Below, in pieces: positions 1 through 64,000 of a stretch of DNA of 64,000 nucleotides. The translations under genes were made by a program, and so were the position numbers. Location of the stretch: NCBI GenBank assembly GCA_944386735.1, contig CALXCH010000002.1, positions 90 to 64,089 on the forward strand, in the 5' to 3' direction. The DNA is from an uncultured Clostridia bacterium. GTDB taxonomy: Bacteria > Bacillota > Clostridia > TANB77 > CAG-508. The stretch's first letter is position 1. Each line of letters opens with the position of its first letter. Under the pieces are notes generated by a model, which saw only the letters and a program-made list of their open reading frames with translations, was not told the origin of the DNA and did no database searches.

Positions 1-558
1 ACTTGAATCTTTATATAATATACTTGCAAATCCTTCTGGTGAAAGAATAGAATATACTGCATTTTCTAGCATTACTATTTTATCTCCAACTCCTATTGCT
101 AATGCTCCACCACTTGAACCTTCACCAATTACAATACATATTATTGGTACTTTTATTCTTGACATTTCCATTAAGTTTCTTGCTATTGCTTCTCCTTGTC
201 CTCTTTCTTCTGCTCCCATTCCTGGATATGCTCCTGGTGTATCTATAAATGTTATTATTGGTCTTTTAAATTTTTCTGCTTGTTTCATTAATCTTAATGC
301 TTTTCTATATCCTTCTGGCTCAGGCATACCAAAATTTCTTTCCATATTTTCTTTTACATTTTTTCCTTTTTGTTCTCCTATTACTGTTACAGGTTTTCCT
401 TCTAATGTTCCTATTCCACCTACTATTGATTTATCATCTCCAAAGTTTCTGTCTCCATGAAGTTCTATGAAATCTTCAAATAAAGAATTTATATAGTCCA
501 TAGCTTTTGGTCTATCTAATTCTCTTGCAAGTTGTACTCTATCCCATGCTGTTTTCAT
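1..558 (-). CDS. accA: acetyl-CoA carboxylase carboxyltransferase alpha subunit; 5' part only, the gene runs off the window start
   Basis: My minus-strand translation from the ATG at 558 reads [27 protein letters not shown]...[26 protein letters not shown]...[12 protein letters not shown], which is typical AccA. The start lies 1 nt after the accD stop. It is absent from the ORF track because the window edge truncates it. Confidence 0.9.
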
Positions 559-559
559 T

Positions 560-1417
560 TTATTTTCCTCCTTTTGTATGTAATCTAATTAGTTTTGCAA
601 GTGTTTCTTTCATATCTTTTCTTTCTACTATTTTATCTATAAAACCATGTTCTAGTAAAAATTCTGACCTTTGAAATCCTTCTGGCAATTTTTGTTTTAT
701 TGTTTGTTCTATTACTCTTGGCCCTGCAAATCCTATTAATGCTTTTGGCTCTGCTAAGATTATATCTCCTAAACTTGCAAAACTTGCTGTTACTCCTCCT
801 GTTGTTGGGTCTGTTAGTACAGATATATATAGAAGTCCATGTTCATTTAATTTTGCTATTGCTGCTGATGTTTTTGCCATTTGCATTAATGATACTATTC
901 CTTCTTGCATTCTTGCTCCACCTGATACACAAAACATTATTAGTGGTAATTTTTTCTTTATTGCTGTTTCTATTGCTAAGGTTATTCTTTCTCCTACAGC
1001 TGAGCCCATACTTCCCATAAGAAAGTTTCCGTCCATTACTCCTAATACCACTTTTTGTCCTTCTATTTCACAAGTTCCACATTTTACTGCTTCTTCTATT
1101 TTAGTCTTTTCTTTCAAACTTTCTACCTTTTTTAAGTATCCATCAAAATGCAAAGGGTCTTTTGTTAAAATGTCAGCTCCTATTTCTTTAAATGTTCCTT
1201 CATCCGCTATTTGTTTTATTCTTCTTCTTGCTGATAATCTAAAGTGTTTACCACAGTTAGGACATACGCTTAAATTATTATGAAAATCTTCTTTGTAAAT
1301 TATTTCTTTACAATTATCACATTTTACCCATTTTCCAATCATTCTGTCTGATGCTTTTTCATTCCTAACTTTTGTCTTTTCTTCTCCATTTAATTTCTTT
1401 ACCTTATCGATTATCAA
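560..1417 (-). CDS. accD: acetyl-CoA carboxylase carboxyltransferase beta subunit
   Basis: N-terminal C4 zinc ribbon (CDNC..CPNC) and a carboxyltransferase core ([17 protein letters not shown]). The maximal ORF reaches 1435, but a TTG at 1417 sits 8 nt after AAGGAGG and is the more likely start. Confidence 0.9.
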
Positions 1418-1502
1418 GGGTTTTACCTCCTTCACACCAATATGTTTTTTACTTTTGTATTATATATTTTATTTTTCTTTTTTTCAATTAGAATAAGTGG
1501 TC

Positions 1503-1532
1503 GAAAAAACAACCTATATTTCAAGGTTGCTT
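1503..1532 (-). terminator. intrinsic terminator after the histidine kinase gene
   Basis: On the minus strand AGCAACCT..AGGTTGTT forms a stem with one G-U pair, followed by TTTTTTCG. Confidence 0.6.
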
Positions 1533-1564
1533 TCTTTTTCATTAATTCTTTTAACTTGATTTAT

Positions 1565-2650
1565 TTACTTTTCTAACTCAATATCAAATTCTATATATTC
1601 ATCATCATTTTTTGCTGTAATTGTTCCTGCGTGAAGCTCAATTATTTCTTTAGTTATAGCTAGGCCAAGACCTGCTCCTCCTGTTGAACTTGTTCTTGAT
1701 GAATCTCCTCTATAAAATTTTTCAAATATCTTATCTAGTTTATATTCTGGTATCTTTTCTCCTTTATTTTTAAAAGAAATTAATATTTTATTTTCTTCTT
1801 CCTTTATTTTTATCTCAATAGTCGTATTTTCAAAGCTATAATTTATTGCATTTTTAAGAAGATTTCCAAATGCTCTTGCAAGTTTATCTCCATCACCTAA
1901 ATACATAACCTTTTCATCTGCTTCTAAATTACATTTTAAATGTTTTTCTTCTAGCATTGGGAAACACTCGTCTACCAATTGTTCTAAAAGATAAGACAAA
2001 TTAATATTTTGTTTATTTATTGGCATGCTGCTTAAGTTATATCTTGTTATATCAAAAAATTCATTTGTAAGTTCTTCTACCCTTAATGCCTTATCAAGAG
2101 CAATTTTCATATACTTTTCTTGCAGGTTTCTTGGTATTTCTTTCTCATCTGTTAAAAGTGTTAAATATCCTATAATAGAAGTAAGAGGTGTTTTTAGGTC
2201 ATGCGCCATATACATAATTAAATCATTTTTCTTATCTTCCGCTTCTTTTGCATTTTTCTTACTTAATATATAATCATATTTTATATCATTTAACTTTTCT
2301 GAAAATTCATTTACTTCACTTGGAAGTTTTATTGTTTCATTATCTTCTTTTAATATTAAATCTAAAGATTTATATACCTCGTTTATACTATCTACATATT
2401 TTGAGATAAATCTATATATTATAACAGCCAAAACAATTCCAATATAAATATAAACAACTATATCTCTATTTTCAACTATCCAAGCATATAGGTCATAATT
2501 TAATCTTTCTACTAATACTGATAAAGTATTTTCAAAAAATAAAGCAAGTATAAAATATACTACAATAGAAGCAACCACTGCAATTGCTAAGTTTCCAAGT
2601 AAAGTTATAAACAATTTCATTTTTCTTTTAGTTAATTTATCTGTTTCCAA
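1565..2650 (-). CDS. sensor histidine kinase (VanS-like)
   Basis: Two N-terminal TM helices, H-box MAHDLKTPLTSIIGY, and N/G boxes (LLKNAINYS, GGAGLGLAI). TTG start 7 nt after GGAGG. Confidence 0.85.
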   Translation of the reverse strand: METDKLTKRKMKLFITLLGNLAIAVVASIVVYFILALFFENTLSVLVERLNYDLYAWIVENRDIVVYIYIGIVLAVIIYRFISKYVDSINEVYKSLDLILKEDNETIKLPSEVNEFSEKLNDIKYDYILSKKNAKEAEDKKNDLIMYMAHDLKTPLTSIIGYLTLLTDEKEIPRNLQEKYMKIALDKALRVEELTNEFFDITRYNLSSMPINKQNINLSYLLEQLVDECFPMLEEKHLKCNLEADEKVMYLGDGDKLARAFGNLLKNAINYSFENTTIEIKIKEEENKILISFKNKGEKIPEYKLDKIFEKFYRGDSSRTSSTGGAGLGLAITKEIIELHAGTITAKNDDEYIEFDIELEK

Positions 2651-2682
2651 TTTTAATCCTCCAATATTTTTTATTTATATTA

Positions 2683-3279
2683 TCATCCTAATAAGGGCTC
2701 TATTGTAAATGCAAACCAAAACGGAAAGTATAAGAAAAACATTCCTAAAAAGCTAAAAAGTATATAAGCTATTGGTCCTTTTGTTCCATTTACTCCATTT
2801 TTATATTTTTTAAATAGTTTACTAAATACCATCCATATGAAATATCCAATAATAGTTCCTAATGTATTTGCAATTAAGTCATCTACATCTGTTGCTCTTG
2901 TTGTTATTAATTGTGACAACTCTATTAATAAAGAAAAGCAAAATCCTACCACTGTTGTTTTATATAATCTTCTATAACCTTTCCAAATAAACGGAAGTAA
3001 AAATCCTAGTGGTACACACATAATTATATTTAGGTAAAATGTGATGCTTATTCCTGTGCTAAATGGTATAAGATTAACATTTGGTTTATTTATTCCGCCT
3101 TCTGGTGCATAGATAATATCAGTTAATCCTCCTGCTCCTGTTACACTATATACCATCCAAATATATAAAATAAAAAGTAATATAAATATTATATAAAATT
3201 TCTTTTCTTTCCTATCTTTAAAAAGCAAATAAATCAAGCAAGGTAAAAAAGCACATAAAAAACTATAAATAGCTACCAT
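2683..3279 (-). CDS. VanZ-like family membrane protein
   Basis: Multi-TM protein with a VanZ-like pattern (NLIPF, ATDVDDLIANTLG). The ATG at 3279 follows GGAGG. It lies between the response regulator and the kinase. Confidence 0.65.
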   Translation of the reverse strand: MVAIYSFLCAFLPCLIYLLFKDRKEKKFYIIFILLFILYIWMVYSVTGAGGLTDIIYAPEGGINKPNVNLIPFSTGISITFYLNIIMCVPLGFLLPFIWKGYRRLYKTTVVGFCFSLLIELSQLITTRATDVDDLIANTLGTIIGYFIWMVFSKLFKKYKNGVNGTKGPIAYILFSFLGMFFLYFPFWFAFTIEPLLG

Positions 3280-3291
3280 AATCAAGGCCTC

Positions 3292-3981
3292 CTACTCTAT
3301 TTTATAACCTACTCCCCAAACTGTTTTTATAAACTTTGGTTTCTTAGTGTTCTCTCCTAGTTTTTCTCTTATTCTTCTAATATGAACCATTACAGTGTTA
3401 TTACTATCAAAATATTTTTCTTTCCATACCTTTTCAAATAGCTCTTCTGAACTTATTACTTTTCCTCTGTTATTTGCAAGATAAAGTAATATCTCAAACT
3501 CAAGTGGTGTTAGGTCTATTTCTTTATCATATAATAAGCATTTATGTTCTTGCTTTTCTATTGTTAATCCATTTATTTCTATAATATCATTATTCTTCTT
3601 ATTTTCAGCATCATTATATAATGTATATCTTCTAAACTGTGACTTTACTCTTGCAACTAATTCTAATGGATTAAATGGCTTTGTTATATAATCATCTGCT
3701 CCTAGAGTTAAGCCTTTTATTTTATCATTATCTTCTATTTTTGCGGTAAGCATTATAATCGGGAATTTTAATCCTTTATCACGTATATATTTACATATTT
3801 CAAATCCATTTTTTCCATTTATCATTATATCTAGTATTGCCATATCTAATTTTTCTTTATCAATACATTTTATTGCATCAATCGAATTATAAAATTTATA
3901 TACATTGTAGTTTTCATTTTTTAAATAGACTTCAACCAAATCTGCAATTTCCTTTTCATCATCCAATACTAATATATTCAT
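3292..3981 (-). CDS. OmpR/PhoB-family response regulator (VanR-like)
   Basis: Receiver domain (DD..D..K pattern; LDIMINGKNGF) plus a winged-helix C-terminus (TVWGVGYKI). Confidence 0.9.
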   Translation of the reverse strand: MNILVLDDEKEIADLVEVYLKNENYNVYKFYNSIDAIKCIDKEKLDMAILDIMINGKNGFEICKYIRDKGLKFPIIMLTAKIEDNDKIKGLTLGADDYITKPFNPLELVARVKSQFRRYTLYNDAENKKNNDIIEINGLTIEKQEHKCLLYDKEIDLTPLEFEILLYLANNRGKVISSEELFEKVWKEKYFDSNNTVMVHIRRIREKLGENTKKPKFIKTVWGVGYKIE

Positions 3982-4136
3982 TTCGTCCTTCCTCTCTTTT
4001 ACTAAATAAATTATAACATATAAATTATTGTTTTTTACATGATTTTATAAATCGTAAGAAAATGTTAAGAATTTTGTTAGATTTTCTTTAAGAACTTTTA
4101 TTTTTTATTTGGTATAAATATTTCAGGGTGATTTAT

Positions 4137-4883
4137 ATGAATAAAAATATTAAAAGAAATAAAAAGAAAAAATTAAATTTAAAATTTATTTTGTTTATTA
4201 TAATTATTATATTATTTGGGATTTATTTATTATACACTTTAAACTATTCCTTAACTACTAATATATTTTTACCTTTGTCTAATTCTAAAAATGACAATTA
4301 TTCTGGTATAGGCCAAGAAACAGTTAATGATAAAGATGGTTATTTTACTACTTTTACAACAATAGATGAAAATAAAAAAACATATAAAGAATTTAAACAA
4401 AACGGTGATAGCTCTTGGGCACAAAATTCTTATTGGGGTGGTACTATGGAAGAAAATGGTTGTGGTATTACTGCTTTATCAATTATTGCTAGTGGTTATG
4501 GAAAAAATGTTACTCCTGAAGATTTAAGAAAAGAATTTTATCCCGTTCTTGATGGGAATGACTTTGGTAGTGTTTTAAGAAATTATTATGGAATAAAAAA
4601 TACAGACTTCTTATATGATACATCATATTTTTCTAATAATTATATTTTGGACTACTTGAAAACTAATAGACCTATTCTTGTTTGTGTTTGGAATAAACCA
4701 CATGATAATAGATGGACTACTGCTTCACATTATTTAGTTCTTCTTGCTTGTGATGATAATAATAAAGTTTATGTTTCTAATCCTAATGGTGGTAAAAATG
4801 ATAGCAAATCTTCTGGTTGGTATGATATAAATGAAGTAACCCCTTTTATTGCAAAAATTCTTTTTATAGAAAGTTATACTTAA
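4137..4883 (+). CDS. membrane-anchored peptidase C39-like (papain-fold) domain protein
   Basis: N-terminal TM anchor. Candidate catalytic Cys in NGCGITALSIIASGYG and His in TASHYLVLL, resembling the Peptidase_C39_2 family. The track ORF starts at GTG 4128; the ATG at 4137 follows AGGGTG. Confidence 0.5.
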   Translation: MNKNIKRNKKKKLNLKFILFIIIIILFGIYLLYTLNYSLTTNIFLPLSNSKNDNYSGIGQETVNDKDGYFTTFTTIDENKKTYKEFKQNGDSSWAQNSYWGGTMEENGCGITALSIIASGYGKNVTPEDLRKEFYPVLDGNDFGSVLRNYYGIKNTDFLYDTSYFSNNYILDYLKTNRPILVCVWNKPHDNRWTTASHYLVLLACDDNNKVYVSNPNGGKNDSKSSGWYDINEVTPFIAKILFIESYT

Positions 4884-4918
4884 AATTTTCTATTAATTTA
4901 ATTCATTATTTAATTTTA

Positions 4919-4953
4919 GAGCTGTTTTTTGACCCCGTCCCAAAAAACAGCTC
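4919..4953. repeat. H2 hairpin repeat, copy 1
   Basis: GAGCTGTTTTTT-GACCCCGTCCC-AAAAAACAGCTC. The same core recurs at 44906-44934 and 61941-61975. It lies between convergent genes. Confidence 0.85.
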
Positions 4954-4995
4954 TTTGTAACTACCATGTCTATTACAAAATGTAACAGATACTTT

Positions 4996-5808
4996 TTAAA
5001 AACCATTTCCTTCTGCAAGTATTTGCATTGCACCTGTAAGTCCAAGTCCTTCTATTTCCAAATAAAATCCAATATATTTGGCGTTTATGGAAATGACAGG
5101 TCTTAAGTACATTACTTCCATGTCTTCCCTACCATTAGTAGAAAAAAGTGTTTTACAATGATCTTTACAACAAATTTGGTTATAAAGTGCACAACCAACA
5201 CCAAATTCTGCATGGTCAGGATAGGTTTGACAAAACGTACTTGCAAGCCAATGTTCCTTTGGCGAAAAGATTTCTTTTTCATTTTCGTCAAAGCCGAGTA
5301 TTATAGCAAAAAATGATGAATTTTGTATAGCCTTTCTTTCTTTTTCATACCTATTGTTAGTAAAACTTTGGGGTGAAAAATCAGTTTTTTGATAAACATA
5401 TTGTTCTTCTTTAATGCGTTCATGAAATTCCTTTTCCCTAGTAAGATTTGCATAATCTCTTACTGTAATTGACCTTGAAAATATAACACCTGGAATAGAA
5501 AAAACTCCAGCCAATTCATTTAAAATTCTAGTAGCATTTATAAAGCCTTTTGCTCCGTAAAATCCAATATGAAAAATTGGGTCAGCAAAGAATGTTAGAT
5601 ATTGTTCCTTCTGTATATTTTCCTTTCCAACAAAAGTTAAATTCAAAGAACCTTCAAGGTCTGATACAAAATATTCAAAATCTTTCCATCCGTTTTCTTC
5701 TTGACTTACAATATGTGTCTTTTCCTTAAAATGTTTAAGTTTAAGAGATGTAACATCTCCTGGCCAAAACTCCAATTTTGAGCCTTTTACTGCACACATT
5801 TCCCACAT
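4996..5808 (-). CDS. hypothetical protein (270 aa), GC-elevated orphan gene
   Basis: Long ORF with an SD (GGAGAAAGGAAC) before the ATG. Visibly higher G+C than its neighbours. Cys-rich C-terminal part (CQTYPDH..CALYNQICCKDHC). I recognise no family. Confidence 0.6.
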   Translation of the reverse strand: MWEMCAVKGSKLEFWPGDVTSLKLKHFKEKTHIVSQEENGWKDFEYFVSDLEGSLNLTFVGKENIQKEQYLTFFADPIFHIGFYGAKGFINATRILNELAGVFSIPGVIFSRSITVRDYANLTREKEFHERIKEEQYVYQKTDFSPQSFTNNRYEKERKAIQNSSFFAIILGFDENEKEIFSPKEHWLASTFCQTYPDHAEFGVGCALYNQICCKDHCKTLFSTNGREDMEVMYLRPVISINAKYIGFYLEIEGLGLTGAMQILAEGNGF

Positions 5809-5854
5809 GATAGTTCCTTTCTCCTATCTGTTGTCTTTCCTTGTTGCATGTACA

Positions 5855-5872
5855 AAGTAACATTTGTTACTT
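5855..5872. promoter_or_regulatory. perfect 8+8 palindrome in the 5' leader of the 270-aa orphan gene
   Basis: AAGTAACA-TT-TGTTACTT, about 45 nt upstream of the ATG at 5808 and downstream of a TGTGTTAAAAT extended -10. It could be an operator or an RNA hairpin. Confidence 0.4.
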
Positions 5873-6168
5873 GATAGCTTAAAAAGTTATCTTTAACATT
5901 TTAACACAATTAACATAAAATTTAAAGACCTTTTATTTTATTTTTCTTATTTTAAAAGAAAAGCAGAACCTATAAAAATCTTTTTTGGGTAAATTTCAAT
6001 GTTCTAAAAACTTCTCACTCCAATTCCACATAATTCTATCTGTTCTTTATTTTTAAATATTTTTGAATTTTTTGTAATTTTACTAGACAGCAACTAACCT
6101 TTGTGATATTATATATTTTGTAAGAACAAAAGATATGAAATGTAATTATTTCATTTAGGAGGTTTAAA

Positions 6169-6630
6169 ATGTCAAAATTACGAAATTTAAAATTTATTAT
6201 AATATCTGTAAGTATTATAACTTTTATGTTTTTATTAAATAGTTGTTACGCTGTTGATCTAAATTTAAGTACAGATTTAACTTCTAACATGTCAACAAAT
6301 ACAACTAATGAAACAGATACAAATACTTCACTAAATGATAACCAAAATGTTACTGATACAAATACATTTGGAAATACTGTTTCAAATACAACAAGTAGTA
6401 CTACTTCAAATACCAATAATTCAGCATACACAAATACTGGATCATATAATACAAATACTTCAAGCACACCAAACACATCTACAAATTCAAGTTCTTCTTC
6501 AGCAAAAGTAACTAGTACTTTACCAGAAAGTGAATTAGGTTTACCAAACATATTAAATATTCTTTTAATTGTTATTGGTGTTTTACTTATTTTACTTGCA
6601 ATTGCAATTTTAATTAGATTAAAAAAATAA
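6169..6630 (+). CDS. secreted Ser/Thr/Asn-rich low-complexity protein with a C-terminal membrane anchor
   Basis: Signal or TM segment, a long T/S/N tract, then a hydrophobic helix and an RLKK tail. SD AGGAGG. Confidence 0.6.
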   Translation: MSKLRNLKFIIISVSIITFMFLLNSCYAVDLNLSTDLTSNMSTNTTNETDTNTSLNDNQNVTDTNTFGNTVSNTTSSTTSNTNNSAYTNTGSYNTNTSSTPNTSTNSSSSSAKVTSTLPESELGLPNILNILLIVIGVLLILLAIAILIRLKK

Positions 6631-6686
6631 AATTTTAAAAATAAAATTAAAAAAATAAAATTGAAAAATATTAAAATTGATAATCT

Positions 6687-6722
6687 TTAAAGCTCTATTT
6701 AAAATAGAGCTTTAATTTTTTC
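6687..6722 (+). terminator. intrinsic terminator
   Basis: TTAAAGCTCTATTT / AAATAGAGCTTTAA stem followed by TTTTTT. Confidence 0.75.
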
Positions 6723-6827
6723 CATGTATATTTTATTTAAAAAATAAAATACTAATATTATAATTATTTTTCATATGGCTTTATTATGGAAAATATTGTT
6801 TTAATTTTTTTATAGGAGGAACCTTTT

Positions 6828-7289
6828 ATGTATAAGAAATTAATATTAAGCACATGCATTTTACTTGTAACTATTGTTTTCGTTTTTAGCGTCTCTCTTG
6901 CAAATGATGGCGCCAATATGTTACACGATGCTGCAAATGGTGTAAGAAATGTAGTTGGTGGCGCAGAAAATGCCGTTGAAGATGCAGCTGGTGGAGTATC
7001 TAATACTGCTAAAGATATGACAAACGGTGTGGAAAATGGTGCAAAATCTGCTACTAACTCTATGAGAAATTCTACTGGTACTACTAAAGATACTAATGAC
7101 AATCCAAATAATAATGGATATCTAGCTACTAGAACTTCTACAAATGCAAATGGAGCTGCAACATTCATGGGAATGACTTCTACAACATGGACTTGGTTAA
7201 TCATGGGAATTGCTACAATTGCAATAGTTGCTCTTGTGTGGTACTATGGAAGCCAAGTAAAATCTTCTAGATATGATGATAGAGATTAA
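6828..7289 (+). CDS. secreted or membrane-anchored protein with repeated A-x-x-G-V-x-N motifs
   Basis: Signal peptide, repeated (A)ANGVRN / AAGGVSN / TNGVENG units, and a C-terminal TM helix. SD AGGAGG. Confidence 0.6.
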   Translation: MYKKLILSTCILLVTIVFVFSVSLANDGANMLHDAANGVRNVVGGAENAVEDAAGGVSNTAKDMTNGVENGAKSATNSMRNSTGTTKDTNDNPNNNGYLATRTSTNANGAATFMGMTSTTWTWLIMGIATIAIVALVWYYGSQVKSSRYDDRD

Positions 7290-7302
7290 TTTTTATCTTA
7301 AT

Positions 7303-7341
7303 AAATGCACTTTAAGTAAATTTTAAAGTGCATTTTTATAT
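7303..7341 (+). terminator. intrinsic terminator
   Basis: AAATGCACTTTAA / TTAAAGTGCATTT stem followed by TTTATATTTT. Confidence 0.75.
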
Positions 7342-7391
7342 TTTATATGTTATAATATTTGTTGTAAAATATAAAAAACAGAGGTAGTAAC

Positions 7392-7851
7392 ATGAATACA
7401 AAATTAATTGCAAAAAATCCAACTGCTTATCATAATTATACAATTGAAGATAAATTAGAAGCAGGAATTGTACTTTCCGGTACAGAAATAAAATCTATTA
7501 GAAAAGGAAAAGCTAATTTAAAAGACAGCTATGCTATTATTAAAAATGGTGAAGTTTTTATTGTGGGAATGCATATTAGCCCATATGAACAGGGAAATAT
7601 TTTTAATAAAGATCCTATGCGTGATAGAAAACTTTTATTAAATAAAAAAGAAATAAATAAATTAATTGGATTAACAAAACAAAAAGGTTATAGCTTAGTT
7701 CCTATTAGTTTATATTTTAAAGGAAGTTTAGTAAAAGTAGAATTAGGAATTCGGTAAAGGTAAAAAATTATATGATAAACGTCAAGATATTGCTAAAAAG
7801 GATGCAGAGCGAAGAATAAATCAAGCTATGAAACAAAAATACAGAGAATAA
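7392..7851 (+). pseudogene. smpB: SsrA-binding protein SmpB, interrupted by a +1 frameshift near 7750-7755
   Basis: Frame 0 gives 121 aa of SmpB ([39 protein letters not shown]). The conserved C-terminal tail [32 protein letters not shown] continues in the +1 frame (7753-7851). Confidence 0.85.
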
Positions 7852-7870
7852 TTTTTTCTCTGTATTTTCA
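7841..7870. terminator. bidirectional terminator between smpB and the DUF2207 gene
   Basis: ACAGAGAA / TTCTCTGT stem flanked by T-rich and A-rich runs. Confidence 0.6.
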
Positions 7871-7879
7871 TTTTCATAT

Positions 7880-10141
7880 TTATTTAGAAACGACCTCCAC
7901 CGCCGCCTCCGGCCTCCGCCGTCCGCCGCCACCAGATGATCCGCCTCCAAATCCTCCACCTGAGCTATATGAAGATGAGCTAATACTATAAGAACTATTA
8001 TGAATAGCTGTTTCAACACTTCTGCTTAATTCTCTAGTTATTCCTAAATTTACACTTTGATATATTAATAAATTTGTATCTATATTACTTGTATCTGTAA
8101 TACTCATTTTCATCTTCTTTTCTACTTTATCGGCACAACCTAAAACTGTTGCTGTAACTAAATATCTTTCCCATAAAGTAATTTCAGGTAAATCTTTTTC
8201 ATCGAAATTACTAAAATCTTTTAGAAATCTTTTGTGGGCAAGCCATTTTGAATATTCTTCTTTACCTTTTTTGGTTCTATTTTTATCATTAGCATTTATA
8301 ACTAAATAGATACTATTAATTATTGTAATTCCTAGTAAATAACCTAAAACTTGCAAAGTACAATTACTTAATCCATAAAATACTCCAAATGCAAGACAAA
8401 GGCTTAAAACATAATTTATAATTACAAAAATTTTATAAATAATTGATGTCTCATTTCCTTTAAAATATTCTTTCCTCTCTGTTTCTTCCTTAGTTACTTT
8501 TTCAAACTCATCAATTCTTTTAATTAAATTTTTAGCCTTAGATGTGTTTTTTCCATAATTTTTTAAAGATTTTAAATTACATTTATTGTCTCTTCCAACC
8601 ATATTAAATAAAACATATAGAGCTACAGCTTCAGCACTTGTTCCTCTATAACTTTTGTTTTCAAGAACTAATATTACATCATCATTATCAGGATTTTTTT
8701 CATAAGATATTATTTTTTTGTTTATTAAATTTAATATTGTTGCTGAAAATCCTATATTAGTACTTTTCCTTTTCATTAGATATTCCAAGACATTTGGATT
8801 ATCCTCACTTGGAAACTCTCTATAATAGTGTCCTTTAAACTTATGTCTTTCATTAATTATTTTTATTAATTTATATATAGCAATAGCACCTAAGATGGTA
8901 TTTGTAATTATAACAAAAATTGTAAAACCTTTCCTTAATCTTGCTTGTTTTACCTCTAATACATTATTTAATTTTTCATAAATATTTAGATATTCCTTTT
9001 TTGCTTCTTCATCAAAACCTTCTTCTACATTTTCTTTAAAATCCTCTAGTCTGCTTCTTGTTAAAAACATATAATTATCATCTATTAAACTCTTTATATT
9101 ATATTTTAATCCTTCTTTCCAATTCTCATTTACCATGTCTTTTGTTTTTTCTATTCTATCTAAGAAATTTTGTTTTTCTTTGCTTGTTTCATCTAACTCA
9201 TTTACTAGTTCTAATGCATAATTATAATAATACATCCTTTGATTTTCTTCTAAATCAACTACTGCTTCACTTGCTTTACTTTCAAGATTCAATTTTTCTT
9301 TTTCTCTTTCCGAATTTGCTGTATCTGCCAGCATTTGCTCATATTTTAAAATATTATCTCTTCCATCTATATTAGATTTTTTAGTAGCTTGTGGCACCAA
9401 ATCTTTATTAAACATAATTCTTATAGTTTCTGGAGTATAACTATCTACATTTGTATCTTTAAAATACAATGTCTTAGAATCTAATATCTTATTTTCACCA
9501 GTAAGTGGCCCATGTGTCCAAATTCTAACATCACTATCTTCTCCTGGTAAATGTACAACAACTTGGAAATCTTCTACAATTTCTTCAAAATAATCTCCTA
9601 ATACATTCCAATATAATTCTGCTACATCATTATGCACTACAACTGCATCTTCAATAGTATATTCTATACACATAACTTTATTTTTGTTATTAGGGCAATA
9701 AATTTTAAAATCTCTACTCGAGCTATGTTCTGTAAGTTCATAAACTCCATAGTCGCCATTAGATGCACTTCTTACTTCTTCATATATAGTTTCAGCTTTT
9801 TTTATATCATCAATCGAATTAAAATTTTCTTGTGATATGTCATATACTTTAATATCTTTCATGCCTGTTCCATCATATATATCTGTATTTCCTGTAAAAT
9901 TACTATATATTCCAGTAAAAGCAATTGCATAAGGGTTTTTAAAATCTATATCTCTTAATCTACCATTATATTCTCCTTTAAGCCAAGCAGCTTCTCTTAC
10001 AGTCATAGAGCCATCTTCATTTATTGTTATATCTTGATATAGCAATTTAGTAGTTTCTTCTTCCTTCGCTAAAACATTATCTGTTAGGCAAAATACAAAT
10101 ATCATTGTAATAAATATTAATACTATTCTTATTTTTTTCAT
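7880..10141 (-). CDS. DUF2207-family membrane protein with a Gly-rich C-terminal tail (paralogue 1)
   Basis: Signal peptide, a large ectodomain, 3-4 TM helices, a WERYLV motif and a GGGFGGGSSGGGG tail. Paralogous to 19580-21496. The ATG at 10141 has better SD spacing than the one at 10147. Confidence 0.75.
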   Translation of the reverse strand: MKKIRIVLIFITMIFVFCLTDNVLAKEEETTKLLYQDITINEDGSMTVREAAWLKGEYNGRLRDIDFKNPYAIAFTGIYSNFTGNTDIYDGTGMKDIKVYDISQENFNSIDDIKKAETIYEEVRSASNGDYGVYELTEHSSSRDFKIYCPNNKNKVMCIEYTIEDAVVVHNDVAELYWNVLGDYFEEIVEDFQVVVHLPGEDSDVRIWTHGPLTGENKILDSKTLYFKDTNVDSYTPETIRIMFNKDLVPQATKKSNIDGRDNILKYEQMLADTANSEREKEKLNLESKASEAVVDLEENQRMYYYNYALELVNELDETSKEKQNFLDRIEKTKDMVNENWKEGLKYNIKSLIDDNYMFLTRSRLEDFKENVEEGFDEEAKKEYLNIYEKLNNVLEVKQARLRKGFTIFVIITNTILGAIAIYKLIKIINERHKFKGHYYREFPSEDNPNVLEYLMKRKSTNIGFSATILNLINKKIISYEKNPDNDDVILVLENKSYRGTSAEAVALYVLFNMVGRDNKCNLKSLKNYGKNTSKAKNLIKRIDEFEKVTKEETERKEYFKGNETSIIYKIFVIINYVLSLCLAFGVFYGLSNCTLQVLGYLLGITIINSIYLVINANDKNRTKKGKEEYSKWLAHKRFLKDFSNFDEKDLPEITLWERYLVTATVLGCADKVEKKMKMSITDTSNIDTNLLIYQSVNLGITRELSRSVETAIHNSSYSISSSSYSSGGGFGGGSSGGGGRRRPEAAVEVVSK

Positions 10142-10164
10142 TTTCATCCCCCATATACAAATTA

Positions 10165-10195
10165 TGATATAGAAAAATAAAATTTTTCTATATCA
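10165..10195 (-). terminator. hairpin after fba (possible terminator)
   Basis: TGATATAGAAAAAT / ATTTTTCTATATCA 14-bp stem. The trailing U-tract on the minus strand is weak. Confidence 0.45.
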
Positions 10196-10219
10196 CATTT
10201 TGTCTGCATAATAATGCTT

Positions 10220-11149
10220 TTATATTTTGTTACTTGAACCAAAAACATCTACCATTTTATGTTTTACTGTTTCTTTAATTAAATCCCTTGCTGGTGTTAA
10301 ATATTTTCTTGGATCAAATGCACTTGGTTCTTCTGCAAATACTTTTCTAATTCCTGCTGTCATAGCTAATCTTAAGTCTGTATCTACATTTATTTTTGAT
10401 ACTCCAGATATACTTGCTTCATGTAACATTTCATCTGGTACACCTTTTGCTCCTGGGATATTTCCACCATATTTATTACACATATCTACTAATTCTGGAA
10501 TAACTGTAGATGCTCCATGTAATACTATTGGAGTATTAGGTATTCTTTCCTTTACTTCTTTTAAAATATCAAATCTAAGTTTAGCTTCTCCTTTAAATTT
10601 GTATGCTCCATGGCTTGTACCAATAGCAATAGCTAAAGAATCACATCCTGTTCTTTTTACAAATTCTTCAGCTTGTGCAGGATCTGTATACATAGCATCT
10701 GATGCCTCTACATTTACATCATCTTCTATTCCTGCTAATTTTCCAAGTTCAGCTTCAACTACTACTCCTTTTGAATGAGCATAATCTACTACTTGTTTTG
10801 TTAATCTTACATTTTCCTCAAAATCATATTTTGAACCATCTATCATAACAGATGTAAATCCATTATCAATACACATTTTAGCTGTTTCAAAATCTGGTCC
10901 ATGATCTAAGTGAATTGCGACTGGAACTTCTGGATGTTCTTCTACTGCTGCTTCTATCATTTTCATTAAATATCCTATTCTTGCATATTTTATTGCACTT
11001 GATGATGCTTGTAATATAACTGGTGATTTAGCCTCTGCTGCTGCATCCATAATTCCTTGTATTATTTCCATATTATTTACGTTAAATGCACCTATTGCAT
11101 ATCCTTCTTTCATTGCTTTTTCAAACATATCCTTTGTTGTAACTAACAT
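10220..11149 (-). CDS. fba: class II fructose-1,6-bisphosphate aldolase
   Basis: Typical class II FBA sequence (GAFNVNNME, HLDHG, IGTSHGAYKF, LHGAS). Confidence 0.92.
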   Translation of the reverse strand: MLVTTKDMFEKAMKEGYAIGAFNVNNMEIIQGIMDAAAEAKSPVILQASSSAIKYARIGYLMKMIEAAVEEHPEVPVAIHLDHGPDFETAKMCIDNGFTSVMIDGSKYDFEENVRLTKQVVDYAHSKGVVVEAELGKLAGIEDDVNVEASDAMYTDPAQAEEFVKRTGCDSLAIAIGTSHGAYKFKGEAKLRFDILKEVKERIPNTPIVLHGASTVIPELVDMCNKYGGNIPGAKGVPDEMLHEASISGVSKINVDTDLRLAMTAGIRKVFAEEPSAFDPRKYLTPARDLIKETVKHKMVDVFGSSNKI

Positions 11150-11302
11150 AATAATTCCTCCTTTTTACTTTATTTTCTACGTTGTTATTTTATTGCTTAT
11201 TTTAGAATATGTCAAGTATTTTTAAAACAAATAAAGACGAGCAATTTTGCCTAACATTTTCATTATTTTACAAAATTAGACAAAAACTCGTCTCTAACCT
11301 TT

Positions 11303-12268
11303 TTACTCATAATCAATTAACTCTATTTTATTTGATTCAAATTCTTTATTATTATCAATTTCTTTACTTAAATCAGTTGATAAATATTTTTTATTATCAT
11401 CTGCAAATACAGTTACAACACTTTTTTCAATTTGATATGCAAGCAATACTCCTGCAATAAAATTAGCTCCTGATGATATCCCAACTCCCAATCCTAATTC
11501 TTTTGCTAGTTTTCTGGACATATTTATTGCATCTTCATCATTTACTAATATTACTTCATCTATTTTGCTCTTATCTAGTAAATCTGGTACAAAGTCATCT
11601 CCTATTCCTTCTATTTTATGCTGAGAAATTATTTTTCCTTGAGATATTATTGGCATTTTATCTGGCTCTAATGCTACTATTTTTATTTCTTTATATTCTT
11701 TTCTTAATCTATCTCCTATTCCCATTAAAGTTCCACCTGTTCCAACTCCTGAGACAAAGCCTCCTACTGATTCTCCTAAATCTTTTAAGCCTTCTATTAT
11801 TTCTTTTCCTGTTGTTTCAAAATGTGATCTATAATTGTCCATATTTCCAAATTGATTCGCTAAAAATCCATTTTTTTCTTTTGCTAATTTTTTAGCTTCT
11901 TCTACGCACTTTATAAATCCTCCATCCTCTTTAGAAATCAATATTACATTTGCTCCATAATTTTTCATTAATTGTATTCTTTCTTTACTTGCCCAATCTG
12001 GCATAAAAATATACACTGGATGTTTATAATATGCTCCTAATGCTGCAAGTGCAATTCCTGTATTCCCACTTGTCGCTTCTATTATTGGCTCTCCTTCTTT
12101 TAATTCTCCTCTTTTTTTAGCTTCATTTATTATATAATAAGCTACTCTATCTTTTATACTCCCTGTTAGGTTATAATATTCTAATTTAGTAAATACATTT
12201 ATTTCTTTTCCTTTATATTTGCATTTAATTTTTATTATTGGAGTATTTCCAATTGATTCCATTAACAT
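11303..12268 (-). CDS. cysK: cysteine synthase / O-acetylserine sulfhydrylase family (PLP-dependent)
   Basis: PLP lysine motif GSIKDR, SGNTG, and the GTGGT loop. Overlaps the peroxiredoxin stop by 7 nt. Confidence 0.8.
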   Translation of the reverse strand: MLMESIGNTPIIKIKCKYKGKEINVFTKLEYYNLTGSIKDRVAYYIINEAKKRGELKEGEPIIEATSGNTGIALAALGAYYKHPVYIFMPDWASKERIQLMKNYGANVILISKEDGGFIKCVEEAKKLAKEKNGFLANQFGNMDNYRSHFETTGKEIIEGLKDLGESVGGFVSGVGTGGTLMGIGDRLRKEYKEIKIVALEPDKMPIISQGKIISQHKIEGIGDDFVPDLLDKSKIDEVILVNDEDAINMSRKLAKELGLGVGISSGANFIAGVLLAYQIEKSVVTVFADDNKKYLSTDLSKEIDNNKEFESNKIELIDYE

Positions 12269-12972
12269 TTTTCTTCACCATCACTACTATTTTCTTTATT
12301 TTCTATACATTTCTCACTTGGCTGTCTGAAACTTAAATACCAATTAATTCCGTTTCTATTCTTATTTATATATTCTACCCTTTCTTCTAGCTCACTATAC
12401 GTTTGTGGACTTGGTACTATTACAGGTTGATTTGGCATCCAATTTGCAGCAGTTGCTCCTCCCATACAATCTGCCATCTGCAGTGCTCTTACTGTTCTTA
12501 ATATTTCTGGAATAAATCTACCAACATTCATTGGATATATTAATATTGTTCTAACTATTTGTTTATCATCTATTATATAGACATTTCTAACAGTTTCTGT
12601 TGTACTTACTTCATTAGATATCATTCCATATCTTCTTGCAATTAATGCATTCCTATCTGCTATTATTGGGAAAGATACTTTGATTCCTGTTCTACAATAA
12701 ATATCATACACCCATGCTAAATGTGAACTATTACTATCCACGCTTAATCCTAACAATTCTGTATTTATTTCCTTGAAATATGTATGTGCTCTTGTAAAAG
12801 CTATCATTTCTGTTGTGCAAACTGGAGTAAAATCTCCTGGATGAGAAAACAATACAATCCATTTTCCTGCATAATCTTTTAAGTTTACTTTTCCAAATGT
12901 TGATATAGCTTCAAAATCAGGTGCTTTTTCACCTATTTTTACATTTCCATTTTCTAACAATTCATAATTCAT
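12262..12972 (-). CDS. peroxiredoxin (1-Cys / Prx6-like, AhpC-TSA family)
   Basis: Active site DFTPVCTTE and the thioredoxin-fold pattern. Co-transcribed with cysK. Confidence 0.85.
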   Translation of the reverse strand: MNYELLENGNVKIGEKAPDFEAISTFGKVNLKDYAGKWIVLFSHPGDFTPVCTTEMIAFTRAHTYFKEINTELLGLSVDSNSSHLAWVYDIYCRTGIKVSFPIIADRNALIARRYGMISNEVSTTETVRNVYIIDDKQIVRTILIYPMNVGRFIPEILRTVRALQMADCMGGATAANWMPNQPVIVPSPQTYSELEERVEYINKNRNGINWYLSFRQPSEKCIENKENSSDGEEKC

Positions 12973-12978
12973 AACCTA

Positions 12979-13022
12979 AACTCCTTTCATTTCTATATAT
13001 TATGAAAGAAGTTTTATTTTGT
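12979..13022 (-). repeat. H1 hairpin repeat, copy a; overlaps the peroxiredoxin SD
   Basis: Minus strand: AAAATAAAACTTCTTTCATAATATATAGAAATGAAAGGAGTT. The 3' arm contains AAAGGAG, 8 nt before the ATG at 12972. Confidence 0.8.
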
Positions 13023-13099
13023 TAAATATTTGTTAAACTAAATAATTTTATTTTTCTTTTAACTCTCTATCTATAATAATTTTTTTACTTTTCATTACT

Positions 13100-13147
13100 G
13101 AAAAATTGCAGAAAGCAAGGATATACATATACCTTTACTTTCTGCAA
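13100..13147 (-). terminator. intrinsic terminator after the GNAT gene
   Basis: TTGCAGAAAGTAAAGG / CCTTGCTTTCTGCAA long stem followed by TTTTTC on the minus strand. Confidence 0.7.
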
Positions 13148-13171
13148 TTTATTTTAGCTTCTACTATTTAG

Positions 13172-13813
13172 TTAAAGCCATTTGGGTTTTTTCGTGCAGA
13201 CTACTATAGCTTGTGCATCATTTGGATTAAGTTTTTGGAATATATTATAAATACTCCTATTTTTTACCTTCTGCTTGATTTTTTCATCGGGATATGCATT
13301 TCGTACAATCATATCTTCATCTGCTTCAAGCATATCTGGATGTGAACGCAAGACTTTCCATATTTCTTCTGGTACATCATGAGAAGTGACACTTGGAAAT
13401 ACCAACTCTGTATTTCCATTATATACTTCATTACTCATCATTTCATATACTCTTGGATTATGGGTTCTAGCTGTTAGAAACACGTTTCCATCTTTCTTTA
13501 TGATTTCACGAAGCAACCTTGAACCAAATCCCATCCCTTGAATATCTGGATGAACAATAATACCATGTATATAAGTATTACTACTTTCAGTAACATTATC
13601 ACATGTAGCAAATCCATAGATTTCACTATTTTCATCCATTATCATGAATAGTTCTGCATTTTCATTTCCAAAAAGATGCTCATACATATCCTGATAATCC
13701 GTTGGAAAGGTAGCATTATTTGCTATCTCCAAGCACCGTTTTGTTGCTCGCTCTTTATCCTCGAAGTCCTTTGGTGCACCAATAAAAATGTTAAAGCTTT
13801 TGATTTCCTTCAT
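13172..13813 (-). CDS. GNAT-family N-acetyltransferase, GC-elevated
   Basis: GNAT motif A (IIVHPDIQGMGFGSRLLREI). Own promoter and terminator. G+C visibly above the neighbours. Confidence 0.7.
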   Translation of the reverse strand: MKEIKSFNIFIGAPKDFEDKERATKRCLEIANNATFPTDYQDMYEHLFGNENAELFMIMDENSEIYGFATCDNVTESSNTYIHGIIVHPDIQGMGFGSRLLREIIKKDGNVFLTARTHNPRVYEMMSNEVYNGNTELVFPSVTSHDVPEEIWKVLRSHPDMLEADEDMIVRNAYPDEKIKQKVKNRSIYNIFQKLNPNDAQAIVVCTKKPKWL

Positions 13814-13903
13814 GGAAATACCTCCTTATTCATCTTCCCTTCATTCACCAAATTAAAATTTGTAGTTACACTCCCTTCTGTGTTAAACCATCTAGATATT
13901 CAT

Positions 13904-13932
13904 ATATTACCATTTTCTTACATGTTTGTCAA
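13904..13932 (-). promoter_or_regulatory. sigma-A type promoter of the GNAT gene
   Basis: TTGACA, 17 nt, TAATAT on the minus strand, leaving a leader of about 90 nt. Confidence 0.55.
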
Positions 13933-13953
13933 CGACTTAACATAATTTTAATA

Positions 13954-15393
13954 CTAAATATCATTTAATATTATAATAATATAATTATATATTTTCTTTA
14001 ATGAACTTATTGAACATCTCTCTTGCGGACTATGAGCATCATATATATTTGGTGCAATTGCAATAAAATCTAACCCTGGTATTTTTTCTCCAAAAAAGCC
14101 TGCCTCTAAGCAAATATGCATATCAATAACTTTTGGGTTTATCCCAAAATATTCTTCATATATTGCTTTACATTTATCTACAAACATTGATCTTTCTTTA
14201 TGTTCATAACCTGACAATTCGCTTTTTTTCACTTGTATATTATATTTGTTAACTATGTTATTTAACTCATTCTCTAATTTTTCTTCTATCTCACTTCTAT
14301 TCGTTCTTATAGAAAAGGATATTTTTACTTTATTTTCTGTGCTTTCTATCTCTCCTATATTTAATGAAACTAAAGGGTTTGAATATTTATCCTCATAATA
14401 TACACCATTTTTTATTTCTTTTAAAACATTTATAACTTCTTTTGTTGTATCTGAATTAAAACTATTGTCATCACCTTGTTTAATTTGCTCTATACTTACT
14501 TTAATGTTTTCACTATCATTTATATTTTTTTTCTTCAATACTTCATTATATTCTACTATATCTTTAGATATATTTTCAAAATCATCCTGTTTTACAAATA
14601 TCTCACTATAACATTCTCGTGGTATTACATTAACTTTTCTTCCTCCATAGATAGATTTTAAATAAATATTATATTTATTATATAATTTATTCAATAAATT
14701 TCCCATCTCTTTTATAGGATTTCCTCTTTTTTTAGCTATATCCTTTCCAGAATGTCCACCTCTAAATCCATTTATTCCTATTCTTGCCGAAATGTAATCT
14801 TTATCGTTTTTGTGCATACTTCCTTCCATTTCATATTCAAAAATTTTGGCTCCTGCACATCCAATCCACAATTCTTTTTCATTCATATTATCTAAACATA
14901 TCATTTTTTTACTTTCTAGCATACTTACATCTATTTTCTTTGCTCCTTCCATTGTTGTTTCTTCTTGCACTGTAAATATAGCCTCTATTTTCGGATGATT
15001 TATCTCATTTGAATTTAATATAGCAAGTATTATTGCTACTCCTATTCCATTATCTGCTCCCAATGTAGTACCTTTTGCTTTAATATAATCTCCTTCGATA
15101 TAAACATCTAACCCTTCTTTTTGAAAATCATGATTACTATTTTCTTCTTTTTCACATACCATATCTAAATGGCATTGTAACATTATGCTTTCAGTACTTT
15201 TATTTCCTTTTGTAGCCTCTTTAAATATTATAATGTTATTGTATTCATCTCTTGTATATTTTAAATTTCTTTCTTTTGCAAAATTTTCTATATAGTCTGC
15301 AATTTTTTCTTCTTTTCCAGACATTCTTGGTATTTTACTTATTTCATAAAAATATTTCAATACTTCATTTATATCAACTTCTTTTTTCTTCAT
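13954..15393 (-). CDS. pepD: aminoacyl-histidine dipeptidase (M20 family, PepD)
   Basis: 479 aa with M20 metal-ligand motifs (HLDMV, GADNGIGVA, QEETTMEGA) over PepD-like length. Confidence 0.85.
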   Translation of the reverse strand: MKKKEVDINEVLKYFYEISKIPRMSGKEEKIADYIENFAKERNLKYTRDEYNNIIIFKEATKGNKSTESIMLQCHLDMVCEKEENSNHDFQKEGLDVYIEGDYIKAKGTTLGADNGIGVAIILAILNSNEINHPKIEAIFTVQEETTMEGAKKIDVSMLESKKMICLDNMNEKELWIGCAGAKIFEYEMEGSMHKNDKDYISARIGINGFRGGHSGKDIAKKRGNPIKEMGNLLNKLYNKYNIYLKSIYGGRKVNVIPRECYSEIFVKQDDFENISKDIVEYNEVLKKKNINDSENIKVSIEQIKQGDDNSFNSDTTKEVINVLKEIKNGVYYEDKYSNPLVSLNIGEIESTENKVKISFSIRTNRSEIEEKLENELNNIVNKYNIQVKKSELSGYEHKERSMFVDKCKAIYEEYFGINPKVIDMHICLEAGFFGEKIPGLDFIAIAPNIYDAHSPQERCSISSLKKIYNYIIIILNDI

Positions 15394-15530
15394 AATTTTC
15401 CCTCCCTATCTTTTATTATAAACAAACCTCTTATCTATCTATTCAATATATTTTCATCATTGTTTATAATCATATCTTAGCATAAGAGTAAATAATTATC
15501 AACAGCTTACTTTAAACCATTTTATATCAA

Positions 15531-15580
15531 TTAAAAAACTCCTTCCATTTCTAAAATATTATGAAAGAAGTTTTATTTTT
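15531..15580 (-). repeat. H1 hairpin repeat, copy b; acts as a terminator here
   Basis: Minus strand: AAAATAAAACTTCTTTCATAATATTTTAGAAATGGAAGGAGTTTTTT. A 12-bp stem with two G-U pairs, followed by T6. Confidence 0.8.
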
Positions 15581-15635
15581 TATTCAAATAAACGAATATA
15601 GTTTTATTTTTCTACTTATTTCTACTTAAATTACA

Positions 15636-16229
15636 TTATTTTATTAACTTTAGCTTTAGTACATCATTTTTTCCATTTTGTGCTTCTAATATTTTAATTA
15701 CGTTTTCTTTAGTTATTCCTAATTCTTCTTGCATTTTTTCTTGAGTTTCTCTTACAAATAATAAATTGTTATTAATTACAGATTGTGAACTTTTTAATGA
15801 ATTAACAATTTTTCTTATTTTGTTTTGTCCCTTTTTAACTGTTTCTAATTCTGTTTGTATATTGGAAATATTAGCTTTCATTGTTTCCTGTTCATCTTTT
15901 ATTCCTATAATATCAGCTTTTATTGCTTCCTGTTCTTCTTTTATTGTTACAATGTCAGTTTTTATTGCTTCCTGTTCTTCTTTTATTCCTATAATATCAG
16001 CTTTTATTACTTCCTGTTCTTCTTTTATTGTTACAATGTCAGCTTTTATTACTTCCTGTTCTTCCTTTATTGTTACAATATCAGCTTTTATTACTTCCTG
16101 TTCTTCCTTTATTACTGTAATATCAGCTTCCATTTTTTCTTGTCTTTCCTTTATGTCTGTAATATCACTTTTCATGTCTTTAATATCAGAATGCATATCA
16201 GTAAGTAGCTTAATTATTTTTTCTTCCAT
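15636..16229 (-). CDS. coiled-coil protein built from 14-aa tandem repeats
   Basis: About seven copies of KADIVTIKEEQEVI-like units, with a heptad-compatible pattern. SD GGAGAAAAA. Confidence 0.65.
   Translation of the reverse strand: MEEKIIKLLTDMHSDIKDMKSDITDIKERQEKMEADITVIKEEQEVIKADIVTIKEEQEVIKADIVTIKEEQEVIKADIIGIKEEQEAIKTDIVTIKEEQEAIKADIIGIKDEQETMKANISNIQTELETVKKGQNKIRKIVNSLKSSQSVINNNLLFVRETQEKMQEELGITKENVIKILEAQNGKNDVLKLKLIK
15871..16164. repeat. 42-bp tandem repeat, about 7 copies, in frame within the CDS
   Basis: Unit TCAGCTTTTATTRCTTCCTGTTCTTCYTTTATTGTTACAATR starts at 15871, 15913, 15955, 15997, 16039, 16081 and 16123. The outer copies are degenerate. Confidence 0.9.
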
Positions 16230-16597
16230 TAAGTTTTTCTCCTTTCTGCTTTTACAATAAATTGTAAAAACTAGTTTGATTTATTAATAACTTCATCTTA
16301 AATACAAAAATTTAATTTTGCTCCTCTCATTTTTAATAGTAAATTAATTTTACTACTAACTTTATCTTAAGTCAATACTAAATTTTTTAATAAATTGAAA
16401 AAAAGAGATAAATAAAAATCCCACTATAAAATGTTTTTCTTAGAATAAATTTTAAATTTCATTTTTGGGGGAAATTAATAATATAATTTTTAAATATTTT
16501 AGAAATAAATTTCAAAATAAAACTTTACATATAATAACATATAATTTTTAAAAAAGCAACTTTTTTATCAATTTAAATTTTTTATTTTAGTATACAA

Positions 16598-16641
16598 ATA
16601 AAAACTTCTTTCACTTTTTATATTATGAAAGAAGTTTTTTA
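16598..16641 (-). repeat. H1 hairpin repeat, copy c; acts as a terminator here
   Basis: Minus strand: AAAAAACTTCTTTCATAATATAAAAAGTGAAAGAAGTTTTTATTTG, located after the stop at 16675. Confidence 0.8.
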
Positions 16642-16674
16642 TTAACTTTACTTATTTTTTAATGGACTCTTCCT

Positions 16675-17172
16675 TTATACTGAAAACCATATAAATGGAA
16701 TATCAATTATTCCAAGTATAAGACCAACCATAACTGCTGCTCTAGTTACATCGTCATGTATTATCTCTACCTTTTCTGTATCATTTTCTACCTTTTCGTC
16801 AGCAATACTAACTGTATAATAATTTACATCCTGTAATTTAAAACGCAATTCAATATCTTGTGTTTCATTTTCTTTTAAATCATTAATTTGAATATATGTT
16901 CTTCCTAAAAAGACATCTCTTTCAGAATAAAATTCTACTTCTAAATATTTACCACCAATATCTTCTGTCTCTGAATTAGTTATAGTTCCATAAATTCTAC
17001 CATTTATACGTGTAGCTTGTGCCTTTTCTATATTTACTTGTTTTGGTATTTCTCCTTTTGAACTAATATTTACATAACTAGAGTTCAAGCCAACAGATAT
17101 TAGAATATTAGAAAGTATATAAAATACTATTAATATTAGTACATATATTGCAAATGTTTTTATTCTATCCAT
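16675..17172 (-). CDS. two-TM membrane protein with a beta-rich ectodomain (paralogue of 24448-24918); weak FxLYD-domain resemblance
   Basis: MDRIKTFAIY.. N-terminal TM, then ..INGRIYGTITN..GKYLEVEFYSERD.., then a C-terminal TM. Clearly alignable with the 24448 protein. Confidence 0.6.
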   Translation of the reverse strand: MDRIKTFAIYVLILIVFYILSNILISVGLNSSYVNISSKGEIPKQVNIEKAQATRINGRIYGTITNSETEDIGGKYLEVEFYSERDVFLGRTYIQINDLKENETQDIELRFKLQDVNYYTVSIADEKVENDTEKVEIIHDDVTRAAVMVGLILGIIDIPFIWFSV

Positions 17173-17259
17173 AAAATTTCTCCGTTCCTCACTTTAATTT
17201 CTATATAATTATACTAAGAATTTACATAAAAATCAAATTATAGTATTATTTACTAATCA

Positions 17260-17799
17260 TTATTTAATTCTCTTATATATAATTGGCTCATCGTATCCAA
17301 AAGTTCTTTTCCCGTTAATTTCCATTGTTTCAGAAACTTCTAACATTTTTTCAGAGAATCTTTCAAATAATTTAAATTTTAGGACTGGAGTAAACATACT
17401 TTCACTTCCACCTTCCCACACTCCATTATCTAATTTATATATAGCTGGAGTAAATTTTTCTGAAACTTTTAAATTTAAATAATCTAATTCATCTATATCA
17501 TTATATGTAACAGATTTTCCATATTCTTTTGGAATTTCATATGAAGTAAGTTTTATCCCGTCTTCTTCTGTAAACAGAAACAAATGTGAAGATGCGTTTG
17601 TTTTTTCATTTACAGTATAATAACTTTCCTCTAAAACAAATATCCCTTTAAAATCATCCGGTAAGTTTTTTATTTTATTATTACAAACCGTATTTACATG
17701 TCTCGCAAATGGAAAACCTTTATCTTTTAATTTATCATATTGTTCTGAATTATCAAAATTTCCTACCATAAGTTTTATAAAATCATCTAATTTACTCAT
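17260..17799 (-). CDS. CpcT/CpeT-like (DUF1001) beta-barrel family protein
   Basis: N-terminal GNFDNSEQ motif, FARHV, and length and pattern like CpcT/CpeT-family proteins. The start codon lies 1 nt after the helicase stop. Confidence 0.5.
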   Translation of the reverse strand: MSKLDDFIKLMVGNFDNSEQYDKLKDKGFPFARHVNTVCNNKIKNLPDDFKGIFVLEESYYTVNEKTNASSHLFLFTEEDGIKLTSYEIPKEYGKSVTYNDIDELDYLNLKVSEKFTPAIYKLDNGVWEGGSESMFTPVLKFKLFERFSEKMLEVSETMEINGKRTFGYDEPIIYKRIK

Positions 17800-17800
17800 A

Positions 17801-19540
17801 TTATTCTTCTCCTTCTGGATTTTGTTTTAAACGTAAATATCCAAGTTCCTCCCATACGTTATATGCAAGGTTTAATCTAAATAGTAAAGTTGGTTTTGCA
17901 CCAGCCCTGTTCTTATCTACAACACAAGCATAATATCTAATATCAGGATCATCATATTTTTTTAGATTAAAGAACTTAGTATCTACTTCATTTAATGAAT
18001 ATTCATAATCTTTAAGAGTATCTCTATTTATCTGTTTCATTAAACAAAGTGTATCTAATACCTCTTTTACTGTTCTACTTACTGCTAAATCATTTACATT
18101 TAAGTTTACTGGCAAAGTATTGCTTTCTGCTAATTGCAATGTTGAGCAAATATATAAATTAAAGTTTTGTGCTAAATTTGAAAGAATAGTTGCTGTTTTC
18201 TTTAATTCTTCACCTATACCAATATTTGCTGTATCTGTTTTTAATGTATCATAAAATACATATTCTATTTGTTCTTTATAATAATAGTTCATAATAACTT
18301 TTTGTAATTCATCATTTGTATGGTCTGTTATATTAATAAAGTAAATTGCATTTTTAATTTCTTTATTTGCCCAATCTGTGATTTTTATAGTTTTTCTAAA
18401 CTCTTCAGATTCTTTTGTTAACCTTTTTACAAAATCTCCTTGTTTTTCATTAGGCTTCCTTAATATAAATCCTTCTTCATCTGTCTCTACCTTTTTAGGA
18501 TCATCTGCTCTAAATTTAAATTCTAATAACTCTCCTTCTGTTTTACTTAAATGTACTCCGTGTATTTCTTGAATTGCTTTATTATTTATTATTGTAGTTA
18601 TTAAACATAATTTCATTTTTTCTTCTGACATCTCATTTGAAATAATTAGTACCTTTTTCTTATGTACTAATGCTACATGTGCTGCAATATCTATTGTAAA
18701 TCTACTTTTACCAGCATTTGAAGGCATCGCAAATGCCATTGTTTCGCCTTTTCTTATTCCTTTAAACACACTTGTAAGTATTGGAAAAGGAAGTGGCAAA
18801 CCATTCCTTAAATTATTATCTCCTGATTCTAAAAAAGTTGTAAGATTTTTATTTAAAACAGCACGTTTAAATTTTTCAGTAGCATTTACCTGCTCAATCG
18901 CACTTTTTACTTCTTCAACAGACATTTTATCATAAAGAGTATATTGTGTTATTTCAACTACTTTATCCTGAATACTTTTTATTGGTATTGCTAAATATGC
19001 TTTTCTTAAAACAAAAAGCTTCCTCAATTCTATATAAATTTTTTCCACATTATAATCTTTTCCTCTAACGCTAGATTTTAATTCAGTCTTAAAATTATAT
19101 ACCTGTTCATTATCTCTTGCAAAATTAAATCCTCTTTTTGCATCTTCTGAACTATATGCCCCACCTTCAGTAAATATAATACTTTTATATACATTTAAGC
19201 TATCTGCATCTTCAAAATAGCATTCCTCAAAAGGGAAATAATATTTTACAATAAGTTTTGGATCATTTAATAATAAGCCTACAAATGTACGTTCTAAATC
19301 TATATTACTTAATTCAGGTGGATAAATTCCTTCATTTTCTTCTGGTTCTTCTACCACTTCTTCTTCGTCATCATCTTCTTCATTTTGCATTTTACTTAAT
19401 TCATCTATTTTCTTAAATGCCGCCATATAATCATTGTTTAATAATTCTTGTCTTATTTCTTCTATTACACTTTTATTTTTTTTAGTAACTGGTATATTAT
19501 CTAATATTTCATAAATTCTTTTGATTTTATCTTCTTCCAT
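17801..19540 (-). CDS. divergent DnaB-like hexameric helicase family protein
   Basis: DnaB-N-like segment (ERTFVGLLLNDPKLI), Walker A MPSNAGKSRF, Walker B VLIISNEM, and a C-terminal VDKNRAGAKP arginine-finger-like motif. The acidic N-terminal extension (EEDDDEEEVVEEPEENE) is atypical. Confidence 0.65.
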   Translation of the reverse strand: MEEDKIKRIYEILDNIPVTKKNKSVIEEIRQELLNNDYMAAFKKIDELSKMQNEEDDDEEEVVEEPEENEGIYPPELSNIDLERTFVGLLLNDPKLIVKYYFPFEECYFEDADSLNVYKSIIFTEGGAYSSEDAKRGFNFARDNEQVYNFKTELKSSVRGKDYNVEKIYIELRKLFVLRKAYLAIPIKSIQDKVVEITQYTLYDKMSVEEVKSAIEQVNATEKFKRAVLNKNLTTFLESGDNNLRNGLPLPFPILTSVFKGIRKGETMAFAMPSNAGKSRFTIDIAAHVALVHKKKVLIISNEMSEEKMKLCLITTIINNKAIQEIHGVHLSKTEGELLEFKFRADDPKKVETDEEGFILRKPNEKQGDFVKRLTKESEEFRKTIKITDWANKEIKNAIYFINITDHTNDELQKVIMNYYYKEQIEYVFYDTLKTDTANIGIGEELKKTATILSNLAQNFNLYICSTLQLAESNTLPVNLNVNDLAVSRTVKEVLDTLCLMKQINRDTLKDYEYSLNEVDTKFFNLKKYDDPDIRYYACVVDKNRAGAKPTLLFRLNLAYNVWEELGYLRLKQNPEGEE

Positions 19541-19579
19541 CTTTAACTTCCTTTCTATATTAATTTAACAGTAGAGGAG

Positions 19580-21496
19580 TTATCTTCCTCCTCCACCTCC
19601 TCCGGCCTCCGGCCGCCACCGACCGCCACCAGAGAAGCCTCCACCTCCACCAGAAGCAGATGTATATGCTGTTGACATAGAATTGCTAATTGCATTTGAA
19701 AAACTTCTAGAAAAATCTGTATGTATCATTAAATACATATATGGATATGTATTTACATTTATAGTATTTTCAATATCTGGATATACAACTTTTAATTGTT
19801 TTAATACTTTGTCTGCAATACCAAATGCAGTAGCAAACACTAAAAATTTCTCCCATATCGCAATCTCTGGAACCTCTCTTTTATCAAGTAAAGAAAATTC
19901 CTCCATATATTTTTTAAGTCCTTTCCATTTAGCAATTTCATCTATTCCACTTTGTGTAAATATATCTATTTTATATATTGCAATTCCTGTTGCAATTAGA
20001 TTTAAAAACATTATAATTAGTAAAACAACGCATCCTATAATAGCCAAACTTCCAAGCCAATCTACAACTGCAATTGATCCAATTACACAAAATATAAATA
20101 ATGTTAAGAACAATACTTGCATGCTAGATTCTTTTGCGTATTTTTCTTTTTCTTCTTTATTAATTAAGTTTTTATCTATTAATTTTTTCTTAGATTCTTC
20201 TTTTACTTTTTCTTGTAAATTCAATATTTTAGTTGTTGATGCATTTCTAATATATTTTTCTAATCCCTTTACAGTAAGTTCTCCATCTTTTTGTTTATTA
20301 AAGGCTGATAATAAAAATTCTCCTATTGCTCTTTCATCTTTATTTTCTAATCCAAGTAATCCTTCTCTATCTAATAATTTTATACTAATCTCATCTTTTC
20401 CTTTTTCGTTTTTCTTACTTTGTATTTCTATTAATTTTTTCAAAGCCAACTCTAATAATGTAGCAGAAAAGATTTTTCCTATATCATTTTGTTGTAAACT
20501 TAATTTTACTTCTTTTTCCAAATATAGTGCCTCTGCAGGAGATGCGTCTTCTCTTGGTATTTCTCTAAAATATATTACTTCTTCGCTTGGCTTTTTTCTT
20601 TTCCTTGTTATTATTAATTTTATTTTTCTTATTATATTAATTATAAGAAGCACACCAATTACGATAACTGCAATGTAGAAAATTACTAAATATATCATTC
20701 TTTGATTTCTTAGTCTGTTTGCTTCTTCTGCCCAGACAGTTTCTTCTCCTAATACATCATCTAAAATAGGATGATTATATGTTCTTTTTACTTCTCCACT
20801 TAATACATCTAATGGAAATAATGTTCTTATTTCTACATATGTTCCTGCTTTAAAATCATTTATTGTAAATTCTATTTTATTATTATCTGTTGCATATATC
20901 TCTCCATTTAATCCAGCAGTATGCCCCCATACTCTTATTTCATCTTTATTTTCTACTTCTTTTGGAAGAATTATTGTTCCTGTAATATTTTTAGCATCTA
21001 TTTCAAAATCTTCACCTACAAATTGCCAATAAAACTGATTGTAATCTGAATATTTTCCTACTGCTCCTTCTACAGTATAAGAAATTTCATAAATCCTAGT
21101 ATCTTTCCCATCATCTAAACCTACACCCCATGCAATTTCAAAATTACCATCATTATTTATTAAACCATAATAATAATCTTTTGTTACGTGGTACATAAGT
21201 CTTGTTGTTTCTGTAAAATCCTTATTTATTCCACCTGTTGTTTCTCTAACTGTTACATCTTTTATGTCTAAATATTTACTACTATCTGTTTTAAAAGTCT
21301 TAAATAAAGTATTTGTATCTTCTATGTTAATATCCCAAGTTTCAGTTACCTTCATATCTCCATTTTCTAAAATTTCAGCATCAAAGTTCAAATTATTTAA
21401 TTCTAAATCACTAGAAGCTGCATTACTTTTATTTCCTATAATCAGAAATAAAACTAAAAATATTAAAATAATTCCTAATCTTTTAATCTTTTTCAT
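19580..21496 (-). CDS. DUF2207-family membrane protein with a Gly-rich C-terminal tail (paralogue 2)
   Basis: Same architecture as 7880-10141 (signal peptide, ectodomain, TM cluster, WEKFLV, GGGGGFSGGG..GGGGGGR). The start overlaps nagZ by 14 nt. Confidence 0.75.
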   Translation of the reverse strand: MKKIKRLGIILIFLVLFLIIGNKSNAASSDLELNNLNFDAEILENGDMKVTETWDINIEDTNTLFKTFKTDSSKYLDIKDVTVRETTGGINKDFTETTRLMYHVTKDYYYGLINNDGNFEIAWGVGLDDGKDTRIYEISYTVEGAVGKYSDYNQFYWQFVGEDFEIDAKNITGTIILPKEVENKDEIRVWGHTAGLNGEIYATDNNKIEFTINDFKAGTYVEIRTLFPLDVLSGEVKRTYNHPILDDVLGEETVWAEEANRLRNQRMIYLVIFYIAVIVIGVLLIINIIRKIKLIITRKRKKPSEEVIYFREIPREDASPAEALYLEKEVKLSLQQNDIGKIFSATLLELALKKLIEIQSKKNEKGKDEISIKLLDREGLLGLENKDERAIGEFLLSAFNKQKDGELTVKGLEKYIRNASTTKILNLQEKVKEESKKKLIDKNLINKEEKEKYAKESSMQVLFLTLFIFCVIGSIAVVDWLGSLAIIGCVVLLIIMFLNLIATGIAIYKIDIFTQSGIDEIAKWKGLKKYMEEFSLLDKREVPEIAIWEKFLVFATAFGIADKVLKQLKVVYPDIENTINVNTYPYMYLMIHTDFSRSFSNAISNSMSTAYTSASGGGGGFSGGGRWRPEAGGGGGGR

Positions 21497-22592
21497 TTAC
21501 ATTCCCCTTTACTTTATTTTTTATATCATTTATTTTAATATTAATATCTTTTGGTAAATCCTCTAAATAAGGCACTTTTTCATTTTCTATTTCATATTTT
21601 TCTTTTACTCTCAGAATTCTTCTTACACTTCTATTGATTTTTGCAATATTAATTTTTCCATCTTTTACTTCTTTAATTATCTTGTCCATTAAAACTTCGT
21701 CTCCTGGAATATATTTAAATAAAACTATATCATTTCCTGCTTTAAAAGCTTTAACTAGTGCTCTTTTTGTTCCATATAATATTCTAATTGCCTTCATTCT
21801 TATATCATCTGTAATTACAATTCCATTAAACCTATTTTTCTTTCTTATATATTTCCTAACAAAACTCTTTGACATTGAAGCAGGATAACCATGTGTAACT
21901 TTTTTAATTATTAAATGGCCTACAAGTAATACATCTGCTCCATTTTCCATTACATTTTTGAATGGGACTAAATCTTCTTTTTCTAACTTTTCATTTGATT
22001 CTTCTATCCTAGGAAGTGTTAAATGTGAATCCTTTGCGGTTGCTCCATGACCAGGATAATGTTTAATTACTGGTACTATATTATGCTCTTTCATTTTATT
22101 CATATAAACAATTCCACATTTAGATACAACATCTACATTTTCACTAAATGCTCTATCACCTATTGCTTGGTTACTTTTAAATCTTTTTATATCTAAAACC
22201 GGTGCAAAGTTAAAATTAAATCCAGTTTTTTCAAGCATCTCTCCTGTAACTTCACTTGCTTCTTCTACTAAGTCTTCCTCTTTATATGATGCAAGCTCAT
22301 TTGCAGAAGGTAAGTTTTCAAAATCATTTGGCATCCTATTTACCCTTCCGCCCTCTTGATCTATTGCTATAAATAAAGGAATTTTATTTTGTCTTCCTAA
22401 AGTTCTTAATCTATTTATTAATTTATTTAGTTCTCTATAGTCTTTATAATCCTTTTTATATAAAAGAACTCCTCCTATCTTATATTTTACTATAAGATCT
22501 TCTATCTCTTTTATAAACTTAGGATTTCCTACTCCAACCATTAACATTTGTCCTACTTTTTCTTCTATTGATAGATTTTCTAATTTTTCCAT
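21483..22592 (-). CDS. nagZ: beta-N-acetylhexosaminidase (GH3, NagZ-like)
   Basis: GH3 motifs (IDQEGGRV, KHYPGHG, ITDD). The ATG at 22592 follows AGAGGT. The track ORF begins at GTG 22607. Confidence 0.85.
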   Translation of the reverse strand: MEKLENLSIEEKVGQMLMVGVGNPKFIKEIEDLIVKYKIGGVLLYKKDYKDYRELNKLINRLRTLGRQNKIPLFIAIDQEGGRVNRMPNDFENLPSANELASYKEEDLVEEASEVTGEMLEKTGFNFNFAPVLDIKRFKSNQAIGDRAFSENVDVVSKCGIVYMNKMKEHNIVPVIKHYPGHGATAKDSHLTLPRIEESNEKLEKEDLVPFKNVMENGADVLLVGHLIIKKVTHGYPASMSKSFVRKYIRKKNRFNGIVITDDIRMKAIRILYGTKRALVKAFKAGNDIVLFKYIPGDEVLMDKIIKEVKDGKINIAKINRSVRRILRVKEKYEIENEKVPYLEDLPKDINIKINDIKNKVKGNVNEKD

Positions 22593-22713
22593 TATTACCT
22601 CTAACACAATTTTTCTACATTATATACTTTAAAATCTATCTTAGCAATAGCTTTTTTCTTATTTTTGTGTTATAATTCTTATGTTTATTTTTATACAAAG
22701 AAGGAGATTCATT

Positions 22714-24411
22714 ATGGCATTTGATGGAATTATAACAAAAGCTATTGCTACAGAATTAAATCTACTTTCTGGAGCAAGAATAGATAAAATATTTGAGCCT
22801 AATTCAAATACTGTTGTTTTAGGTTTTTATTTAGATGGTTTAAATTATGCTTTAAATATTTGTACAAACCCACAAAATTACAGAATAAATTTAACAACGC
22901 ATTCTAAAATAAATCCAAAAATAGCACCTAATTTTTGTATGGTTCTTAGGAAACACTTAATTGGTTTGCATATTAAAAATATTATTACAAACTCATTAGA
23001 AAGAATTGTTACAATTGAGTTTGAAGGCTTTGATGATATAGATGATATTATTAACAAGAAATTAATTGTTGAACTTATGGGAAAACATTGTAATATTATT
23101 TTACTTAATGATGAAAACATTATTATAGATAGTCTAAGACATATTAATAATGAAAATGCAACTCATATCGTTGTGCCTCATATTAAATATACATATCCTA
23201 AAATTAATAAAAAAGATTTTCTATCTTCTAGTTTAGAAGAATTTAAAGCTTCTATAAATACAAATGATACATCATTATATCCTAAAAGTATTAGTAATAC
23301 TTATAATGGAATTAGTAAGAAATATATTTCTTTTATTATGGAAAAATATAACTTAAAAACTAAAGAAGATATTTATAATTACCTAAAAGATATTATTTAT
23401 AGAACTGACTCTTTAAAATTAAAGATAGAATTAGAAAATAACGACTACTTTTTAGTACCTGATGATTCTAATAATGAAAGCTTTTCTATTAATTTCGCAC
23501 TTGATGATTTCTATTATAATAAAGAAACTTCTGAAGAATTAAAAGTTAGTCGCAATACAGTATTAAAATTAATCTTAGCCACTTTAAAGAAATATAATAA
23601 AAGACTTATGCACATCAATAACAAACTAACAGAATGTGATAATATGGATACCTATAGGCTTTATGGCGAACTTATTACTGCTAATTTATATAGAATTCCT
23701 AATAAGAACCTAAAAAGTATTGAGCTTGAAAACTATTATGATAATAATAAAAAAATCACAATTCCTTTAGATGAAAGGTATGTACCTTCTGTTAATGCTA
23801 AAAGATATTTTAAGAAATATAATAAATTAAAAAATGCTTTAGAAATTGTGGGCACCCAAAAGAAAGAAACTTTGCAAGAACTTAATTATATAGAAAGTGT
23901 TGTTTATGAATTAGAAGCTGCAAATTCTGTAGAAGAAATCGCTGAGATTTTAGACGAGATTTCTGAAAATGATATCTTTAAAGAAAAGACTAAAAATCTA
24001 AAAAAGAAAAAACAAAATAAAGTAAAGAAATCAAACCTTACTAAAAATAAAAATGTTAGTTTTAACCCTATAAAATATACAATTGATGGATTTACTCTTT
24101 TAGTTGGAAGAAATAATAAAGAAAATGATTACTTAACTCTAAAGTTTGCAAACAAACATGATATATGGTTCCATACTAAAGATATTCATGGTAGCCATGC
24201 AATCCTTTTCTTAAATAATAAAGTACCTACAGAAGATATCCTAACAAAATGTGCAGAAATCACAGCATTTCATAGTAAAGCAAGATTTTCTTCTAATGTG
24301 CCAGTTGATACTTGTGAAGTACGCTATGTAAAAAAACCAAAAGGAGCAAAACCTGGTATGGTTATTTATACCAATTATACTACATTATATGTTAATCCGA
24401 AAAATCATTAA
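22714..24411 (+). CDS. rqcH: ribosome quality-control factor RqcH (NFACT / FbpA family)
   Basis: NFACT-N start MAFDGIITKA, a coiled-coil middle, and an NFACT-R C-terminus (DIWFHTKDIHGSH). The ATG at 22714 follows AAGGAG. Confidence 0.85.
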   Translation: MAFDGIITKAIATELNLLSGARIDKIFEPNSNTVVLGFYLDGLNYALNICTNPQNYRINLTTHSKINPKIAPNFCMVLRKHLIGLHIKNIITNSLERIVTIEFEGFDDIDDIINKKLIVELMGKHCNIILLNDENIIIDSLRHINNENATHIVVPHIKYTYPKINKKDFLSSSLEEFKASINTNDTSLYPKSISNTYNGISKKYISFIMEKYNLKTKEDIYNYLKDIIYRTDSLKLKIELENNDYFLVPDDSNNESFSINFALDDFYYNKETSEELKVSRNTVLKLILATLKKYNKRLMHINNKLTECDNMDTYRLYGELITANLYRIPNKNLKSIELENYYDNNKKITIPLDERYVPSVNAKRYFKKYNKLKNALEIVGTQKKETLQELNYIESVVYELEAANSVEEIAEILDEISENDIFKEKTKNLKKKKQNKVKKSNLTKNKNVSFNPIKYTIDGFTLLVGRNNKENDYLTLKFANKHDIWFHTKDIHGSHAILFLNNKVPTEDILTKCAEITAFHSKARFSSNVPVDTCEVRYVKKPKGAKPGMVIYTNYTTLYVNPKNH

Positions 24412-24434
24412 AGAGAAGCCATAAGCTTCTCTTT
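24410..24434. terminator. bidirectional terminator
   Basis: AAAGAGAAGC / GCTTCTCTTT stem between convergent genes. Confidence 0.65.
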
Positions 24435-24447
24435 AATATTTATATAC

Positions 24448-24918
24448 CTATCCCCAGAATATAAGCAATGTAAATATAGTAGCTACAATAATTTCTGGTT
24501 TTGTCCATTCTTCTGGTATAATTTTAAGTTCTTCTCCAGTCTTTTCAGCTGTAATTGAAATAGAATAAGAAGTTACATCTTCCGCTTCAAAATACATACT
24601 AAAATCTTGTGTTGGATTTGCATCTGTTGTTTCTATTTCTATGTATCTTTTTCCCACCATATTATCTCTTGAAGAATATAAATCTATTTCTACATATTTT
24701 CCTGTTAAATTATCATTACCACTATCACTTATAGTCCCTTTAATTCTACCATTTACTAATGTTGCCTGTGCTTGTGATATTTGTACTTGTGATGTATTAT
24801 CTTTTCTTGTTATATCTTTATATGAAGAATTTAATCCAACCTCAATTATAAAATTTGAAAATATAAAGAAGCCTATAAGTATTAGTGTATATATTAAAAA
24901 TGTTTTTAATCTTGCCAT
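24448..24918 (-). CDS. two-TM membrane protein with a beta-rich ectodomain (paralogue of 16675-17172)
   Basis: From the ATG at 24918 (SD AGGAAGG) it reads MARLKTFLIY.., parallel to MDRIKTFAIY in the paralogue, and VNGRIKGTIS..GKYVEIDLYSSRD. Confidence 0.6.
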   Translation of the reverse strand: MARLKTFLIYTLILIGFFIFSNFIIEVGLNSSYKDITRKDNTSQVQISQAQATLVNGRIKGTISDSGNDNLTGKYVEIDLYSSRDNMVGKRYIEIETTDANPTQDFSMYFEAEDVTSYSISITAEKTGEELKIIPEEWTKPEIIVATIFTLLIFWG

Positions 24919-25076
24919 TTTTTCCTTCCTTTTTACCACATATATATATTATAACAAATTTTATACCATTTTTCAACAAAAATTGTAAATTATGTTAATT
25001 CATGTTATAATTAATATGTAAAGGTCAAGAACCCAATGTATATATCTATTAACTTTCTATTAGTTAAGGAGTAAAA

Positions 25077-25337
25077 ATGGACATAAAAAAGCATTTTAAT
25101 ACCTATAGACGTTATTGTATTTCTTATTGTATATGCTTTCTAATGTATGTCTTTTTCTTCTTTAGTGGCAAACCCTACTTTGCAACATTAAAAGTAATCC
25201 TTTTATTTGTTGCATTTTTCATAGCACTTCTTGCTATGAAACTTACTCTTGCAGACAAGCAAAAAAAGATTTTTTATCTTTGGTTTGCTAGTGCATTAGT
25301 AAGTGCGACTCTTGTCATTTGGGAAGTTCTAAAATAA
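25077..25337 (+). CDS. small membrane protein (86 aa, 3 predicted TM)
   Basis: SD AAGGAG and hydrophobic helices. No family recognised. Confidence 0.5.
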   Translation: MDIKKHFNTYRRYCISYCICFLMYVFFFFSGKPYFATLKVILLFVAFFIALLAMKLTLADKQKKIFYLWFASALVSATLVIWEVLK

Positions 25338-25350
25338 GACATCGTCCAAA

Positions 25351-25378
25351 AACGCAGTACTACCTTAAGTACTGCGTT
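25351..25378. terminator. bidirectional terminator
   Basis: AACGCAGTACT / AGTACTGCGTT 11-bp stem between convergent genes. Confidence 0.7.
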
Positions 25379-25383
25379 CTATA

Positions 25384-28300
25384 TTATATTTCTATTATTT
25401 TGTTTAAATACACTGAATAAATATATGTGTTAGCAACTTGCTTTTTATAAGCTTTTTCTAAGGCTTCTTTATATAAATCTACTTGTTTTTTATATTTTGT
25501 AACTAATTCTTGTTCTTTTCCTTCTTCTACATAATCAGTTTTATAATCTACAAGATTTAAATTATTATCTTTATCAATATAATATAAATCAATAATACCT
25601 TGAATTAGTATATTTTCATTTGTATCTTCTTTATAAATATCTTTTGCTGGAACATTTATATAAAAAGGCTTTTCTCTTTCTACCACTTTTGCTGATTTTA
25701 ACTCCTCCCAAATCTTTGATTTCGTAAATTCTAAAATCTTACTTGGATTAATTGCTTCTTTTTCTTTTGATGTTATTATTTTCTTTGTTTCTAATTCTTC
25801 TATTAACTCTTTTACTTTTTCTAAATCATAGTCTATTTTTTCATCTAGTTTTTGCATGCATAGATGTACTAGAGTTCCTTTCTTAGCTGATGTTATTTTT
25901 TCTTCTTCTCCAACTTTTAAGAACTTTGGTTTTGGAAGGCTTATTTCTTTTTCTACTAATACTTTATCGCCATTTTCTAGTTGTTTTAAAGTTGTAACAG
26001 CTGTTTTTGTAGGTATTACTGTATCTAACATATTTGGATATTCATAATTTAATATATTACTTATTTTCTCTAATTCTTCCTTATTTACTTTTTTACTTTC
26101 TAGATTTTTTAAAACATCCACTTCTTCATTATCTATTTTATTTAAGTTCTTTAATAAAGTTTTCTTTTTATAAGTATTTAATTCCACTTTATCTAAACAT
26201 TGATTTTTCTCATACTGATAAACTAGTAAAATCCAATCTAAATATCTTTTACATTTCTTAATTAAAATTGAATTAATCTTAGCATTTTCTTTTGGGTATC
26301 TTTCAATGCTTTCATCTATCTTTTCTAAATCCTTCTTAAAATCTCTTGTTACCCCTGTTATAAATAGTTTTTCCTTTGCTCTAGTTAAAGCAACATATAA
26401 TATTCTCATTTCTTCTGAAAGTGTCTCTAATAAAATCTTATTTTTAATAGCTAGTTTACTTAAAGTATCATATTTTACTTGTTTATCATAATCTATATAT
26501 TTTACTCCTATTCCCATTTCCTGGTGAAGTAACACATCTTCTTTTGAATCTTTTTGATTAAATTGTTTCCCTGTATTTGATAAAAATACAACTGGGAATT
26601 CTAATCCTTTACTTTTATGAATACTCATTATTCTTACAACATCATCATTTTCACCAATAAGTTTTGCAGAACCCATATCTCCACTAGATACTTTTAGCTT
26701 GTCTATAAAGTTTATAAAATTATATAAGCCTTTAAAATTAGCGCTTTCATAATCCTTAGCCTTTTGGAATAACATTTTTAAATTTGCTTGTCTTAAATCT
26801 CCATTTGGCATTAAACCTACATAGTTATAATATCCTGTATCACTATAAATTTTCCAAATAAGTTCATCTAACGCTAAATATTCTTTTTCTTTTCTCCATT
26901 TATCTAAATTATCAAAAAAGTTTTGTATCTTTTCTCTTAAACTATCATCTACATCAATAATTGCCTTTTGCATACAAGTATAAAAATTGTCATACGAATC
27001 TGTTAAACGCATTTTTACTAATTCATTGTCTGTAAACTTTCCTATATATGACCTTAATACTGATACTAGTGGTATGTCTTGCATTGGATTATCTATTATT
27101 TTTAATAATGACATTATTGTTTGTATTTCAATAGAATCTAGATATTCTTGTGAACTATCAGAAAATACCGGTATCTCTAAATTTAGAAGTTCTTGTTCAA
27201 ATACAGGTGCTGGAGTTGCAGTAGACCTAAGTAATATTACTATATCTTTATATTTAATATCCCTATATTTTTCTTCTTTTCTATCCCATACTTGAAACTT
27301 ACTTTCTACTAATTTTTTTATTTTATTTGCAACAAACCTTGCTTCTAATTCTACATTTTCTACTCTATCTTCATCTTCTACTTTTTCTTCTTCATCATTT
27401 TCTTTTACCTCTAATTCTTCTTCCTCTGATAAATCTATCACATCTATTTCTGTATTTAAACTTTGTTTTGCTTCTGGATATTCTGCTCCTAAATTTAGAT
27501 ATTCATCTTCGTTATATTCTATATCACCTAAGTTATCACTCATAATATCTTGGAATATAAGATTTGTAAAATACAAAATATTTTCCCTACTCCTAAAGTT
27601 TTTAAATAATTGTATTTTTAAATCATCTTCTGCTGTTTTTTCTTTTTTATTTTTATATCTCTTATATTTACTAATAAATAGTTCTGGCATTGCTTGACGG
27701 AATTTATAAATACTTTGTTTTACATCTCCTACCATAAATATATTATTTCCACAAGACACTGAATTCAATATATATTCTTGTACCAAGTTACTATCTTGAT
27801 ATTCATCAATTGCAATCTCTTGATATTTTTCTTGATATTTTCTTGCAATATCAGATGGAACAATTTTTCCATTTTCCTCCTTTATTAATATCTTTAATGC
27901 AAAATGTTCTACATCTTGAAAATCTACAATATTTTTTTCTCTTTTTCTTTTTGAAAATTCTTCACCAAATTCAAATATTATATTTTTTAGTTTTAATAAT
28001 ATAGAATACATATCATAAATATCTTGGTTTGCCGTTCTAGAATCACAAGCTAGAATATTATCTAATATTTTCAAATTCTTTTTAACTTGAATTCTTATAT
28101 CTCTTGCTTGATCCTTTTCTAATGCCTTTATTCTTTTTCCTTGCCATTTTGGAAAGTCTACTAAGCTGTTTACTTCATAAGCTTTATCCCAATTATTTAA
28201 ATTATTTTTTAATGAATTTAACATATCTATATCATGCATTATTATTTTTAAATAATCATCTAAATCAGAATTTGAATCAAGGAGCTCTTTACAACTATTT

Positions 28301-28989
28301 AAAGAAGAAATCCCATCTATTAATTCGTCATTTACTTCTTCTAACAGAACTTTTCCCCATGGTGTTGTGGAAAAATCTTTATCTAGATCTTCTCCTAAAT
28401 TAAACATTTCTACTTTTTCATTTAGCCATTTTTCAGGAAAAGGATTACTTTGTATATAGTTATAAATCTTTAAGATTAAATCTTTTAAAGGTGTATCATC
28501 TCTATAACCTGTGTATGTATGAATTAATTTTGAAAAATCTTTATCTTCTTCTTCATATTTTTTTTCAAACATATCTTCTATTACTTCTTGTTTTAATAAT
28601 TCTATTTCTGTTGTATCTGCTATTCTAAAATTAGGTGCTAAATTTTCTAATTCATAAAAACTATTTCTAACAACTTCTAAGCAAAAAGAATCTATCGTGC
28701 ATATGCTTGCTTTATTTAACAATGTTATCTGCCTTAATAACTTTTCATCATTTGGATTTTCATCTAACTTTTTATATATTGCATCTAATACTCTTTCTCT
28801 CATCTCTGATGCTGCAGCATTTGTAAAAGTAACTACTAATAATTTATCTATATCTATTCCTTCTTCTACTACTTTTTTTATTATTCTTTCTACTAATACC
28901 GCTGTTTTACCACTTCCTGCAGCTGCTGCCACTAATATATTAGAACCTTTCTCATTTATTGCTTGTTTTTGTTCATCCGTCCATTCCAT
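25384..28989 (-). CDS. addA: ATP-dependent helicase/nuclease subunit A (AddA, UvrD-like helicase plus RecB-type nuclease)
   Basis: N-terminus MEWTDEQKQAI..AAAGSGKT, UvrD-family motifs (DEYQDSN, VGDVKQSIYKFR), and a C-terminal PD-(D/E)xK nuclease (GIIDLYY..LVDYKTD). Confidence 0.9.
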   Translation of the reverse strand: MEWTDEQKQAINEKGSNILVAAAAGSGKTAVLVERIIKKVVEEGIDIDKLLVVTFTNAAASEMRERVLDAIYKKLDENPNDEKLLRQITLLNKASICTIDSFCLEVVRNSFYELENLAPNFRIADTTEIELLKQEVIEDMFEKKYEEEDKDFSKLIHTYTGYRDDTPLKDLILKIYNYIQSNPFPEKWLNEKVEMFNLGEDLDKDFSTTPWGKVLLEEVNDELIDGISSLNSCKELLDSNSDLDDYLKIIMHDIDMLNSLKNNLNNWDKAYEVNSLVDFPKWQGKRIKALEKDQARDIRIQVKKNLKILDNILACDSRTANQDIYDMYSILLKLKNIIFEFGEEFSKRKREKNIVDFQDVEHFALKILIKEENGKIVPSDIARKYQEKYQEIAIDEYQDSNLVQEYILNSVSCGNNIFMVGDVKQSIYKFRQAMPELFISKYKRYKNKKEKTAEDDLKIQLFKNFRSRENILYFTNLIFQDIMSDNLGDIEYNEDEYLNLGAEYPEAKQSLNTEIDVIDLSEEEELEVKENDEEEKVEDEDRVENVELEARFVANKIKKLVESKFQVWDRKEEKYRDIKYKDIVILLRSTATPAPVFEQELLNLEIPVFSDSSQEYLDSIEIQTIMSLLKIIDNPMQDIPLVSVLRSYIGKFTDNELVKMRLTDSYDNFYTCMQKAIIDVDDSLREKIQNFFDNLDKWRKEKEYLALDELIWKIYSDTGYYNYVGLMPNGDLRQANLKMLFQKAKDYESANFKGLYNFINFIDKLKVSSGDMGSAKLIGENDDVVRIMSIHKSKGLEFPVVFLSNTGKQFNQKDSKEDVLLHQEMGIGVKYIDYDKQVKYDTLSKLAIKNKILLETLSEEMRILYVALTRAKEKLFITGVTRDFKKDLEKIDESIERYPKENAKINSILIKKCKRYLDWILLVYQYEKNQCLDKVELNTYKKKTLLKNLNKIDNEEVDVLKNLESKKVNKEELEKISNILNYEYPNMLDTVIPTKTAVTTLKQLENGDKVLVEKEISLPKPKFLKVGEEEKITSAKKGTLVHLCMQKLDEKIDYDLEKVKELIEELETKKIITSKEKEAINPSKILEFTKSKIWEELKSAKVVEREKPFYINVPAKDIYKEDTNENILIQGIIDLYYIDKDNNLNLVDYKTDYVEEGKEQELVTKYKKQVDLYKEALEKAYKKQVANTYIYSVYLNKIIEI

Positions 28990-29070
28990 TTATATTTTTT
29001 CTCCTTTATTTTCCTTAATTTTTATATTTATCTTTTTGCTATTTTATCATTTATAATTGTTTTTTTCAAC

Positions 29071-29107
29071 AAAAGAAAAAAGAATATAACCATATAAGTT
29101 ATATTCT
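29071..29107 (-). terminator. intrinsic terminator after the DUF4190 gene
   Basis: AGAATATAAC / GTTATATTCT stem followed by TTTTTTCTTTT on the minus strand. Confidence 0.7.
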
Positions 29108-29130
29108 AAAAAATATTCTATATATTCATT

Positions 29131-29418
29131 TTAAAGCATTGATGTATAAAGTAATACAAATACTACATCAACAGCTCCAACAGCTAAGCCAGTAATTGCC
29201 ATCCATTTAGCTTTTTGTGTTTCAGGATTAAATTTAACTATTCCAATTATACCCAATACTACAGCTGCTGTTCCTAATGGCAAACCTAATATTAAAAGCC
29301 CTACTAATGAAAATATAAAACTAAGTAATCCACATATATTTAATTTTTTCTCTCCCACTGAACTTGTGGTGTTAGTATTTTCATTTTGTTCTACGTCTTT
29401 TACTTCATTTTCGTCCAT
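29131..29418 (-). CDS. small DUF4190-like membrane protein
   Basis: Two glycine-rich TM helices (LLSFIFSLVGLLILGLPLGTAAVVLGIIGI). SD AGGAGG. Confidence 0.6.
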   Translation of the reverse strand: MDENEVKDVEQNENTNTTSSVGEKKLNICGLLSFIFSLVGLLILGLPLGTAAVVLGIIGIVKFNPETQKAKWMAITGLAVGAVDVVFVLLYTSML

Positions 29419-29590
29419 AAAAACATTCCTCCTTTATTTTATTATATATTTATATAATAAAGTATTTTACTATTTCTGTCAATTTTTATCCAAAAATTTC
29501 TTGTAAAATTTTGTTTTAATTTCTGTTGCTTTTTAATATATTTATATATATAATTAATTTAATATTATTTTTTAGAAAGGAGACCTATTA

Positions 29591-30257
29591 TATGGAAAAC
29601 GAAATAGCTACTGAAAACAAGTTATTTGGTAAAACTTTCTTTTGGATGTTTTTAGGACTTCTTGGCTCTGCAATTATTGCTTATTACACCTATAGCTCTG
29701 GATTACTTGCTGACATTATTTTAGAAGGATATTTTGGTATTTTACTAATTGTAGAACTTGTTGCAGTTTTACTTTTTAGCTTACTATTTAGAAAACTTCC
29801 AGCAACTGCTGTTGGTATTCTCTACTTTGTATATGCAATGCTTAATGGAGTTACACTAGCTACAGTTTTTGCAGTATTTGAGCTTTATTCTATCATTTAT
29901 TTGTTTGTAATCTCTGCTGGTGTTTTCGCAGTACTTAGCCTAATTGGTTATAAAACAAATAAAGATCTAAGTTCATGGAGTCCTTATATAACAGTTTTTT
30001 TGATTGCTGGAATTCTTATCAGTATTATTAATCTATTTATAATAAAAAGTTCTGGTCTTGATTTATTAATTGATTGGCTAATTCTTGCTCTATTTTGTGG
30101 AGTTACCATTTATGATATTAATAAGATAAAACTTTTACAAACAATTCCGGAAATTAACCAAGAAAAAATATATGTATATTGCGCTATGCAATTATACTTA
30201 GATTTTATAAATATCTTCTTACGTATTCTTTCTATTTTTGGGAAAAGAAGAAATTAA
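29591..30257 (+). CDS. Bax inhibitor-1 / YccA family membrane protein
   Basis: Seven-TM pattern and BI-1-like sequence (FFWMFLGLL, GYKTNKDLS, AMQLYLDFINIFL). The ATG at 29591 follows AAGGAG. The track ORF starts upstream at a TTG. Confidence 0.8.
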
Positions 30258-30262
30258 ATATA

Positions 30263-30305
30263 AAAAAGAACTATAATTAAAAGAATTCAATTATAGTTCT
30301 TTTTT
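30263..30305. terminator. bidirectional terminator
   Basis: AAAAAGAACTATAATT / AATTATAGTTCTTTTT 16-bp stem. Confidence 0.8.
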
Positions 30306-30318
30306 AATAATTTTATTT

Positions 30319-30582
30319 TTAATCTAAATTATCTTTTATCGCTACCATTAGTTCATTTGATTGTACTACTTTACTTACTCCTTGATATGTATATTTTGCT
30401 CCTGTAAAATATACTTGATATCCTAAGTTTTCAAGTCTTGTTCTGCATAATCTTAAAAATTCTTGTGTTTCTTCTTCTGATAAATCAAATTTTATTCTTA
30501 CTTCATAAAAAGTTACTATTACTATATTTTCATCTTCATTTATTTTATTATCTAAATATTCTGTTATTTCTTGCATTGTCAT
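30319..30582 (-). CDS. hypothetical protein (87 aa)
   Basis: SD AAAGGAGAG and a non-biased composition. Downstream of the DUF4143 ATPase. No family recognised. Confidence 0.5.
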   Translation of the reverse strand: MTMQEITEYLDNKINEDENIVIVTFYEVRIKFDLSEEETQEFLRLCRTRLENLGYQVYFTGAKYTYQGVSKVVQSNELMVAIKDNLD

Positions 30583-30653
30583 TTTATTTCTCTCCTTTAC
30601 TTGGTATATTTTACCACATATTTTTAGAAAAATAAAGACTAAGAATTATTTTT

Positions 30654-31955
30654 TTAAATTATTTTCTCAATTTCTCCAATTGCATATAGTGGTATATTAG
30701 TAAGCCATTCATCTTTTTTATATTCTGCCATAGATGTTCTTACATTTTTAGTTGTTCCATATTTATTAACAAATTCTTTTAGGCTTTTTGCTTTTAAATT
30801 TTGTTCTGCCTTCACTTCTATAGGAATTATATAAGTTCCTAACTGTATAATAAAATCCACCTCTGCAGTTGCTCTTTCTGCTGACCAATAAAAAACTGAT
30901 ATATCTTTATTAGATTTTAACTCTGTTAACACAAATTGTTCTGTAAGTGAACCTTTAAACTCTGTAAAAATTTTACTTCCCTCTAATAAAATTTTTTCAT
31001 CTATACTTGTCATTGCTCCCAGAAGTCCAACATCTAATATATATAATTTAAATGCACTTATATCTTGGTATGCTATTAATGGAATATTAGGTTTCTTTAT
31101 TCTATCAACTTTATATACTAGGCCACAATCTACTAACCAAGATAAAGCAAGTTCATATTCTTTTGCTCTTGCACCTTCTTTTATTAAACCATATATGAAT
31201 TTTTTATTTTCTTTTGCTAATTGTGAGGGTATGCTATTCCATAACATTCTTAATCTTGGTACTATTTCACTTGGGGCATGTTTTGAAAAATCTTCTTCAT
31301 ACGATTTTAATAGCTGATTTTGGATTTTTCTTACTTGCTTTAAATCTTTTGTATCAATGTATCTTTCTACTGCAGCTGGCATTCCACCAATAAAATAGTA
31401 TTGTCTTAATAAATCTATTAATTTATCTTTAAATATGCCTATTAGTTTCCAATCCATTTTTTCTAATAGCTCCACCAGTTTTTCCTCTCCTAATGCTAAT
31501 AAAAACTCTTTGAAGTTTAAAGGATATAAATCCATAAATTCTACTTTTCCAACTGGAAATGATGTTCCTTCATGTAAAGCAACTCCAAGTAGTGAACCTG
31601 CAGTTATAATATTATATTCTTTTGCATTTTCATAAAAATATTTTAATGAAGTTAATGCCTTTGGAACCTCTTGTACTTCATCAAAAATTAACAGTGTATC
31701 TTCTTTATTTATATCAACACCTGTTTCAATTTTTAGTCCTTGTATTAATCTCTCTATATCAAAGTCTCCTTGAAACAGTCTTTCCATTCTTTCATTTCCA
31801 TCAAAATTAACATATGCCACTTTTTTATAATGTTTTTTTCCAAATTCTTGCATTAACCAAGTTTTACCAACCTGTCTTGCTCCTCTTATTATTAAAGGCA
31901 TTCTATTTTTTGAATTTTTCCATTCTTCTAATTCTTTTAATTTTTCACGATACAT
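30654..31955 (-). CDS. AAA-type ATPase with a DUF4143-like C-terminal domain
   Basis: Walker A GARQVGKTW, Walker B LLIFDEVQ, and length and architecture like AAA_14 + DUF4143 proteins. Confidence 0.75.
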   Translation of the reverse strand: MYREKLKELEEWKNSKNRMPLIIRGARQVGKTWLMQEFGKKHYKKVAYVNFDGNERMERLFQGDFDIERLIQGLKIETGVDINKEDTLLIFDEVQEVPKALTSLKYFYENAKEYNIITAGSLLGVALHEGTSFPVGKVEFMDLYPLNFKEFLLALGEEKLVELLEKMDWKLIGIFKDKLIDLLRQYYFIGGMPAAVERYIDTKDLKQVRKIQNQLLKSYEEDFSKHAPSEIVPRLRMLWNSIPSQLAKENKKFIYGLIKEGARAKEYELALSWLVDCGLVYKVDRIKKPNIPLIAYQDISAFKLYILDVGLLGAMTSIDEKILLEGSKIFTEFKGSLTEQFVLTELKSNKDISVFYWSAERATAEVDFIIQLGTYIIPIEVKAEQNLKAKSLKEFVNKYGTTKNVRTSMAEYKKDEWLTNIPLYAIGEIEKII

Positions 31956-31985
31956 AAGCAGGCCTCCTTTTTGTATTATATGTTA

Positions 31986-32014
31986 ATTATATCATATTTA
32001 TTACAAAAATTCAA
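31986..32014 (-). promoter_or_regulatory. sigma-A type promoter of the ATPase gene
   Basis: TTGAAT, 17 nt, TATAAT on the minus strand. The -35 lies inside repeat unit 1 of the 32-bp array. Confidence 0.55.
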
Positions 32015-32130
32015 AGGAAAATCTGATTGTTTTTACATTTTTTCAAACGATTTTTTCAATATCTTTACATTTTTTCAAAGGAAAATCTTCAATCTCTCTA
32101 CACTTTTTCAAACAAAAATATCAATTTTAT
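32001..32130. repeat. four phased direct repeats (32/32/33-bp period), core TACAnTTTTTCAAA
   Basis: Cores start at 32002, 32034, 32066 and 32099. Alternating subtypes (..CAAAGGAAAATCT.. and ..CAAACRAWWWWT..CAAT). Confidence 0.8.
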
Positions 32131-32178
32131 TAAAAATAAAGTATATGATTTCTCATACACTTTATTTTAATTTTATTA

Positions 32179-34005
32179 TTACGCTTCTTCCTCAACCTCA
32201 AATTGTGAATTATAAAGATCACTATAGAATCCGCCTTTTGCAAGTAAGCCTTCATGAGTTCCTTGTTCTACAATATCACCATGATTCATAACTAATATTA
32301 GGTCTGCATTTTTAATAGTTGATAATCTATGTGCAATGATAAAGCTTGTTCTACCTTTCATTAAGTTGTCCATAGCATCTTGTATTTGTATTTCTGTTCT
32401 TGTATCAATTGAAGATGTTGCTTCATCTAATATCAATATCTTAGGATCTGTTAAAATTACCCTTGCAATTGTTAATAATTGTTTTTGCCCTGCTGATACA
32501 TTACTTGATTCTTCATTTAAAAGAGAATTATATCCATTTGGCAGTGTTTTTATAAAGTGATGAACATGTGCTGCTTTGGCTGCTCTAATAACCTCATCAT
32601 CTGTTGCATCTTCTTTACCATACTTAATATTATCTTTTACAGTACCTCCAAATAACCAAGTATCTTGAAGTACCATACCAAACATCTTACGAAGTTCTCC
32701 TCTTTCGAAGTCTTTTATATTATGTCCATCTATTAATATTGCTCCACTATTTACATCATAAAATCTCATAAGAAGTTTTACCATTGTAGTTTTTCCTGCT
32801 CCTGTAGGTCCTACAATAGCAATTTTTTGTCCGTTCTTTACACTACAATTAAAGTCATTAATAATTGTTTTATTTGGGTCATATCCAAATTTAACATGAT
32901 CAAATACTATATTTCCTTCTAATTTTGATGTATCAATATTTCCTTTTGCTGTATCTATTTCTTCAGGTTGCTCTAAGAATTCAAAAATTCTTTCAGCAGC
33001 TGCTGCCATAGATTGTAACATACTAGAAATTTGTGCAATTTGGTTTATTGGTTGTACAAATTGTCTATTATATTGTATAAAACTTTGGATATTACCAACT
33101 GTAATTGTTCCGTTAATTGCTAAATATCCACCTGCTACTGCAACTCCTACATATCCAACATTTCCTATAAAGTTCATTACAGGATGTATTAGACCTGATA
33201 AGAATTGTGATTTCCAAGCTGAATGATATAAAGTATCATTTGCTTTTTCAAATTCTTTATCTACTTTTCCTTCTGCATTAAATACTTTTACAATATTTAA
33301 TCCACCATATATTTCTTCAACTTGACCATTTACATGTCCTAAATAATCTTGTTGATCTTTGAAGTACTTCTGAGATTTACTAACAATAATTTTAACTAAC
33401 ACCCCTGCTATAGGTAAAATAACAAGTGATATTAAAGTCATTTGCCAACTTATTGAAAACATCATAATTAAAATACCAACAATTGTACAAATAGAGGTAA
33501 TTATTTGTGTAATACTTTGGTTTAAGTTCATACTTAAAGTATCAATATCGTTTGTTATTATTGATAATACTTCACCATGTGTTTTAGTATCAAAATAATT
33601 CATTGGTAATTTATTTATTTTCTGAATGATATCATTTCTTAGTCTATAAGTAAGTTTTTGTGAAACTCCTGTCATTGTAAATCCTTGTACAAGTGAAAAT
33701 ACTGCACTTAAAATATATAATCCAAGTAATCCAAGTAATATTGCTCCTACTTTTCCAAAGTCAATTCCTGAACCACCAGATAATTTATTTATTAATCCAT
33801 TAAATATTTCTGTTGTAGCATTACCAAGTATTTTTGGTCCTACAATTGTAAATATAGTACTTCCTATTGCAAAAATCATTACAATGATTAATGCTATTTT
33901 ATATTTTGATAAATAATTTTTTATTAATTTTTTAGTTGTCTTCTTAAAGTCTTTAGCCTTTGCTGTAGACATATTACTTCTAGGTCCTCCCATTGGTCCT
34001 GGCAT
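32179..34005 (-). CDS. ABC exporter permease/ATPase, canonical half of a heterodimer
   Basis: Six-TM domain plus an NBD with Walker A GPTGAGKTT, signature VSAGQKQL, Walker B ILILDEATS and H-loop IIAHR. Confidence 0.88.
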   Translation of the reverse strand: MPGPMGGPRSNMSTAKAKDFKKTTKKLIKNYLSKYKIALIIVMIFAIGSTIFTIVGPKILGNATTEIFNGLINKLSGGSGIDFGKVGAILLGLLGLYILSAVFSLVQGFTMTGVSQKLTYRLRNDIIQKINKLPMNYFDTKTHGEVLSIITNDIDTLSMNLNQSITQIITSICTIVGILIMMFSISWQMTLISLVILPIAGVLVKIIVSKSQKYFKDQQDYLGHVNGQVEEIYGGLNIVKVFNAEGKVDKEFEKANDTLYHSAWKSQFLSGLIHPVMNFIGNVGYVGVAVAGGYLAINGTITVGNIQSFIQYNRQFVQPINQIAQISSMLQSMAAAAERIFEFLEQPEEIDTAKGNIDTSKLEGNIVFDHVKFGYDPNKTIINDFNCSVKNGQKIAIVGPTGAGKTTMVKLLMRFYDVNSGAILIDGHNIKDFERGELRKMFGMVLQDTWLFGGTVKDNIKYGKEDATDDEVIRAAKAAHVHHFIKTLPNGYNSLLNEESSNVSAGQKQLLTIARVILTDPKILILDEATSSIDTRTEIQIQDAMDNLMKGRTSFIIAHRLSTIKNADLILVMNHGDIVEQGTHEGLLAKGGFYSDLYNSQFEVEEEA

Positions 34006-34006
34006 A

Positions 34007-36274
34007 CTAATTACCCCCTTTCTTGTCTAGTTCTTCTTCTGACAATTGTGATAAGGCAATTTGTCTATATGTTTCGTTGTTTTTAATAAGTTCATCATGT
34101 GTTCCTATTCCTACAACTTTTCCTTCTTCTAATACTATAATTTGGTCTGCATTTAGAATTGTACTAATTCTTTGTGCTACTATTATAACTGTTTTATCTT
34201 TTGTTATTTCAGATAAAGCTTCTCTTAAAGCTGCATCTGTTTTTAAGTCTAAAGCTGAGAAACTATCATCAAATACAAATATTTCTGGGTCTTTTGCTAA
34301 AGCTCTAGCAATAGAAATACGTTGTCTTTGTCCTCCTGATACATTAGTTCCGCCTTGTGCTATTGGATCTTGGTATTTCTTCTCTTTAGTCTCTATAAAT
34401 TCTGTTGCTTGTGCTATCTCTGCTGCTTTATACATTCTTTCATCTGACATATTATCATCTGCATATTTTATATTTGATTCTATTGTTCCAGAAAATAGTA
34501 ATCCTTTTTGTGGAACAAATCCTATAATATCTCTTAAATCTTTTTGTGAAACATCTTTTACATTAACACCATCTATTAGAAGTTCTCCACCTGTTACATC
34601 ATAAAATCTTGGAATAAGATTTACTATCGTTGATTTACCACTTCCTGTACTTCCTATGATTGCTGTTGTTTTTCCAGGTTCTGCTGTAAAGTTTATATCT
34701 TCTAGTATCTCTGTATCTGCATCTGGATATCTAAATGAAACATCTTTAAACTCTACTAAACCTTTTTTATTTGGATCAAACTTCTTTGTTTCTTCCTTAT
34801 CTTTTATGCTTGGTTCAGTCTCTAAAACTTCATTTATACGGTTTGCAGAAACTGATGCTCTTGGTAGCATTATTGATATCATTGAAATCATTAAGAATGC
34901 CATAACTATTTGCATTGTATATTGGATGAATGCCATCATATCACCAACTTGCATTATACCTTGGTCTACATTGTGACCTCCAACCCATATAATTAATACC
35001 ATAATTGCATTCATAATAAGCATTAATGCTGGCATCATTATAGACATTGCACGGTTAACAAATACGTTTGTTTTCATTAAATCTTTATTTGCACCATCAA
35101 ATCTTTTTTCTTCTTTTTTCTCTGTATTGAATGCTCTTATTACTTGAAGTCCACTTAATATTTCTCTTGATACTAAGTTTAGTTTATCTGTTAACTCTTG
35201 TAATCTTCTAAATTTAGGCATTGCAACAATAAATAATGTTGCTACTACAAATAGAACTCCTAAAATTGCAATTCCTATAATCCAAGCCATAGAGCTATCA
35301 CTATTTGTTAATACCTTTATAAATCCACCTATACCAATAATTGGTGCATATACAACAACTCTAAATAATATTGAAATTAACATTTGTATTTGTTGAACAT
35401 CATTAGTACTACGAGTAATTAATGATGCTGTTGAAAAACTATTTAATTCTCCTGTTGAAAAACTAAGTACCTTTTTAAATACTTTATCTCTTAAAGTTCT
35501 ACCAAGTTTTGCTGCGACTCTTGCAGAAAGAAGCATTATAGTAATTGCTGATGCCATACTAATTAATGCAACCGCAAGCATTTGCAATCCTTGTGATAAT
35601 ATATAATTATTTTGTATTTTATCTGTATCTACTCCTAAATCCTTATAAATATTTTTTACTTCTGTTACTGCTGCTTGTTCTTTTATTGAAGTTTCCATTT
35701 CATCAATTTGTTTTGTAAACACGCTTAAAACTGCTTTTGTTTGTTCTTCTGGCATTGATTTAAATATATCAAGAACACTTAAATTTTCTATAACAGTTTT
35801 TTGATCTTCTGGAACATTTTCAATAAAAGCTTCTTTTATTTTATTTGCTGTATCTTCATTTGTTACTGCCTGAAGTTCCATTAATGGTCCTGCCATAATG
35901 CTAGATAATTCGTCTTCCTTATCAGAATCAATATCATTTAAAACATATAATGTTTCTGCCTCTACATTAAAGTCCTTTCCTAAATACTTATTAATTATTT
36001 TTTCTTGTTCTTTATTTGGACTTTCTCCTACTAAAGTATAGTTTTCAGTTATTTTATCATCATCTTCTGAAAACATTAAGATATTTTCCATATCTTCCTT
36101 ACTAATTATTCTTGGTACTGCTGTTTCTATTCCACCAGTTTGAATTCCTACATTAACTATTCTAGAAGTAAAGTCTGGTAATCTTAAATCTGCTTGTGCT
36201 TGTACTATTAATAATAGAATAATTAGTACAACAGCCCAAAAAGAATTTTTTAGATTTTTTAATACTTTTAGCAT
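34007..36274 (-). CDS. ABC exporter permease/ATPase, degenerate-site half, with a large extracytoplasmic insertion
   Basis: Walker A GSTGSGKST and signature VSGGQRQR, but Walker B is IFVFDDSFS (no catalytic Glu) and the H-loop is IVAQR. About 190 aa are inserted between TM1 and TM2. Confidence 0.88.
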   Translation of the reverse strand: MLKVLKNLKNSFWAVVLIILLLIVQAQADLRLPDFTSRIVNVGIQTGGIETAVPRIISKEDMENILMFSEDDDKITENYTLVGESPNKEQEKIINKYLGKDFNVEAETLYVLNDIDSDKEDELSSIMAGPLMELQAVTNEDTANKIKEAFIENVPEDQKTVIENLSVLDIFKSMPEEQTKAVLSVFTKQIDEMETSIKEQAAVTEVKNIYKDLGVDTDKIQNNYILSQGLQMLAVALISMASAITIMLLSARVAAKLGRTLRDKVFKKVLSFSTGELNSFSTASLITRSTNDVQQIQMLISILFRVVVYAPIIGIGGFIKVLTNSDSSMAWIIGIAILGVLFVVATLFIVAMPKFRRLQELTDKLNLVSREILSGLQVIRAFNTEKKEEKRFDGANKDLMKTNVFVNRAMSIMMPALMLIMNAIMVLIIWVGGHNVDQGIMQVGDMMAFIQYTMQIVMAFLMISMISIMLPRASVSANRINEVLETEPSIKDKEETKKFDPNKKGLVEFKDVSFRYPDADTEILEDINFTAEPGKTTAIIGSTGSGKSTIVNLIPRFYDVTGGELLIDGVNVKDVSQKDLRDIIGFVPQKGLLFSGTIESNIKYADDNMSDERMYKAAEIAQATEFIETKEKKYQDPIAQGGTNVSGGQRQRISIARALAKDPEIFVFDDSFSALDLKTDAALREALSEITKDKTVIIVAQRISTILNADQIIVLEEGKVVGIGTHDELIKNNETYRQIALSQLSEEELDKKGGN

Positions 36275-36313
36275 AATCCTCCTCCTTTTATATATAAAAT
36301 AACACCATATCTC

Positions 36314-36343
36314 ATTATATGTGACATGGTGTCATTTTGTCAA
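36314..36343 (-). promoter_or_regulatory. promoter of the ABC operon with a palindrome in the spacer
   Basis: TTGACA, 18 nt, TATAAT on the minus strand. The spacer contains TGACA-NNN-TGTCA (36322-36334). The same region forms the lexA terminator hairpin ACACCAT..ATGGTGT. Confidence 0.5.
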
Positions 36344-36371
36344 TATTATTTAATACAAATTCACAAAAAAT

Positions 36372-37025
36372 TTACATTTTTCTAAATACCCCTGCAACTT
36401 TTCCAAGTATTTCACAATTAGGCACAATGATTGGATCCATTGTACTATTTTCTGGTTGTAATCTAATATGGTCCTTTTCTTTATAAAATGTTTTAACAGT
36501 TGCCTCATCTCCAATTAATGCAACTACTATTTCTCCATTATTTGCTGTATTTTGTCTTTTTACTAATATGTAATCTCCATCTAAAATTCCAGCTTCAATC
36601 ATACTTTCTCCACGTACAGTTAGCATAAAGCATTCTGAATTTCCAACAAAGTCAATCGGTATTGGGAATGTATCTGTTACATTTTCTACTGCTAAAATTG
36701 GCTCTCCTGCTGTTATTTTACCAATTATAGGAACATCGACTAATTCTTTTTGTGTATAGAAGTCCTTGCTTGATGTCATTTTTGGCTCTCCTGAACCACC
36801 TTTTAATAATCTTAGTGTTCTTCCTTTTTTGTCTTGTCTTTTAATATAACCTTTTTCTTCTAATTTCTTTAAATATCCATGTACTGTTGCTGTTGAACTT
36901 AAATCTACTGCTTTTCCTATTTCTCTTACTGATGGTGGATATCCTTGTGTCATTATTTGTTTTTCAATAAATTTTAGCATTGATTTTTCCCTTCGATTTA
37001 ATTCTGGTTTCTTCTTTCTTTGCAT
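36372..37025 (-). CDS. lexA: SOS repressor LexA
   Basis: wHTH N-terminus ([10 protein letters not shown]) and an S24 peptidase C-terminus (GESM..VVALI..ATVK). The ATG at 37025 follows GGGAGTG. Confidence 0.92.
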
Positions 37026-37055
37026 ATTTATCACTCCCGTTTTTAATTTGAGATT

Positions 37056-37084
37056 ATGATATCATACAAACAAAAAAATGTCAA
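37056..37084 (-). promoter_or_regulatory. sigma-A type promoter of lexA
   Basis: TTGACA, 17 nt, TATCAT on the minus strand. Confidence 0.5.
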
Positions 37085-37130
37085 ACATATTTTTGATTTT
37101 TCTAAAAAAGTTTAATTTTATTTATCACAC

Positions 37131-37160
37131 AAAATTTTAGACGCTTAATTTAAGCGTCTA
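37131..37160 (-). terminator. intrinsic terminator after the M23 peptidase gene
   Basis: TAGACGCTTAA / TTAAGCGTCTA stem beginning at the stop codon, followed by AAAATTTTG. Confidence 0.6.
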
Positions 37161-38006
37161 TTGAATAAAAGTACTTGGGTCTATTTGAACACCATCTTTT
37201 AATATTTCAAAATGTAGGTGTGGTTCATCTGCAATCTCAAAAGTTGCAGTATTACCAACAGTACCGATGCTTTGTCCCTTTTCTACCTTTTCGCCTTCAA
37301 TTACAAACTCAGAACTTAAAAGGTTAGCATAAACAGTTTGATAACCATCATCATGTTCTATAATAATTGTTAAACCATATCTTGGATCGTTTTTAATAGT
37401 TTTTACAGTTCCAGCTTCTGCTGCTTTTACAACTGTAGTTTTATCAGCTTTTATATCTATTCCTAAATGCGTAGTCCATTCTTGTAAAGTTTCTGAATAG
37501 ACTAAATTATCCTTAGCAAATGCTTTCATAATTTCACCTTCAACAGGTCTTTCAAAAGATAATTCTTTTTTAGTTTCTTTGGCTTCTTCTTTTTTAGTTT
37601 CACTTTTTGCATTAGTTTGTGTGGCTTTATTGGTTTGTGTTGCTTTAGTCGTATTTGCTTGGTTTTGCGTATTTGTTGTTGTATTATTTGCAGCATTTGT
37701 ATTGCTTGTGTTATTTGTAGTCGCATTTTGAGCTTCATTTACAGATTTACCTATTTCTGTACTTACACTTTGTGTATTTGTATTAGTAGTATTTTCCGCA
37801 TTATTATTACTTGTTATATTTGCCATCTCCCCGAAATCAATTGCATTATCTTGCATTTCTTTATTTAAAGAACTACTATACATAAGTAAGCCAACTAAAA
37901 CAATAGTAAGAAACGCAACTCCTATAATTGAATACATTATAATTTTATTTTGCATAGCATCTTTATTATTATTTCTTGCCCTGTTATCTCTTCTCATATT
38001 TCTCAT
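37158..38006 (-). CDS. membrane-anchored M23/LytM peptidase, SpoIIQ-like
   Basis: N-terminal TM, an N/T-rich linker, and a LytM domain (GLTIIIEHDDGY, PHLHFE). It lies immediately downstream of spoIID, as spoIIQ does in Clostridioides difficile. The ATG at 38006 follows AAGGAGG. Confidence 0.6.
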   Translation of the reverse strand: MRNMRRDNRARNNNKDAMQNKIIMYSIIGVAFLTIVLVGLLMYSSSLNKEMQDNAIDFGEMANITSNNNAENTTNTNTQSVSTEIGKSVNEAQNATTNNTSNTNAANNTTTNTQNQANTTKATQTNKATQTNAKSETKKEEAKETKKELSFERPVEGEIMKAFAKDNLVYSETLQEWTTHLGIDIKADKTTVVKAAEAGTVKTIKNDPRYGLTIIIEHDDGYQTVYANLLSSEFVIEGEKVEKGQSIGTVGNTATFEIADEPHLHFEILKDGVQIDPSTFIQ

Positions 38007-38080
38007 ATTATCCTCCTTAAACTTTTTATTAATACAAGTATTTCCTATTTTGAAGAGATTATACATTTTTGGATTATTTT

Positions 38081-39097
38081 TTATAAAGAATTTATGTCCT
38101 GAATTTCTACACCAACATAAAAATGTTTAATTATATCTTCATAATTTTTACCCTCTTTTGCTAAAGTATCTGCTCCTGTTTGGCTCATTCCAACACCATG
38201 ACCATAGCCTTTAACTGCAAACTTTATATTACCATCTCCTCTTATTATTTCAAAATTAGTAGACTTTAAACCAAGTAAACTTCTAGTTTCTGTTCCTGAA
38301 AGTTCGTGATTTCCAAACTTTACTGTTTTTACTCTCCCACTATCAGTATAATCTAAAATTTTTAAGTCCTCATCATTATTAAAATCAATTGTAATATCTT
38401 CATATTTTGTTTTTAATTTTTCTATTAATTCATCTTTTGTAAATGTTGCTTCTGAACTATATTGAGCATATCCTTCTTCTCCTGCAGTTTCCACCACCTG
38501 TAAATAAGGATATTCTGTTCCACCACCCCAAACATTTACAGGAAGCTCTGTCGTACCTCCACTATTTGAGTGGAAAAACGCATTTATAGGCTTTCCTTCA
38601 TATGTAATAATTTTTCCTTTAGTTTCATTAACACTTTGTTCTATTTTTGCCCAATTACTTTCTCTTTTATCTTCATCCCATCTAGCTAATCTATCTTCTT
38701 TTGATATCCAAGCTTGGCAGCAAGATGAGTCATCACAAATATCTGCGTTATTATGTTTTTTGTTTTGTATTTTATAAATAGTATATGTTCTTGCAACAAC
38801 TGCTTGTGCTTTTAATGCCTCCATTTCAAAATCTACAGGCATTTCGCTTGATACCACATTACATAAATATGTATCTAGTGGAAGTTCTTCAACCTCTCCT
38901 GTACTTGTATGTAATAATTTTATTGTTCCATAATTTTTATAATCATATGTATTATTATTTATATTTTCTGTTTGTTCTGTATTTTCATTTGCATTATTTT
39001 CTGGAACTTTTGCTTCTACATCTTTTTTAGTAAGCATTGCTGGAAGTAAAAAGAAAACTAATAAAAATACCCAAAAATAGATAAAAACTTTTTTCAT
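38081..39097 (-). CDS. spoIID: stage II sporulation protein D (lytic transglycosylase)
   Basis: SpoIID/LytB domain motifs (LKAQAVVARTY, FHSNSGGTTE, GHGVGMSQTGA). Confidence 0.9.
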   Translation of the reverse strand: MKKVFIYFWVFLLVFFLLPAMLTKKDVEAKVPENNANENTEQTENINNNTYDYKNYGTIKLLHTSTGEVEELPLDTYLCNVVSSEMPVDFEMEALKAQAVVARTYTIYKIQNKKHNNADICDDSSCCQAWISKEDRLARWDEDKRESNWAKIEQSVNETKGKIITYEGKPINAFFHSNSGGTTELPVNVWGGGTEYPYLQVVETAGEEGYAQYSSEATFTKDELIEKLKTKYEDITIDFNNDEDLKILDYTDSGRVKTVKFGNHELSGTETRSLLGLKSTNFEIIRGDGNIKFAVKGYGHGVGMSQTGADTLAKEGKNYEDIIKHFYVGVEIQDINSL

Positions 39098-39132
39098 CCT
39101 ACCACTCCTAAAATTCCCCTCTATATATTATT

Positions 39133-39864
39133 TTATGAGCATAATTTGGTTTTCATACTATTTAAAACTTTTCTTTCTATCCTTGATACTTGTACTTGTG
39201 TTACTCCTAAGATTTCAGCTACTTGGCTCTGAGTCTTCTCTTTAAAAAATCTAAGTAATATAACTTTTTTATCTCTTTCATCTAAATCTTTTATTAGCTC
39301 ATTTATTACAATTTTATTAGTAAGGATTTCTTCTTCGTCTTTATCCGTAGATAATCTATCAATTAAATTAATGCTTTTTTCATTTTTAGAGTTATTATTA
39401 TTTGAACTTCCTTCAATAGACTCTGGTTTTCTTGTTGCCTCTATTGCTAAGACAATATCTTCTCTAGATACTTTTAATTCTTTTTCTATTTTTTCTATAC
39501 TTATATCTTCTCCTTTTTTGTAAAAATATTCTTTCTGCAATTCTCTTATTTTAATTCCTAATTCTTTTATACTTCTACTTACTTTAATTGGTCCATCATC
39601 TCGAATATACCTTTTTATTTCTCCTATCATATAAGGAACTGCATATGTTGAAAGTTTTACTTCAAAATTAGTATCAAATCTTTTTACAGACTTTATAAAT
39701 CCCATACATGCTATTTGGTATAAATCTTCTTTTTCATATCCTCTGCCTTGAAACCTTTTCACTATAGACCAAATAAGACCATTATTATTATTTATTAACT
39801 TTTCTAGCTCCTTACTATCTCCCCCTTGAGCTTTTTTTATGGATTCTTTATCATTTTCGTACAT
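39133..39864 (-). CDS. sigF: RNA polymerase sporulation sigma factor F
   Basis: Sigma-70 regions 2-4. Third gene after spoIIAA and spoIIAB. Confidence 0.9.
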   Translation of the reverse strand: MYENDKESIKKAQGGDSKELEKLINNNNGLIWSIVKRFQGRGYEKEDLYQIACMGFIKSVKRFDTNFEVKLSTYAVPYMIGEIKRYIRDDGPIKVSRSIKELGIKIRELQKEYFYKKGEDISIEKIEKELKVSREDIVLAIEATRKPESIEGSSNNNNSKNEKSINLIDRLSTDKDEEEILTNKIVINELIKDLDERDKKVILLRFFKEKTQSQVAEILGVTQVQVSRIERKVLNSMKTKLCS

Positions 39865-39881
39865 ATTCTCCTCTTTTCTTT

Positions 39882-40352
39882 CTAAGAATTTGTCATAAGC
39901 ATTTTAAATTCATCTTCATCTTTATCTTCTTTTGGTTTTATAACCTTAGACATAGTAACTTTTGTTCCTAAACCTACAACAGATTCCACCTCCATTTTAT
40001 CCATAAAGCTTTCCATTATAGTAAATCCCATTCCTGATCTTTCTAGATTAGGCTTTGTTGTATATAATGGTTCTTTTGCCATTTCTACATTTTCTATACC
40101 TTTCCCTTTATCAGAAATTTCTATTATAATTTCATTTTCTTTCAGCCAGCTTGAAATTTTAACAACTCCTTGTTTCTTATCATAACCATGAATAATACTA
40201 TTTGTAACTGCTTCTGATACAGCAGTTTTAATATCCGCAAGTTCCTCTATTGTAGGATCTAGTTGTGAAGCAAAAGCTGCAACGGCAATCCTTGCAAAAG
40301 CCTCATTTGAAGACTTACTAATAAATTCTAATTTCATCTCATTATTATACAT
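39882..40352 (-). CDS. spoIIAB: anti-sigma F factor (serine kinase) SpoIIAB
   Basis: GHKL kinase motifs ([30 protein letters not shown]). The ATG at 40352 follows GGAAGGAAAT. The track's 189-aa version reads through repeat DNA. Confidence 0.88.
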
Positions 40353-40369
40353 ATTTCCTTCCTTTCTTT

Positions 40370-40440
40370 GTCGCATTGGGGACGTTTCCTTTTGCGACAT
40401 TTTGTACTCATAGGAAATGTCCCTATGTGACATTTTATCG
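40370..40440 (-). repeat. H3 modular repeat, copy A, between spoIIAA and spoIIAB
   Basis: GTCGC-ATT-GGGGACGTTTCC-TTTT-GCGACA-TTTT-GTACTCA-TA-GGAAATGTCCC-TAT-GTGACA-TTTTAT. Confidence 0.9.
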
Positions 40441-40454
40441 TTTTGAAACACATC

Positions 40455-40769
40455 TTAATTCAATTCTACTGTTGGAATTAATTTTAATATCCCACTCATA
40501 TCAAAGATTCTCCTCACACTTCCAGTTAAATTGCTTACTCCTAGCTTTGCTCCTATCATATTTGCAAACTTATACCTTCCTATTACTAATCCTATTCCTG
40601 CGCTGTCCATGAAAGTAACACTATCAAAATCAAATACAACTTTTTTAGGCATATATCTTTCCATTTCATAATCCGCTTTCCTCCTTATCTCTTGTACACT
40701 ATGGTCGTCAATTTCAGACGTAACTTTTAGGACCAGCAGCTTGTCCTTTTCATAAAATTTTGACTCCAT
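40455..40769 (-). CDS. spoIIAA: anti-anti-sigma F factor SpoIIAA (STAS domain)
   Basis: STAS pattern with the phosphorylatable Ser context (FMDSAGIGLVIG). The ATG at 40769 follows GGAAGGAG. Confidence 0.88.
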   Translation of the reverse strand: MESKFYEKDKLLVLKVTSEIDDHSVQEIRRKADYEMERYMPKKVVFDFDSVTFMDSAGIGLVIGRYKFANMIGAKLGVSNLTGSVRRIFDMSGILKLIPTVELN

Positions 40770-40846
40770 ATAACTCCTTCCTTTCCAAAAATTTACATTA
40801 ATTATATTACTGTTTCCAATATTTTCCAAGAGTAAAAAATAAGAAG

Positions 40847-40878
40847 TTTTGTCGATTTATTAGAACTTTTCGACAAAA
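40847..40878. promoter_or_regulatory. inverted pair of Spo0A-box-like sequences upstream of spoIIAA
   Basis: TTTTGTCGA..N13..TTCGACAAAA. The minus strand reads TGTCGAA (the 0A-box consensus) about 100 nt upstream of the start. Confidence 0.5.
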
Positions 40879-41071
40879 CTTTTTCTTTACAAAATTATTC
40901 TTTTGATATTAAAACATACGATAAAATTTCAACTTTTAAATCTAATTTTGACGCTTACACAAGATGCAATGTTTGCATTATCTTCTTTTATAGTTTGACT
41001 CGAAAAAACACTTGCGTAATAAATATGCATGTAAATGTTATATCACAAATTTTTTATTTTGTTTTTTGAAT

Positions 41072-41102
41072 ACAAAATAGGGAGAGGTTTTATTCCTCTC
41101 CC
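41072..41102 (-). terminator. intrinsic terminator of the 131-aa orphan gene
   Basis: GGGAGAGG / CCTCTCCC stem followed by TATTTTG on the minus strand. Confidence 0.75.
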
Positions 41103-41135
41103 CCCTAAAACAAAGGCATTGCCTCTATTTTTTAG

Positions 41136-41531
41136 TTAGACTGTTTTCACCTTAATCGTCCTAGATTTTGGAATCTCATCTTCATTATAAAGAAGAATAC
41201 CATGGTTGAGATCAGATACTCGCGCTTGCCTCTCCAAATATTCAATCAACTTTTTGACCTCTTCCTTTCTATGAAAATATGAGTATTTTCCAATCACGAC
41301 TTGAATTGACTTGCTTTCGCAAAGATCTTTAAGAAATGGTTTGATATTATACCACCCATTATTATCTTTAAGTGCAACTACCAAATATTGAATACCCAAG
41401 CTATCATATCTTGGTCCACATAAACAAAACTCTTCTGTTTCTACTTCTATTTCAGGTTTACAAATTTTCATTCTCCAATCCTGAAATCTCCTTGCATCTG
41501 CATTTTCGATAATAAGTTGAATAGTAAACAT
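41136..41531 (-). CDS. hypothetical protein (131 aa), GC-elevated orphan cassette 1
   Basis: SD AGAAAGGAAAAG, own promoter and terminator, and elevated G+C. No family recognised. Confidence 0.6.
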   Translation of the reverse strand: MFTIQLIIENADARRFQDWRMKICKPEIEVETEEFCLCGPRYDSLGIQYLVVALKDNNGWYNIKPFLKDLCESKSIQVVIGKYSYFHRKEEVKKLIEYLERQARVSDLNHGILLYNEDEIPKSRTIKVKTV

Positions 41532-41589
41532 TTCTTTTCCTTTCTACTTAGTCTAACCTTTCTATCAATGCATAATCAATGCATGGTAA

Positions 41590-41620
41590 TATTATAGCAC
41601 ATTTTTCCAATTTTGTCATT
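41590..41620 (-). promoter_or_regulatory. promoter P1 of cassette 1
   Basis: Minus strand AATGACAAAATTGGAAAAATGTGCTATAATA (TGACAA, 16 nt, TATAAT with a TG extension). Near-identical to P2. Confidence 0.6.
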
Positions 41621-41642
41621 CTAATATTAAGGTTTTGCTTAA

Positions 41643-41674
41643 AGTAAAAGAGGCAGGATTTTACTCCTACCTCT
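41643..41674 (-). terminator. intrinsic terminator of the 147-aa orphan gene
   Basis: AGAGGTAGGA / TCCTGCCTCT stem with one G-U pair on the minus strand, followed by TTTTAC. Confidence 0.7.
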
Positions 41675-41686
41675 TTCCTCCCAAGA

Positions 41687-42130
41687 TTAATTACTCTTGG
41701 ACTTCGCGGCTCCGTCAATAACAACTTTTACTGTCTTTTTAATAGCAAAATATGTCATGCTCCCATTTTCGTTCTCGGTATCTTCAGGTGCCAAAATCTT
41801 CGACTCTCTACAAGTAATCTTGACAAGCCAAATCAAATGGTCAATAAGCTTTGAAAGCATTTCCCCATCAATTCCGAAATCCTTGTATGGCAAGACCAAA
41901 TCATACTTAGGTGCTTTGACTACTTCTTGGAACAAAGTCCCAATTTCGTCTGAAAGCTCAACTCTCTCTGTAAAATGGATTTGCCACTTGGAATAAGAGC
42001 ACGATGCCTTGGCATCAAGTATAAAACTTGGAGTCTCCACTCCACTTTCGGTATCCCTGAACTTCAGTACAGGAATATCACAGTTGCTACCAACAACATC
42101 CTCGAAAACAAGTTGAAACCTTGTAGCCAT
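41687..42130 (-). CDS. hypothetical protein (147 aa), GC-elevated orphan cassette 2
   Basis: SD GAGAAAGGA. My hand count of the first 100 nt gives about 40% G+C, against about 27% in the adjacent valS. No family recognised. Confidence 0.6.
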   Translation of the reverse strand: MATRFQLVFEDVVGSNCDIPVLKFRDTESGVETPSFILDAKASCSYSKWQIHFTERVELSDEIGTLFQEVVKAPKYDLVLPYKDFGIDGEMLSKLIDHLIWLVKITCRESKILAPEDTENENGSMTYFAIKKTVKVVIDGAAKSKSN

Positions 42131-42184
42131 TATAAATCCTTTCTCTTAGATGGGCTAGCCGCTGATACATTTGGTATCTATCTA

Positions 42185-42216
42185 CTATTATATCACAATT
42201 TTTCCAACTTGTCACT
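42185..42216 (-). promoter_or_regulatory. promoter P2 of cassette 2
   Basis: Minus strand AGTGACAAGTTGGAAAAATTGTGATATAATAGTAGATA, starting 6 nt after the valS stop. Confidence 0.6.
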
Positions 42217-42221
42217 TTATG

Positions 42222-44855
42222 TTACTTTAACTTTTCTACTACTTTTTCAAGCATTTCCTTATAATTCTTTAACTTTTCTTGTTCCTCTTCTACTTTAGCT
42301 TTGGGTGCTTTATTTATAAATCCTGGATTAGAAAGCATTTTTTCACATCTTGCAACCTCTCCTTCAAGTCTCTTCTTTTCTTCTTCTAATCTCTTCTTCT
42401 CTTCTTCTTTATCTATTAAACCTTCTAATGGCATATAAAGTTCAATTCCTTCTATAATTACATTAATACTATCTTCTGGAACATCTTTACTACTATTCTT
42501 TACTTCTAAAGAACTACCAAATGCTAATTTCAATAAAATATCTTCTAATTCTTTTATTTCCTTTTCATATCTATCTGTTACAAATATTAATTTAGATTTT
42601 TTACTTGGATGAATATTTTTAGTAGCTCTAATATTTCTAACTTCTACAATTAATTCTTTTACTTTTTCAACTGTTTCTTCTTCTTTTCCATAGTCTATAT
42701 CTTCTACTTCAGGCCAAGAAGATACCATTAAGTCTTTATCATCATATTTTACTAAACTCTCATATATTTTAGATGTAACAAATGGCATAAATGGATGTAA
42801 TAATTTTAAGCATGTTCTAAATACTTTATCAAGTACATATGATGTTTTTATTTTTTCTTCTTCTGTTCCATTATATAGACTTATTTTTGCCATTTCTATA
42901 TACCAATCACAAAATTCATTCCACATAAAGTTATAAATTTTATCAATTGCTACACCTAAATCGTATTTTTCTATATTATTTGTTATTTCTTTTACCAATT
43001 TATTTAGTTTATTTAATATCCATTTATCCTCTATTGATAATTTATCTGTATTTTCTCCTTTTGAAAATTCTATTATTTTTTCTTCATCTGGCCTATTCAT
43101 TATTATAAATTTAGCTGCATTCCAGATTTTATTTGCAAAATTAGATGCTTGGTCTAATTTTTCTGGCATATATCTAATATCATTTCCCATTGTAGTTCCA
43201 GATAATACTGAAAATCTTAATGCATCTGCTCCATATTTATCAATTACCTCTAATGGGTCAACACCATTTCCAAGTGTTTTTGACATCTTTCTTCCTTGGC
43301 TATCACGTACAATTCCATGTATTAAAACATCACTAAATGGTTTTTCATGCATTGCATAATATCCTGAAAATACCATTCTTGATACCCAGAAAGTTATAAT
43401 ATCATACGCTGTAACTAATACATTTGTTGGATAAAATGTTTTTAAATCTTCTGCATCTTTATTTGGCCAGCCAAGTGTTGAAAATGGCCATAATGCTGAA
43501 CTAAACCATGTATCTAATGTATCTGGATCTTGTTCTAAATTATTAGAACCACATTTTTCACATTTTTCTGGTTGTTTTTTTGCTACGTTAATATGCCCGC
43601 AATCTTTACAATAATATGCTGGTATTCTATGTCCCCACCACAATTGTCTTGAAATACACCAATCTTGAATATTATTCATCCAATTAAAATACATTTTCTC
43701 GTATTTTTTAGGAACAAATCTAACTTCGTCATTTTTTACAGCTTCAATTGCAGGTTGTACTAACTCTTTCATTCTAACAAACCATTGCTCTGATACTCTT
43801 GGTTCTATTTTTGTTTTACATCTTTCACATGTTCCTACATTATGAGTATAATCTTCTATAGATACTAATGCTCCTAATTCTTTTAACTTATCTACAATAA
43901 TTGGTCTTGCATCTATAGCAGTCATACCTTTTACTTCTGGCATTAAATCTCCCATTATTGTTTTACCATCAAATACTTCTATAAATTCTAAGTTATTTCT
44001 TTTTCCTGCTTCATAGTCATTTGGGTCATGGGCAGGTGTTATTTTAACACAACCTGTTCCAAACTCTTTATCTACGAATTCATCTGCAATAATTGGTATT
44101 TCCCTATTTACAATTGGTAGAATACAAGTTTTTCCAACTAAATCCTTATATCTTTCATCAGTAGGATTTACAGCAACAGCAGTATCTCCAAGCATTGTTT
44201 CAGGTCTTGTTGTTGCAACTTCTACGTACTTATCTTCACCTTTAATTTTGTATCTTAGATGCCATAAATGAGATGCTTCTTCTTTATATTCGACTTCTGC
44301 ATCTGAAATTGCTGTATTACAACTAGGGCACCAATTTACCATTCTTGTTCCTTTATAGATATATCCTTGATTATATAAATTAACAAATTCCTCTAAAACA
44401 GCATCTGATAAACCTTTATCTAATGTAAATCTACGTCTATCCCAATCACAAGAACATCCTAATTTTCTTTGTTGTTTTTGGATTTCTCCACCATAAAGAT
44501 GAGTCCAATCCCAACATTCTTCTAAGAATTTTTCTCTTCCTAAATCTTGTTTTGTTTTTCCTTCATTTCTTAGTTTTTGAACAACCTTCATTTCTGTTGA
44601 AATTGCTGCATGATCAGAACCTGGAAGCCATAGCGTATTATATCCTTGCATTCTTTTAAATCTAATTAATATATCTTGGATTGTACCATCTAGGGCATGT
44701 CCCATATGTAATTTTCCAGTTACATTTGGTGGTGGCATCATAATACAAAAACTTTCCTTTGTTTTATCCATACTTGGTTTAAAGTAACCTTTTTTCTCCC
44801 ATTCCTCATATAATTTATCTTCAAAATCTTTTGGATTATACTTATTTTCTAACAT
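42222..44855 (-). CDS. valS: valine--tRNA ligase
   Basis: 877 aa with class I HIGH (HMGHAL) and KMSKS (KMSKT) motifs, an editing domain and a C-terminal coiled coil. Confidence 0.95.
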   Translation of the reverse strand: MLENKYNPKDFEDKLYEEWEKKGYFKPSMDKTKESFCIMMPPPNVTGKLHMGHALDGTIQDILIRFKRMQGYNTLWLPGSDHAAISTEMKVVQKLRNEGKTKQDLGREKFLEECWDWTHLYGGEIQKQQRKLGCSCDWDRRRFTLDKGLSDAVLEEFVNLYNQGYIYKGTRMVNWCPSCNTAISDAEVEYKEEASHLWHLRYKIKGEDKYVEVATTRPETMLGDTAVAVNPTDERYKDLVGKTCILPIVNREIPIIADEFVDKEFGTGCVKITPAHDPNDYEAGKRNNLEFIEVFDGKTIMGDLMPEVKGMTAIDARPIIVDKLKELGALVSIEDYTHNVGTCERCKTKIEPRVSEQWFVRMKELVQPAIEAVKNDEVRFVPKKYEKMYFNWMNNIQDWCISRQLWWGHRIPAYYCKDCGHINVAKKQPEKCEKCGSNNLEQDPDTLDTWFSSALWPFSTLGWPNKDAEDLKTFYPTNVLVTAYDIITFWVSRMVFSGYYAMHEKPFSDVLIHGIVRDSQGRKMSKTLGNGVDPLEVIDKYGADALRFSVLSGTTMGNDIRYMPEKLDQASNFANKIWNAAKFIIMNRPDEEKIIEFSKGENTDKLSIEDKWILNKLNKLVKEITNNIEKYDLGVAIDKIYNFMWNEFCDWYIEMAKISLYNGTEEEKIKTSYVLDKVFRTCLKLLHPFMPFVTSKIYESLVKYDDKDLMVSSWPEVEDIDYGKEEETVEKVKELIVEVRNIRATKNIHPSKKSKLIFVTDRYEKEIKELEDILLKLAFGSSLEVKNSSKDVPEDSINVIIEGIELYMPLEGLIDKEEEKKRLEEEKKRLEGEVARCEKMLSNPGFINKAPKAKVEEEQEKLKNYKEMLEKVVEKLK

Positions 44856-44889
44856 AATATCCTCTCCTTCTTTATTTTTATTATTTTAT

Positions 44890-45744
44890 TCACTTATTAT
44901 TCTTACTGTTTTTTGACCCCGTCCCCAAAAACAGCATTTTATAACTACATTCAAATTCTTCATTTGGCTCTAATTTTAAAATATTTTCTTTTGATTCTAA
45001 CTTTCTATCTGTATTTACTTTATCTGCTGTATTCATCCACGGTTCAATGCAGACGAATGGTGCTCCTATTTTTGCCCACAGTCCTAAATATGGAAATCCT
45101 GTAAAATCAAACTCTAAAATAGTTTTTTCATTTTCTTTTAAATAAACTTTATTAGATTTTATATTTTTCATAATAATAGCATCATTTACAAAACTATCTT
45201 TATTTAAATTGATACAATTATTAGATAAAATATTTGGAGCTTCTTCTTCTAAAACTAAACCATCTTTTAAACTCATGAATTTTATATTATCTTCTTGCTT
45301 TTCAAATTCTATTTTATATTTTCCGCTTGAATAATCACATATAAATGCTGGATGACCACCTAAACCAAATATCATTTCTTTTTTATCTTTATTTACAACT
45401 TTATATTTAGTAGTCACTGTGTTTCTTTCTACTAAATGAGTTACATATAAACTAAATTCATATGGAAACTTTTCTAATGTTTCACTATTACTTTCTAAAA
45501 CATATTCATGTTTATTTTCACTTTTTTCTAATTCCTTAAATTCCATATCTCTTGCAAATCCATGTTGCCTCATATGATAAGCTTTTCCATCTATTATTGT
45601 TTCATCATTTTTCAGTCTTCCTACTATGGGAAACAATATTGGTGCATGTCTATTCCAATACTCTCCTTGATGCAATCTTTCTTTTCCATCAAGTTTTATG
45701 CTTGTTAGTTCTGCTCCTTCTTTTTTACTTTTGATTTCTAACAT
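44890..45744 (-). CDS. aldose 1-epimerase family protein (LacX-like)
   Basis: Family pattern APILFPIVGRL..HGFAR, GGHPAF and EPW. The last 15 codons or so are encoded by H2 repeat DNA. Confidence 0.8.
   Translation of the reverse strand: MLEIKSKKEGAELTSIKLDGKERLHQGEYWNRHAPILFPIVGRLKNDETIIDGKAYHMRQHGFARDMEFKELEKSENKHEYVLESNSETLEKFPYEFSLYVTHLVERNTVTTKYKVVNKDKKEMIFGLGGHPAFICDYSSGKYKIEFEKQEDNIKFMSLKDGLVLEEEAPNILSNNCINLNKDSFVNDAIIMKNIKSNKVYLKENEKTILEFDFTGFPYLGLWAKIGAPFVCIEPWMNTADKVNTDRKLESKENILKLEPNEEFECSYKMLFLGTGSKNSKNNK
44906..44934. repeat. H2 hairpin repeat, copy 2, inside the 3' end of the epimerase ORF
   Basis: CTGTTTTTT-GACCCCGTCCCC-AAAAACAG. It is translated as ..LFLGTGSKN.. in the annotated frame. 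Confidence 0.85.
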
Positions 45745-45796
45745 ACATTTCTCCTTTAACCTTTATTATTTCTATTTATTTTTTGTACCTTGTATT

Positions 45797-46045
45797 CAAA
45801 AAGCTCGCCCCTAAAATAAGGGCGAGCATATTTCTCACGGTACCACCTTAATTATTATCTTATAAACGTAAATAAAACTTATTAAAAAATATTATAATTT
45901 ATAAATAATATCTCAATTAACTTTTAACGGAGTTTACCCGAATATTCTTAAATCAAAGTTTCTCAGAATATTAACAAAAAAGCTACCTTCAATTTAACTA
46001 TATTTAAGAAGCTTCCAGCTTACAACTTCTATTCTCTAAAAACTA
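45797..46045 (-). promoter_or_regulatory. T-box leader (tRNA-sensing riboswitch), presumably Val-specific
   Basis: On the minus strand: AGAGA box, F-box CCGTTA, T-box AAGGTGGTACCGTGAG, then the terminator GCTCGCCC..GGGCGAGC followed by TTTTT. The candidate specifier context is GAAGGTAG. Confidence 0.85.
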
Positions 46046-46127
46046 GTATAAATCTACTCCTCTTTTTTATTGTTTTTTCTTATACATTAATATTATTACA
46101 CATTTTTACAGATTTTACAAGTATTTT

Positions 46128-46172
46128 TATAAAAAAAGTGAAACAATCAAGGATACTCATTTGTTTCACTTT
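46128..46172 (-). terminator. second of two tandem terminators after adh
   Basis: AAAGTGAAACAA / TTGTTTCACTTT stem followed by T7 on the minus strand. Confidence 0.7.
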
Positions 46173-46181
46173 TCTAACATT

Positions 46182-46222
46182 TTACAAAAATGAGACAAAA
46201 AGGTCCATCCTTCTTGTCTCAT
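46182..46222 (-). terminator. first terminator after adh
   Basis: ATGAGACAA / TTGTCTCAT stem followed by TTTTTG on the minus strand. Confidence 0.7.
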
Positions 46223-46229
46223 TTCTCTA

Positions 46230-47390
46230 TTACATTGCTCTTCTATATAATTCTATGAAGTCTTCTTTTGTTACTTCTCTTGGATTTCCTGGTTTACATG
46301 GATCATTCATTGCTTTTTCTGCAAGCATTTCAAAATCTTCTTCCTTTGCTCCATAGTCTTTTATTGTTGTTGTTATTCCAACTGTTTTACTTAATTCTGA
46401 TATCATCCATACAAATGTGTTTATTACATCTTGGTCATTTAAATGCTCTGCATCTGGTCTTCCAATATTCATTAATATTTCTCTAAATCTTTGTGCTGTT
46501 GCTGGATCTTCTCCATTAAATCTCATAACTGTAGGAAGTAGCATTGCATTTGCTATTCCATGTGGTGTATCATAAACTGCTCCTAATTGGTGAGCCATTG
46601 AATGTACTATTCCAAGTCCAACATTACTAAATCCCATTCCTGCTATATATTGAGCCATTCCCATTTTTTCAATTGCAACTGGGTCTTTATCATTTACAGC
46701 TGCTGGTAAATATTTAAATATCATCTTTATTGCCTGCATATGGAACATATCTGACATATCATTATGTGCTTTTGTTATATATCCCTCTATTCCATGTGTT
46801 AAAGCATCCATTCCTGTTGCTGCAGCTAAAGATTTTGGCATTGAAGCCATTAAATCAGAATCTACAATTGCTAATATTGGTATATCATTTGGATCTACAC
46901 ATACCATTTTTATTTTAGCATCTTCATCTGTTATAACATAGTTTATTGTTACTTCTGCTGCTGTTCCAGCTGTTGTTGGCATTGCAATTAAAGGCATCCC
47001 TCTATTTACTGTATCAGATGCTCCGTTTAACGATTTGATATCTGCTCTATCTGGATTTGTCATAACTATTGATATTCCTTTTGCTGTATCTATACTTGAA
47101 CCTCCTCCTACTGCTACTATTAAATCTGCTTTTGAGTCTTTACAAGCTTGTACTCCATCTAACACATTTTTAATTGTAGGATTTGGTTTTATTTCATCAT
47201 ATAAATCATAAGGTACACCAGCTTTATTTAATACTTCTTCTACTTTCGCTGTAACGTTAGCCTCTACTAGTGATTTATCACTTACTAAAAATACTTTTTT
47301 AAATCCTCTTTTTTGAATTTCTCCAACAAGTTCTTCTCTTGCTCCCTTTCCAAAATAAGATGTTTCATTTAATACAAATTTTTCAGACAT
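46230..47390 (-). CDS. iron-containing alcohol dehydrogenase (FucO / 1,3-propanediol dehydrogenase-like)
   Basis: Fe-ADH motifs (VGGGSSIDTAK; His cluster HGIANAM / HSMAHQLG). Confidence 0.88.
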   Translation of the reverse strand: MSEKFVLNETSYFGKGAREELVGEIQKRGFKKVFLVSDKSLVEANVTAKVEEVLNKAGVPYDLYDEIKPNPTIKNVLDGVQACKDSKADLIVAVGGGSSIDTAKGISIVMTNPDRADIKSLNGASDTVNRGMPLIAMPTTAGTAAEVTINYVITDEDAKIKMVCVDPNDIPILAIVDSDLMASMPKSLAAATGMDALTHGIEGYITKAHNDMSDMFHMQAIKMIFKYLPAAVNDKDPVAIEKMGMAQYIAGMGFSNVGLGIVHSMAHQLGAVYDTPHGIANAMLLPTVMRFNGEDPATAQRFREILMNIGRPDAEHLNDQDVINTFVWMISELSKTVGITTTIKDYGAKEEDFEMLAEKAMNDPCKPGNPREVTKEDFIELYRRAM

Positions 47391-47475
47391 TTTAATTTTC
47401 CTCCTTTATAATTTTATATATTTCCCTTTTATTTTAAGCTTTCGTAAGAAACCCGCCTTTAAGGAGACGGTTATT

Positions 47476-47498
47476 AAACGTCCCCTTTAGACATTATA
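47476..47498 (-). repeat. H3 half-module, copy E, overlapping the ALDH stop codon
   Basis: TAAACGTCCCC-TTT-AGACA-TTA, compared with the consensus GGAAACGTCCCC-ATT-GCGACA-TTTT. Confidence 0.55.
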
Positions 47499-48927
47499 AA
47501 ATGTTCTTTAATACTATTGTTTTTAATCTTGACATTTCTTCTAATGTTGTCATAACTCCTTCATTACCAATTCCAGAATGTTTCCATCCTCCAAATGGCA
47601 TTTCAAATGAACGGTAGAAACTTGAACCATTAACTACTGCTCCACCACATTCTAACCTATCTGCTATTTTCATTGCTCTTGATACGTCTTTTGAAATTAC
47701 ACATCCACATAATCCATAAGATGACCCATTGGCAATTTCTATTGCTTCTTCTACATCATCAAATCCTATTACCGGAATTACTGGTCCAAATACTTCCATA
47801 TCTTTTGATATTTCCATATCTTTTGTTACATTATCTAGTATTGTTGGATAGTAGTAAGCATCCTCTCTTTTTCCTCCACAAACTACAGTTGCACCTTCAG
47901 ATACTGTTTTATTTACTTGGTCTTCTATTCTTTTTGCTGCATTTATATTAATCATAGGTCCCATGTCTGTGTCTTCTTTCATTGGGTCTCCAACTTTTAA
48001 TCCATCTATTACTTCTTTCATTCTATCAATAAATTCTTGTTTTCTTGAATTATGTATTAAAAATCTCTTACTTGCACAACATACTTGTCCACCATTATAT
48101 AATCTTCCCCAGATTGTTTCTTTTACAGCTAAATCCATATCTCCATCTTCTAAGAAAATGAATGCATCATTTCCTCCAAGCTCTAACATAACATGTGTTA
48201 GATTCTTAGATGCTGTTCCCATTGTTTGAATTCCAGCTGCTGTTCCACCTGTTAATGACACTAAATGTACTCCTGGATGTCTAGCTAAGGCCTGTCCTGC
48301 TGTTGGTCCATCACCTGTTAATATTTGAATGCATCCCGCTGGTACTCCTGCTTCAATCATTAATTTTACATATTCAATTAATGTTAATGGATTATAATTT
48401 GATGGTTTTACAATTATACTATTCCCCATCATTAATGCTGGTGGTACTTTTTGACAGAATAAATCACTTGGAAAGTTAAATGGTATAATTGCTGCTATAA
48501 CTCCAATTGGATATCTTTTTGTAAATTGTATTGTTTTTTCTTGTCCTGCCTCTGATCCTTCTGGAATACTTTTTCCATATAAATGTTTTGCTTTTTCTAC
48601 AAATCCTCTTACACCAATTCTTACATTTGCAAGTTCTCCTCTTGCTTCTTTTATTGGTTTTCCTGTTTCATTAGATAAAAGAGTGGCTAATCTTTCTTTA
48701 TTTTCTTCTATTAAATCTACAAATTTATATAAAATATCTGCTCTATCATATATAGATACTTTTTCCCATTTCTTTTGTTCCACCATTGCTACTTTTACAG
48801 CTTCATCTACATCTTCATCTGTTACATTTGGTACTGTATCTATCAATTCTTGAGTTGCTGGATTAACAACTTCAATTGTTGCTCCATTAGAAGCATCTTT
48901 CCATTCATAACCTATTAAATTTTTCAC
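47494..48927 (-). CDS. NAD(P)-dependent aldehyde dehydrogenase
   Basis: ALDH motifs (ELGGNDA; catalytic Cys in GQVCCASKR). GTG start after GGAGGGAG. Confidence 0.88.
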   Translation of the reverse strand: MKNLIGYEWKDASNGATIEVVNPATQELIDTVPNVTDEDVDEAVKVAMVEQKKWEKVSIYDRADILYKFVDLIEENKERLATLLSNETGKPIKEARGELANVRIGVRGFVEKAKHLYGKSIPEGSEAGQEKTIQFTKRYPIGVIAAIIPFNFPSDLFCQKVPPALMMGNSIIVKPSNYNPLTLIEYVKLMIEAGVPAGCIQILTGDGPTAGQALARHPGVHLVSLTGGTAAGIQTMGTASKNLTHVMLELGGNDAFIFLEDGDMDLAVKETIWGRLYNGGQVCCASKRFLIHNSRKQEFIDRMKEVIDGLKVGDPMKEDTDMGPMININAAKRIEDQVNKTVSEGATVVCGGKREDAYYYPTILDNVTKDMEISKDMEVFGPVIPVIGFDDVEEAIEIANGSSYGLCGCVISKDVSRAMKIADRLECGGAVVNGSSFYRSFEMPFGGWKHSGIGNEGVMTTLEEMSRLKTIVLKNIL

Positions 48928-49038
48928 ACTTGCTCCCTCCTTATTATTTACTGGTCTGCAAACTTTTTGTACTCCATCTTTAAAATTTTCTAATGTACAT
49001 ACATAGGCTTTTTTATTTTGTGGTTTTTTCCCTTCTCT

Positions 49039-50205
49039 TCATTTACTAAATGCTGTAAATGATAGCATTAAACCTCCTGTTGTATTTGCTCCGTGGTCTT
49101 TTACTCCATATTCACCAAATGTAAATACTCCTATAAATGGTACTCCTTTTGCTTCTTTCTTTATTTGTTTTACAACTTCTCCTACTCTATCTCCTATTGC
49201 TAATCTTCTTCCGCCACAATGGATAAGCAAGTATGCTCCTATATCTCCTTCCATTTCTTTATTTAATTCTTTCATTGTATTTCCTGTTGCATTTATTAAT
49301 TCATCAACAGATGCTTCCATTTGTATTACAGCTGTATTTACTGCTAGGTTTGCTCCAATATTCATTGAACCATCTTTGTTTCCGTACATTGGATGACGTA
49401 TTGCTATTAAATCTCCTAATCTATCTTTTACTCCCAAAGGTTTTGTAACTGTTGTTGTCAACAAATTGCTTTCTTTTAAGTCTTTTGCTTTTACTCCTGT
49501 CCATTCTGCATATTTCTTTTGAGCTGGCACTCCATCAATTTCTACTAAAGTTCTTTTTCCTTTTATTTTTGTTATTACACCTGAATTTGTTGTTTCATTA
49601 TACTCTCCTGTAAATACATTTCCCATTTGTTTATCTGTATAGAAAAATGCTACAGCTGCTCCATCACTAAATATTTTATCATTTGTATAAATACTCCATT
49701 TTCCTTCTACTGTGTTATCTGCTGCACTTCCACCAAATATTGGAACTCTTCCGACTATATCTTCAATACCTTTTATGTATTCTTCTTCCTCTGCTGGTGA
49801 CGCAACCATGTAAAAGTAAGCTGGAACACAATCTTTCCCTGCATTTTTCATTGCTTCTTTTGCCAATTTTCTTCCTGTTTCTCTTGGGTCATTTCCCCTT
49901 TCAGCACCTGCAACTCCTACTTTTAAGTCTGGATCTCCTAAAGCCAATATTCCTGTAAATCCCTTTTCTCCTGTAATAAATCCATCTGGTGTAATAAGTC
50001 CAGCACTAGATGTACATCCGATTATTGGTGCAGTTCCTAATTCTGATTTAGCTCCTTCTAAAACTTGTTTTACATCACTGTCAACTGATGTATATAAAAA
50101 TGCAACCTTAGTTTCTACCAAATCTACAACTGCTTTTGCTGCTGTTTCCTTTCCTTGTTCATAACTGTTTTCATTTGTACTCCACGCTACGTTTGACTTT
50201 AACAT
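49039..50205 (-). CDS. FIST-N / FIST-C domain protein
   Basis: About 390 aa with the FIST pattern (IIGCTSSAG.., IFGGSAADN.., LIHCGGRR.., TFGEYG). The ATG at 50205 follows AAAGGAGGAG. Confidence 0.65.
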   Translation of the reverse strand: MLKSNVAWSTNENSYEQGKETAAKAVVDLVETKVAFLYTSVDSDVKQVLEGAKSELGTAPIIGCTSSAGLITPDGFITGEKGFTGILALGDPDLKVGVAGAERGNDPRETGRKLAKEAMKNAGKDCVPAYFYMVASPAEEEEYIKGIEDIVGRVPIFGGSAADNTVEGKWSIYTNDKIFSDGAAVAFFYTDKQMGNVFTGEYNETTNSGVITKIKGKRTLVEIDGVPAQKKYAEWTGVKAKDLKESNLLTTTVTKPLGVKDRLGDLIAIRHPMYGNKDGSMNIGANLAVNTAVIQMEASVDELINATGNTMKELNKEMEGDIGAYLLIHCGGRRLAIGDRVGEVVKQIKKEAKGVPFIGVFTFGEYGVKDHGANTTGGLMLSFTAFSK

Positions 50206-50332
50206 ATCTACTCCTCCTTTGTAATTTTTTACTCCATCCAAATTATAACATATCAACCTTTTTTTACAATTAATGACACAAAAACGTAATATAAATGTAA
50301 TAAAAATGTATTATTTTTTCTTATTTGATAGA

Positions 50333-50420
50333 TGTGTCCCAGGTGCGACAAAATGTCGCATCTGGGACGTTTCCTATTGCAACATTTTGTGTTCAAAGGA
50401 AACGTCCCCAACGCGACATT
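50333..50420 (-). repeat. H3 modular repeat, copy B (full length), abutting the pfkA stop codon
   Basis: TGTGTCCC-AGGT-GCGACA-AAAA-TGTCGC-ATCT-GGGACGTTTCC-TATT-GCAACA-TTTT-GTGTTCA-AA-GGAAACGTCCCC-AAC-GCGACA-TTA(stop). Confidence 0.9.
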
Positions 50421-51564
50421 AATCTCCTAAATTTATTCCTATATCTCTTGCTGTTTTTACTAAATCATCATCCATTGTTACTTTTCTTAGATTACTTTCT
50501 GCAGTATTTCCTGATACAGCTCCTATTCTTGTATTTTTTCCTACAACTTCTTCTAATGATACTGAATCAAGTTTTCCATTTTTAATTACTGCAAGTGTTC
50601 CAAATTTTCCTTCTAGTGCTAATTCCATTGCTTTTGTTCCATACTTTGTTGATAATACTCTATCAAATGCTGTTGGTGTTCCTCCTCTTTGCATATAACC
50701 TAAAGTTGTATTCCTTGCTTCTAACCCTGTCATTTCTTGTAATTGTTTTGCAACTATTTGTCCAATTCCTCCAAGTTTTGTATTATCTACGCCTTCACCA
50801 TTATCTCTTGTTCCCATTATTGTAAGTTCTCCGCCTATTGGTTTTGCTCCTTCTGCTACTACTACTACACTAAAGTTCTTTCCTCTTTTCTTTCTGTTTT
50901 CGATTTTACTAGCAACTTTGTTTATATCATATGGTATTTCTGGAATTAAAGCAACATCTGCTCCTCCTGCTATTGCTGATTCTAATGCTATCCAACCAGC
51001 ATATCTTCCCATTACTTCTAATACCATTATTCTATGATGTGTCGCTCCTGTTGTGTGCAATCTATCTAAAGCTTCCATTGCAACTGATACTGCTGTATTA
51101 TATCCAAATGTTATTTCAGTACAAGCAACGTCATTATCTATTGTTTTTGGAACTCCTATTACATTTACTCCTTTTGTTGAAAAGTCTCTTGCTGACTTTT
51201 GTGTTCCATCTCCACCTAAAGTAAATATACAATCAAATCCAAAGTCTTTCATATTTTGAATTGCTTCATCTGATAAATCTTTATATTCTACGCTTCCATC
51301 TTCATTTACTACTTTATAATTAAAAAGGTTAGCATTTGTAGATGAACCGATAATAGAACCACCTTTAGGTAAAATTCCTAATGCTTCTCCTCCTTTTGCT
51401 GTACTTAATAGCTCAAAATCTTTTTTTATTAATCCATTATATCCATCTATAATTCCATAACATTCTACTCCATGGTTTTCTGCTGTTTTTACAATTGCTC
51501 TTATTACTGCATTAAATCCTGATACATCTCCTCCATTTGCAAGTATTCCAACTTTTTTTAACAT
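50419..51564 (-). CDS. pfkA: 6-phosphofructokinase
   Basis: PFK motifs (GGDVSGFNA, TLGGDGT, PKTIDND, EVMGRYAGW, GYMQRGG). The ATG at 51564 follows AGGAGG. Confidence 0.88.
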   Translation of the reverse strand: MLKKVGILANGGDVSGFNAVIRAIVKTAENHGVECYGIIDGYNGLIKKDFELLSTAKGGEALGILPKGGSIIGSSTNANLFNYKVVNEDGSVEYKDLSDEAIQNMKDFGFDCIFTLGGDGTQKSARDFSTKGVNVIGVPKTIDNDVACTEITFGYNTAVSVAMEALDRLHTTGATHHRIMVLEVMGRYAGWIALESAIAGGADVALIPEIPYDINKVASKIENRKKRGKNFSVVVVAEGAKPIGGELTIMGTRDNGEGVDNTKLGGIGQIVAKQLQEMTGLEARNTTLGYMQRGGTPTAFDRVLSTKYGTKAMELALEGKFGTLAVIKNGKLDSVSLEEVVGKNTRIGAVSGNTAESNLRKVTMDDDLVKTARDIGINLGD

Positions 51565-51700
51565 ACGAATTCCTCCTATCAAAATCTCATTTTGTTTTTT
51601 CCATATTTTTCTTTCAATATTATTATATCAATAATTTATTTTTTTACAACAACTTTTTATATTTTTAAATAATTTATTCAATGATATTAACACTAATTTA

Positions 51701-52777
51701 CTATTTTACATATTCATTTAATGACTTTACTCTATATTTTAATTCATCCATTTCATTTGTTGGAACATATCCTGACTTAGCGTTTATAACATCTGGTATT
51801 CTATTTACTACTGTTGCGCATGTTAATTCTACTGTTGCTGGTTTATCTACTACTATTGTTGTTTCTGGTTCTCCTTCTATTGTCCACTTATTTCTATCAA
51901 ATTCATCTTCATCATATACTTTTCCTATACACTCTGTTTCTAATATTATTCCTTCTTTAGTCTTCGTTGTAACAACTGCACTCATTCCTGTAGCATCACC
52001 TTTTTTTATTGTCATATTTAATGTACTTGAGAAAATATCTCTTTTAGCTACTTGTGGCACACATTCTTGAGTTTGTGATTCTACCGTTAATCCTAATTTT
52101 TCACAAAGCCAACCATTTACATTCCACATATATGATGGTTGATACTTACCGCTTTCTATTACTTTTTGTCTTTCTTCATCACTTATTCTATCTAAACTTG
52201 CAACTTCCTTATCAAATTCTTCTAATGTTAAACCTGCTCCGTGTGCTTTTGCTAATGCTATTCCATAATCTTCTACATTATAGCTTGAACTTCCTTTTAT
52301 TTTCGTTATTTTATGAGTTGAACCTCCAATCGCAGATATTAATTCTCCCCAATATATATCTTGATATCCTGTTCCTGTAATTGTACAATTATTCTCTTTT
52401 GCTAATTTATCTATTGCAGCAGTAACCCCAGGATTTGAATTTGCTGGATAAAATGCTTCTTCACATGTTGTTATTGCATTTAATCCTAATTTTGCGCATA
52501 ACATTAAAGCATCTTTAACATCTTCTATTAAACTCATTGTTGTTACTATTACAACATCTGGTCTTGTTTCATCAAGCATTTTTTCTGCTTCTTCTAACCC
52601 AACAATTTTAACACCTTTTTCTTCACAACCCATTACTTCACCTATATCTTTTCCTATAACATCAGGATTTACATCAATTGCTCCTACTATTTCTCCTCCT
52701 TTTTCATATACATATCTCATTGTATACACACTCATTTTTCCAGTTCCATATTGAACTACACGAACTTTTCTATCCAT
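51701..52777 (-). CDS. DapB-like NAD(P)-dependent oxidoreductase (amine dehydrogenase / 2,4-diaminopentanoate dehydrogenase-like family)
   Basis: N-terminal Rossmann motif VRVVQYGTGKMS and about 358 aa. Resembles the family that includes 2,4-diaminopentanoate dehydrogenase. Assignment made by eye only. Confidence 0.45.
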   Translation of the reverse strand: MDRKVRVVQYGTGKMSVYTMRYVYEKGGEIVGAIDVNPDVIGKDIGEVMGCEEKGVKIVGLEEAEKMLDETRPDVVIVTTMSLIEDVKDALMLCAKLGLNAITTCEEAFYPANSNPGVTAAIDKLAKENNCTITGTGYQDIYWGELISAIGGSTHKITKIKGSSSYNVEDYGIALAKAHGAGLTLEEFDKEVASLDRISDEERQKVIESGKYQPSYMWNVNGWLCEKLGLTVESQTQECVPQVAKRDIFSSTLNMTIKKGDATGMSAVVTTKTKEGIILETECIGKVYDEDEFDRNKWTIEGEPETTIVVDKPATVELTCATVVNRIPDVINAKSGYVPTNEMDELKYRVKSLNEYVK

Positions 52778-52842
52778 ATTAAAACCTCCTTACAATCTTT
52801 TCCTTATTATACCATTAATTTTTATTTTTGATACCAAAAAAT

Positions 52843-52867
52843 AAAAAAAAGGCCGAAGCCTTTTTTT
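52843..52867. terminator. bidirectional terminator-like hairpin
   Basis: A8-GGC-CGAA-GCC-T7. Confidence 0.65.
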
Positions 52868-53020
52868 ATTTTATTTATACTTATGCTTCTTGACCATTTA
52901 ATCTCGCTATTTCATTATCATACTGGCAAATTATTTTATTTTCTCCCTTATCCCTTATTTATATAAGCATTTTAATTAAGTATATCATTAATTTATTATT
53001 TTTTATATTCCTTTCGAAAA

Positions 53021-53067
53021 GGGACGTTTCTATTTACAACATTTTTGCTGTAATAAAGAAACATCCC
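53021..53067 (-). repeat. H3 repeat, degenerate copy D, 7 nt after the PBP stop codon
   Basis: GGGACGTTTCT-ATTTACAACATTTTTGCTGTAATAA-AGAAACATCCC. It has the same stem and loop layout as the core of copies A-C. Confidence 0.7.
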
Positions 53068-53073
53068 TAACTG

Positions 53074-55104
53074 TTATTCTAATAATGTTCTTATCTTTTT
53101 AATCAAGTAATGACTTCCTCCACTACTATTATCTTGTACATTTTCTACCATACTAATAATTAGCATGTCTGTACCGTTTTGTCTATCTATTGTATAACAA
53201 TCAAACCATCCTAGTGTTCCACTTTCTGTATCTTCACTAGATGTCTTAAGTTCTGCTGTTCCTGTTTTTCCAGCAATTGTTGTACCTGCAATCTTCATAT
53301 CATTTGCAGTACCTTCTGGATTTTCAACAACTTGTATTAAATCATTTTCAATAGTATCTGCCGCTTCTTTTGTAAAAGCATTTTCTATTAAGATTTCTCC
53401 ATTTTTACTCTCATCATATTCAATTCTTGGTTTAATCATATTACCATCATTTGCAAATGCTGAATATATTGCTGCCATATGTATTGGATTTACCAAAATA
53501 TCACCTTGGCCATATCCACTATCTGCAAGTTTTGTTTCTCCTGAAATTTCCGTTCCATTATTACTTGCATATTGAGATTTTGAAAGCGTAAGTGGAAAGT
53601 CTAAGCTTTGGTTAAATCCTATTTTATCTAAACTATTTGTAAAAGTATCTGCACCTATTTTTAAAGCAGATTGTGCAAAATAAATATTATCTGAATGTAT
53701 AATTCCATTTAATAAATTCTTTGCTCCTGAATAGCCTGTTAAAGTTGTTACTTTATAATTTCCCCAAGAACTATCTTTTTGCCAGCTTGTTCCTGTGTAT
53801 CCATAATCTTCGTTTGGATCAATTTTTCCTGTTGTTAATCCTATTGCTCCTGTTACTGGTTTAAACGTAGAACCCGGACAATATTTTTGTGTAAATCTAT
53901 TATATAGTGGTCTTGCTTCATCATTATTTAATTCATTCCATTTATCAGTAGTTAACCCTACAACAAAGTCATTTGAATCATATGATGGTGTACTTACTAA
54001 TGCTAATAATTCTCCTGTTTGAGGTTCCATTATAACAAAAAATCCTTTATCATCCTTCATTTGGTCATATACTTGTTTTTGTAAAGTACTATCTATTGTT
54101 AATTTTACATCAGTTCCATCTTTTTTATCTTGTGTTGCAATAGTTGCAACTCTATTTTCGTTTCCATCTACTATGTAAATATCTGTTCCATCTATTCCTC
54201 TTAAAGTATCTTCATATGCAAGCTCTAATCCAGATTTTCCAATTAAACTGTTTGTTGTATATCCTTTTCCTTCATTTGCTTCTAATTCTTCACTACTAAT
54301 TGGCTGTACATAGCCTATTAAATGCGCAGCTTCTTGTCCTAAAGAATATACCCTTCCATCTTCTTTATTTATCATAACACCTGGAATTGCAAGTAACTGA
54401 TTTTTTAATTCTGTATTACTATCTACTATTTTTTTAACAGGCACAAATGTATCATCTTTAACATATGATGCACTTAAAGCTTTATTAATATAATCTACAG
54501 ATACTCCTGTTAATTCTGATATTTTTTGTATATTTTCATCTTTATTTTCGCCTAGTTTTCCTGGTACTATTCCAACTGATGCAGTATTTCCATCTTCTGC
54601 TAACACTATACCATTTCTATCTAATATACTTCCTCTTTTTGCTTTTAATGTTGATACTCTTACTTTATCGTTATCACCTAATTGTGGAAATATCATACTT
54701 GATGACCATTTTAATTTTAATTCTCCCTCTTCTTTTACAACATTTGCTGTATTATCAAATTCAACATCCCCTGCTGATGTATACATTTTTTCATGGTAAC
54801 TTACATTATAGCCATTATCAGCTTTTACAATATCTTTTATTTCTATTTGAATATCACTTGCGTCTATTCCTTCATAAATGTTTTGATTTCTTGTTACAAA
54901 ATCTTCTTTACTTGTATTCATACTTGCGACTTTAGAATACATTTCTTCATAACTTTTGTTATTAATTAAAGTAAAATAATCATTAAGTAAACCTTTTGCT
55001 TCTTCTTGTTCTTTGTTTCCCATAATTATAACAGCTGCTACCACAGCAATTACTATGACTATTACTGCTACAATTACTCCGATTAATACTTTTTTATTTT
55101 TCAT
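53074..55104 (-). CDS. class B penicillin-binding protein with an NTF2-like MecA_N domain (PBP2a / PbpC-like)
   Basis: The N-terminal domain parallels the PBP2a N-terminus (..EEGELKLKWSSSMIFP..KRGSILDRNG). Transpeptidase motifs STFK, SDN and KTGT are present. Confidence 0.85.
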   Translation of the reverse strand: MKNKKVLIGVIVAVIVIVIAVVAAVIIMGNKEQEEAKGLLNDYFTLINNKSYEEMYSKVASMNTSKEDFVTRNQNIYEGIDASDIQIEIKDIVKADNGYNVSYHEKMYTSAGDVEFDNTANVVKEEGELKLKWSSSMIFPQLGDNDKVRVSTLKAKRGSILDRNGIVLAEDGNTASVGIVPGKLGENKDENIQKISELTGVSVDYINKALSASYVKDDTFVPVKKIVDSNTELKNQLLAIPGVMINKEDGRVYSLGQEAAHLIGYVQPISSEELEANEGKGYTTNSLIGKSGLELAYEDTLRGIDGTDIYIVDGNENRVATIATQDKKDGTDVKLTIDSTLQKQVYDQMKDDKGFFVIMEPQTGELLALVSTPSYDSNDFVVGLTTDKWNELNNDEARPLYNRFTQKYCPGSTFKPVTGAIGLTTGKIDPNEDYGYTGTSWQKDSSWGNYKVTTLTGYSGAKNLLNGIIHSDNIYFAQSALKIGADTFTNSLDKIGFNQSLDFPLTLSKSQYASNNGTEISGETKLADSGYGQGDILVNPIHMAAIYSAFANDGNMIKPRIEYDESKNGEILIENAFTKEAADTIENDLIQVVENPEGTANDMKIAGTTIAGKTGTAELKTSSEDTESGTLGWFDCYTIDRQNGTDMLIISMVENVQDNSSGGSHYLIKKIRTLLE

Positions 55105-55212
55105 TTAAGGTTTCCCCCTTTTTATTAAAATATATAACTATAATATCATATTTAAGAACTATTTACATCTTTTTTCTACTTTTTTATTATTTTTTACAAT
55201 CAAAAATATATT

Positions 55213-55392
55213 TTATCCACCACTTGCAAGTATTTTCATCATTAATACTGGCCAAATAAAGAAAAAGAAAAATGCCATAACACACGTTAAAAAAGCAACT
55301 ACTGCAACTACTATAAAAATAATTATCAAAATTTTTCTACTTTTTTTACTTTCCTCAATATCTTTTTCTAATTCTTCTTCCCATTTATCCAT
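55213..55392 (-). CDS. small membrane protein (59 aa), not in the ORF track
   Basis: My translation: MDKWEEELEKDIEESKKSRKILIIIFIVVAVVAFLTCVMAFFFFFIWPVLMMKILASGG*. SD AGGTGAG lies 4 nt before the ATG. Confidence 0.5.
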   Translation of the reverse strand: MDKWEEELEKDIEESKKSRKILIIIFIVVAVVAFLTCVMAFFFFFIWPVLMMKILASGG

Positions 55393-55422
55393 TTTCTCAC
55401 CTAAAAATTTAATTAATTTACT

Positions 55423-56808
55423 TTAGCAACCCATACCTTCTATATTTGTTGCAACTAACTCTCCCTTTTCTAATTCATTTTTATCAAGAGTTATATAAAT
55501 TGTAAATTTTTCTAATTGCTTTAGTTGTTCCTCTGTATTTCCTGTTACTCCTAATATTTGTGTATTGTTATTTACCGTAACTTCTAAATCCAAACTTTCT
55601 GCTTCATTATAATCATTAGTATAATACCAGTCTGTTGTCTTACCTTTTAATATATAATTATTTCCGTTTTTTACTATGTCTTCTAAGTCAAAATTTATAT
55701 CTTCACTACTTAATAATTCTTTTTTTAATTCATCTCCATGTATATTTCTTATAACATAGACTTTTGAATTTTCTGTAAATGCAATTTCTCCTTGTCTTTT
55801 ATATACATTATCAAAATCTAACTTATCATTTACTTTAATATTGCTTATATCAAAACTTTCTTCTGTTCTTTTATTAATTACTTGTAAATTATCCGTTAGA
55901 ATAACTTTTAATGTTTCTCCTTTATCTGCTTTTAATGTATAAATATTTCCATCTATATTTGTTACAAGTGTTCCCCATACTGATTTTACTGTGTTTTCTT
56001 CTCTTTCTATTCTTTCTTGTTCTTCTTTATTAAAATTATCTTTCTTTTCTTGTTTTTTACTTTCTATATAATTTTCAAAATCTTCTTTACTTCCATTAAA
56101 CACATTTAAATCTATAAACTTTTCTTCTCCATTATAGCCATCTAACCTGCCTCGTCCCGTATATTGCCAAAATTTCCAATCTCTATTTTCTATATTAGGT
56201 TTTGTTATTATATCTCTAATCCATATATCATAATCTTGGAATTCACCATCTATATAATAATCATAAAATTCCATAGTAGTATATATTATTGGCTTTACTC
56301 TATATGTATCTTCTAATTCTTCTAGCATTACTTGTAACTGTTCTGTTACCCAGGTCTTACTTGGCTTTGCTTTTTTATAAAAACTATAAAATTCCACATC
56401 TATTATTGGAAGCATTATGCTATCATCATTTTCTATATTTCCAACAGCTTCTATATAATTTTTAGCTTGTTCCTCTCCTGTACTTTCAAAACTAAAGAAA
56501 TGATAACATCCAAGTAACATATCCATAGTCTTTAGTTTTTCATAATTTTTATCAAAGTAGCTATCTTTACTGTTACTACCTTCTGTAGCTTTTATAAACG
56601 CAAAACTAATTCCTTGTTCTTTTATTTTATCCCAATCTACTTCTCCTTGATATTCTGATACATCTACTCCTCTTACTTCATATTTTTCCGCTTCTAACTT
56701 TGTTGGAATAATGTATCCATTTAATAACAAAAGAGTAATTAGTACTAATATTAGAACAATTATTAATACTGTTAGTATAATATTTTTACTTTTCTTACTT
56801 AACTCCAT
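55423..56808 (-). CDS. membrane-anchored GH25 muramidase (lysozyme) with an extra C-terminal domain
   Basis: N-terminal TM and GH25 motifs (GVDVSEYQGEVDW, FAFIKATEG). The ATG at 56808 follows AGGTGA. The track ORF starts at GTG 56817. Confidence 0.8.
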   Translation of the reverse strand: MELSKKSKNIILTVLIIVLILVLITLLLLNGYIIPTKLEAEKYEVRGVDVSEYQGEVDWDKIKEQGISFAFIKATEGSNSKDSYFDKNYEKLKTMDMLLGCYHFFSFESTGEEQAKNYIEAVGNIENDDSIMLPIIDVEFYSFYKKAKPSKTWVTEQLQVMLEELEDTYRVKPIIYTTMEFYDYYIDGEFQDYDIWIRDIITKPNIENRDWKFWQYTGRGRLDGYNGEEKFIDLNVFNGSKEDFENYIESKKQEKKDNFNKEEQERIEREENTVKSVWGTLVTNIDGNIYTLKADKGETLKVILTDNLQVINKRTEESFDISNIKVNDKLDFDNVYKRQGEIAFTENSKVYVIRNIHGDELKKELLSSEDINFDLEDIVKNGNNYILKGKTTDWYYTNDYNEAESLDLEVTVNNNTQILGVTGNTEEQLKQLEKFTIYITLDKNELEKGELVATNIEGMGC

Positions 56809-56817
56809 AAACTTCAC

Positions 56818-57198
56818 CTAACTTATCAATAACAAGAAAAATGCACCTAAAGAAATTCCCAATGTTTCTAAAATAAATATAATAGTAAAACATAAATTTA
56901 ATTTTTTACTTTTATATAAATTCACAAATAATAATACAAAAAATGGTATAAACACAAAACCATGCATTGCTCCGCCTGTAAGATGTCCAAAACCTACATC
57001 AAATATTGCATGCTTTCTTGCATAAATTTCTCCAGCTAAATTTCCTAAAAATCCCCCTACAAATATTCCAATAATCATAAGCACAAAATAAGCTATTATC
57101 CAAAAAGCTTTATTTCCACCTGCTTTTGATTTTTCTACAACTTGTACTTCTATTACTATTGTGAATGCAAATATTATTACATATAAAATTCCAAACAT
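56818..57198 (-). CDS. small polytopic membrane protein (126 aa)
   Basis: Four hydrophobic helices. SD AGGGAG. No family recognised. Confidence 0.55.
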   Translation of the reverse strand: MFGILYVIIFAFTIVIEVQVVEKSKAGGNKAFWIIAYFVLMIIGIFVGGFLGNLAGEIYARKHAIFDVGFGHLTGGAMHGFVFIPFFVLLFVNLYKSKKLNLCFTIIFILETLGISLGAFFLLLIS

Positions 57199-57217
57199 GA
57201 TATTCTCCCTTTATAAA

Positions 57218-57592
57218 CTAATAAATTAATAAAATTCCTGCACTATTTAAAAATAATATTAATAAAACATACACTATAAATCTTTTTCTACTAATCTCTT
57301 TCTTATTATATTTGTCTATTAATTCTGTATATACTAACATAAGTATTGCTTCCATAAACACAATTATTATAGGTACAAGTATTATTAAAACAAGTTCTCC
57401 TTGTCCTTGTTCTAAACTTCTATTATTAGAAAATCCCCAATAAACCAAACCTATTTGCATAGCAAATATTAGTACAAACAATGTTATTGTTATTAATATT
57501 CTAGTTGTTTTCCTTTTAAATGAACTTAAATTTCCATATGCTACATATATTACTAGTACTAATATAATTAAAAAGAATATTATACCTATCAT
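57218..57592 (-). CDS. small polytopic membrane protein (124 aa)
   Basis: Four hydrophobic helices. SD AGGTGA. No family recognised. Confidence 0.55.
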   Translation of the reverse strand: MIGIIFFLIILVLVIYVAYGNLSSFKRKTTRILITITLFVLIFAMQIGLVYWGFSNNRSLEQGQGELVLIILVPIIIVFMEAILMLVYTELIDKYNKKEISRKRFIVYVLLILFLNSAGILLIY

Positions 57593-57624
57593 CTACTTCA
57601 CCTAACTATTTTTATAAACTATTC

Positions 57625-59811
57625 TTAGTCGCTTGATTTTCCTGCACCTATCACATTTCCATTTGTTGCATCTACATAGATATATAATGATGTTAATGCA
57701 TCATTTTTATCTCCTAATCTTACACACCATACTGGTTGTCCTTTAAATAAATTATTTATATTTGAATCTTTTGCCCATTCATCTTCCCAATAATAAATTC
57801 TATGTATATCATCTAAAGAATAAAGTAGTTCTGCTGCTATTTCATAATTACCATTTTCATCACTAAAAATTTCCTTTGCTGAAAAATCAGATGTCCAAGG
57901 TTGATACTGGTATTTTTCTTTTTTAGCTTCTTCATCTGCAATGGCTGCTGCTTGTTCTTTTGTAATTCTAGCTGTCTTATCTACATTGGAATTACTCGCT
58001 GAACTAGAATTACTAATAGCACTATTATTTAAATTACTTGTGTTTACAACATTACCAGTAACATTGTTATTTACACTACCATAAGAAACATTTCCTGTTA
58101 TATTATCCATATTTCTATAAATACAATTTGTATTAATTGCTTTACTTGCTGCAAATACATTTGCTAAATAACTATCTTGTCTTTTATCTCCTGTAAAATA
58201 ATATGTAAGTCCGCCTATTCTTGTTTCTATATTTTCAACATTATATTTAGAAATCATTAATATAATATCTGCTTTCTCAAAAATATCACTTGGAATTTCT
58301 TCTTCTAGCTCTATATTATATCTTTTTAACATTTCATTTAATTTTTCTTCATTTTGTATTTTAATTCCATACACTCCATCTTCATATTGTCTAAAATCTG
58401 AGTTATTATTTTCAAATACTTCTCTTGGTATTTCATTTGTTACCTTATATTCTTTACTATCTCCCATATGATAGCAATTAACACCATCATTGTTTTTCTT
58501 TTCTTGCATCATTTTACTTAAAGTCTCTTTATCACTTAAATTTTGTTTTACAACTTGACCACCGTTATCATTTCTAAAAATAACATTATTAGCTTTTTCT
58601 TCATATGCAATAACATAGTTTTTACTTATAGTATCATAATCAAGCTCTATATAATTTTCATTTTGTTCAATATTACTGATTTCTTCTACTGAAACAAAAG
58701 GACCTTCTCCTTTGCTATCAAAACCTTTTATTAATTCATTTAAAATATCTGTATAATCTTTACTTTCTTTAGTAAACACATAATAATTGTCTTGTCCTTT
58801 TTCCTTATATACAATTCTATCTGGTATTTCAAAATATCTTACTGAATTTGTAGGCACTTCTTCTTGTGGTTTTATTCTCGTAAATATAAATGTTCCAACA
58901 CATAATACAATTAAAAGTGTTGTTATCCCAATTAATGCTTTATATTCTTTAAATTTATCAGATAATTTAATCATTTTTATTCTTCTCTCCATATTCTTTT
59001 TTCCATCTGTTACACAAAGTAACTTAACAGGCTCTTTTTCTTCTTGTGAAATTGGAAGTAATCTTACTAAAGTTTTTGCATAATTTTTTTCTTCATTTTT
59101 TTGTATTTTATTTAAAACCATTTCATCTGCTTTTAATTCCATATCTTGTCTTACTTGCTTAAAGCAATACCATAAAATAGGATTAAACCAATGAACAGCT
59201 GTAATGACTATTAACAATTTATTTAATACCAAATCATGTCTTTTGTAATGTGCTAGTTCATGTAAAAATATATATCTTAAACTTTCTTCATCTTTTTCTA
59301 GCACTTCGTCTGTTACTAATATCTTTGTGGAAAATAGACCATATATACAAGGAACTTTTTTATAATATTGTTTTATTAGTTTTATTTTCTTTTCTACACC
59401 CATTTGTTTCTTACAATTTTCTAATATATCTAATATCTTTTTATCTTTTACTTCTTCTTTTCCTATTTTCTTTTTCATTACAATGCTTGTAATAATATAA
59501 TAAAGAAAAATAATGCACATTACAGCAAGCCAAATATAGATAAAAATCTTACCACTTTCATTTGCAATCAAGTTGTTTTTTTCAAGTTCTAATTTATCTA
59601 TTCCAGAACTTACAAAAAACTCATGTGAATTTCTAGACTCAATTGTAAATCTAAATGGCACAAGTAAGCTTACTAAAACAAGTAACCACATAGCAAATTT
59701 CCATGTTGGTGATATTTTCTTATCAAATGTTTTTCTTAATATTAATACAATTATTCCTAATATACTTCCTATTATTGATAAATATAAAATATTATAAAAT
59801 ACTTGATACAT
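57625..59811 (-). CDS. BlaR1/MecR1-type M56 peptidase signal transducer with a non-PBP C-terminal ectodomain
   Basis: M56 zinc motif HELAHYKRHD and TM helices. The C-terminal ~400 aa show no SxxK..KTG triad by eye and end in a PepSY-like segment. Confidence 0.75.
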   Translation of the reverse strand: MYQVFYNILYLSIIGSILGIIVLILRKTFDKKISPTWKFAMWLLVLVSLLVPFRFTIESRNSHEFFVSSGIDKLELEKNNLIANESGKIFIYIWLAVMCIIFLYYIITSIVMKKKIGKEEVKDKKILDILENCKKQMGVEKKIKLIKQYYKKVPCIYGLFSTKILVTDEVLEKDEESLRYIFLHELAHYKRHDLVLNKLLIVITAVHWFNPILWYCFKQVRQDMELKADEMVLNKIQKNEEKNYAKTLVRLLPISQEEKEPVKLLCVTDGKKNMERRIKMIKLSDKFKEYKALIGITTLLIVLCVGTFIFTRIKPQEEVPTNSVRYFEIPDRIVYKEKGQDNYYVFTKESKDYTDILNELIKGFDSKGEGPFVSVEEISNIEQNENYIELDYDTISKNYVIAYEEKANNVIFRNDNGGQVVKQNLSDKETLSKMMQEKKNNDGVNCYHMGDSKEYKVTNEIPREVFENNNSDFRQYEDGVYGIKIQNEEKLNEMLKRYNIELEEEIPSDIFEKADIILMISKYNVENIETRIGGLTYYFTGDKRQDSYLANVFAASKAINTNCIYRNMDNITGNVSYGSVNNNVTGNVVNTSNLNNSAISNSSSASNSNVDKTARITKEQAAAIADEEAKKEKYQYQPWTSDFSAKEIFSDENGNYEIAAELLYSLDDIHRIYYWEDEWAKDSNINNLFKGQPVWCVRLGDKNDALTSLYIYVDATNGNVIGAGKSSD

Positions 59812-59814
59812 AGG

Positions 59815-60192
59815 CTAGTCCTCACTTTCTATTAAATCAAGTAAGTCCTGCAAGTTTTTTTTAGATATTTTCTTTTCTTCTACAAAATTTAATAATAATT
59901 TATTAGTACTTCCATTGTATAGTTTCTTTAAAAAAGATTCATTCGCTTTTTTTAAATATTCATCCTCACTTACAATTGCTCTATATGTATGTTCTTTTTT
60001 CTTATTTGTAATTGATTTAACACTTTCTTTTTCTATTAATCTGTATAATAATGTTTTTATTGTGCTTTTATTTTTCTTTCCATTCTTACTTAAAATCTCT
60101 ACTATTTCATTTAATGTAAGTTCTCTATTTTCCCAAAGTACTTTCATTATTTCTAATTCTGCATCTGTTATTTCATATTTTTTAGTTATCAT
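59815..60192 (-). CDS. BlaI/MecI/CopY-family transcriptional repressor
   Basis: 125 aa winged helix (TDAELEIMKVLW..., TIKTLLYRL). Immediately upstream of the M56 gene. Confidence 0.88.
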   Translation of the reverse strand: MITKKYEITDAELEIMKVLWENRELTLNEIVEILSKNGKKNKSTIKTLLYRLIEKESVKSITNKKKEHTYRAIVSEDEYLKKANESFLKKLYNGSTNKLLLNFVEEKKISKKNLQDLLDLIESED

Positions 60193-60210
60193 TTTTTACC
60201 TCCTTAGAAG

Positions 60211-60250
60211 TTACAAGTGTAAACTTTGCATATAGTTTACATCTGTAAAC
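60211..60250. promoter_or_regulatory. two TACAnnTGTA-type operator boxes upstream of the BlaI-family gene
   Basis: TTACAAGTGTAA (60211-60222) and GTTTACATCTGTAAAC (60235-60250), matching the BlaI/CopY-family TACAnnTGTA consensus. Confidence 0.65.
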
Positions 60251-60270
60251 CATATTTGTCAAGTAAAATA

Positions 60271-60303
60271 TAAAAAACCTGGAAGACTTTTACATCTTCC
60301 AGG
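60271..60303 (-). terminator. intrinsic terminator after the 44-aa ORF
   Basis: CCTGGAAGA / TCTTCCAGG stem followed by TTTTTT on the minus strand. Confidence 0.75.
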
Positions 60304-60361
60304 CCTGATAAGAATTTTTCTTATCAATTTTCTCTTACTCCTTACTCATAGATGGTTTTTG

Positions 60362-60496
60362 TTATTCTTTTTCCTTACTAAAAGTTTTCTTTTTAGTATT
60401 ATTGATATTCATCTTGCGCATTGCAATTGCATCATAAATTATTGCAAAAATAAAGATAATCCAACAAATAATAAGAATAACCACTAGCCAAATCAT
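60362..60496 (-). CDS. small membrane protein (44 aa), not in the ORF track
   Basis: My translation: MIWLVVILIICWIIFIFAIIYDAIAMRKMNINNTKKKTFSKEKE*. SD GAGAAAGG, a TATAAT upstream and a terminator downstream. Confidence 0.45.
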   Translation of the reverse strand: MIWLVVILIICWIIFIFAIIYDAIAMRKMNINNTKKKTFSKEKE

Positions 60497-60710
60497 AATG
60501 TTAACCTTTCTCTCTTTTTAACATTTATTATATAAAACTAAGTTGTAAGAGGCTTTTCCCTCTACTATTTAGTAGAAAAAAGGAATTATGTACAATTAGT
60601 ACTCTTATAGTTTATCACTCATTTAAATAATTTTCAACACAAAACAAAAACTTTTAACATAACAAACTTCTTATGTTCCACTTTTCTCCCCTTGTATTTT
60701 CCTTAAAAGG

Positions 60711-60800
60711 TATGTCCCAAATGCGACAAAATGTGTTCATGGGGACGTTTCCTTTGAACACAAAATGTCGCAAAAGGAAACGTCCCCATTGCGACATTTT
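60711..60800 (-). repeat. H3 modular repeat, copy C (full length, inverted core), abutting the stop of the DUF2974 gene
   Basis: TATGTCCC-AAAT-GCGACA-AAAT-GTGTTCA-T-GGGGACGTTTCC-TT-TGAACAC-AAAA-TGTCGC-AAAA-GGAAACGTCCCC-ATT-GCGACA-TT-TTA(stop). Confidence 0.9.
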
Positions 60801-61866
60801 ACTTTCTAGTTATATTATCTCTTCCAACCTTAAGTAATGTCTTAAGTGTTTTTGTCATCATGCTTTTAGTTTCTTGACTTAAATTATTGTAAGTTTTAAT
60901 CATTGTTGCTGCATTTTTAAACCATTTGCTACTTAGTTCATTTACCGTCTTTGCTTCTGTAGCATTTAAAATGTCAAAAAAAGCATTAATAAATTCTTCC
61001 CTTTGTTCTGGTGATACTTCTTTTAGCCAATTAGTAATTGTATTATCTATAAAATCACTTGAATTTGTTTGTTTAGCTCTTACAAATTTATCTCCCAAAA
61101 CTTGCCATGAATATAAGTCATGTTGCATTATTCCTGTTTCAGTACTTTTTACAATAGTTGTTTTTTCCTTATGTCTTAATAACCTTCCTATAATTGAAGT
61201 TTGTGGAATATAAGTATGTACTTTATCTAATATTTCATTATATTCTTTACTTTCTATTACTTTATCTGAAAAACCAGGTCCATCATTATTATATACTTCT
61301 ATAATCTGTTTTTTTGTTTCTTCGTTTGAAAAAGCTGATGCATATACTGCTAAATTTCCTCCTTTTGAATGCCCTCCTACACGCAACTTATTTTTATATT
61401 TTTTAGCCACATCATTTAGGTATTTTACACTATCTATCTGAGATGGAACAAGCTCACTAAAGCTCATATTAAAATCTTCTTTCCATCCTATTATTGTATT
61501 ATCTGTTCCTCTATATGATACATAAATTGTATCATCTGGCAAAATTATTGTTATTGCTGCAAATTGTTTTTCTGCTTCTGGCTCTATTTTATTTACAAAT
61601 TTAGTTAGTTTGCAATTTCCGAACCTAATACTTTTTGCAAGTACAGGGTATAAGTCTATATCTTCTGCTTGAAGAGTTCTTCCTGTTGTACCAAGCTCCT
61701 TTGTTCTTGTATATGCTTCTTTTATTGTTATTTCTTCATTTTCATTCATAATACCATCAAATGGGAAATATGAAAGTCTAGATAAAATTAGATTATCTAT
61801 TTCATTAAAATCTACCTTTTTTAAACTTATATCTCTCCAATTCATATAATCAAATATATTTGCCAT
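60799..61866 (-). CDS. Mbeg1-like / DUF2974 alpha-beta hydrolase (lipase-like)
   Basis: YRGTDNTIIGWKEDF and the nucleophile elbow GGHSKGGNLA. Confidence 0.75.
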   Translation of the reverse strand: MANIFDYMNWRDISLKKVDFNEIDNLILSRLSYFPFDGIMNENEEITIKEAYTRTKELGTTGRTLQAEDIDLYPVLAKSIRFGNCKLTKFVNKIEPEAEKQFAAITIILPDDTIYVSYRGTDNTIIGWKEDFNMSFSELVPSQIDSVKYLNDVAKKYKNKLRVGGHSKGGNLAVYASAFSNEETKKQIIEVYNNDGPGFSDKVIESKEYNEILDKVHTYIPQTSIIGRLLRHKEKTTIVKSTETGIMQHDLYSWQVLGDKFVRAKQTNSSDFIDNTITNWLKEVSPEQREEFINAFFDILNATEAKTVNELSSKWFKNAATMIKTYNNLSQETKSMMTKTLKTLLKVGRDNITRK

Positions 61867-61940
61867 TATATTCCTACTTTCTAATATAATAATTATTATT
61901 GTTTTTATACTTTTTATTCTTTATTTTTCTTTCTTCCTTT

Positions 61941-61975
61941 AAGTTGTTTTTTGACCCCGTCCCAAAAAACAACTT
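61941..61975. repeat. H2 hairpin repeat, copy 3, 1 nt after the stop of the hydrolase gene
   Basis: AAGTTGTTTTTT-GACCCCGTCCC-AAAAAACAACTT. Confidence 0.85.
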
Positions 61976-61976
61976 T

Positions 61977-62858
61977 TTATATTTTTTTTATAAAATTAAC
62001 TATATCTTTTGCTACAATTTCTTCTTTTTCATGATATCCATGATTTGCACCATCTACATAATCAATATCTTTTTTAGGATTTGTAATTACATTACTTACT
62101 ATTGTTACTAATTCCTCTGCTTTTTGTAATATCATTTCATTATCATTTCCCCATCTCATAAATAGAGGAACTTTTATATTATTTAATTTTTCTAAGTCGT
62201 TATCTCGTCCATATTTTGCAAAATCTATGTCTTGATTATCCCTTGCATAGCGTAAAAATGTCTTTACACTAATTGGATGAATAAATGCTCCTCTTGGCAT
62301 AAGGTCTTTAGGATTACTTTCTTCTTTTTCTTCTGCTAATTTTAAATATTCTTCATAGTTTTCCCCTAAATAAATTTTTAATGCCATTGGGATATCTATT
62401 AATGATAATAATATTACTCCTTTTATAGACTCTAATATATCTTTTTCCTCTTCTTCTAACAATTCATTATAAGTATATACAATTTTTGTACAACCTAGGC
62501 TATGACCTTGTAAGTATATATCTGTATATCCTAATTCTTTTAATTTTAATATCGCTCCTACTATATCTTCATAAGCTTCTAGTACATCTTCATAAGCAGT
62601 TCCACCAAGTTGCTTTTCCGCATTTCCATTAATATTTTTTCTTATATATTTTACAATTTCACTTCCTCTATTATTAAAACAAAAATAATCAATTCCATTT
62701 TCATTTGCTGATTTTGCAATTATATCGTCTCTTTTCTTAAAACAATTACTTGTCATTCCATGTATTGATAATATTATTTTATTTGTTTTTTCTTCTCCTT
62801 TATATAAAATACCATTTAATTCTATACCATCTGTTGCTAGAAAATCTATTTTCTCCAT
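61977..62858 (-). CDS. alpha/beta hydrolase
   Basis: Nucleophile elbow LQGHSLGC, and a C-terminal His in GANHGY. The ATG at 62858 follows AAGGAG. Confidence 0.75.
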   Translation of the reverse strand: MEKIDFLATDGIELNGILYKGEEKTNKIILSIHGMTSNCFKKRDDIIAKSANENGIDYFCFNNRGSEIVKYIRKNINGNAEKQLGGTAYEDVLEAYEDIVGAILKLKELGYTDIYLQGHSLGCTKIVYTYNELLEEEEKDILESIKGVILLSLIDIPMALKIYLGENYEEYLKLAEEKEESNPKDLMPRGAFIHPISVKTFLRYARDNQDIDFAKYGRDNDLEKLNNIKVPLFMRWGNDNEMILQKAEELVTIVSNVITNPKKDIDYVDGANHGYHEKEEIVAKDIVNFIKKI

Positions 62859-62884
62859 TAAAATCACGCTCCTTACTTGCCTTG

Positions 62885-62913
62885 ATTATATACTAAGTAT
62901 TTCATTTTATCAA
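62885..62913 (-). promoter_or_regulatory. sigma-A type promoter of the hydrolase gene
   Basis: TTGATA, 17 nt, TATAAT on the minus strand. Confidence 0.55.
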
Positions 62914-62920
62914 GGAAAAT

Positions 62921-62954
62921 AACAAGAAAAAGGGAATGCCTACAAGGCACTCCC
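62921..62954 (-). terminator. intrinsic terminator of the 171-aa orphan gene
   Basis: GGGAGTGCC / GGCATTCCC stem with one G-U pair on the minus strand, overlapping the stop codon and followed by TTTTTCTTG. Confidence 0.75.
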
Positions 62955-63455
62955 CTTAAGGTGCTTAATGAAACTGAAAAGCCATCTGTATTTTGTAACA
63001 TCTTCAACAAGATTCTTGCTAAGTGAGGTCGAATCACAATAGCACTGCCAATACATCTTTTCTATAAATTGGGCATATATTTCTTCAATCTCCTTTTCTG
63101 TCTCAAAAATCCGGCTAAACGACTCTAGCTTAGCCGCCGCATTCTGCACTCCACCGTATACAAAGAATGCCTTTGAATACATACTATAGGAACTAACCCA
63201 TCCATCTTCAACAAAATTTCTAAAGATATATATCTCTGGGGCATATCCTCCAGGAGCACTCGTCTTTACGAAAAGCATTTGAGCAGAAGACTCATCGTAC
63301 AAGCCTTTTATAGCGCTTACAGTTATCTTGTCTTTCTGTTTTTCCTCCAGATATCCTTTCATCTCCTCTCCATTTTCTTGAGTAAAATATCCTTGGAAAT
63401 CCACTTTAACACCATAGTTATAAGTGAGTTTACCAGAAAAGTGAAACACCTTCAT
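62940..63455 (-). CDS. hypothetical protein (171 aa), GC-elevated orphan cassette 3
   Basis: SD AAGGAGAT, own promoter and terminator, and G+C visibly near 40%. No family recognised. Confidence 0.6.
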   Translation of the reverse strand: MKVFHFSGKLTYNYGVKVDFQGYFTQENGEEMKGYLEEKQKDKITVSAIKGLYDESSAQMLFVKTSAPGGYAPEIYIFRNFVEDGWVSSYSMYSKAFFVYGGVQNAAAKLESFSRIFETEKEIEEIYAQFIEKMYWQCYCDSTSLSKNLVEDVTKYRWLFSFIKHLKGSAL

Positions 63456-63506
63456 TTTATCTCCTTACAATTGTTATCCGAGACTTACAAAAAAGTATCT
63501 ACTAAT

Positions 63507-63535
63507 ATAATATCACATTTTTATGTAAATTTCCA
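63507..63535 (-). promoter_or_regulatory. promoter P3 of cassette 3
   Basis: TGGAAA, 17 nt, TATTAT with a TGTGA extension. It shares AAAAATGTGATAT.AT and TAGTAGATA with P2. Confidence 0.5.
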
Positions 63536-63542
63536 GTTTTAG

Positions 63543-63573
63543 TATAAAAGAGTAGCAAAATTAGCTACTCTTT
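63543..63573 (-). terminator. intrinsic terminator after rnpB
   Basis: AAGAGTAGC / GCTACTCTT stem followed by TTTATAC on the minus strand. Confidence 0.7.
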
Positions 63574-63599
63574 CGAAAAAAAATTATTAAAAAGGAAAT

Positions 63600-63945
63600 A
63601 AGTAAATCTATAAGCCGGGTTCTGTCTTTTAAAATAGTCATTTATCTAGGATAGATATCACTATCTACCTCAAGCCACGCAGATAAGAAGGCGCCGAGCA
63701 GGCTTAATCTTCTCATTTAGGTGTTGCTCCAGATGGGGTTTACACTGACCCATTATGTCACCATAATGGCGGTGAGCTCTTACCTCACCTTTTCACCCTT
63801 ACCTAATTTATAGGCGGTTATTTTCTGTTGCACTTTCCTTAAGGTCACCCTCACTAGACGTTATCTAGCATCTTTGCTCTATGGAGCCCGGACTTTCCTC
63901 TCGTAATTCCTTTCGGAATTTACCAGCGACTATTTAACTTACTTA
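63600..63945 (-). ncRNA. rnpB: RNase P RNA (M1-type ribozyme)
   Basis: The minus strand contains the universally conserved GAGGAAAGTCCGGGCTCCATAGAGCA and ACAGAACCCGGCTTA blocks. The termini AAGTAAGT / ATTTACTT can form P1. A TATAAT lies just upstream. Ends are approximate (+/- 5 nt). Confidence 0.93.
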
Positions 63946-64000
63946 CGATATTTATTATACCATTTATAACCTAATAAGTAAAGTGATTTTTCTTTTCATT

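Follow-up and report, generated by a model that had tools for sequence, protein, structure and literature searches.

A decayed, REP/BIME-like hairpin repeat, probably tolerated at the spoIIAA-spoIIAB junction of a low-GC Clostridium-like bacterium

Introduction

The REP and BIME repeats of Enterobacteria are short imperfect palindromes that occur in many dispersed, strictly extragenic copies, lie after stop codons and between cistrons, are co-transcribed with their neighbours, form variable mosaics with other motifs and have known or proposed effects on the stability of the upstream mRNA segment. The available text of PMC3733652 places REPs downstream of ORFs, between unidirectional or convergent genes, where they are plausibly transcribed. 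Two superfamilies are described. GTAG REPs, the canonical substrates of RAYT transposases, are defined, in the available text of PMC6006769 and PMC3733652, by a GT[AG]G tetranucleotide 0–2 nt 5' of the hairpin. CGTC REPs carry an unpaired terminal CGTC tag, an 8–9-bp stem that starts with AT, a 4–5-nt loop and a CCA tail; the text available of their description (Di Nocera et al. 2013, PMC3733652) gives no known transposase for them and reports none from Firmicutes or Actinobacteria. In REPINs, two inverted units with a short spacer form one long hairpin; RAYT transposases (Y1 HUH enzymes), each encoded by a cognate single-copy gene that the repeats flank, mobilise them, and the elements are non-autonomous, have many copies per genome and occur as species-specific variants (PMC3116915, PMC3337134). 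Hairpin-forming MITEs, such as Correia/NEMIS of Neisseria, ERIC, and RUP/BOX of streptococci, are likewise small, non-coding, multi-copy and intergenic; the whole element becomes an mRNA hairpin, may be intercistronic and can alter the processing or stability of the message.

Here we analysed a window, that is, a whole stretch of 64,000 nucleotides (64 kb) from an uncultured Clostridia bacterium, in which an earlier note made from the sequence alone had placed a repeat copy between spoIIAA and spoIIAB of the sigma-F operon (for the role of this operon, see PMC3789822). Judged by sequence comparison, this copy (copy A) is a member of a dispersed, non-coding, hairpin-forming family that resembles REP/BIME or REPIN elements. 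It is probably a co-transcribed REP/BIME-like element that is tolerated at this junction, a fast-changing passenger and not a conserved regulator.

Results

A decayed repeat copy fills the spoIIAA-spoIIAB junction

Among the ORFs of the window, spoIIAA, spoIIAB, sigF and spoIID follow one another on the minus strand:

40801–40829, minus strand: promoter-like site upstream of spoIIAA (TTGGAA, 17 nt, TATAAT), from the consensus scan alone
40455–40769, minus strand: spoIIAA, anti-sigma-F antagonist, 104 amino acids (ORF, NCBIfam, Pfam)
40455–40457, minus strand: spoIIAA stop codon, TAA
39882–40352, minus strand: spoIIAB, anti-sigma F factor, 156 amino acids, true start ATG at 40352
39133–39864, minus strand: sigF, 243 amino acids (ORF, NCBIfam); the spoIIAB stop lies 17 nt upstream
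39097–38081, minus strand: spoIID, downstream of sigF

SpoIIAB scores 209.6 bits against the NCBIfam model spIIAB, whose equivalog cut-off is 135, and SpoIID also lies above its NCBIfam equivalog cut-off. The best NCBIfam matches of SpoIIAA (spore_II_AA) and SigF (spore_sigF) fall below the equivalog cut-offs and above those of the anti-sigma-antagonist superfamily and of the subfamily, respectively. Pfam domains of identical public genes agree with these identities, the gene identical to spoIIAA having a STAS domain, and the order of anti-anti-sigma (STAS), anti-sigma kinase (HATPase_c_2) and SigF is that of a sigma-F operon. The site at 40829–40801 was the sole promoter-like site that the consensus scan found around the operon start.

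The 102-nt gap between the spoIIAA stop codon and the spoIIAB ATG at 40352 (gap 40353–40454) is as the earlier note had given it, and it does contain a repeat copy. A profile of the three full copies in the window matches 40456–40365 on the minus strand with E = 7e-25, over profile positions 4–97 of about 100 (nhmmer); on the plus strand the same profile matches with E = 7e-11, through the palindromic middle only. Read on the minus strand, copy A aligns with copies B and C (listed below) over its whole length, and its orientation is opposite to theirs. The extent of about 70 nt proposed before was too short, as alignment and profile match both show a full-length copy of 86–92 nt. It runs from the base after the stop codon (TAA followed directly by GATGTGT...) to ...TGCGACA at 40369 and ends 16 nt before the spoIIAB ATG:

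40369–40454, minus strand: repeat copy A, a full-length but decayed REP/BIME-like mosaic (nhmmer and alignment with copies B and C)
40413–40423, minus strand: 5' arm of the core stem in the mRNA, GGGACAUUUCC, with a G-to-A change that gives an A·C mismatch
40379–40389, minus strand: 3' arm of the core stem in the mRNA, GGAAACGUCCC, the consensus box
40353–40368, minus strand: spoIIAB ribosome-binding region AAGAAAGGAAGGAAAT, outside the repeat (junction comparison)

On the plus strand of the spacer, GGGACGTTTCC at 40379–40389 has a near-complement, GGAAATGTCCC, at 40413–40423. The stem first described, GGGGACGTTTCC with GGAAATGTCCC and one G-T pair, holds true for this strand, which is not the transcribed one; in the mRNA, the arms GGGACAUUUCC and GGAAACGUCCC have the A·C mismatch, and the proposed 11 bp are split into 5+5 bp. 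The predicted fold of the 102-nt spacer has −24.1 kcal/mol (z = −2.9), and those of the intact copies, in the sense of their upstream genes, −44.2 kcal/mol (copy B, z = −7.1) and −39.4 kcal/mol (copy C, z = −5.9). The copy A transcript is thus predicted to form an interrupted, moderate hairpin, far weaker than those of the intact copies and, given its A·C mismatch and other decay, weaker than first described. Substitutions fall in both stems and in the stop-proximal module, which has GTTTC for GTCCC and ACGATAA for TGCGACA relative to copies B and C. This degenerate module together with the weaker fold indicates that copy A is a decaying copy.

A hairpin immediately after a stop codon could act as a transcription terminator or attenuator that reduces spoIIAB-sigF relative to spoIIAA, and T-runs downstream of family members in some other lineages (for example L023, L026, L084, L102) give these members the look of bidirectional terminators. 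In the window, however, the stem is interrupted and the mRNA continues after the hairpin with CCCCAAUGCGACAAAGAAAGG / CCCCAAUGCGACAAAG, which has no U-tract, and a consensus scan found neither a terminator-like nor a sigma-70 promoter-like site within 40353–40454. The sequence therefore does not have the form of an intrinsic (Rho-independent) terminator. Nor is there a later promoter-like site to express spoIIAB-sigF, genes that are required for sporulation. We consider termination or attenuation here very unlikely. As neither a U-tract nor a terminator-like site is present, read-through into spoIIAB-sigF is to be expected, as the first description had it; with no promoter-like or terminator-like signal of its own, copy A would be transcribed as part of the sigma-F operon, from the promoter that precedes spoIIAA.

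The repeat supplies false starts for spoIIAB

The repeat provides two in-frame upstream starts, GTG at 40451 (189 amino acids) and ATG at 40376 (164 amino acids). Public gene calls for the identical sequence start SpoIIAB at the second of these, inside the repeat; no exact record was found of the 156-amino-acid and 189-amino-acid forms, since callers had taken the 164-amino-acid start. If the spacer were coding, SpoIIAB would begin at one of these two codons; the frame is open from 40451, and the choice of the public callers is in line with the shorter form. Against this, the extension is repeat sequence with no protein conservation, most relatives have 156 amino acids, which is the commonest length among them, and the NCBIfam spIIAB model begins at residue 4 of the 156-amino-acid form. 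Congeners with entirely different, unrelated spacers share the N-terminus M[YF]NNEMKLEF, and in one of them (L133) an in-frame TAA stands immediately 5' of the conserved ATG. A strong Shine-Dalgarno sequence precedes ATG 40352. A coding spacer is, on these grounds, extremely unlikely. The earlier note had rightly called the N-terminal extension in the 189-amino-acid ORF spurious; it is an artefact of the repeat. That note had also considered a true start at 40451. The codon there is GTG, and both the congeners and the family model favour ATG 40352.

The same artefact recurs in further lineages, where N-terminal extensions of mis-called homologues translate repeat boxes (for example KRKRP, KGKRPQ, GTVP and LGQIYK). 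For annotation, this means that repeats can bring in-frame starts with them and that public calls for the SpoIIAB family carry false N-terminal extensions of 7–31 residues.

Related copies lie next to stop codons elsewhere in the window

The window contains the 11-mer GGGACGTTTCC (up to one mismatch) 7 times, where 0.05 occurrences are expected, and all seven are inside four intergenic elements, with no solitary boxes. Besides copy A these are:

50326–50424, plus strand: copy B, intact; adjoins the stop of a phosphofructokinase-like gene at 50419–51582 on the minus strand
60705–60802, plus strand: copy C, intact; adjoins the stop of a gene at 60799–61866 on the minus strand
53021–53070, plus strand: relic copy D (GGGACGTTTCT ... 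AGAAACATCCC), profile E about 0.003; about 6 nt separate its end from the stop of a gene at 53074–55104 on the minus strand

The 64 kb thus hold three full copies and one relic, each of the four being intergenic and adjoining the stop codon of a minus-strand gene. The core of the element is a pair of complementary boxes, (G)GGGACGTTTCC and GGAAACGTCCC(C). Organism-specific modules, TGTCGCA/TGCGACA and TGTGTTCA/TGAACACA, lie between and around them, and the element has an asymmetric end, GGGACACATC. The modules are shuffled among copies A, B and C and among the variants of the junction in other lineages, as in a mosaic. Direct repeats flanking the copies were not found; one end is GATGTGTCCC and the other a TGCGACA-type module.

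Apart from how short the element is, nothing suggests that its similarity to the other copies is due to chance or that the junction was misassembled. The repeat counts observed were reached by no shuffled window, and the profile E-value for copy A (7e-25) speaks equally against chance. Identical copies of the SigF protein are present on 13 public contigs, and the six of these metagenome contigs that span the spoIIAA-spoIIAB junction are 100% identical to the window there, so that the same 102-nt junction stands in six independent assemblies. Chance or artefact is a practically negligible explanation.

The core box pair recurs across bacterial phyla

A scan for the box pair, with the boxes 12–40 nt apart, in one genome per species (596 Gb) gave at least 112 stretches, against about 1 expected by chance according to our own estimate. 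The core 11-bp pair GGGACGTTTCC/GGAAACGTCCC is found in many phyla, each lineage having flanking stems of its own. The matches listed include low-GC Clostridia MAGs, Olsenella/Atopobiaceae, Omnitrophota, Planctomycetes, Deltaproteobacteria, Steroidobacteraceae and others; among them, hosts span 26–73% GC and often have several copies per genome, as related MAGs do. The box pair had no match in viral contigs, and thus there is no sign that the repeat is of phage origin.

Flanks of the box stem tend to pair as well. The inner extension (c:c') has 6.4 of 8 pairs formed and the outer extension (a:a') 5.8 of 8, compared with about 3.5 of 8 in a control in which flanks were taken from different elements. 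The idea that the boxes lie mainly in hairpin loops was partly supported only, as box-in-loop pairing reached 4.6–4.8 of 8, below the 5.8–6.4 of 8 of the box-stem extensions.

Among the matches listed, family elements stand 5–15 nt downstream of stop codons, and many are intercistronic, in the order stop, element, ribosome-binding site, ATG. By crude ORF calls on the listed matches, 54 settings are tandem or convergent and 5 divergent; calls of 'inside ORF' at high-GC loci were left out, as they are artefacts that arise from spurious long ORFs. Of 12 copies in low-GC genomes, 11 have their asymmetric end on the side away from the upstream gene; copy A has the minority orientation. This polarity of the family relative to the upstream gene suggests a strand-specific role.

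Clustering of ORFs over the 112 listed loci, with Pfam on the top clusters, found no gene recurrently linked to the repeat; the flanking genes at these loci are unrelated housekeeping genes, of the kind expected as background (ABC transporters, two-component proteins, sigma factors, tRNA ligases and peptidases). An approximate IS200 TnpA query, which is a weak probe, gave no significant tblastn match to a Y1 transposase in 1.17 Mb. We infer mobility of the repeat from its dispersed copies alone, no transposase or mobilising protein having been identified. At the gathering score, Rfam 15 found only RNase P and tRNAs in the window and 12 multi-phylum loci, and at E up to 10 nothing relevant over the spacer (best E-values 4.5–9). 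Searches of the literature for the box strings or their RNA forms returned nothing relevant, the full-text matches being unrelated primer sequences only.

Several other identities were dropped. A minihelix like the acceptor of tRNA or tmRNA does not fit, as the box has neither the invariant G53-C61 nor CCA, and DNA uptake sequences do not fit an element with no solitary boxes. We likewise set aside parS, dif or Xer sites, CRISPR repeats and integron attC sites.

The repeat resembles REP/BIME and REPIN elements and matches neither REP superfamily

In broad terms the repeat is of the REP/BIME kind: a multi-copy palindrome, short and imperfect, that is dispersed and strictly extragenic, lies downstream of ORFs, after stop codons and between cistrons in tandem or convergent settings, is probably co-transcribed with its neighbours and has a mosaic composition with other motifs, so that an effect on the stability of the upstream mRNA segment would be in keeping. 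It differs in having no GTAG head, in that its conserved part is an 11–13-bp mid-stem segment with lineage-specific flanking stems, and in its host, a low-GC Clostridium-like organism in whose available sequence no RAYT was found. Neither GTAG nor GTGG is present at the ends of copies A–C, and the repeat is therefore not of the GTAG superfamily.

It shares with REPINs the inverted doublet, as the folds of copies B and C and the complementarity of the box-stem flanks across the family show, and it is likewise a species-specific variant of an apparently non-autonomous element with many copies per genome. In contrast to the REPIN-RAYT system, which is described as being, for the most part, inherited vertically and lineage-specific (PMC3116915, PMC3337134), its core box is found across phyla.

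With CGTC REPs, as far as the available text of their description goes, the repeat has in common CGTC next to the palindrome (GGAAACGTCCC), mostly head-to-head units, a place downstream of ORFs, no known dedicated transposase and a range of several phyla that includes Planctomycetes. Measured against the same text it lies outside that superfamily, because its CGTC is inside the base-paired 11-bp box, its stems are different (TGTCGCA-type or lineage-specific) and it has no CCA tail. As it fits neither described REP superfamily, the repeat points to an unrecognised recognition system.

The likeness to hairpin MITEs extends to its small size, non-coding nature, copy number, intergenic and intercistronic position and hairpin form in the mRNA. 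In contrast to such MITEs, it gave no terminal inverted repeats with a target-site duplication that could be delimited; its outer flanks are complementary and lineage-specific, and its most conserved part is internal, not terminal.

The junction differs in length, orientation and structure among congeners

The junction was compared in 10 congeneric lineages, with nucleotide identities of 79–91% over the operon and SpoIIAB identities of 85–99%. SpoIIAB identity to the window, length of the gap and its content are as follows:

L133: 85%, 14 nt; TGA AGAGGAGAGAATAA ATG, repeat absent
L135: 95%, 36 nt; lone small hairpin
L218-220: 97%, 41 nt; lone small hairpin (TTGTCTTTATTAAGACAA)
L016, L017, L018: 92%, 57/58 nt; half element, stop-proximal end as in the window (TAG followed directly by GATGTGTCCC)
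L131: 91%, 78 nt; opposite orientation, box overlapped by the stop codon
L013: 94%, 98 nt; decayed
Window: 100%, 102 nt; decayed copy, full length
L217: 99%, 123 nt; complex double element
L010: 98%, 130 nt; decayed, with AT-rich sequence

Nine of the 10 lineages have an expanded junction (36–130 nt), which is repeat-derived in most and a lone hairpin in two. The earlier note had treated the insertion as possibly lineage-specific; this is true of the exact arrangement, which is species-specific, and not of the expansion as such. The tight junction expected where the repeat is absent was found, with 14 nt in L133. The ribosome-binding region is conserved in the congeners irrespective of the spacer and lies outside the element. 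The box is absent from every other intergenic region of these congeners' 5–8-kb loci, and the junction either was occupied early in this genus or is a repeated target.

Exchange reaches the level of strains. Over 5.5 kb, L016 and L018 share 98.98% identity, and their SpoIIAB is the same; the middle hairpin of their junction is completely exchanged, TTGGACAAAATGTCCAA in one for TGCGACTAAAAAGTCGCA in the other. Such swaps indicate that the family is still active, or recombining. By these alignments, the structure of the spoIIAA-spoIIAB junction shows extreme turnover among sister species, much faster than that of the flanking genes.

More distant relatives served as a baseline. In 67 metagenome loci with SpoIIAB relatives at 64–84% identity, the median gap between spoIIAA and spoIIAB was 12 nt. 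The spoIIA cistrons had been described as normally tightly packed, and a gap of ≤18 nt or an overlap (4, 8 or 17 nt) is indeed the commonest state (37 of 67 loci). It is no rule, however, because the gap is 32–165 nt in the other 30 (45%), a few values being inflated by frameshifted spoIIAA ends. Ten of these long spacers carry a motif, GGTTTATAGGTAAAACC..AAAAACCTAAATA, that was seen at this locus only, forms a small co-varying stem and is unrelated to the repeat.

We also weighed whether the hairpin is a selected intercistronic regulator that sets the stoichiometry of SpoIIAA and SpoIIAB (and sigma-F), by stabilising the spoIIAA segment against 3'-5' decay, by serving as the target of an endonuclease or by covering part of the spoIIAB start. 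Within some enterobacterial operons, REP hairpins set the stoichiometry of segments in such ways, and partner switching is sensitive to stoichiometry. Structured inserts at the junction in nine of 10 congeneric lineages, and in further ones as judged from mis-called N-termini, are in line with such a role. Every expanded spacer also folds better than shuffled controls, with z from −2.9 to −5.8 or, in L010, −1.7. A 141-nt fold contains a weak 9-bp helix of AUGUGUUUC, just past the stop, with GAAAUAUGU, which spans the spoIIAB start codon; this start-masking helix is, however, AU/GU-rich and present in the longer fold only. In other Clostridia this junction carries a conserved motif of another kind, a hint that the spoIIAA-spoIIAB spacer can be functional. 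On the other side, sister species at 79–91% nucleotide identity have no common length, orientation, sequence or fold at the junction, and this absence of conservation speaks against selection for a specific role. The junction of one congener is a plain 14 nt, and copy A is decayed relative to intact members of the family. We therefore regard a selected regulator as unlikely, if clearly worth keeping in mind.

Free rearrangement, inversion, truncation and decay among sister species are what would be expected of tolerated, selfish or neutral DNA, and it is as such a tolerated, co-transcribed element that we read copy A. A structured insert has nonetheless been kept at exactly this junction in nine of 10 congeneric lineages, an observation that goes against mere tolerance; its persistence could reflect selection for a structured spacer.

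Discussion

What copy A directly brings about at this locus is a change of structure: the junction grows from 14 nt in the single repeat-free congener to 102 nt in the window, and false in-frame starts arise that mislead gene callers. With such a spacing, spoIIAB would rely on its own strong Shine-Dalgarno sequence and not on close coupling to spoIIAA. Any effect on the ratio of SpoIIAA, SpoIIAB and sigma-F would probably be modest, for example through a block to 3'-5' decay of the spoIIAA segment or through a cleavage site.

The sigma-F operon encodes proteins that act stoichiometrically, and its first intercistronic junction is not fixed: through the repeat, it ranges from 14 to 130 nt within one genus. 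These lineages offer a natural series of junctions for the effect of spacer length and structure on the balance of SpoIIAA and SpoIIAB.

More tentatively, and with somewhat less confidence than doubt, we propose that the repeat may be one member of a pan-bacterial superfamily, so far undescribed, of hairpin elements adjacent to stop codons. The hallmark of this superfamily would be an invariant 11–13-bp duplex of (G)GGGACGTTTCC(C) with (G)GGAAACGTCCC(C) inside a longer stem, whose inner and outer extensions would be lineage-specific yet complementary. As the spacing of the boxes varies while their pairing is kept, the box would be read in folded form, as RNA or as a single-stranded DNA hairpin. 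The reader might be a conserved or horizontally spread factor, for example a transposase, a nuclease or an RNA-binding protein. Were this so, the element would have a natural hot spot in this genus, the spoIIAA-spoIIAB junction, at which insertion, inversion, module exchange and the footprints of excision (the lone hairpins) could be read between sister species.

The junction itself is of moderate interest; the most unusual observation is the core box pair, which is common to distant phyla while its flanks co-vary.

The core box pair of the first repeat family

Copy A of the first repeat family, a dispersed REP/BIME-like hairpin element, fills the spoIIAA-spoIIAB (AA-AB) gap of the window, and the family's exact box pair (GGGACGTTTCC, N12-40, GGAAACGTCCC) recurred in at least 112 stretches of genome contigs from many phyla (L019-L130), with about one stretch expected by chance. 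The window itself holds it in the intact copies B and C:

50364-50408, exact box pair within copy B
60742-60786, exact box pair within copy C

Among the matches listed, box-pair stretches ranged from 26 to 73% GC, several occurred per genome, and the elements were positioned directly 3' of stop codons. The stems flanking the boxes differed by lineage in these matches, yet remained complementary. No Rfam family matched the box pair in the window or in loci from several phyla, and a search with the box strings found no paper.

Sequence exchange and gene calls at the spoIIAA-spoIIAB junction

Two congeneric strains, L016 and L018, share 98.98% identity over 5.5 kb and encode identical SpoIIAB. 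Nonetheless, the middle hairpin of their junction element (L016:2444-2500 versus L018:2443-2500) was wholly swapped, reading TTGGACAAAATGTCCAA in the former and TGCGACTAAAAAGTCGCA in the latter. Such a swap hints at gene conversion, or at re-insertion, inside a species.

Translated repeat sequence also accounts for 7-31 false N-terminal residues on public SpoIIAB gene calls in this clade (extended calls P0001, P0004, P0009, P0015, P0022, P0027, P0029, P0036, P0059, P0068 and P0069). For the window's SpoIIAB, which starts at ATG 40352 (156 aa), a 164-aa form is the only one recorded.

In other Clostridia (SpoIIAB identity 73-84%), the AA-AB spacer carries a conserved motif, GGTTTATAGGTAAAACC..AAAAACCTAAATA (L140:1122-1203, L142, L144, L153, L168, L177-L179, L193 and L196), which is locus-specific, distinct from the box-pair repeat and not present in the window. 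The motif contains a small co-varying stem with TAGGT in its loop, complementary to ACCTA downstream; an RNA element and an internal promoter are both possible readings.

Genes upstream of spoIIAA

Two ORFs, neither matched in a Pfam search, occupy the valS-spoIIAA interval in the window and in L001-L003:

41136-41531, minus strand, 131-aa ORF
41687-42130, minus strand, 147-aa ORF

Both are missing from L010 and L016, where valS lies directly upstream of spoIIAA; in other congeners this interval carries different small ORFs. Judged from these sequences, the pair is a variable two-gene islet. In the P0018 lineage (SpoIIAB identity 94%), three independent assemblies (L013:1-1369, L014 and L015) have valS called as two ORFs, one of 451 aa and the other of 376 or 313 aa; a frameshift could explain this, or valS could be a pseudogene there. 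The region upstream of valS in the window yielded no T-box.

Other repeats and structured RNA in the window

4887-4964, 44871-44948 and 61909-61986, second repeat family (D2)
15792-16211, D1 tandem array (42-nt period, ~7-10 units, 62-84% identity)
7894-7938 and 19587-19621, D7, GC-rich CCTCC/GCCGCC runs
63595-63945, minus strand, RNase P RNA, bacterial class A

The D2 hairpin pairs CTGTTTTTTG with CAAAAAACAG around the loop ACCCCGTCCC; on the opposite strand this loop reads GGGACGGGGTC, and GGGACG is common to it and the box of the first family. The D1 array is probably a repetitive coding region, and the D7 runs, in a genome of ~27% GC, may encode Gly/Pro-rich repeats on the opposite strand. 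At gathering score, Rfam gave no match in the window other than RNase P RNA (298.9 bits).

Follow-up and report, generated by a model that had tools for sequence, protein, structure and literature searches.

Minimal mobile elements are variable gene sets that lie between two fixed, conserved genes; homologous recombination exchanges them, and they have no dedicated mobility genes. Polymorphic toxin systems (LXG/T7SS, Rhs, CDI) have arrays of orphan immunity genes, and there are also acquired interbacterial defence islands. The locus described here is compared first with the minimal mobile elements of Neisseria (Saunders & Snyder 2002, Microbiology 148:3756, as cited in PMC1538595). Similarly to these elements, it has fixed conserved flanks (valS and spoIIAA) and alternative contents by species, including an empty site; it carries no integrase or transposase, a recombination tract runs across it, and slot and flank phylogenies disagree. 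It differs from them in that the alternative contents are mostly diverged copies of one cassette family, that each gene is a complete promoter-to-terminator unit which duplicates and reorders, and that the host belongs to an uncultured lineage of spore-forming Clostridia. We show that, in this clade, valS and spoIIAA enclose a hypervariable accessory slot, with the features of a minimal mobile element: varying content (empty included), no mobility genes and exchange through the flanks.

In the window (the whole stretch of 64,000 nucleotides that was analysed), the interval from valS to spoIIAA holds two cassettes in the same direction, orfA and then orfB, whose 147-aa and 131-aa ORFs are present exactly as originally predicted. 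The features are, in the direction of transcription:

42222..44855, minus strand: valS, 877 aa, conserved upstream flank (orthologues match Pfam tRNA-synt_1 and Val_tRNA-synt_C)
42187..42215, minus strand: P2, promoter of orfA, GTGACA, 17-nt spacer, TG-extended TATAAT (motif scoring)
42131..42186, minus strand: orfA leader with a weak 5′ hairpin (GATAC..GTATC), a conserved GGCTAGCC box and the SD GAAAGGA
41687-42130, minus strand: orfA, family A, 147 aa (ORF listing)
41638..41700, minus strand: orfA 3′ module, hairpin 1 (CCAAGA..TCTTGG), then the intrinsic terminator hairpin and U-run
41591..41619, minus strand: P1, promoter of orfB, ATGACA, 17-nt spacer, TG-extended TATAAT (motif scoring)
41532..41590, minus strand: orfB leader, in which ATGCATTGAT-T-ATGCATTGAT at 41564-41584 forms a 6-bp 5′ hairpin, and the SD GAAAGGA
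41136-41531, minus strand: orfB, family B, 131 aa (ORF listing)
41070..41131, minus strand: orfB 3′ module, hairpin 1 (AGAGGCA..TGCCTTT), then the terminator hairpin GGGAGAGG..CCTCTCCC and U-run
41013..41062, minus strand: probable decayed promoter and leader stub of a third cassette (..TTTGTGATATAAC..ATGCAT..), without ORF (local alignment)
40455..40890, minus strand: conserved downstream flank, spoIIAA promoter region and spoIIAA (STAS match)

No terminator was found between the valS stop (42222-42224) and the promoter of the first cassette, and the −35 element of P2 does start 6 nt past this stop, as had been claimed. From the valS stop to the spoIIAA promoter there are small ORFs only, and no mobility genes. 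The probable stub gave a local alignment score of 36, against 19.8 ± 3.1 for shuffled sequences (maximum 34, n=500). The spoIIAA promoter region carries two inverted, Spo0A-box-like TGTCGAA motifs, and spoIIAA encodes 104 aa counted from the ATG at 40769. A literature search on valS and spoIIAA returned no relevant report.

Each cassette is self-contained: an extended −10 promoter of sigma-A type is followed by a short palindrome at the 5′ end, a strong SD, an ORF of 126-147 codons, and a hairpin with an intrinsic terminator behind it. P1 and P2 each agree with the consensus at 11 of 12 positions and carry the TG extension. The figure of about 27 identical promoter positions is reproduced by a gapped alignment (27 identities in 32 columns; 22 of 29 without gaps). 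Scanning of the 64-kb window with the composite motif TGACAA-N12-16-TGNTATAAT returned two sites only, P1 and P2 (0 expected from 100 shuffles). Across 9 lineages, [AG]TGACA-17-TGnTATAAT together with the SD AGAAAGGA was present in 14 of 15 cassettes. The motif of P2 recurs at the equivalent position in every relative.

The prediction that each ORF has its own SD and terminator was borne out, with strong SDs and double-hairpin 3′ ends and, in the orfA terminator stem, a G-U pair. At both 3′ ends two hairpins follow each other, with the U-run after the second (folding z = -4.6 for orfA and -3.95 for orfB); the orfA module is conserved in relatives with covarying stems. Cassettes end in a ‘stop-nCGTaa-hairpin-terminator’ arrangement, except for the frameshifted L022 copy and the operonic B1 of L023. 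The 5′ hairpins are energetically weak, and the energy of the orfA leader hairpin was not significant. Since ATGCAT is self-complementary, the orfB leader repeat doubles as a 6-bp hairpin, with compensatory changes at 2 of 6 pairs in 4 lineages. The tandem duplication reported for this leader thus exists as a repeat, but a conserved 5′ palindrome or hairpin is the better description, since relatives carry inverted and not direct repeats there.

As compact single-gene tandem units of variable number and order, with an imperfect palindrome right after the stop, the cassettes resemble those of integrons. Unlike integron cassettes, however, each unit has its own promoter and terminator, and no integrase was found in the slot or among the Pfam-annotated genes of loci with gene calls; assignment to this class was rejected on these grounds. 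Unlike attC sites, the palindromes vary in sequence and include G-U pairs, and hence look like strand-specific RNA stems.

In HMM searches, families A and B were matched in this slot only (105 loci and the window). They are confined to a narrow clade of uncultured Clostridia and always occupy the slot directly after valS; the neighbours of the slot are valS, spoIIAA/AB, sigF, spoIID, an M23 peptidase gene and lexA in all loci. One to three cassettes are present per slot, in the orders A (L001, L007, L013, L014, L015), A-B (the window, L009-12), B-A (L016-21) and A-B-B (L023). Family A lacks a B partner in most lineages, so that the two are not an obligate pair; a type II toxin-antitoxin pair was ruled out by the A-only loci and by the separate promoter and terminator of each gene. 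Neither a toxin, a toxin-domain remnant, a phage gene nor a defence gene was found in or adjoining the slot, in the window or in the relatives’ loci. The L022 copy is frameshifted and pseudogenised. Within species the allele is stable: P0005 is identical on 10 contigs from different samples, and there is therefore no sign of intraspecific diversifying selection.

In sister species (~80% ValS identity) the slot is empty or holds unrelated cargo, a 191-aa gene and a DUF402 gene; the comparison of valS-spoIIAA intervals thus recovered the empty sites that had been sought. The original prediction of orphan, horizontally acquired insertions is accordingly upheld in part. Empty sister slots, anomalous composition and horizontally exchanged content agree with it, but the insertion is not a one-off, family A occurring at the same position in every clade member found (8 further allele types). 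Conservation as core genes at this position across the genus, which had been named as grounds for abandoning the original claim, is thus seen in part.

The slot contrasts sharply with its surroundings. Identity to relatives was 91-94% for ValS, 91-97% for SpoIIAA, 89-92% for SigF and 85-89% for SpoIID, versus 36-56% for A and 38-40% for B. At the nucleotide level, it drops from ~90% to ~40% over precisely the stretch bounded by the valS stop and the spoIIAA promoter, and is back at ~90% at ~40900. Flank dS was ~0.2-0.8, and family A gave dN of 0.21-0.71 with omega of 0.15-0.44. The N-terminal 52 codons of A had omega of 0.05-0.22 with dS of at least 0.5, and the remainder 0.15-0.5 (C-terminal two-thirds up to 0.48); no whole-gene omega exceeded 1. 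The ORFs are thus real protein genes under purifying selection, omega being ~0.1 for the first third of A and 0.15-0.5 beyond it.

Two comparisons point to exchange. The flanks of L019 are nearest to those of the window, yet its A and B group with those of L016, whose flanks are the most distant. L001 and L015 are ~93% identical in valS and ~100% identical from the last ~600 nt of valS across the slot into spoIID. From these sequences, slot content evidently travels between lineages via homologous recombination in the conserved flanks. NG86 dS is biased between genes of GC3 0.14 and 0.5, and the view that the alleles are older than the species therefore leans mainly on tree incongruence.

By their sequences, orfA and orfB define two new protein families, A and B. 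The absence of a recognisable domain, as originally noted, held in every library: none of the 17 members scanned had a Pfam/NCBIfam match above cut-off (Imm, SUKH and SMI1 families included), PADLOC and PHROGs gave no match, and sub-threshold profile matches were inconsistent among members. Nor was there any match to a well-characterised housekeeping family, which had been named as grounds for abandoning the original prediction. With orfB, Tad8 scored 16 bits (cut-off 27) and EAD7 18 bits (cut-off 32), matches confined to two near-identical B sequences and missing from the other four; a known anti-phage or anti-defence protein was rejected on these sub-threshold scores and the negative PADLOC result. 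PDB searches, run with single sequences as well as with profiles of A, of B and of the two merged, returned nothing, an alphaRep match being discarded as a 23-residue low-complexity alignment. No donor was found in protein sets of 5.8 bn and 1.84 bn sequences or in phage, plasmid and viral sets; similarly, tblastn against phages and plasmids and A-profile scans of viral contigs and JGI metagenomes gave nothing. The best all-versus-all BLASTP matches were to other slot proteins: orfB to L019_X1 (40%, E = 2e-26) and orfA to L016_X2 (39%, E = 3e-26).

Between orfA and orfB themselves, pairwise BLASTP (E = 0.49) and shallow profile comparisons (E ~0.1) were not significant. Deeper profiles of A and B aligned colinearly over 116 columns (hhalign, E = 7e-4), and the merged A+B alignment is colinear. 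Since they share the entire cassette architecture, from promoter, leader hairpin and SD through ORF length and the predicted order of secondary-structure elements to the stop-hairpin-terminator module, A and B probably are remote paralogues. This agrees with the shared descent proposed initially. All cassettes probably go back to a single ancestral cassette that was duplicated as a complete unit, with a later split into A and B. OrfA has an 8-aa C-terminal extension, the ancestral stop having been lost (TAA to GGA) and the new stop lying inside the loop of 3′ hairpin 1. The proteins are predicted to be soluble and mildly acidic, without a hydrophobic N-terminus.

We then consider base composition. 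The clearly raised G+C claimed for both ORFs is seen in orfA (40.1% G+C, GC3 0.405; valS 29.2% and 0.136) and is only modest in orfB (32.8%, GC3 0.273), whose overall G+C is inside the core-gene range. The composition check that had been called for does detect a deviation: GC3 over the 53 window ORFs averaged 0.151 (sd 0.065) compared with 0.41 for A and 0.27 for B, orfB ranking fourth highest of the 53. Across lineages the cassette genes had GC3 of 0.24-0.57, against 0.13-0.15 for the host. SpoIIAA also has part of the GC3 anomaly. Third-position changes were roughly balanced, 24 GC>AT versus 19 AT>GC by singleton polarisation, a crude, parsimony-biased test (the valS control shows the bias) which gives weak evidence only. 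The excess in all lineages and this balance speak against one recent import. Simple amelioration, codon optimisation and mRNA structure do not account for the anomaly. In the ‘plug-in’ reading given below, which we consider quite unlikely, the synonymous G+C excess (up to 0.57 versus 0.14) would be actively maintained, by GC-biased gene conversion at a recombination hotspot, a process proposed in bacteria (PMC4450053), or by selection for RNase-resistant mRNA.

What the cassettes do is best explained, if tentatively, as follows: they would form a recombination-swapped accessory islet encoding autonomously expressed, fast-diverging cytosolic proteins, plausibly related to conflict. P1 and P2 would both be constitutive, and valS transcription would run on into the first cassette. 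The double hairpins may stabilise the cassette mRNAs and shield the Spo0A/sigma-H-controlled spoIIA operon from upstream transcription. The encoded alpha/beta proteins would be soluble and abundant in the cytosol; their core would be conserved and their C-terminal surface fast-changing. Most likely they would bind a rapidly evolving partner in a genetic conflict, for example to neutralise a toxin, phage or mobile-element factor. This plausible conflict role is the weakest link of the explanation, and an enzymatic role of the products is less likely. The immunity or anti-phage role suggested at the outset is still a guess, since PADLOC, PHROGs and the phage, plasmid and viral-contig searches were all negative.

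Orphan immunity arrays resemble the A/B cassettes in several ways: small soluble cytosolic proteins (126-147 aa here), tandem paralogues, extreme divergence between close relatives and no family match. In contrast to such arrays, the slot has no nearby toxin or remnant, and no Imm, SUKH or SMI1 match; the genes are individually promoted and terminated, not operonic; and A combines a strongly conserved N-terminal third with a variable C-terminal part. With no adjoining toxin and no match to a described immunity family, assignment to the polymorphic-toxin immunity families was rejected. A bolder version of the conflict reading, which we consider quite unlikely, would make the cassettes an unrecognised self-contained ‘plug-in’ conflict module: a promoter-hairpin-ORF-double-hairpin unit that duplicates, reorders and is swapped whole between species, with A/B, of a new small fold, neutralising a fast-evolving phage, mobile-element or interbacterial factor, and with the G+C excess actively maintained.

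It is unlikely, but worth setting against the islet explanation, that the products are lineage-specific regulators or adaptors, co-transcribed with valS, which modulate entry into sporulation or tie sporulation to aminoacylation status, their divergence reflecting weak constraint. The terminator-free position right after valS is invariant in 9 of 9 lineages, the slot adjoins the Spo0A-box region of spoIIAA, which partly shares the GC3 anomaly, and PADLOC and PHROGs show no hallmarks of a conflict system. However, in sister species that also have the valS-spoIIAA arrangement the genes are missing or unrelated cargo is present, strong terminators stand between the cassettes and spoIIA, copy number and order vary, and an identity of 36-56% is unlike a core regulator (SigF ~90%).

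Effectively neutral passengers are also an unlikely explanation. Foreign genes, imported long ago or repeatedly from an unsampled source richer in G+C, would persist and drift in an intergenic hotspot that tolerates them, having little function or none. This is the horizontal acquisition originally proposed, less the function. That the slot accepts other cargo too, the high GC3 in all cassettes, the frameshifted L022 copy, the decayed promoter stub and the relaxed C-terminal two-thirds of A (omega up to 0.48) are as expected from drift. Against this stand intact ORFs in 13 divergent copies, the low N-terminal omega of A at saturated dS and the upkeep of promoter, SD and terminators. Moreover, the balanced third-position changes give no decay toward AT, and no donor was found in the protein, phage, plasmid and viral sets.

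Structure prediction brings in a third alternative. AF2 modelling of orfA gave a pLDDT of 49 with a 6-sequence alignment, and of 77.6 (pTM 0.75) with 14 sequences. The latter model is a single alpha/beta domain with the order beta-beta-beta-alpha-beta-alpha-beta, that of RNase H-like folds. The AlphaFold and Foldseek check proposed for this protein thus gave an alpha/beta fold without significant structural match: none reached E < 1e-3 in PDB and BFVD, the best having E 5.5e-3, TM ~0.33 and rmsd of 8-10 A. In the alternative, which appears improbable, A would be a minimal RNase H-like nuclease acting on nucleic acid (defence effector or toxin) and B a catalytically dead paralogue regulating or inhibiting A. 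As in the RNase H-like superfamily (RuvC, RNase HI, DEDD exonucleases), the predicted element order and the weak top structural and Pfam matches are consistent: the top Foldseek matches all have this fold (HIV RT, RuvC, RNase HI, terminase nuclease, MutS connector), and 4 of 11 A members have a sub-threshold match to DNA_pol_B_exo2, also RNase H-like. In A, D88 is invariant and E10 nearly so, and B has no invariant acidic residue. Unlike members of that superfamily, however, neither family has a conserved catalytic acidic set: no other acidic residues of A are conserved to the degree of these two, which leaves it without a DEDD or DDE set. The Pfam scores are far under the cut-off of 24 (orfA 11.9 bits; best member E 0.033), and A stands alone in most lineages, so that B is no needed inhibitor.

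Finally, G+C-rich islands in A+T-rich genomes often are structured RNAs and folding of the L001 allele mRNA is better than that of shuffled sequences (z = -3.7), but structured non-coding RNAs or chance open frames are effectively refuted by a frame open in all divergent copies, indels in multiples of three, substitutions gathered at third positions with N-terminal omega of 0.05-0.2 in A, a negative Rfam search and inconsistent folding (z = -1.8 for orfA, 0.0 for orfB).

The locus has no bearing yet on long-standing questions. If the islet explanation is true, two new small protein families, possibly with a new fold, are confined to an uncultured gut Clostridia lineage, and the locus would offer a clean Firmicutes case of a core-gene-flanked slot swapped by homologous recombination, beside the master sporulation operon. 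It would also present a sharp and persistent synonymous G+C anomaly, with GC3 of 0.4-0.57 in genomes at 0.14. As amelioration, codon optimisation and mRNA structure fail to explain this anomaly, it could serve to weigh GC-biased gene conversion in bacteria against selection. Should the cassettes indeed be ‘plug-in’ modules, the locus would be a natural test case for the upkeep of local G+C in an extremely A+T-rich genome.

The interval between valS and spoIIAA, hereafter the slot, held the two ORFs of the original prediction, both on the minus strand, orfA (147 aa) and orfB (131 aa), in the order valS, orfA, orfB, spoIIAA-spoIIAB-sigF-spoIID.

Features of the slot and its flanks in the window
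42222-44855, minus strand: valS, upstream flank of the slot
42215-42187, minus strand: P2, orfA promoter, GTGACA-17-TATAAT, 11/12, TG extension
41687-42130, minus strand: orfA, 147 codons, next after valS
41619-41591, minus strand: P1, orfB promoter, ATGACA-17-TATAAT, 11/12, TG extension
41136-41531, minus strand: orfB, 131 codons, after orfA
~41013-41062, minus strand: decayed promoter and leader stub, P1-like (..ACAAAAT..TTTGTGATATAAC..ATGCAT..), with no ORF behind it
40455-40769, minus strand: spoIIAA, GC3 0.305, above the window mean of 0.15
39882-40451, minus strand: spoIIAB, GC3 0.22, above the window mean of 0.15

P1 and P2, scored here by a consensus scan, were the top two promoter-like sites of the region, and the proposed search for their module, run on the 64 kb, found the composite motif TGACAA-N12-16-TGNTATAAT at these two sites only (0 expected). 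As predicted, P2 started 6 nt after the valS stop, with no terminator in between. Each ORF also had the SD and terminator attributed to it: GAAAGGA lay 6 nt upstream of the ATG in both, and two hairpins followed each, with a U-run after the second (z = -4.6 and -3.95 against shuffles). The orfB leader contains the repeat noticed earlier, ATGCATTGAT. The stub is probably the remnant of a third, lost cassette.

Among 5.8 billion clustered proteins, orfA matched one near-identical cluster and four at 52-60% identity, and orfB a single cluster (96% identical). Profile searches gave 12 clusters in total in the clustered set and six further family-A members among 1.84 billion representatives. All members with usable context lay immediately after valS, and the order valS-A-spoIIAA was found in three GTDB species, each of 'uncultured Clostridia bacterium' MAGs. 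All-against-all BLASTP sorted the small slot ORFs of the loci fetched from relatives (L001 and so on) into two families, A with orfA and B with orfB, the latter matching the slot ORFs L019_X1 (40%, E = 2e-26) and L016_X1 (38%) and the two additional L023 genes (E about 1e-14). The slot carried A alone in five lineages and A-B in the window and in L009-L012, which are nearly identical to it; the content was B-A in L016-L021 and A-B-B in L023. In the most distant lineage (L022, 850-1170), the copy of A behind valS carries a frameshift, with the C-terminal ARITRVVII readable in another frame (the protein P0016 is its intact 162-aa counterpart); next to it come an HTH_3 gene and others, not spoIIAA.

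A search for empty-site alleles had been suggested, and these were found in species with ~80% ValS identity, where valS has a terminator of its own, with the spoIIAA promoter next. Other contigs of equal SpoIIAA identity carried an unrelated 191-aa gene, with a weak transglutaminase-like match, and a DUF402 gene of 168 aa. In one human-gut outgroup species (SpoIIAA 84%, ValS 80% identical), the slot was either empty or filled by this pair (L029 3431-4689, also L033, L035, L036 and L038, compared with L028, L030-L032, L037 and L039). Outside the A/B clade, too, the slot thus acts as a hotspot for insertion. Elsewhere in the window, and across 80 outgroup loci retrieved using SpoIIAA, the A and B HMMs had no match.

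Compared with L001, L013 and L019, the window was 92-94% identical in ValS, 91-97% in SpoIIAA and 85-89% in SpoIID (SigF, 90-92% for L001 and L013), 36-56% in family A and 38-40% in family B. Nucleotide identity dropped from ~90% to ~40% right at the valS stop and was regained at the Spo0A-box region of spoIIAA. A second local dip (58-66%; 40430-40560, minus strand), at the spoIIAA/spoIIAB junction, coincides with a variable SpoIIAB N-terminal extension, called starts giving 156-189 aa across lineages. Between species, dN of A (0.27-0.66) equalled or exceeded flank dS (about 0.2-0.8), NG86 dS being not strictly comparable at such different compositions. Incongruence of slot and flanks is the stronger argument: the flanks of L019 are nearest to those of the window, but in its B-A slot it clusters with L016 (ValS only 80% identical). 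L001 and L015 were ~93% identical over most of valS and ~100% from its last ~600 nt into spoIID, a tract of at least 3.4 kb (L001 ~7277-10600) taking in A, spoIIAA, spoIIAB and sigF. It is a recent recombination tract that carried the slot between otherwise ~7% divergent lineages. The slot contains no mobility gene and is, on the strength of the incongruence and this tract, exchanged by homologous recombination through the core flanks.

The same design, [AG]TGACA-17-TGnTATAAT with the SD AGAAAGGA and a short 5′ palindrome a few bases past the expected start site, recurred in 14 of the 15 cassettes, the odd one being L023 B2, located 22 nt behind B1. The 3′ end read stop-nCGTaa-hairpin 1-terminator, save in the frameshifted L022 copy and in L023 B1, which continues directly into B2. 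B-leader palindromes varied in sequence with pairing kept (ATGCAT/ATGCAT, ATGTAC/GTACAT, TGCACA/TGTGCA; two of six pairs compensatory), their energies being unremarkable. The 3′ stems likewise varied in sequence among cassettes and include sense-strand G-U pairs. Pairwise similarity of orfA and orfB was not significant (E = 0.49). Profile-profile comparison of 11 A and 6 B sequences was colinear across 116 columns (E = 7e-4), and the merged alignment preserved the order of predicted strands and helices, which, with the common non-coding architecture, upholds the proposed distant paralogy; duplication of a whole ancestral cassette is the simplest account. The added P1/P2 spacer identity (TTGGAAAAAT) is particular to the window lineage: in L001 the orthologous promoter has other bases at this place, and 20/30 positions agree within the L016 pair (hand count). 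Such identity points to a common operator or to local gene conversion. These comparisons show a hypervariable accessory slot, swapped by recombination and holding autonomous expression cassettes that share one origin.

The predicted G+C elevation of both ORFs was strong for orfA (40.1% G+C, GC3 0.405) and modest for orfB (32.8%, 0.273), compared with valS (29.2%, 0.136) and with a mean GC3 of 0.151 +/- 0.065 for the 53 window ORFs. GC1+2 of the slot ORFs was ordinary; the anomaly therefore sits at synonymous sites. GC3 reached 0.24-0.57 in family A and 0.20-0.38 in family B, neighbours in the same genomes having 0.11-0.17. Since the excess is carried by G-ending codons (such as AAG, GAG, AGG, CTG, GTG), ordinary translational optimisation is an unlikely cause. 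In a crude test on five close A genes, lineage-specific third-position changes were roughly balanced (24 GC>AT vs 19 AT>GC), which is not the picture expected of a single decaying import. Folding z-scores of the mRNAs were inconsistent (-1.8, -3.7, 0.0). spoIIAA shared a weaker excess (GC3 0.18-0.34 in the relatives L001, L007 and L013-L015), and GC3 was raised in spoIIAB too; the excess therefore spills into the downstream flank and not into the valS 3′ end. The excess might be explained by repeated import from a pool not yet sampled, by mRNA-stability selection, or by GC-biased gene conversion, a process argued for bacteria (PMC4450053), at a recombination hotspot.

Elsewhere in the window, another orphan cassette was located next to the RNase P RNA gene:
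63595-63945, minus strand: rnpB, RNase P RNA gene, 299 bits
62940-63455, minus strand: 171-aa ORF, third orphan cassette, immediately downstream of rnpB; GC3 0.39, second highest of 53 ORFs

This ORF had no Pfam match and, in HMM comparison, no kinship to family A or family B; its promoter-like aaaaTGTGATATTATattAGTAGATAC resembles P2 and the orfA leader start. valS is preceded by an aldose-1-epimerase-like gene, and a T-box-like leader (45815-46000+, minus strand) upstream of the latter scored 36 bits on a truncated stretch, under the gathering score, which was not reached in the whole-window scan either. Its position points to joint T-box control of the epimerase gene and valS as a single unit.

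As the original prediction had it, no domain was recognised: neither protein matched the domain and family libraries above cut-off. orfB reached 16-18 bits for Tad8 and EAD7 (cut-offs 27-32), matches that other B members lacked. The proposed modelling, run for orfA with AlphaFold2 (14-sequence alignment), gave one alpha/beta domain (pLDDT 77.6, pTM 0.75) with strands 5-13, 16-26, 48-53, 75-81, 104-107 and 133-139, helices 61-71 and 89-100 and a disordered 115-128; the Foldseek search of PDB and BFVD returned nothing at E < 1e-3. The 8-residue C-terminal tail of orfA stems from loss of the ancestral stop. A and B proteins were computed to be soluble and mildly acidic, with no hydrophobic N-terminus. 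The cassettes encode two new small proteins, constrained yet fast-diverging and predicted to be cytosolic.

We tentatively favour, at somewhat below an even chance, a composite reading in which the swapped cassettes would be strongly and constitutively expressed, with further transcription coming through from valS. Their double hairpins would stabilise the cassette mRNAs and screen the developmentally controlled spoIIA operon, and the products may interact with a fast-changing partner in a genetic conflict of some kind, a role suggested by the evolutionary pattern. That A and B are regulators linked to neighbouring genes is improbable; so, to the same degree, is that they are near-neutral passengers. 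Still less probable is that A is an RNase H-like nuclease and B its catalytically dead paralogue: the best Foldseek matches, weak at TM about 0.33, were all RNase H-like-fold proteins, and four A members had sub-threshold matches to an RNase H-like exonuclease family, but no conserved set of catalytic acidic residues as in this superfamily was found in A or B, D88 being invariant and E10 nearly so in A, with no other acidic residue so conserved, and none invariant in the B alignment. A non-coding RNA or chance ORF is ruled out by purifying selection on the slot genes, with omega of 0.15-0.44 over whole genes, 0.05-0.22 (dS at least 0.5) in the N-terminal 52 codons of A and 0.14-0.48 in the remainder.

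The swapped cassette slot behaves like the 'minimal mobile elements' reportedly described in Neisseria (cited in PMC1538595), all three tested features being found. The slot genes failed the defining tests of a type II toxin-antitoxin pair, their cassettes those of integron cassettes, and A and B those of known defence or anti-defence families and of a described immunity family. Thus, the type of locus is known, and what is new are the protein families, the duplication of a whole promoter-to-terminator unit and the persistent, unexplained synonymous G+C excess at the slot.

Follow-up and report, generated by a model that had tools for sequence, protein, structure and literature searches.

RAYT-like genes that are flanked by inverted repeats instead of GTAG REPs have been described as "TIRtrons" or "TIRYT" (Di Nocera et al. 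2013, PMC3733652); some of the flanks share the consensus GGGGWSAS, some are double palindromes, and some belong to dispersed families. The TIRYT proteins correspond to subclass 2.1 of the TnpAY1 classification (Quentin et al. 2018, PMC6006769), which is characterized by the motifs NHVH or NH[YF]H, W[EQ]/FQ, and Y[IV]HLNP/YIELNP together with a C-terminal HTH, and for the genes of this subclass REP-like sequences were not found by either automatic or manual search (PMC6006769). A further group, the CGTC-tagged REPs, comprises an unpaired CGTC head, an 8–9 bp stem starting with AT, a loop of 4–5 nt, and a CCA tail; no transposase is associated with the families published so far, and Firmicutes were not among their reported hosts (PMC3733652). 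In E. coli, REPs situated within 15 nt of a stop codon have been reported to cause ribosome stalling and lower translation (cited in PMC12306157).

The repeats considered herein are situated past stop codons in a 64-kb stretch of DNA, which was analyzed in its entirety and is henceforth called the window. They are likely non-autonomous REP/BIME-like repeats, apparently cognate to a RAYT-like Y1 protein of the TIRYT/TnpAY1 subclass 2.1 type.

Copies of the Repeat in the 64-kb Window

Five S-type loci are present in the window, of which copies A, B, and C are full or near-full, copy D is degenerate, and copy E is a fragment; all five lie 0–22 nt past the stop codon of a gene on the minus strand. 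The initial annotation had proposed a modular repeat family at these loci, and the proposal was borne out with the S/S' arms lying as placed: GGGACGTTTCC, when allowed up to two mismatches, has 11 matches in the window versus 1.56 expected, none of 100 shuffles reaches 11, and 10 of the 11 matches fall inside the five loci. The modules GCGACA/TGTCGC and GTGTTCA/TGAACAC likewise occur, within the window, almost exclusively at these loci. The neighboring products, which include a spoIIAA-like antagonist, a spoIIAB-like anti-sigma F factor, an aldehyde dehydrogenase, a phosphofructokinase (PFK), and a PBP2a-family transpeptidase, are as initially named or nearly so.

Copy B is a full element on the minus strand (50330–50418), and its GCGACA (50413–50418) abuts the PFK stop TTA (50419–50421). 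Its perfect 11-nt arms (50364–50374 and 50398–50408) enclose a 23-nt loop. Read in the sense of the gene, the PFK stop TAA (50421–50419) is followed by x' TGTCGCGTTG, S GGGACGTTTCC (50408–50398), the inner segment (50397–50375), S' GGAAACGTCCC (50374–50364), a hairpin GCGACA-TTTT-GTCGC (50363–50341), and finally the terminal motif GGGACACATCT (50340–50330). Copy C (60708–60798, minus strand) is also full, is situated 3' of the stop of a 355-aa gene (60799–60801), and displays the outer architecture of copy B, with perfect 11-nt arms (60742–60752 and 60776–60786), a 23-nt loop, and a terminal motif that reads GGGACATACCT in sense (60718–60708). As written at forward coordinates, the terminal motif is AGATGTGTCCC at 50330 in copy B and AGGTATGTCCC at 60708 in copy C. 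The loci had been found correctly in the initial annotation, but copies B and C extend further than delimited there, as far as this terminal motif. The "same polarity" ascribed to the copies holds for the outer architecture (stop-proximal x', distal GGGACA) but not for the inner loop, because the inner S-loop-S' of copy C is inverted relative to copies A and B (90–92% complementary), which match each other directly (85%).

Copy A (40369–40432, minus strand) is shortened to x'-S(GGGACATTTCC)-inner segment-S'-x, without the 3' half of the second hairpin and without the terminal motif; its arms (40379–40389 and 40413–40423) carry one mismatch, and it lies between the stop of the spoIIAA-like gene (40455) and the ribosome-binding site and start of the spoIIAB-like gene. 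Copy D (53021–53067, minus strand) retains only a degenerate S/S' hairpin (GGGATGTTTCT ... AGAAACGTCCC), with arms starting from 53021 and 53057 and a 25-nt loop, 6 nt past the stop of the PBP2a-family gene at 53074 and followed in sense by UUUU. Copy E (47474–47493, minus strand) is a half unit, namely a 5' fragment with a single arm, which abuts the aldehyde dehydrogenase stop (47494–47496) and reads an x'-like TGTCTAAA and then an S-like GGGGACGTTTAA directly past it.

A second, related hairpin family, D2, is defined by the loop GGGACGGGGTC and has three loci in the window. The hairpin at 61941–61975 (minus strand; stem AGTTGTTTTTTG, loop GGGACGGGGTC in sense) begins 1–2 nt past the stop at 61977–61979 and is followed by the ribosome-binding site of the next gene; the one at 44906–44935 (minus strand, same loop) is run through by the ORF 44890–45744, which stops 14 nt later; and the one at 4918–4954, with no strand assigned, is located between the convergent genes 4128–4883 (plus strand) and 4996–5808 (minus strand), with its loop reading GGGACGGGGTC on the minus strand. 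All five S-type and three D2-type loci in the 64 kb are thus intergenic or at an ORF end, and D2-like hairpins with GGGACGnnnnC in the loop are present in related gut Clostridia. The sense RNA folds at −46.1 kcal/mol for copy B (z −7.6) and −41.0 kcal/mol for copy C (z −7.3), both strands of these two copies give very stable hairpins, and fold energies over the S-type and D2-type loci range from −22 to −46 kcal/mol (z −3 to −7.6).

Spread and Anatomy of the Family

In a scan of one genome per species, the pattern S-N18–28-S' (GGGACGTTTCC/GGAAACGTCCC) was found at no fewer than 110 loci, with a chance expectation of about 1 on a rough estimate based on how large the collection is. The window itself matches contigs that belong to an uncultured Clostridia population in ENA metagenome assemblies. 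Clostridia MAGs, Olsenella and another actinobacterial MAG, Planctomycetales, Acidobacteriota, Steroidobacteraceae, Acidimicrobiales, Flexilinea, and others are represented among the matches listed, with up to 15 loci per MAG (E12__bin58) among these same matches. In viral contigs and plasmids no copies were found, and a full-text literature search for the S/S' strings retrieved unrelated primers only. The initial annotation had not been able to assign the repeat to an RNA family, in agreement with the Rfam comparison of the window and 18 loci, in which none of the families reached its gathering score; when matches up to E = 10 were admitted, copy B gave generic hairpin (miRNA-precursor) matches only.

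The layout x'-S-hp1-S'-hp2-GGGACACATCT, with the stop codon on the x' side, is common to 31 sense-oriented copies. Low-GC copies, when oriented, begin with a short x'-like arm, which is followed by S, a hairpin x-loop-x', S', a second hairpin x-loop-x', and GGGACACATCT. Within a genome, the stem module x is identical between the two hairpins and among all copies, and it differs across genomes, with TTGGACA, TTACCAC, TTGGGAA, GCGAAA, GCGACA, TGTCAC, and GGTTCA as examples from different MAGs; in the window, x is GCGACA and a second module, GTGTTCA, is also used. The tags that flank x are conserved as GGGAC(G/A), both within S (GGGACGTTTCC) and in the terminal GGGACACATCT. From one copy to another the loops switch between TTTT and AAAA, and short forms with one hairpin exist (S-hairpin-GGGACAC). 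Such concerted sequence within genomes suggests that copies continue to be made from a small number of sources, as opposed to being conserved independently in place. Mismatches in the stems, counted on the sense strand, are G:U in 41 cases versus A:C in 41, which gives no sign of selection on the RNA fold.

A Y1 Transposase-Like Gene Flanked by Copies in Relatives

An HMM prepared from RAYT and TIRYT sequences (PMC3733652, Additional file 5) was run against all six-frame ORFs of the window and the collected loci. Within the 64-kb window no Y1 gene was detected (best E = 0.38), in line with the initial annotation, which had seen no transposase there and had suggested a genome-wide search for a cognate IS200/IS605 TnpA or RAYT gene; in relatives, a class 2 Y1 gene flanked by copies was indeed found. 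The matches comprise the locus L106 (2389–3162, E = 4e-38) and the Olsenella locus L093 (E = 1.6e-8). The 257-aa L106 protein is matched by Pfam Y1_Tnp at E = 1e-13 and carries the motifs NHVH (NNHVHMV), FQ (LFQNRF), and YIHKNP as well as a C-terminal HTH with weak HTH_8/HTH_28 matches at 226–257. Its best BLAST matches are the TIRYTs gbm2474, pca3049, and dau2153 at 32–37% identity, and its identity to the E. coli RAYT is 21%; against NCBIfam REP_Tyr_transpos it scores 63.8 bits with a cut-off of 80, and a PDB sequence search with the Y1 protein gave no match.

The L106 gene is located between two inverted copies of the repeat, the GGGACA ends of which point toward the gene. Its homologues at E up to 1e-10 number 407, many of them on contigs roughly 1 kb long, as would result from assemblies breaking at the repeats. 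On long contigs from other lineages, the homologues P0045, P0047, P0085, and P0103 share one synteny and are flanked like L106: a radical-SAM MiaB-like (mtaB-like) gene, a small ORF, the Y1 gene, and radA follow each other in five lineages, with an S-type element just past the small-ORF stop and an inverted one against radA. The Y1 proteins of the syntenic lineages are 53–60% identical to the L106 protein. The Y1 gene stands between inverted copies at six Clostridia loci (L106, L195–L197, L198–L199, L200–L201, and L202–L203 among them), and a Y1 gene with an adjoining repeat copy occurs at seven loci in two phyla; at the Olsenella locus, an S-type copy with the genome's own module lies within 25 nt past the Y1 stop, on the one side of the gene that the sequence covers. 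The copies flanking each Y1 gene carry the x of that genome, and the L198 flank uses the window's own x module TGTCGCA (TGTCGCATCT GGGACAGATGTCT). Judged by this synteny in five lineages, the Y1 gene is low-copy and vertically kept, and it is not an IS. All-versus-all ORF clustering over 110 repeat loci revealed no protein recurrently next to the repeats, which is expected if there is one Y1 gene per genome and does not count as positive evidence.

The gene-proximal ends of the Y1 flanks are GGGACAGATCT (L106 left), AGATGTGTCCC (L106 and L202 right), GGGACACATCT (L202 left), and GGGACAGATGTCT (L198 left), all of which show GGGAC[AG]. Full ends of the GGGGWSAS type, GGGGACAC/GGGGACAG, occur in dispersed copies, e.g., at L001; the end of copy B, TGGGACACATCT, has three Gs and is one base off GGGGWSAS.

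Comparison with Described Repeat Families

The initial annotation had regarded the repeat as unlike REP/BIME and as unassignable; neither statement could be upheld, because inverted copies flank a single-copy Y1 HUH gene in related genomes and because the terminal motif matches the TIRYT-flank consensus GGGGWSAS (PMC3733652, PMC6006769). Since the terminal motifs GGGGACAC/GGGGACAG fit this consensus and the L106 protein fits subclass 2.1, the repeats are best filed with the TIRYT-associated repeats, within the wider REP/RAYT kind, and the role of a non-autonomous mobile element is the best supported of those initially offered. The L106-type Y1 shows NHVH, FQ, Y-IH-NP, and the C-terminal HTH, and the arrangement resembles a TIRtron in that the gene is low-copy and the flanking inverted repeats, with GGGG[AT][CG]A[CG], are also dispersed as dimers or clusters; some published flanks are, in addition, double palindromes, and the likeness to the published TIRYT repeats is drawn from that consensus and from these descriptions. 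However, the published families are moderately abundant and found mainly in Proteobacteria, Acidobacteria, and Planctomycetes, whereas the repeats described here consist of distinct hairpin units and possess a second conserved tag, GGGACGTTTCC, common across phyla; they occur in abundance in uncultured Clostridia of the gut and rumen and are polar to stop codons. Quentin et al. found no REP-like hairpins for subclass 2.1, and clear hairpin repeats are present here; the assignment therefore extends published knowledge and does not repeat it.

Canonical REP/BIME/REPIN sequences (yafM type; subclasses 2.2, 2.4, and 2.5) share with the present family short extragenic palindromes whose units alternate in orientation and combine into longer hairpins, a sequence that is particular to the species, one domesticated Y1 gene with copies on its flanks (REPtron), and a position past genes, with many copies within 15 nt of the stop. 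In contrast to them, the repeats here lack the 5' GT[AG]G head and carry GGGAC(G/A) tags, and the Y1 protein, at the identity given above, stands apart from the E. coli RAYT and falls below the REP_Tyr_transpos cut-off. Membership among the canonical GTAG REPs (subclasses 2.2/2.4/2.5/2.7/2.8) was rejected, as the feet are GGGAC(G/A)/GTCCC and an alignment of 31 copies shows no conserved GTAG.

The CGTC-tagged REP families 1–4 were considered because S' contains CGTC. CGTC or TGTC stands directly 5' of the hairpins (GGAAA-CGTC-CC, GATG-TGTC-CC), a 3-nt ACA resembling a tail stands next to the stem on its 3' side, head-to-head dimers occur, and the position is downstream of genes, as in the families of Di Nocera et al. 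2013. Stem, loop, and tail nevertheless differ from theirs: in the present family, GTC is base-paired with GAC, the stems begin with CC and measure about 10 bp or more, and there is an associated Y1 gene. PMC3733652 and its supplements contain no GGGAC or GTCCC strings. Integron attC sites, CRISPR repeats (against which the initial annotation had also argued, with support from this comparison), CsrA GGA sites, Spo0A boxes, and uptake sequences would not fit the anatomy and context of the element, and Tn3-type or other terminal inverted repeats would not fit an element whose ends are not inverted repeats of each other; x varies across genomes and the neighbors are housekeeping genes, which speaks against all of these readings.

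Placement at Stop Codons

A reading-frame walk through 32 oriented copies showed that a long ORF stops −14 to +31 nt from S in 23 of them, with stopping ORFs of 70 to >900 codons, and that the stop-to-S distance has its mode at 9–10 nt, which places the stop immediately next to the x' arm; in none of the 32 does a long ORF enter from the GGGACA end. In a sample of 36 non-redundant loci (173 kb) chosen solely for a PFK orthologue, GGGAC[GA] within 40 nt past long-ORF stops is in sense nine times versus once in antisense. The stop-proximal, co-oriented placement that had been claimed from the window is consequently valid outside it, without a single opposite case among the 32 copies. The placement is unusually strict and polar. 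A minority of copies have the same S end against the start codon of a divergent gene (radA; L006, L075). The minus strand of the window is G-rich and presumably leading, and the sense strand of the copies is also the leading strand, so that gene direction and replication direction are confounded in the window; at the only two loci where the gene is on the apparent lagging strand (L044 and L048), the element follows the gene.

The junction past PFK was further compared across 80 PFK orthologues of 77–93% identity, which were taken with their flanks. The closest orthologues with readable flanks (89–91% identity) have nothing past the stop, and copy B is, by this comparison, a lineage-specific gain located exactly at the TAA. 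In other lineages the same PFK stop is followed immediately by other GGGAC elements, for instance, TAA by GGGACGTTC in L128 and TAG by GGACGTTCC in L137, and loop-type hairpins stand at the PFK stop in L167 and its relatives; differing GGGAC elements at one PFK stop indicate repeated, independent gains at one gene end. A comparison of related strains, as initially suggested, thus disclosed an empty orthologous site in the closest orthologues but not within the species: copies B and D are identical across the same-species contigs L111–L114 (98.6–100% identity), so this comparison yields no presence/absence polymorphism.

Alternative Explanations

It is possible, if somewhat unlikely, that the repeat is a host cis-acting RNA element of 3' UTRs or intercistronic regions, with the link to Y1 being incidental. 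In such a case, S:S' and GUCCC-x...x'-GGGAC would form a switch that is read by the terminating ribosome and controls mRNA decay, translation termination, or the expression of the downstream gene. The strict sense-oriented placement 0–20 nt past stops, the mutually exclusive helices that are present in the sequence, the copies within operons that depend on read-through (copy A between spoIIAA and spoIIAB; D2 at 61941–61975), and the E. coli REP precedent cited in PMC12306157 are all in keeping with such an element. However, G:U does not exceed A:C on the sense strand, one stem sequence recurs in the two hairpins of an element and throughout the copies of a genome, which an RNA fold alone does not need, and loops and inner segments flip between copies; moreover, there is no Rfam family for the window and the 18 loci, and the closest PFK orthologues do without copy B. 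Transcription terminators, intrinsic or factor-dependent, that share sequence by chance are improbable. Their situation at gene 3' ends, the very stable hairpins, the UUUU past copy D, the A-runs and T-runs that flank the hairpin in the copies of MAG AS21ysBPME_299 and Paenibacillus, and the position of D2 4918–4954 between convergent genes would suit termination, but copies A, B, and C have no U-tract 3' of either helix; the initial annotation had argued in the same way against intrinsic terminators, correctly for these three copies and with copy D as the exception. Copy A and D2 61941–61975 also lie inside operons directly before a ribosome-binding site, which argues against a terminator role, and neither genome-wide concerted evolution nor inverted pairs flanking a transposase-like gene would be expected of terminators.

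IS608 has end-to-hairpin-foot spacings of about 19 and 10 nt, and the spacings of about 21 and 11 nt in the present element resemble them. Miniature derivatives of IS200/IS605 (PATE/MITE), mobilized in trans by an IS-type TnpA that is itself multi-copy, possibly together with TnpB, would also account for two subterminal hairpins of the same sequence, for the absence of terminal inverted repeats and of an obvious target duplication, and for the single orientation of all window copies versus the replication strand; PATEs are likewise hairpin-based, with single-strand DNA chemistry presumably performed by a Y1 HUH enzyme. Such an origin is nonetheless quite improbable, because the linked Y1 is of class 2, with Y...NP and a C-terminal HTH and without the Y...Q of IS200, and is single-copy and syntenic; furthermore, no tnpB or IS200-type ORF was found in 203 loci, and a short form with a single hairpin exists. 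Double-stranded DNA sites for a regulator or nucleoid protein, in which x-N4-x' would serve as operators next to GGGAC boxes, are highly improbable: the x-N3–4-x' palindromes do resemble dimer operators and the Y1 protein does have an HTH, but the sites are at gene ends and not at promoters, their placement is polar to the upstream gene, and x changes between close relatives in all copies together.

Proposed Mechanism

For the preferred assignment, as repeats cognate to a Y1 protein of the TIRYT type, each copy is built from hairpin units in which the genome-specific x stands between conserved GGGAC(G/A) tags. By analogy with E. coli TnpA-REP and IS200/IS605 TnpA, the Y1 enzyme may recognize the folded hairpin and the GGGAC tag on single-stranded DNA and may cut and rejoin there, which would copy, invert, and homogenize the units and thereby generate new copies, dimers, and inversions. 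An x that is common within a genome and different between genomes, as well as the flipping loops and inner segments, would follow from such copying, inverting, and homogenizing. Copies persist almost exclusively directly past stops, with the S end next to the gene, which may be due either to directed insertion or to their usefulness, or least harm, as 3'-UTR hairpins. They would be co-transcribed as very stable 3'-UTR or intercistronic hairpins, which may shield the mRNA upstream of them or influence how translation terminates, as reported for the E. coli REPs close to stops. A more far-reaching and rather unlikely proposal is that the repeats are the missing cognate hairpin repeats of TnpAY1 subclass 2.1, with copies possibly placed at translation stops in a transcription-polar manner; stop-directed placement could, in turn, reflect insertion into the DNA that becomes exposed immediately beyond the terminating ribosome, or domestication as 3'-UTR regulators.

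Implications

Subclass 2.1 is the second largest Y1 subclass and consists of common proteins for which published searches gave no REP-like partner; the repeat appears to be a clear and abundant partner for this subclass (TIRYT) in uncultured Clostridia of the gut and rumen, as well as in one actinobacterial lineage or more. The GGGACGTTTCC/GGGACAC tag is conserved across phyla, and such a conserved tag combined with a genome-specific stem is a simple substrate for biochemistry. The repeats break metagenome assemblies, and where genes end they can lead ORF calling astray. The polar placement at stops, repeated independently at one gene end, lends itself to a test between targeted insertion and 3'-UTR selection; stop-codon-directed and transcription-polar targeting would, if true, be a mode undescribed for HUH elements.

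Hairpins of the D2 Family

Besides the S/S' repeats, a second, related family of hairpins, referred to as D2, occurs at three loci of the window (4918-4954, 44906-44935 and 61941-61975), each of which presents, when read on the minus strand, the stem CTGTTTTTTG and the loop GGGACGGGGTC. The GGGACG tag and the placement after stop codons are common to D2 and the main repeat family in the window, and loop-tag hairpins resembling D2 are also found in related gut Clostridia (L119, L141, L150 and L167). The hairpin at 44906-44935 is traversed by the minus-strand ORF 44890-45744 (C-terminus ...KMLFLGTGSKNSKNNK), which stops 14 nt past it; the original end of this gene may have been replaced or lengthened by the hairpin.

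Surroundings of the Y1 Gene

In relatives, every HUH tyrosine transposase-like (Y1) gene examined is separated from its upstream repeat copy by a stretch that contains the conserved palindrome AAAAGTATAGCA-N12-16-TGCTATACTTTTT (L106, 2255-2300; L195-L202). This palindrome could serve as an operator, form a structure in the 5' UTR or terminate transcription of the preceding gene. On the other side, the radA start codon is placed directly against or inside the x module, the genome-specific stem sequence, of the inverted repeat copy (L106, 3247-3253; downstream junctions of L198, L200 and L202), with no obvious ribosome-binding site between the two.

Other Features of the Window

All 127 differences between the window and the same-species contig L112 are confined to a 1.5-kb tract (51130-52631) covering the 5' part of the phosphofructokinase gene and the adjoining dehydrogenase gene, which suggests a recombined segment. 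At 53074-60192, the gene of a PBP2a/PBP4(5)-family transpeptidase has close to it those of a BlaI/MecI-family repressor (59815-60192) and of a Peptidase_M56 (BlaR1-like) protein; together they form, in an uncultured gut Clostridia genome, a cluster of the type that serves beta-lactam sensing and resistance. The minus strand encodes a class A bacterial RNase P RNA at 63595-63945 (298.9 bits). Inside ORF 15636-16229, a 42-nt unit is repeated in tandem about 10 times (15792-16211), detected as seven 168-nt copies that overlap and are spaced 42 nt apart; the array probably codes for a 14-residue protein repeat.

Resemblance to Terminators

Both A-runs and T-runs flank the S/S' hairpins in five loci of the metagenome-assembled genome AS21ysBPME_299 (L005, L040, L051, L052 and L069) and in one of Paenibacillus taichungensis (L003), giving them the appearance of bidirectional intrinsic terminators; some genomes may have co-opted the S/S' tag pair for termination.
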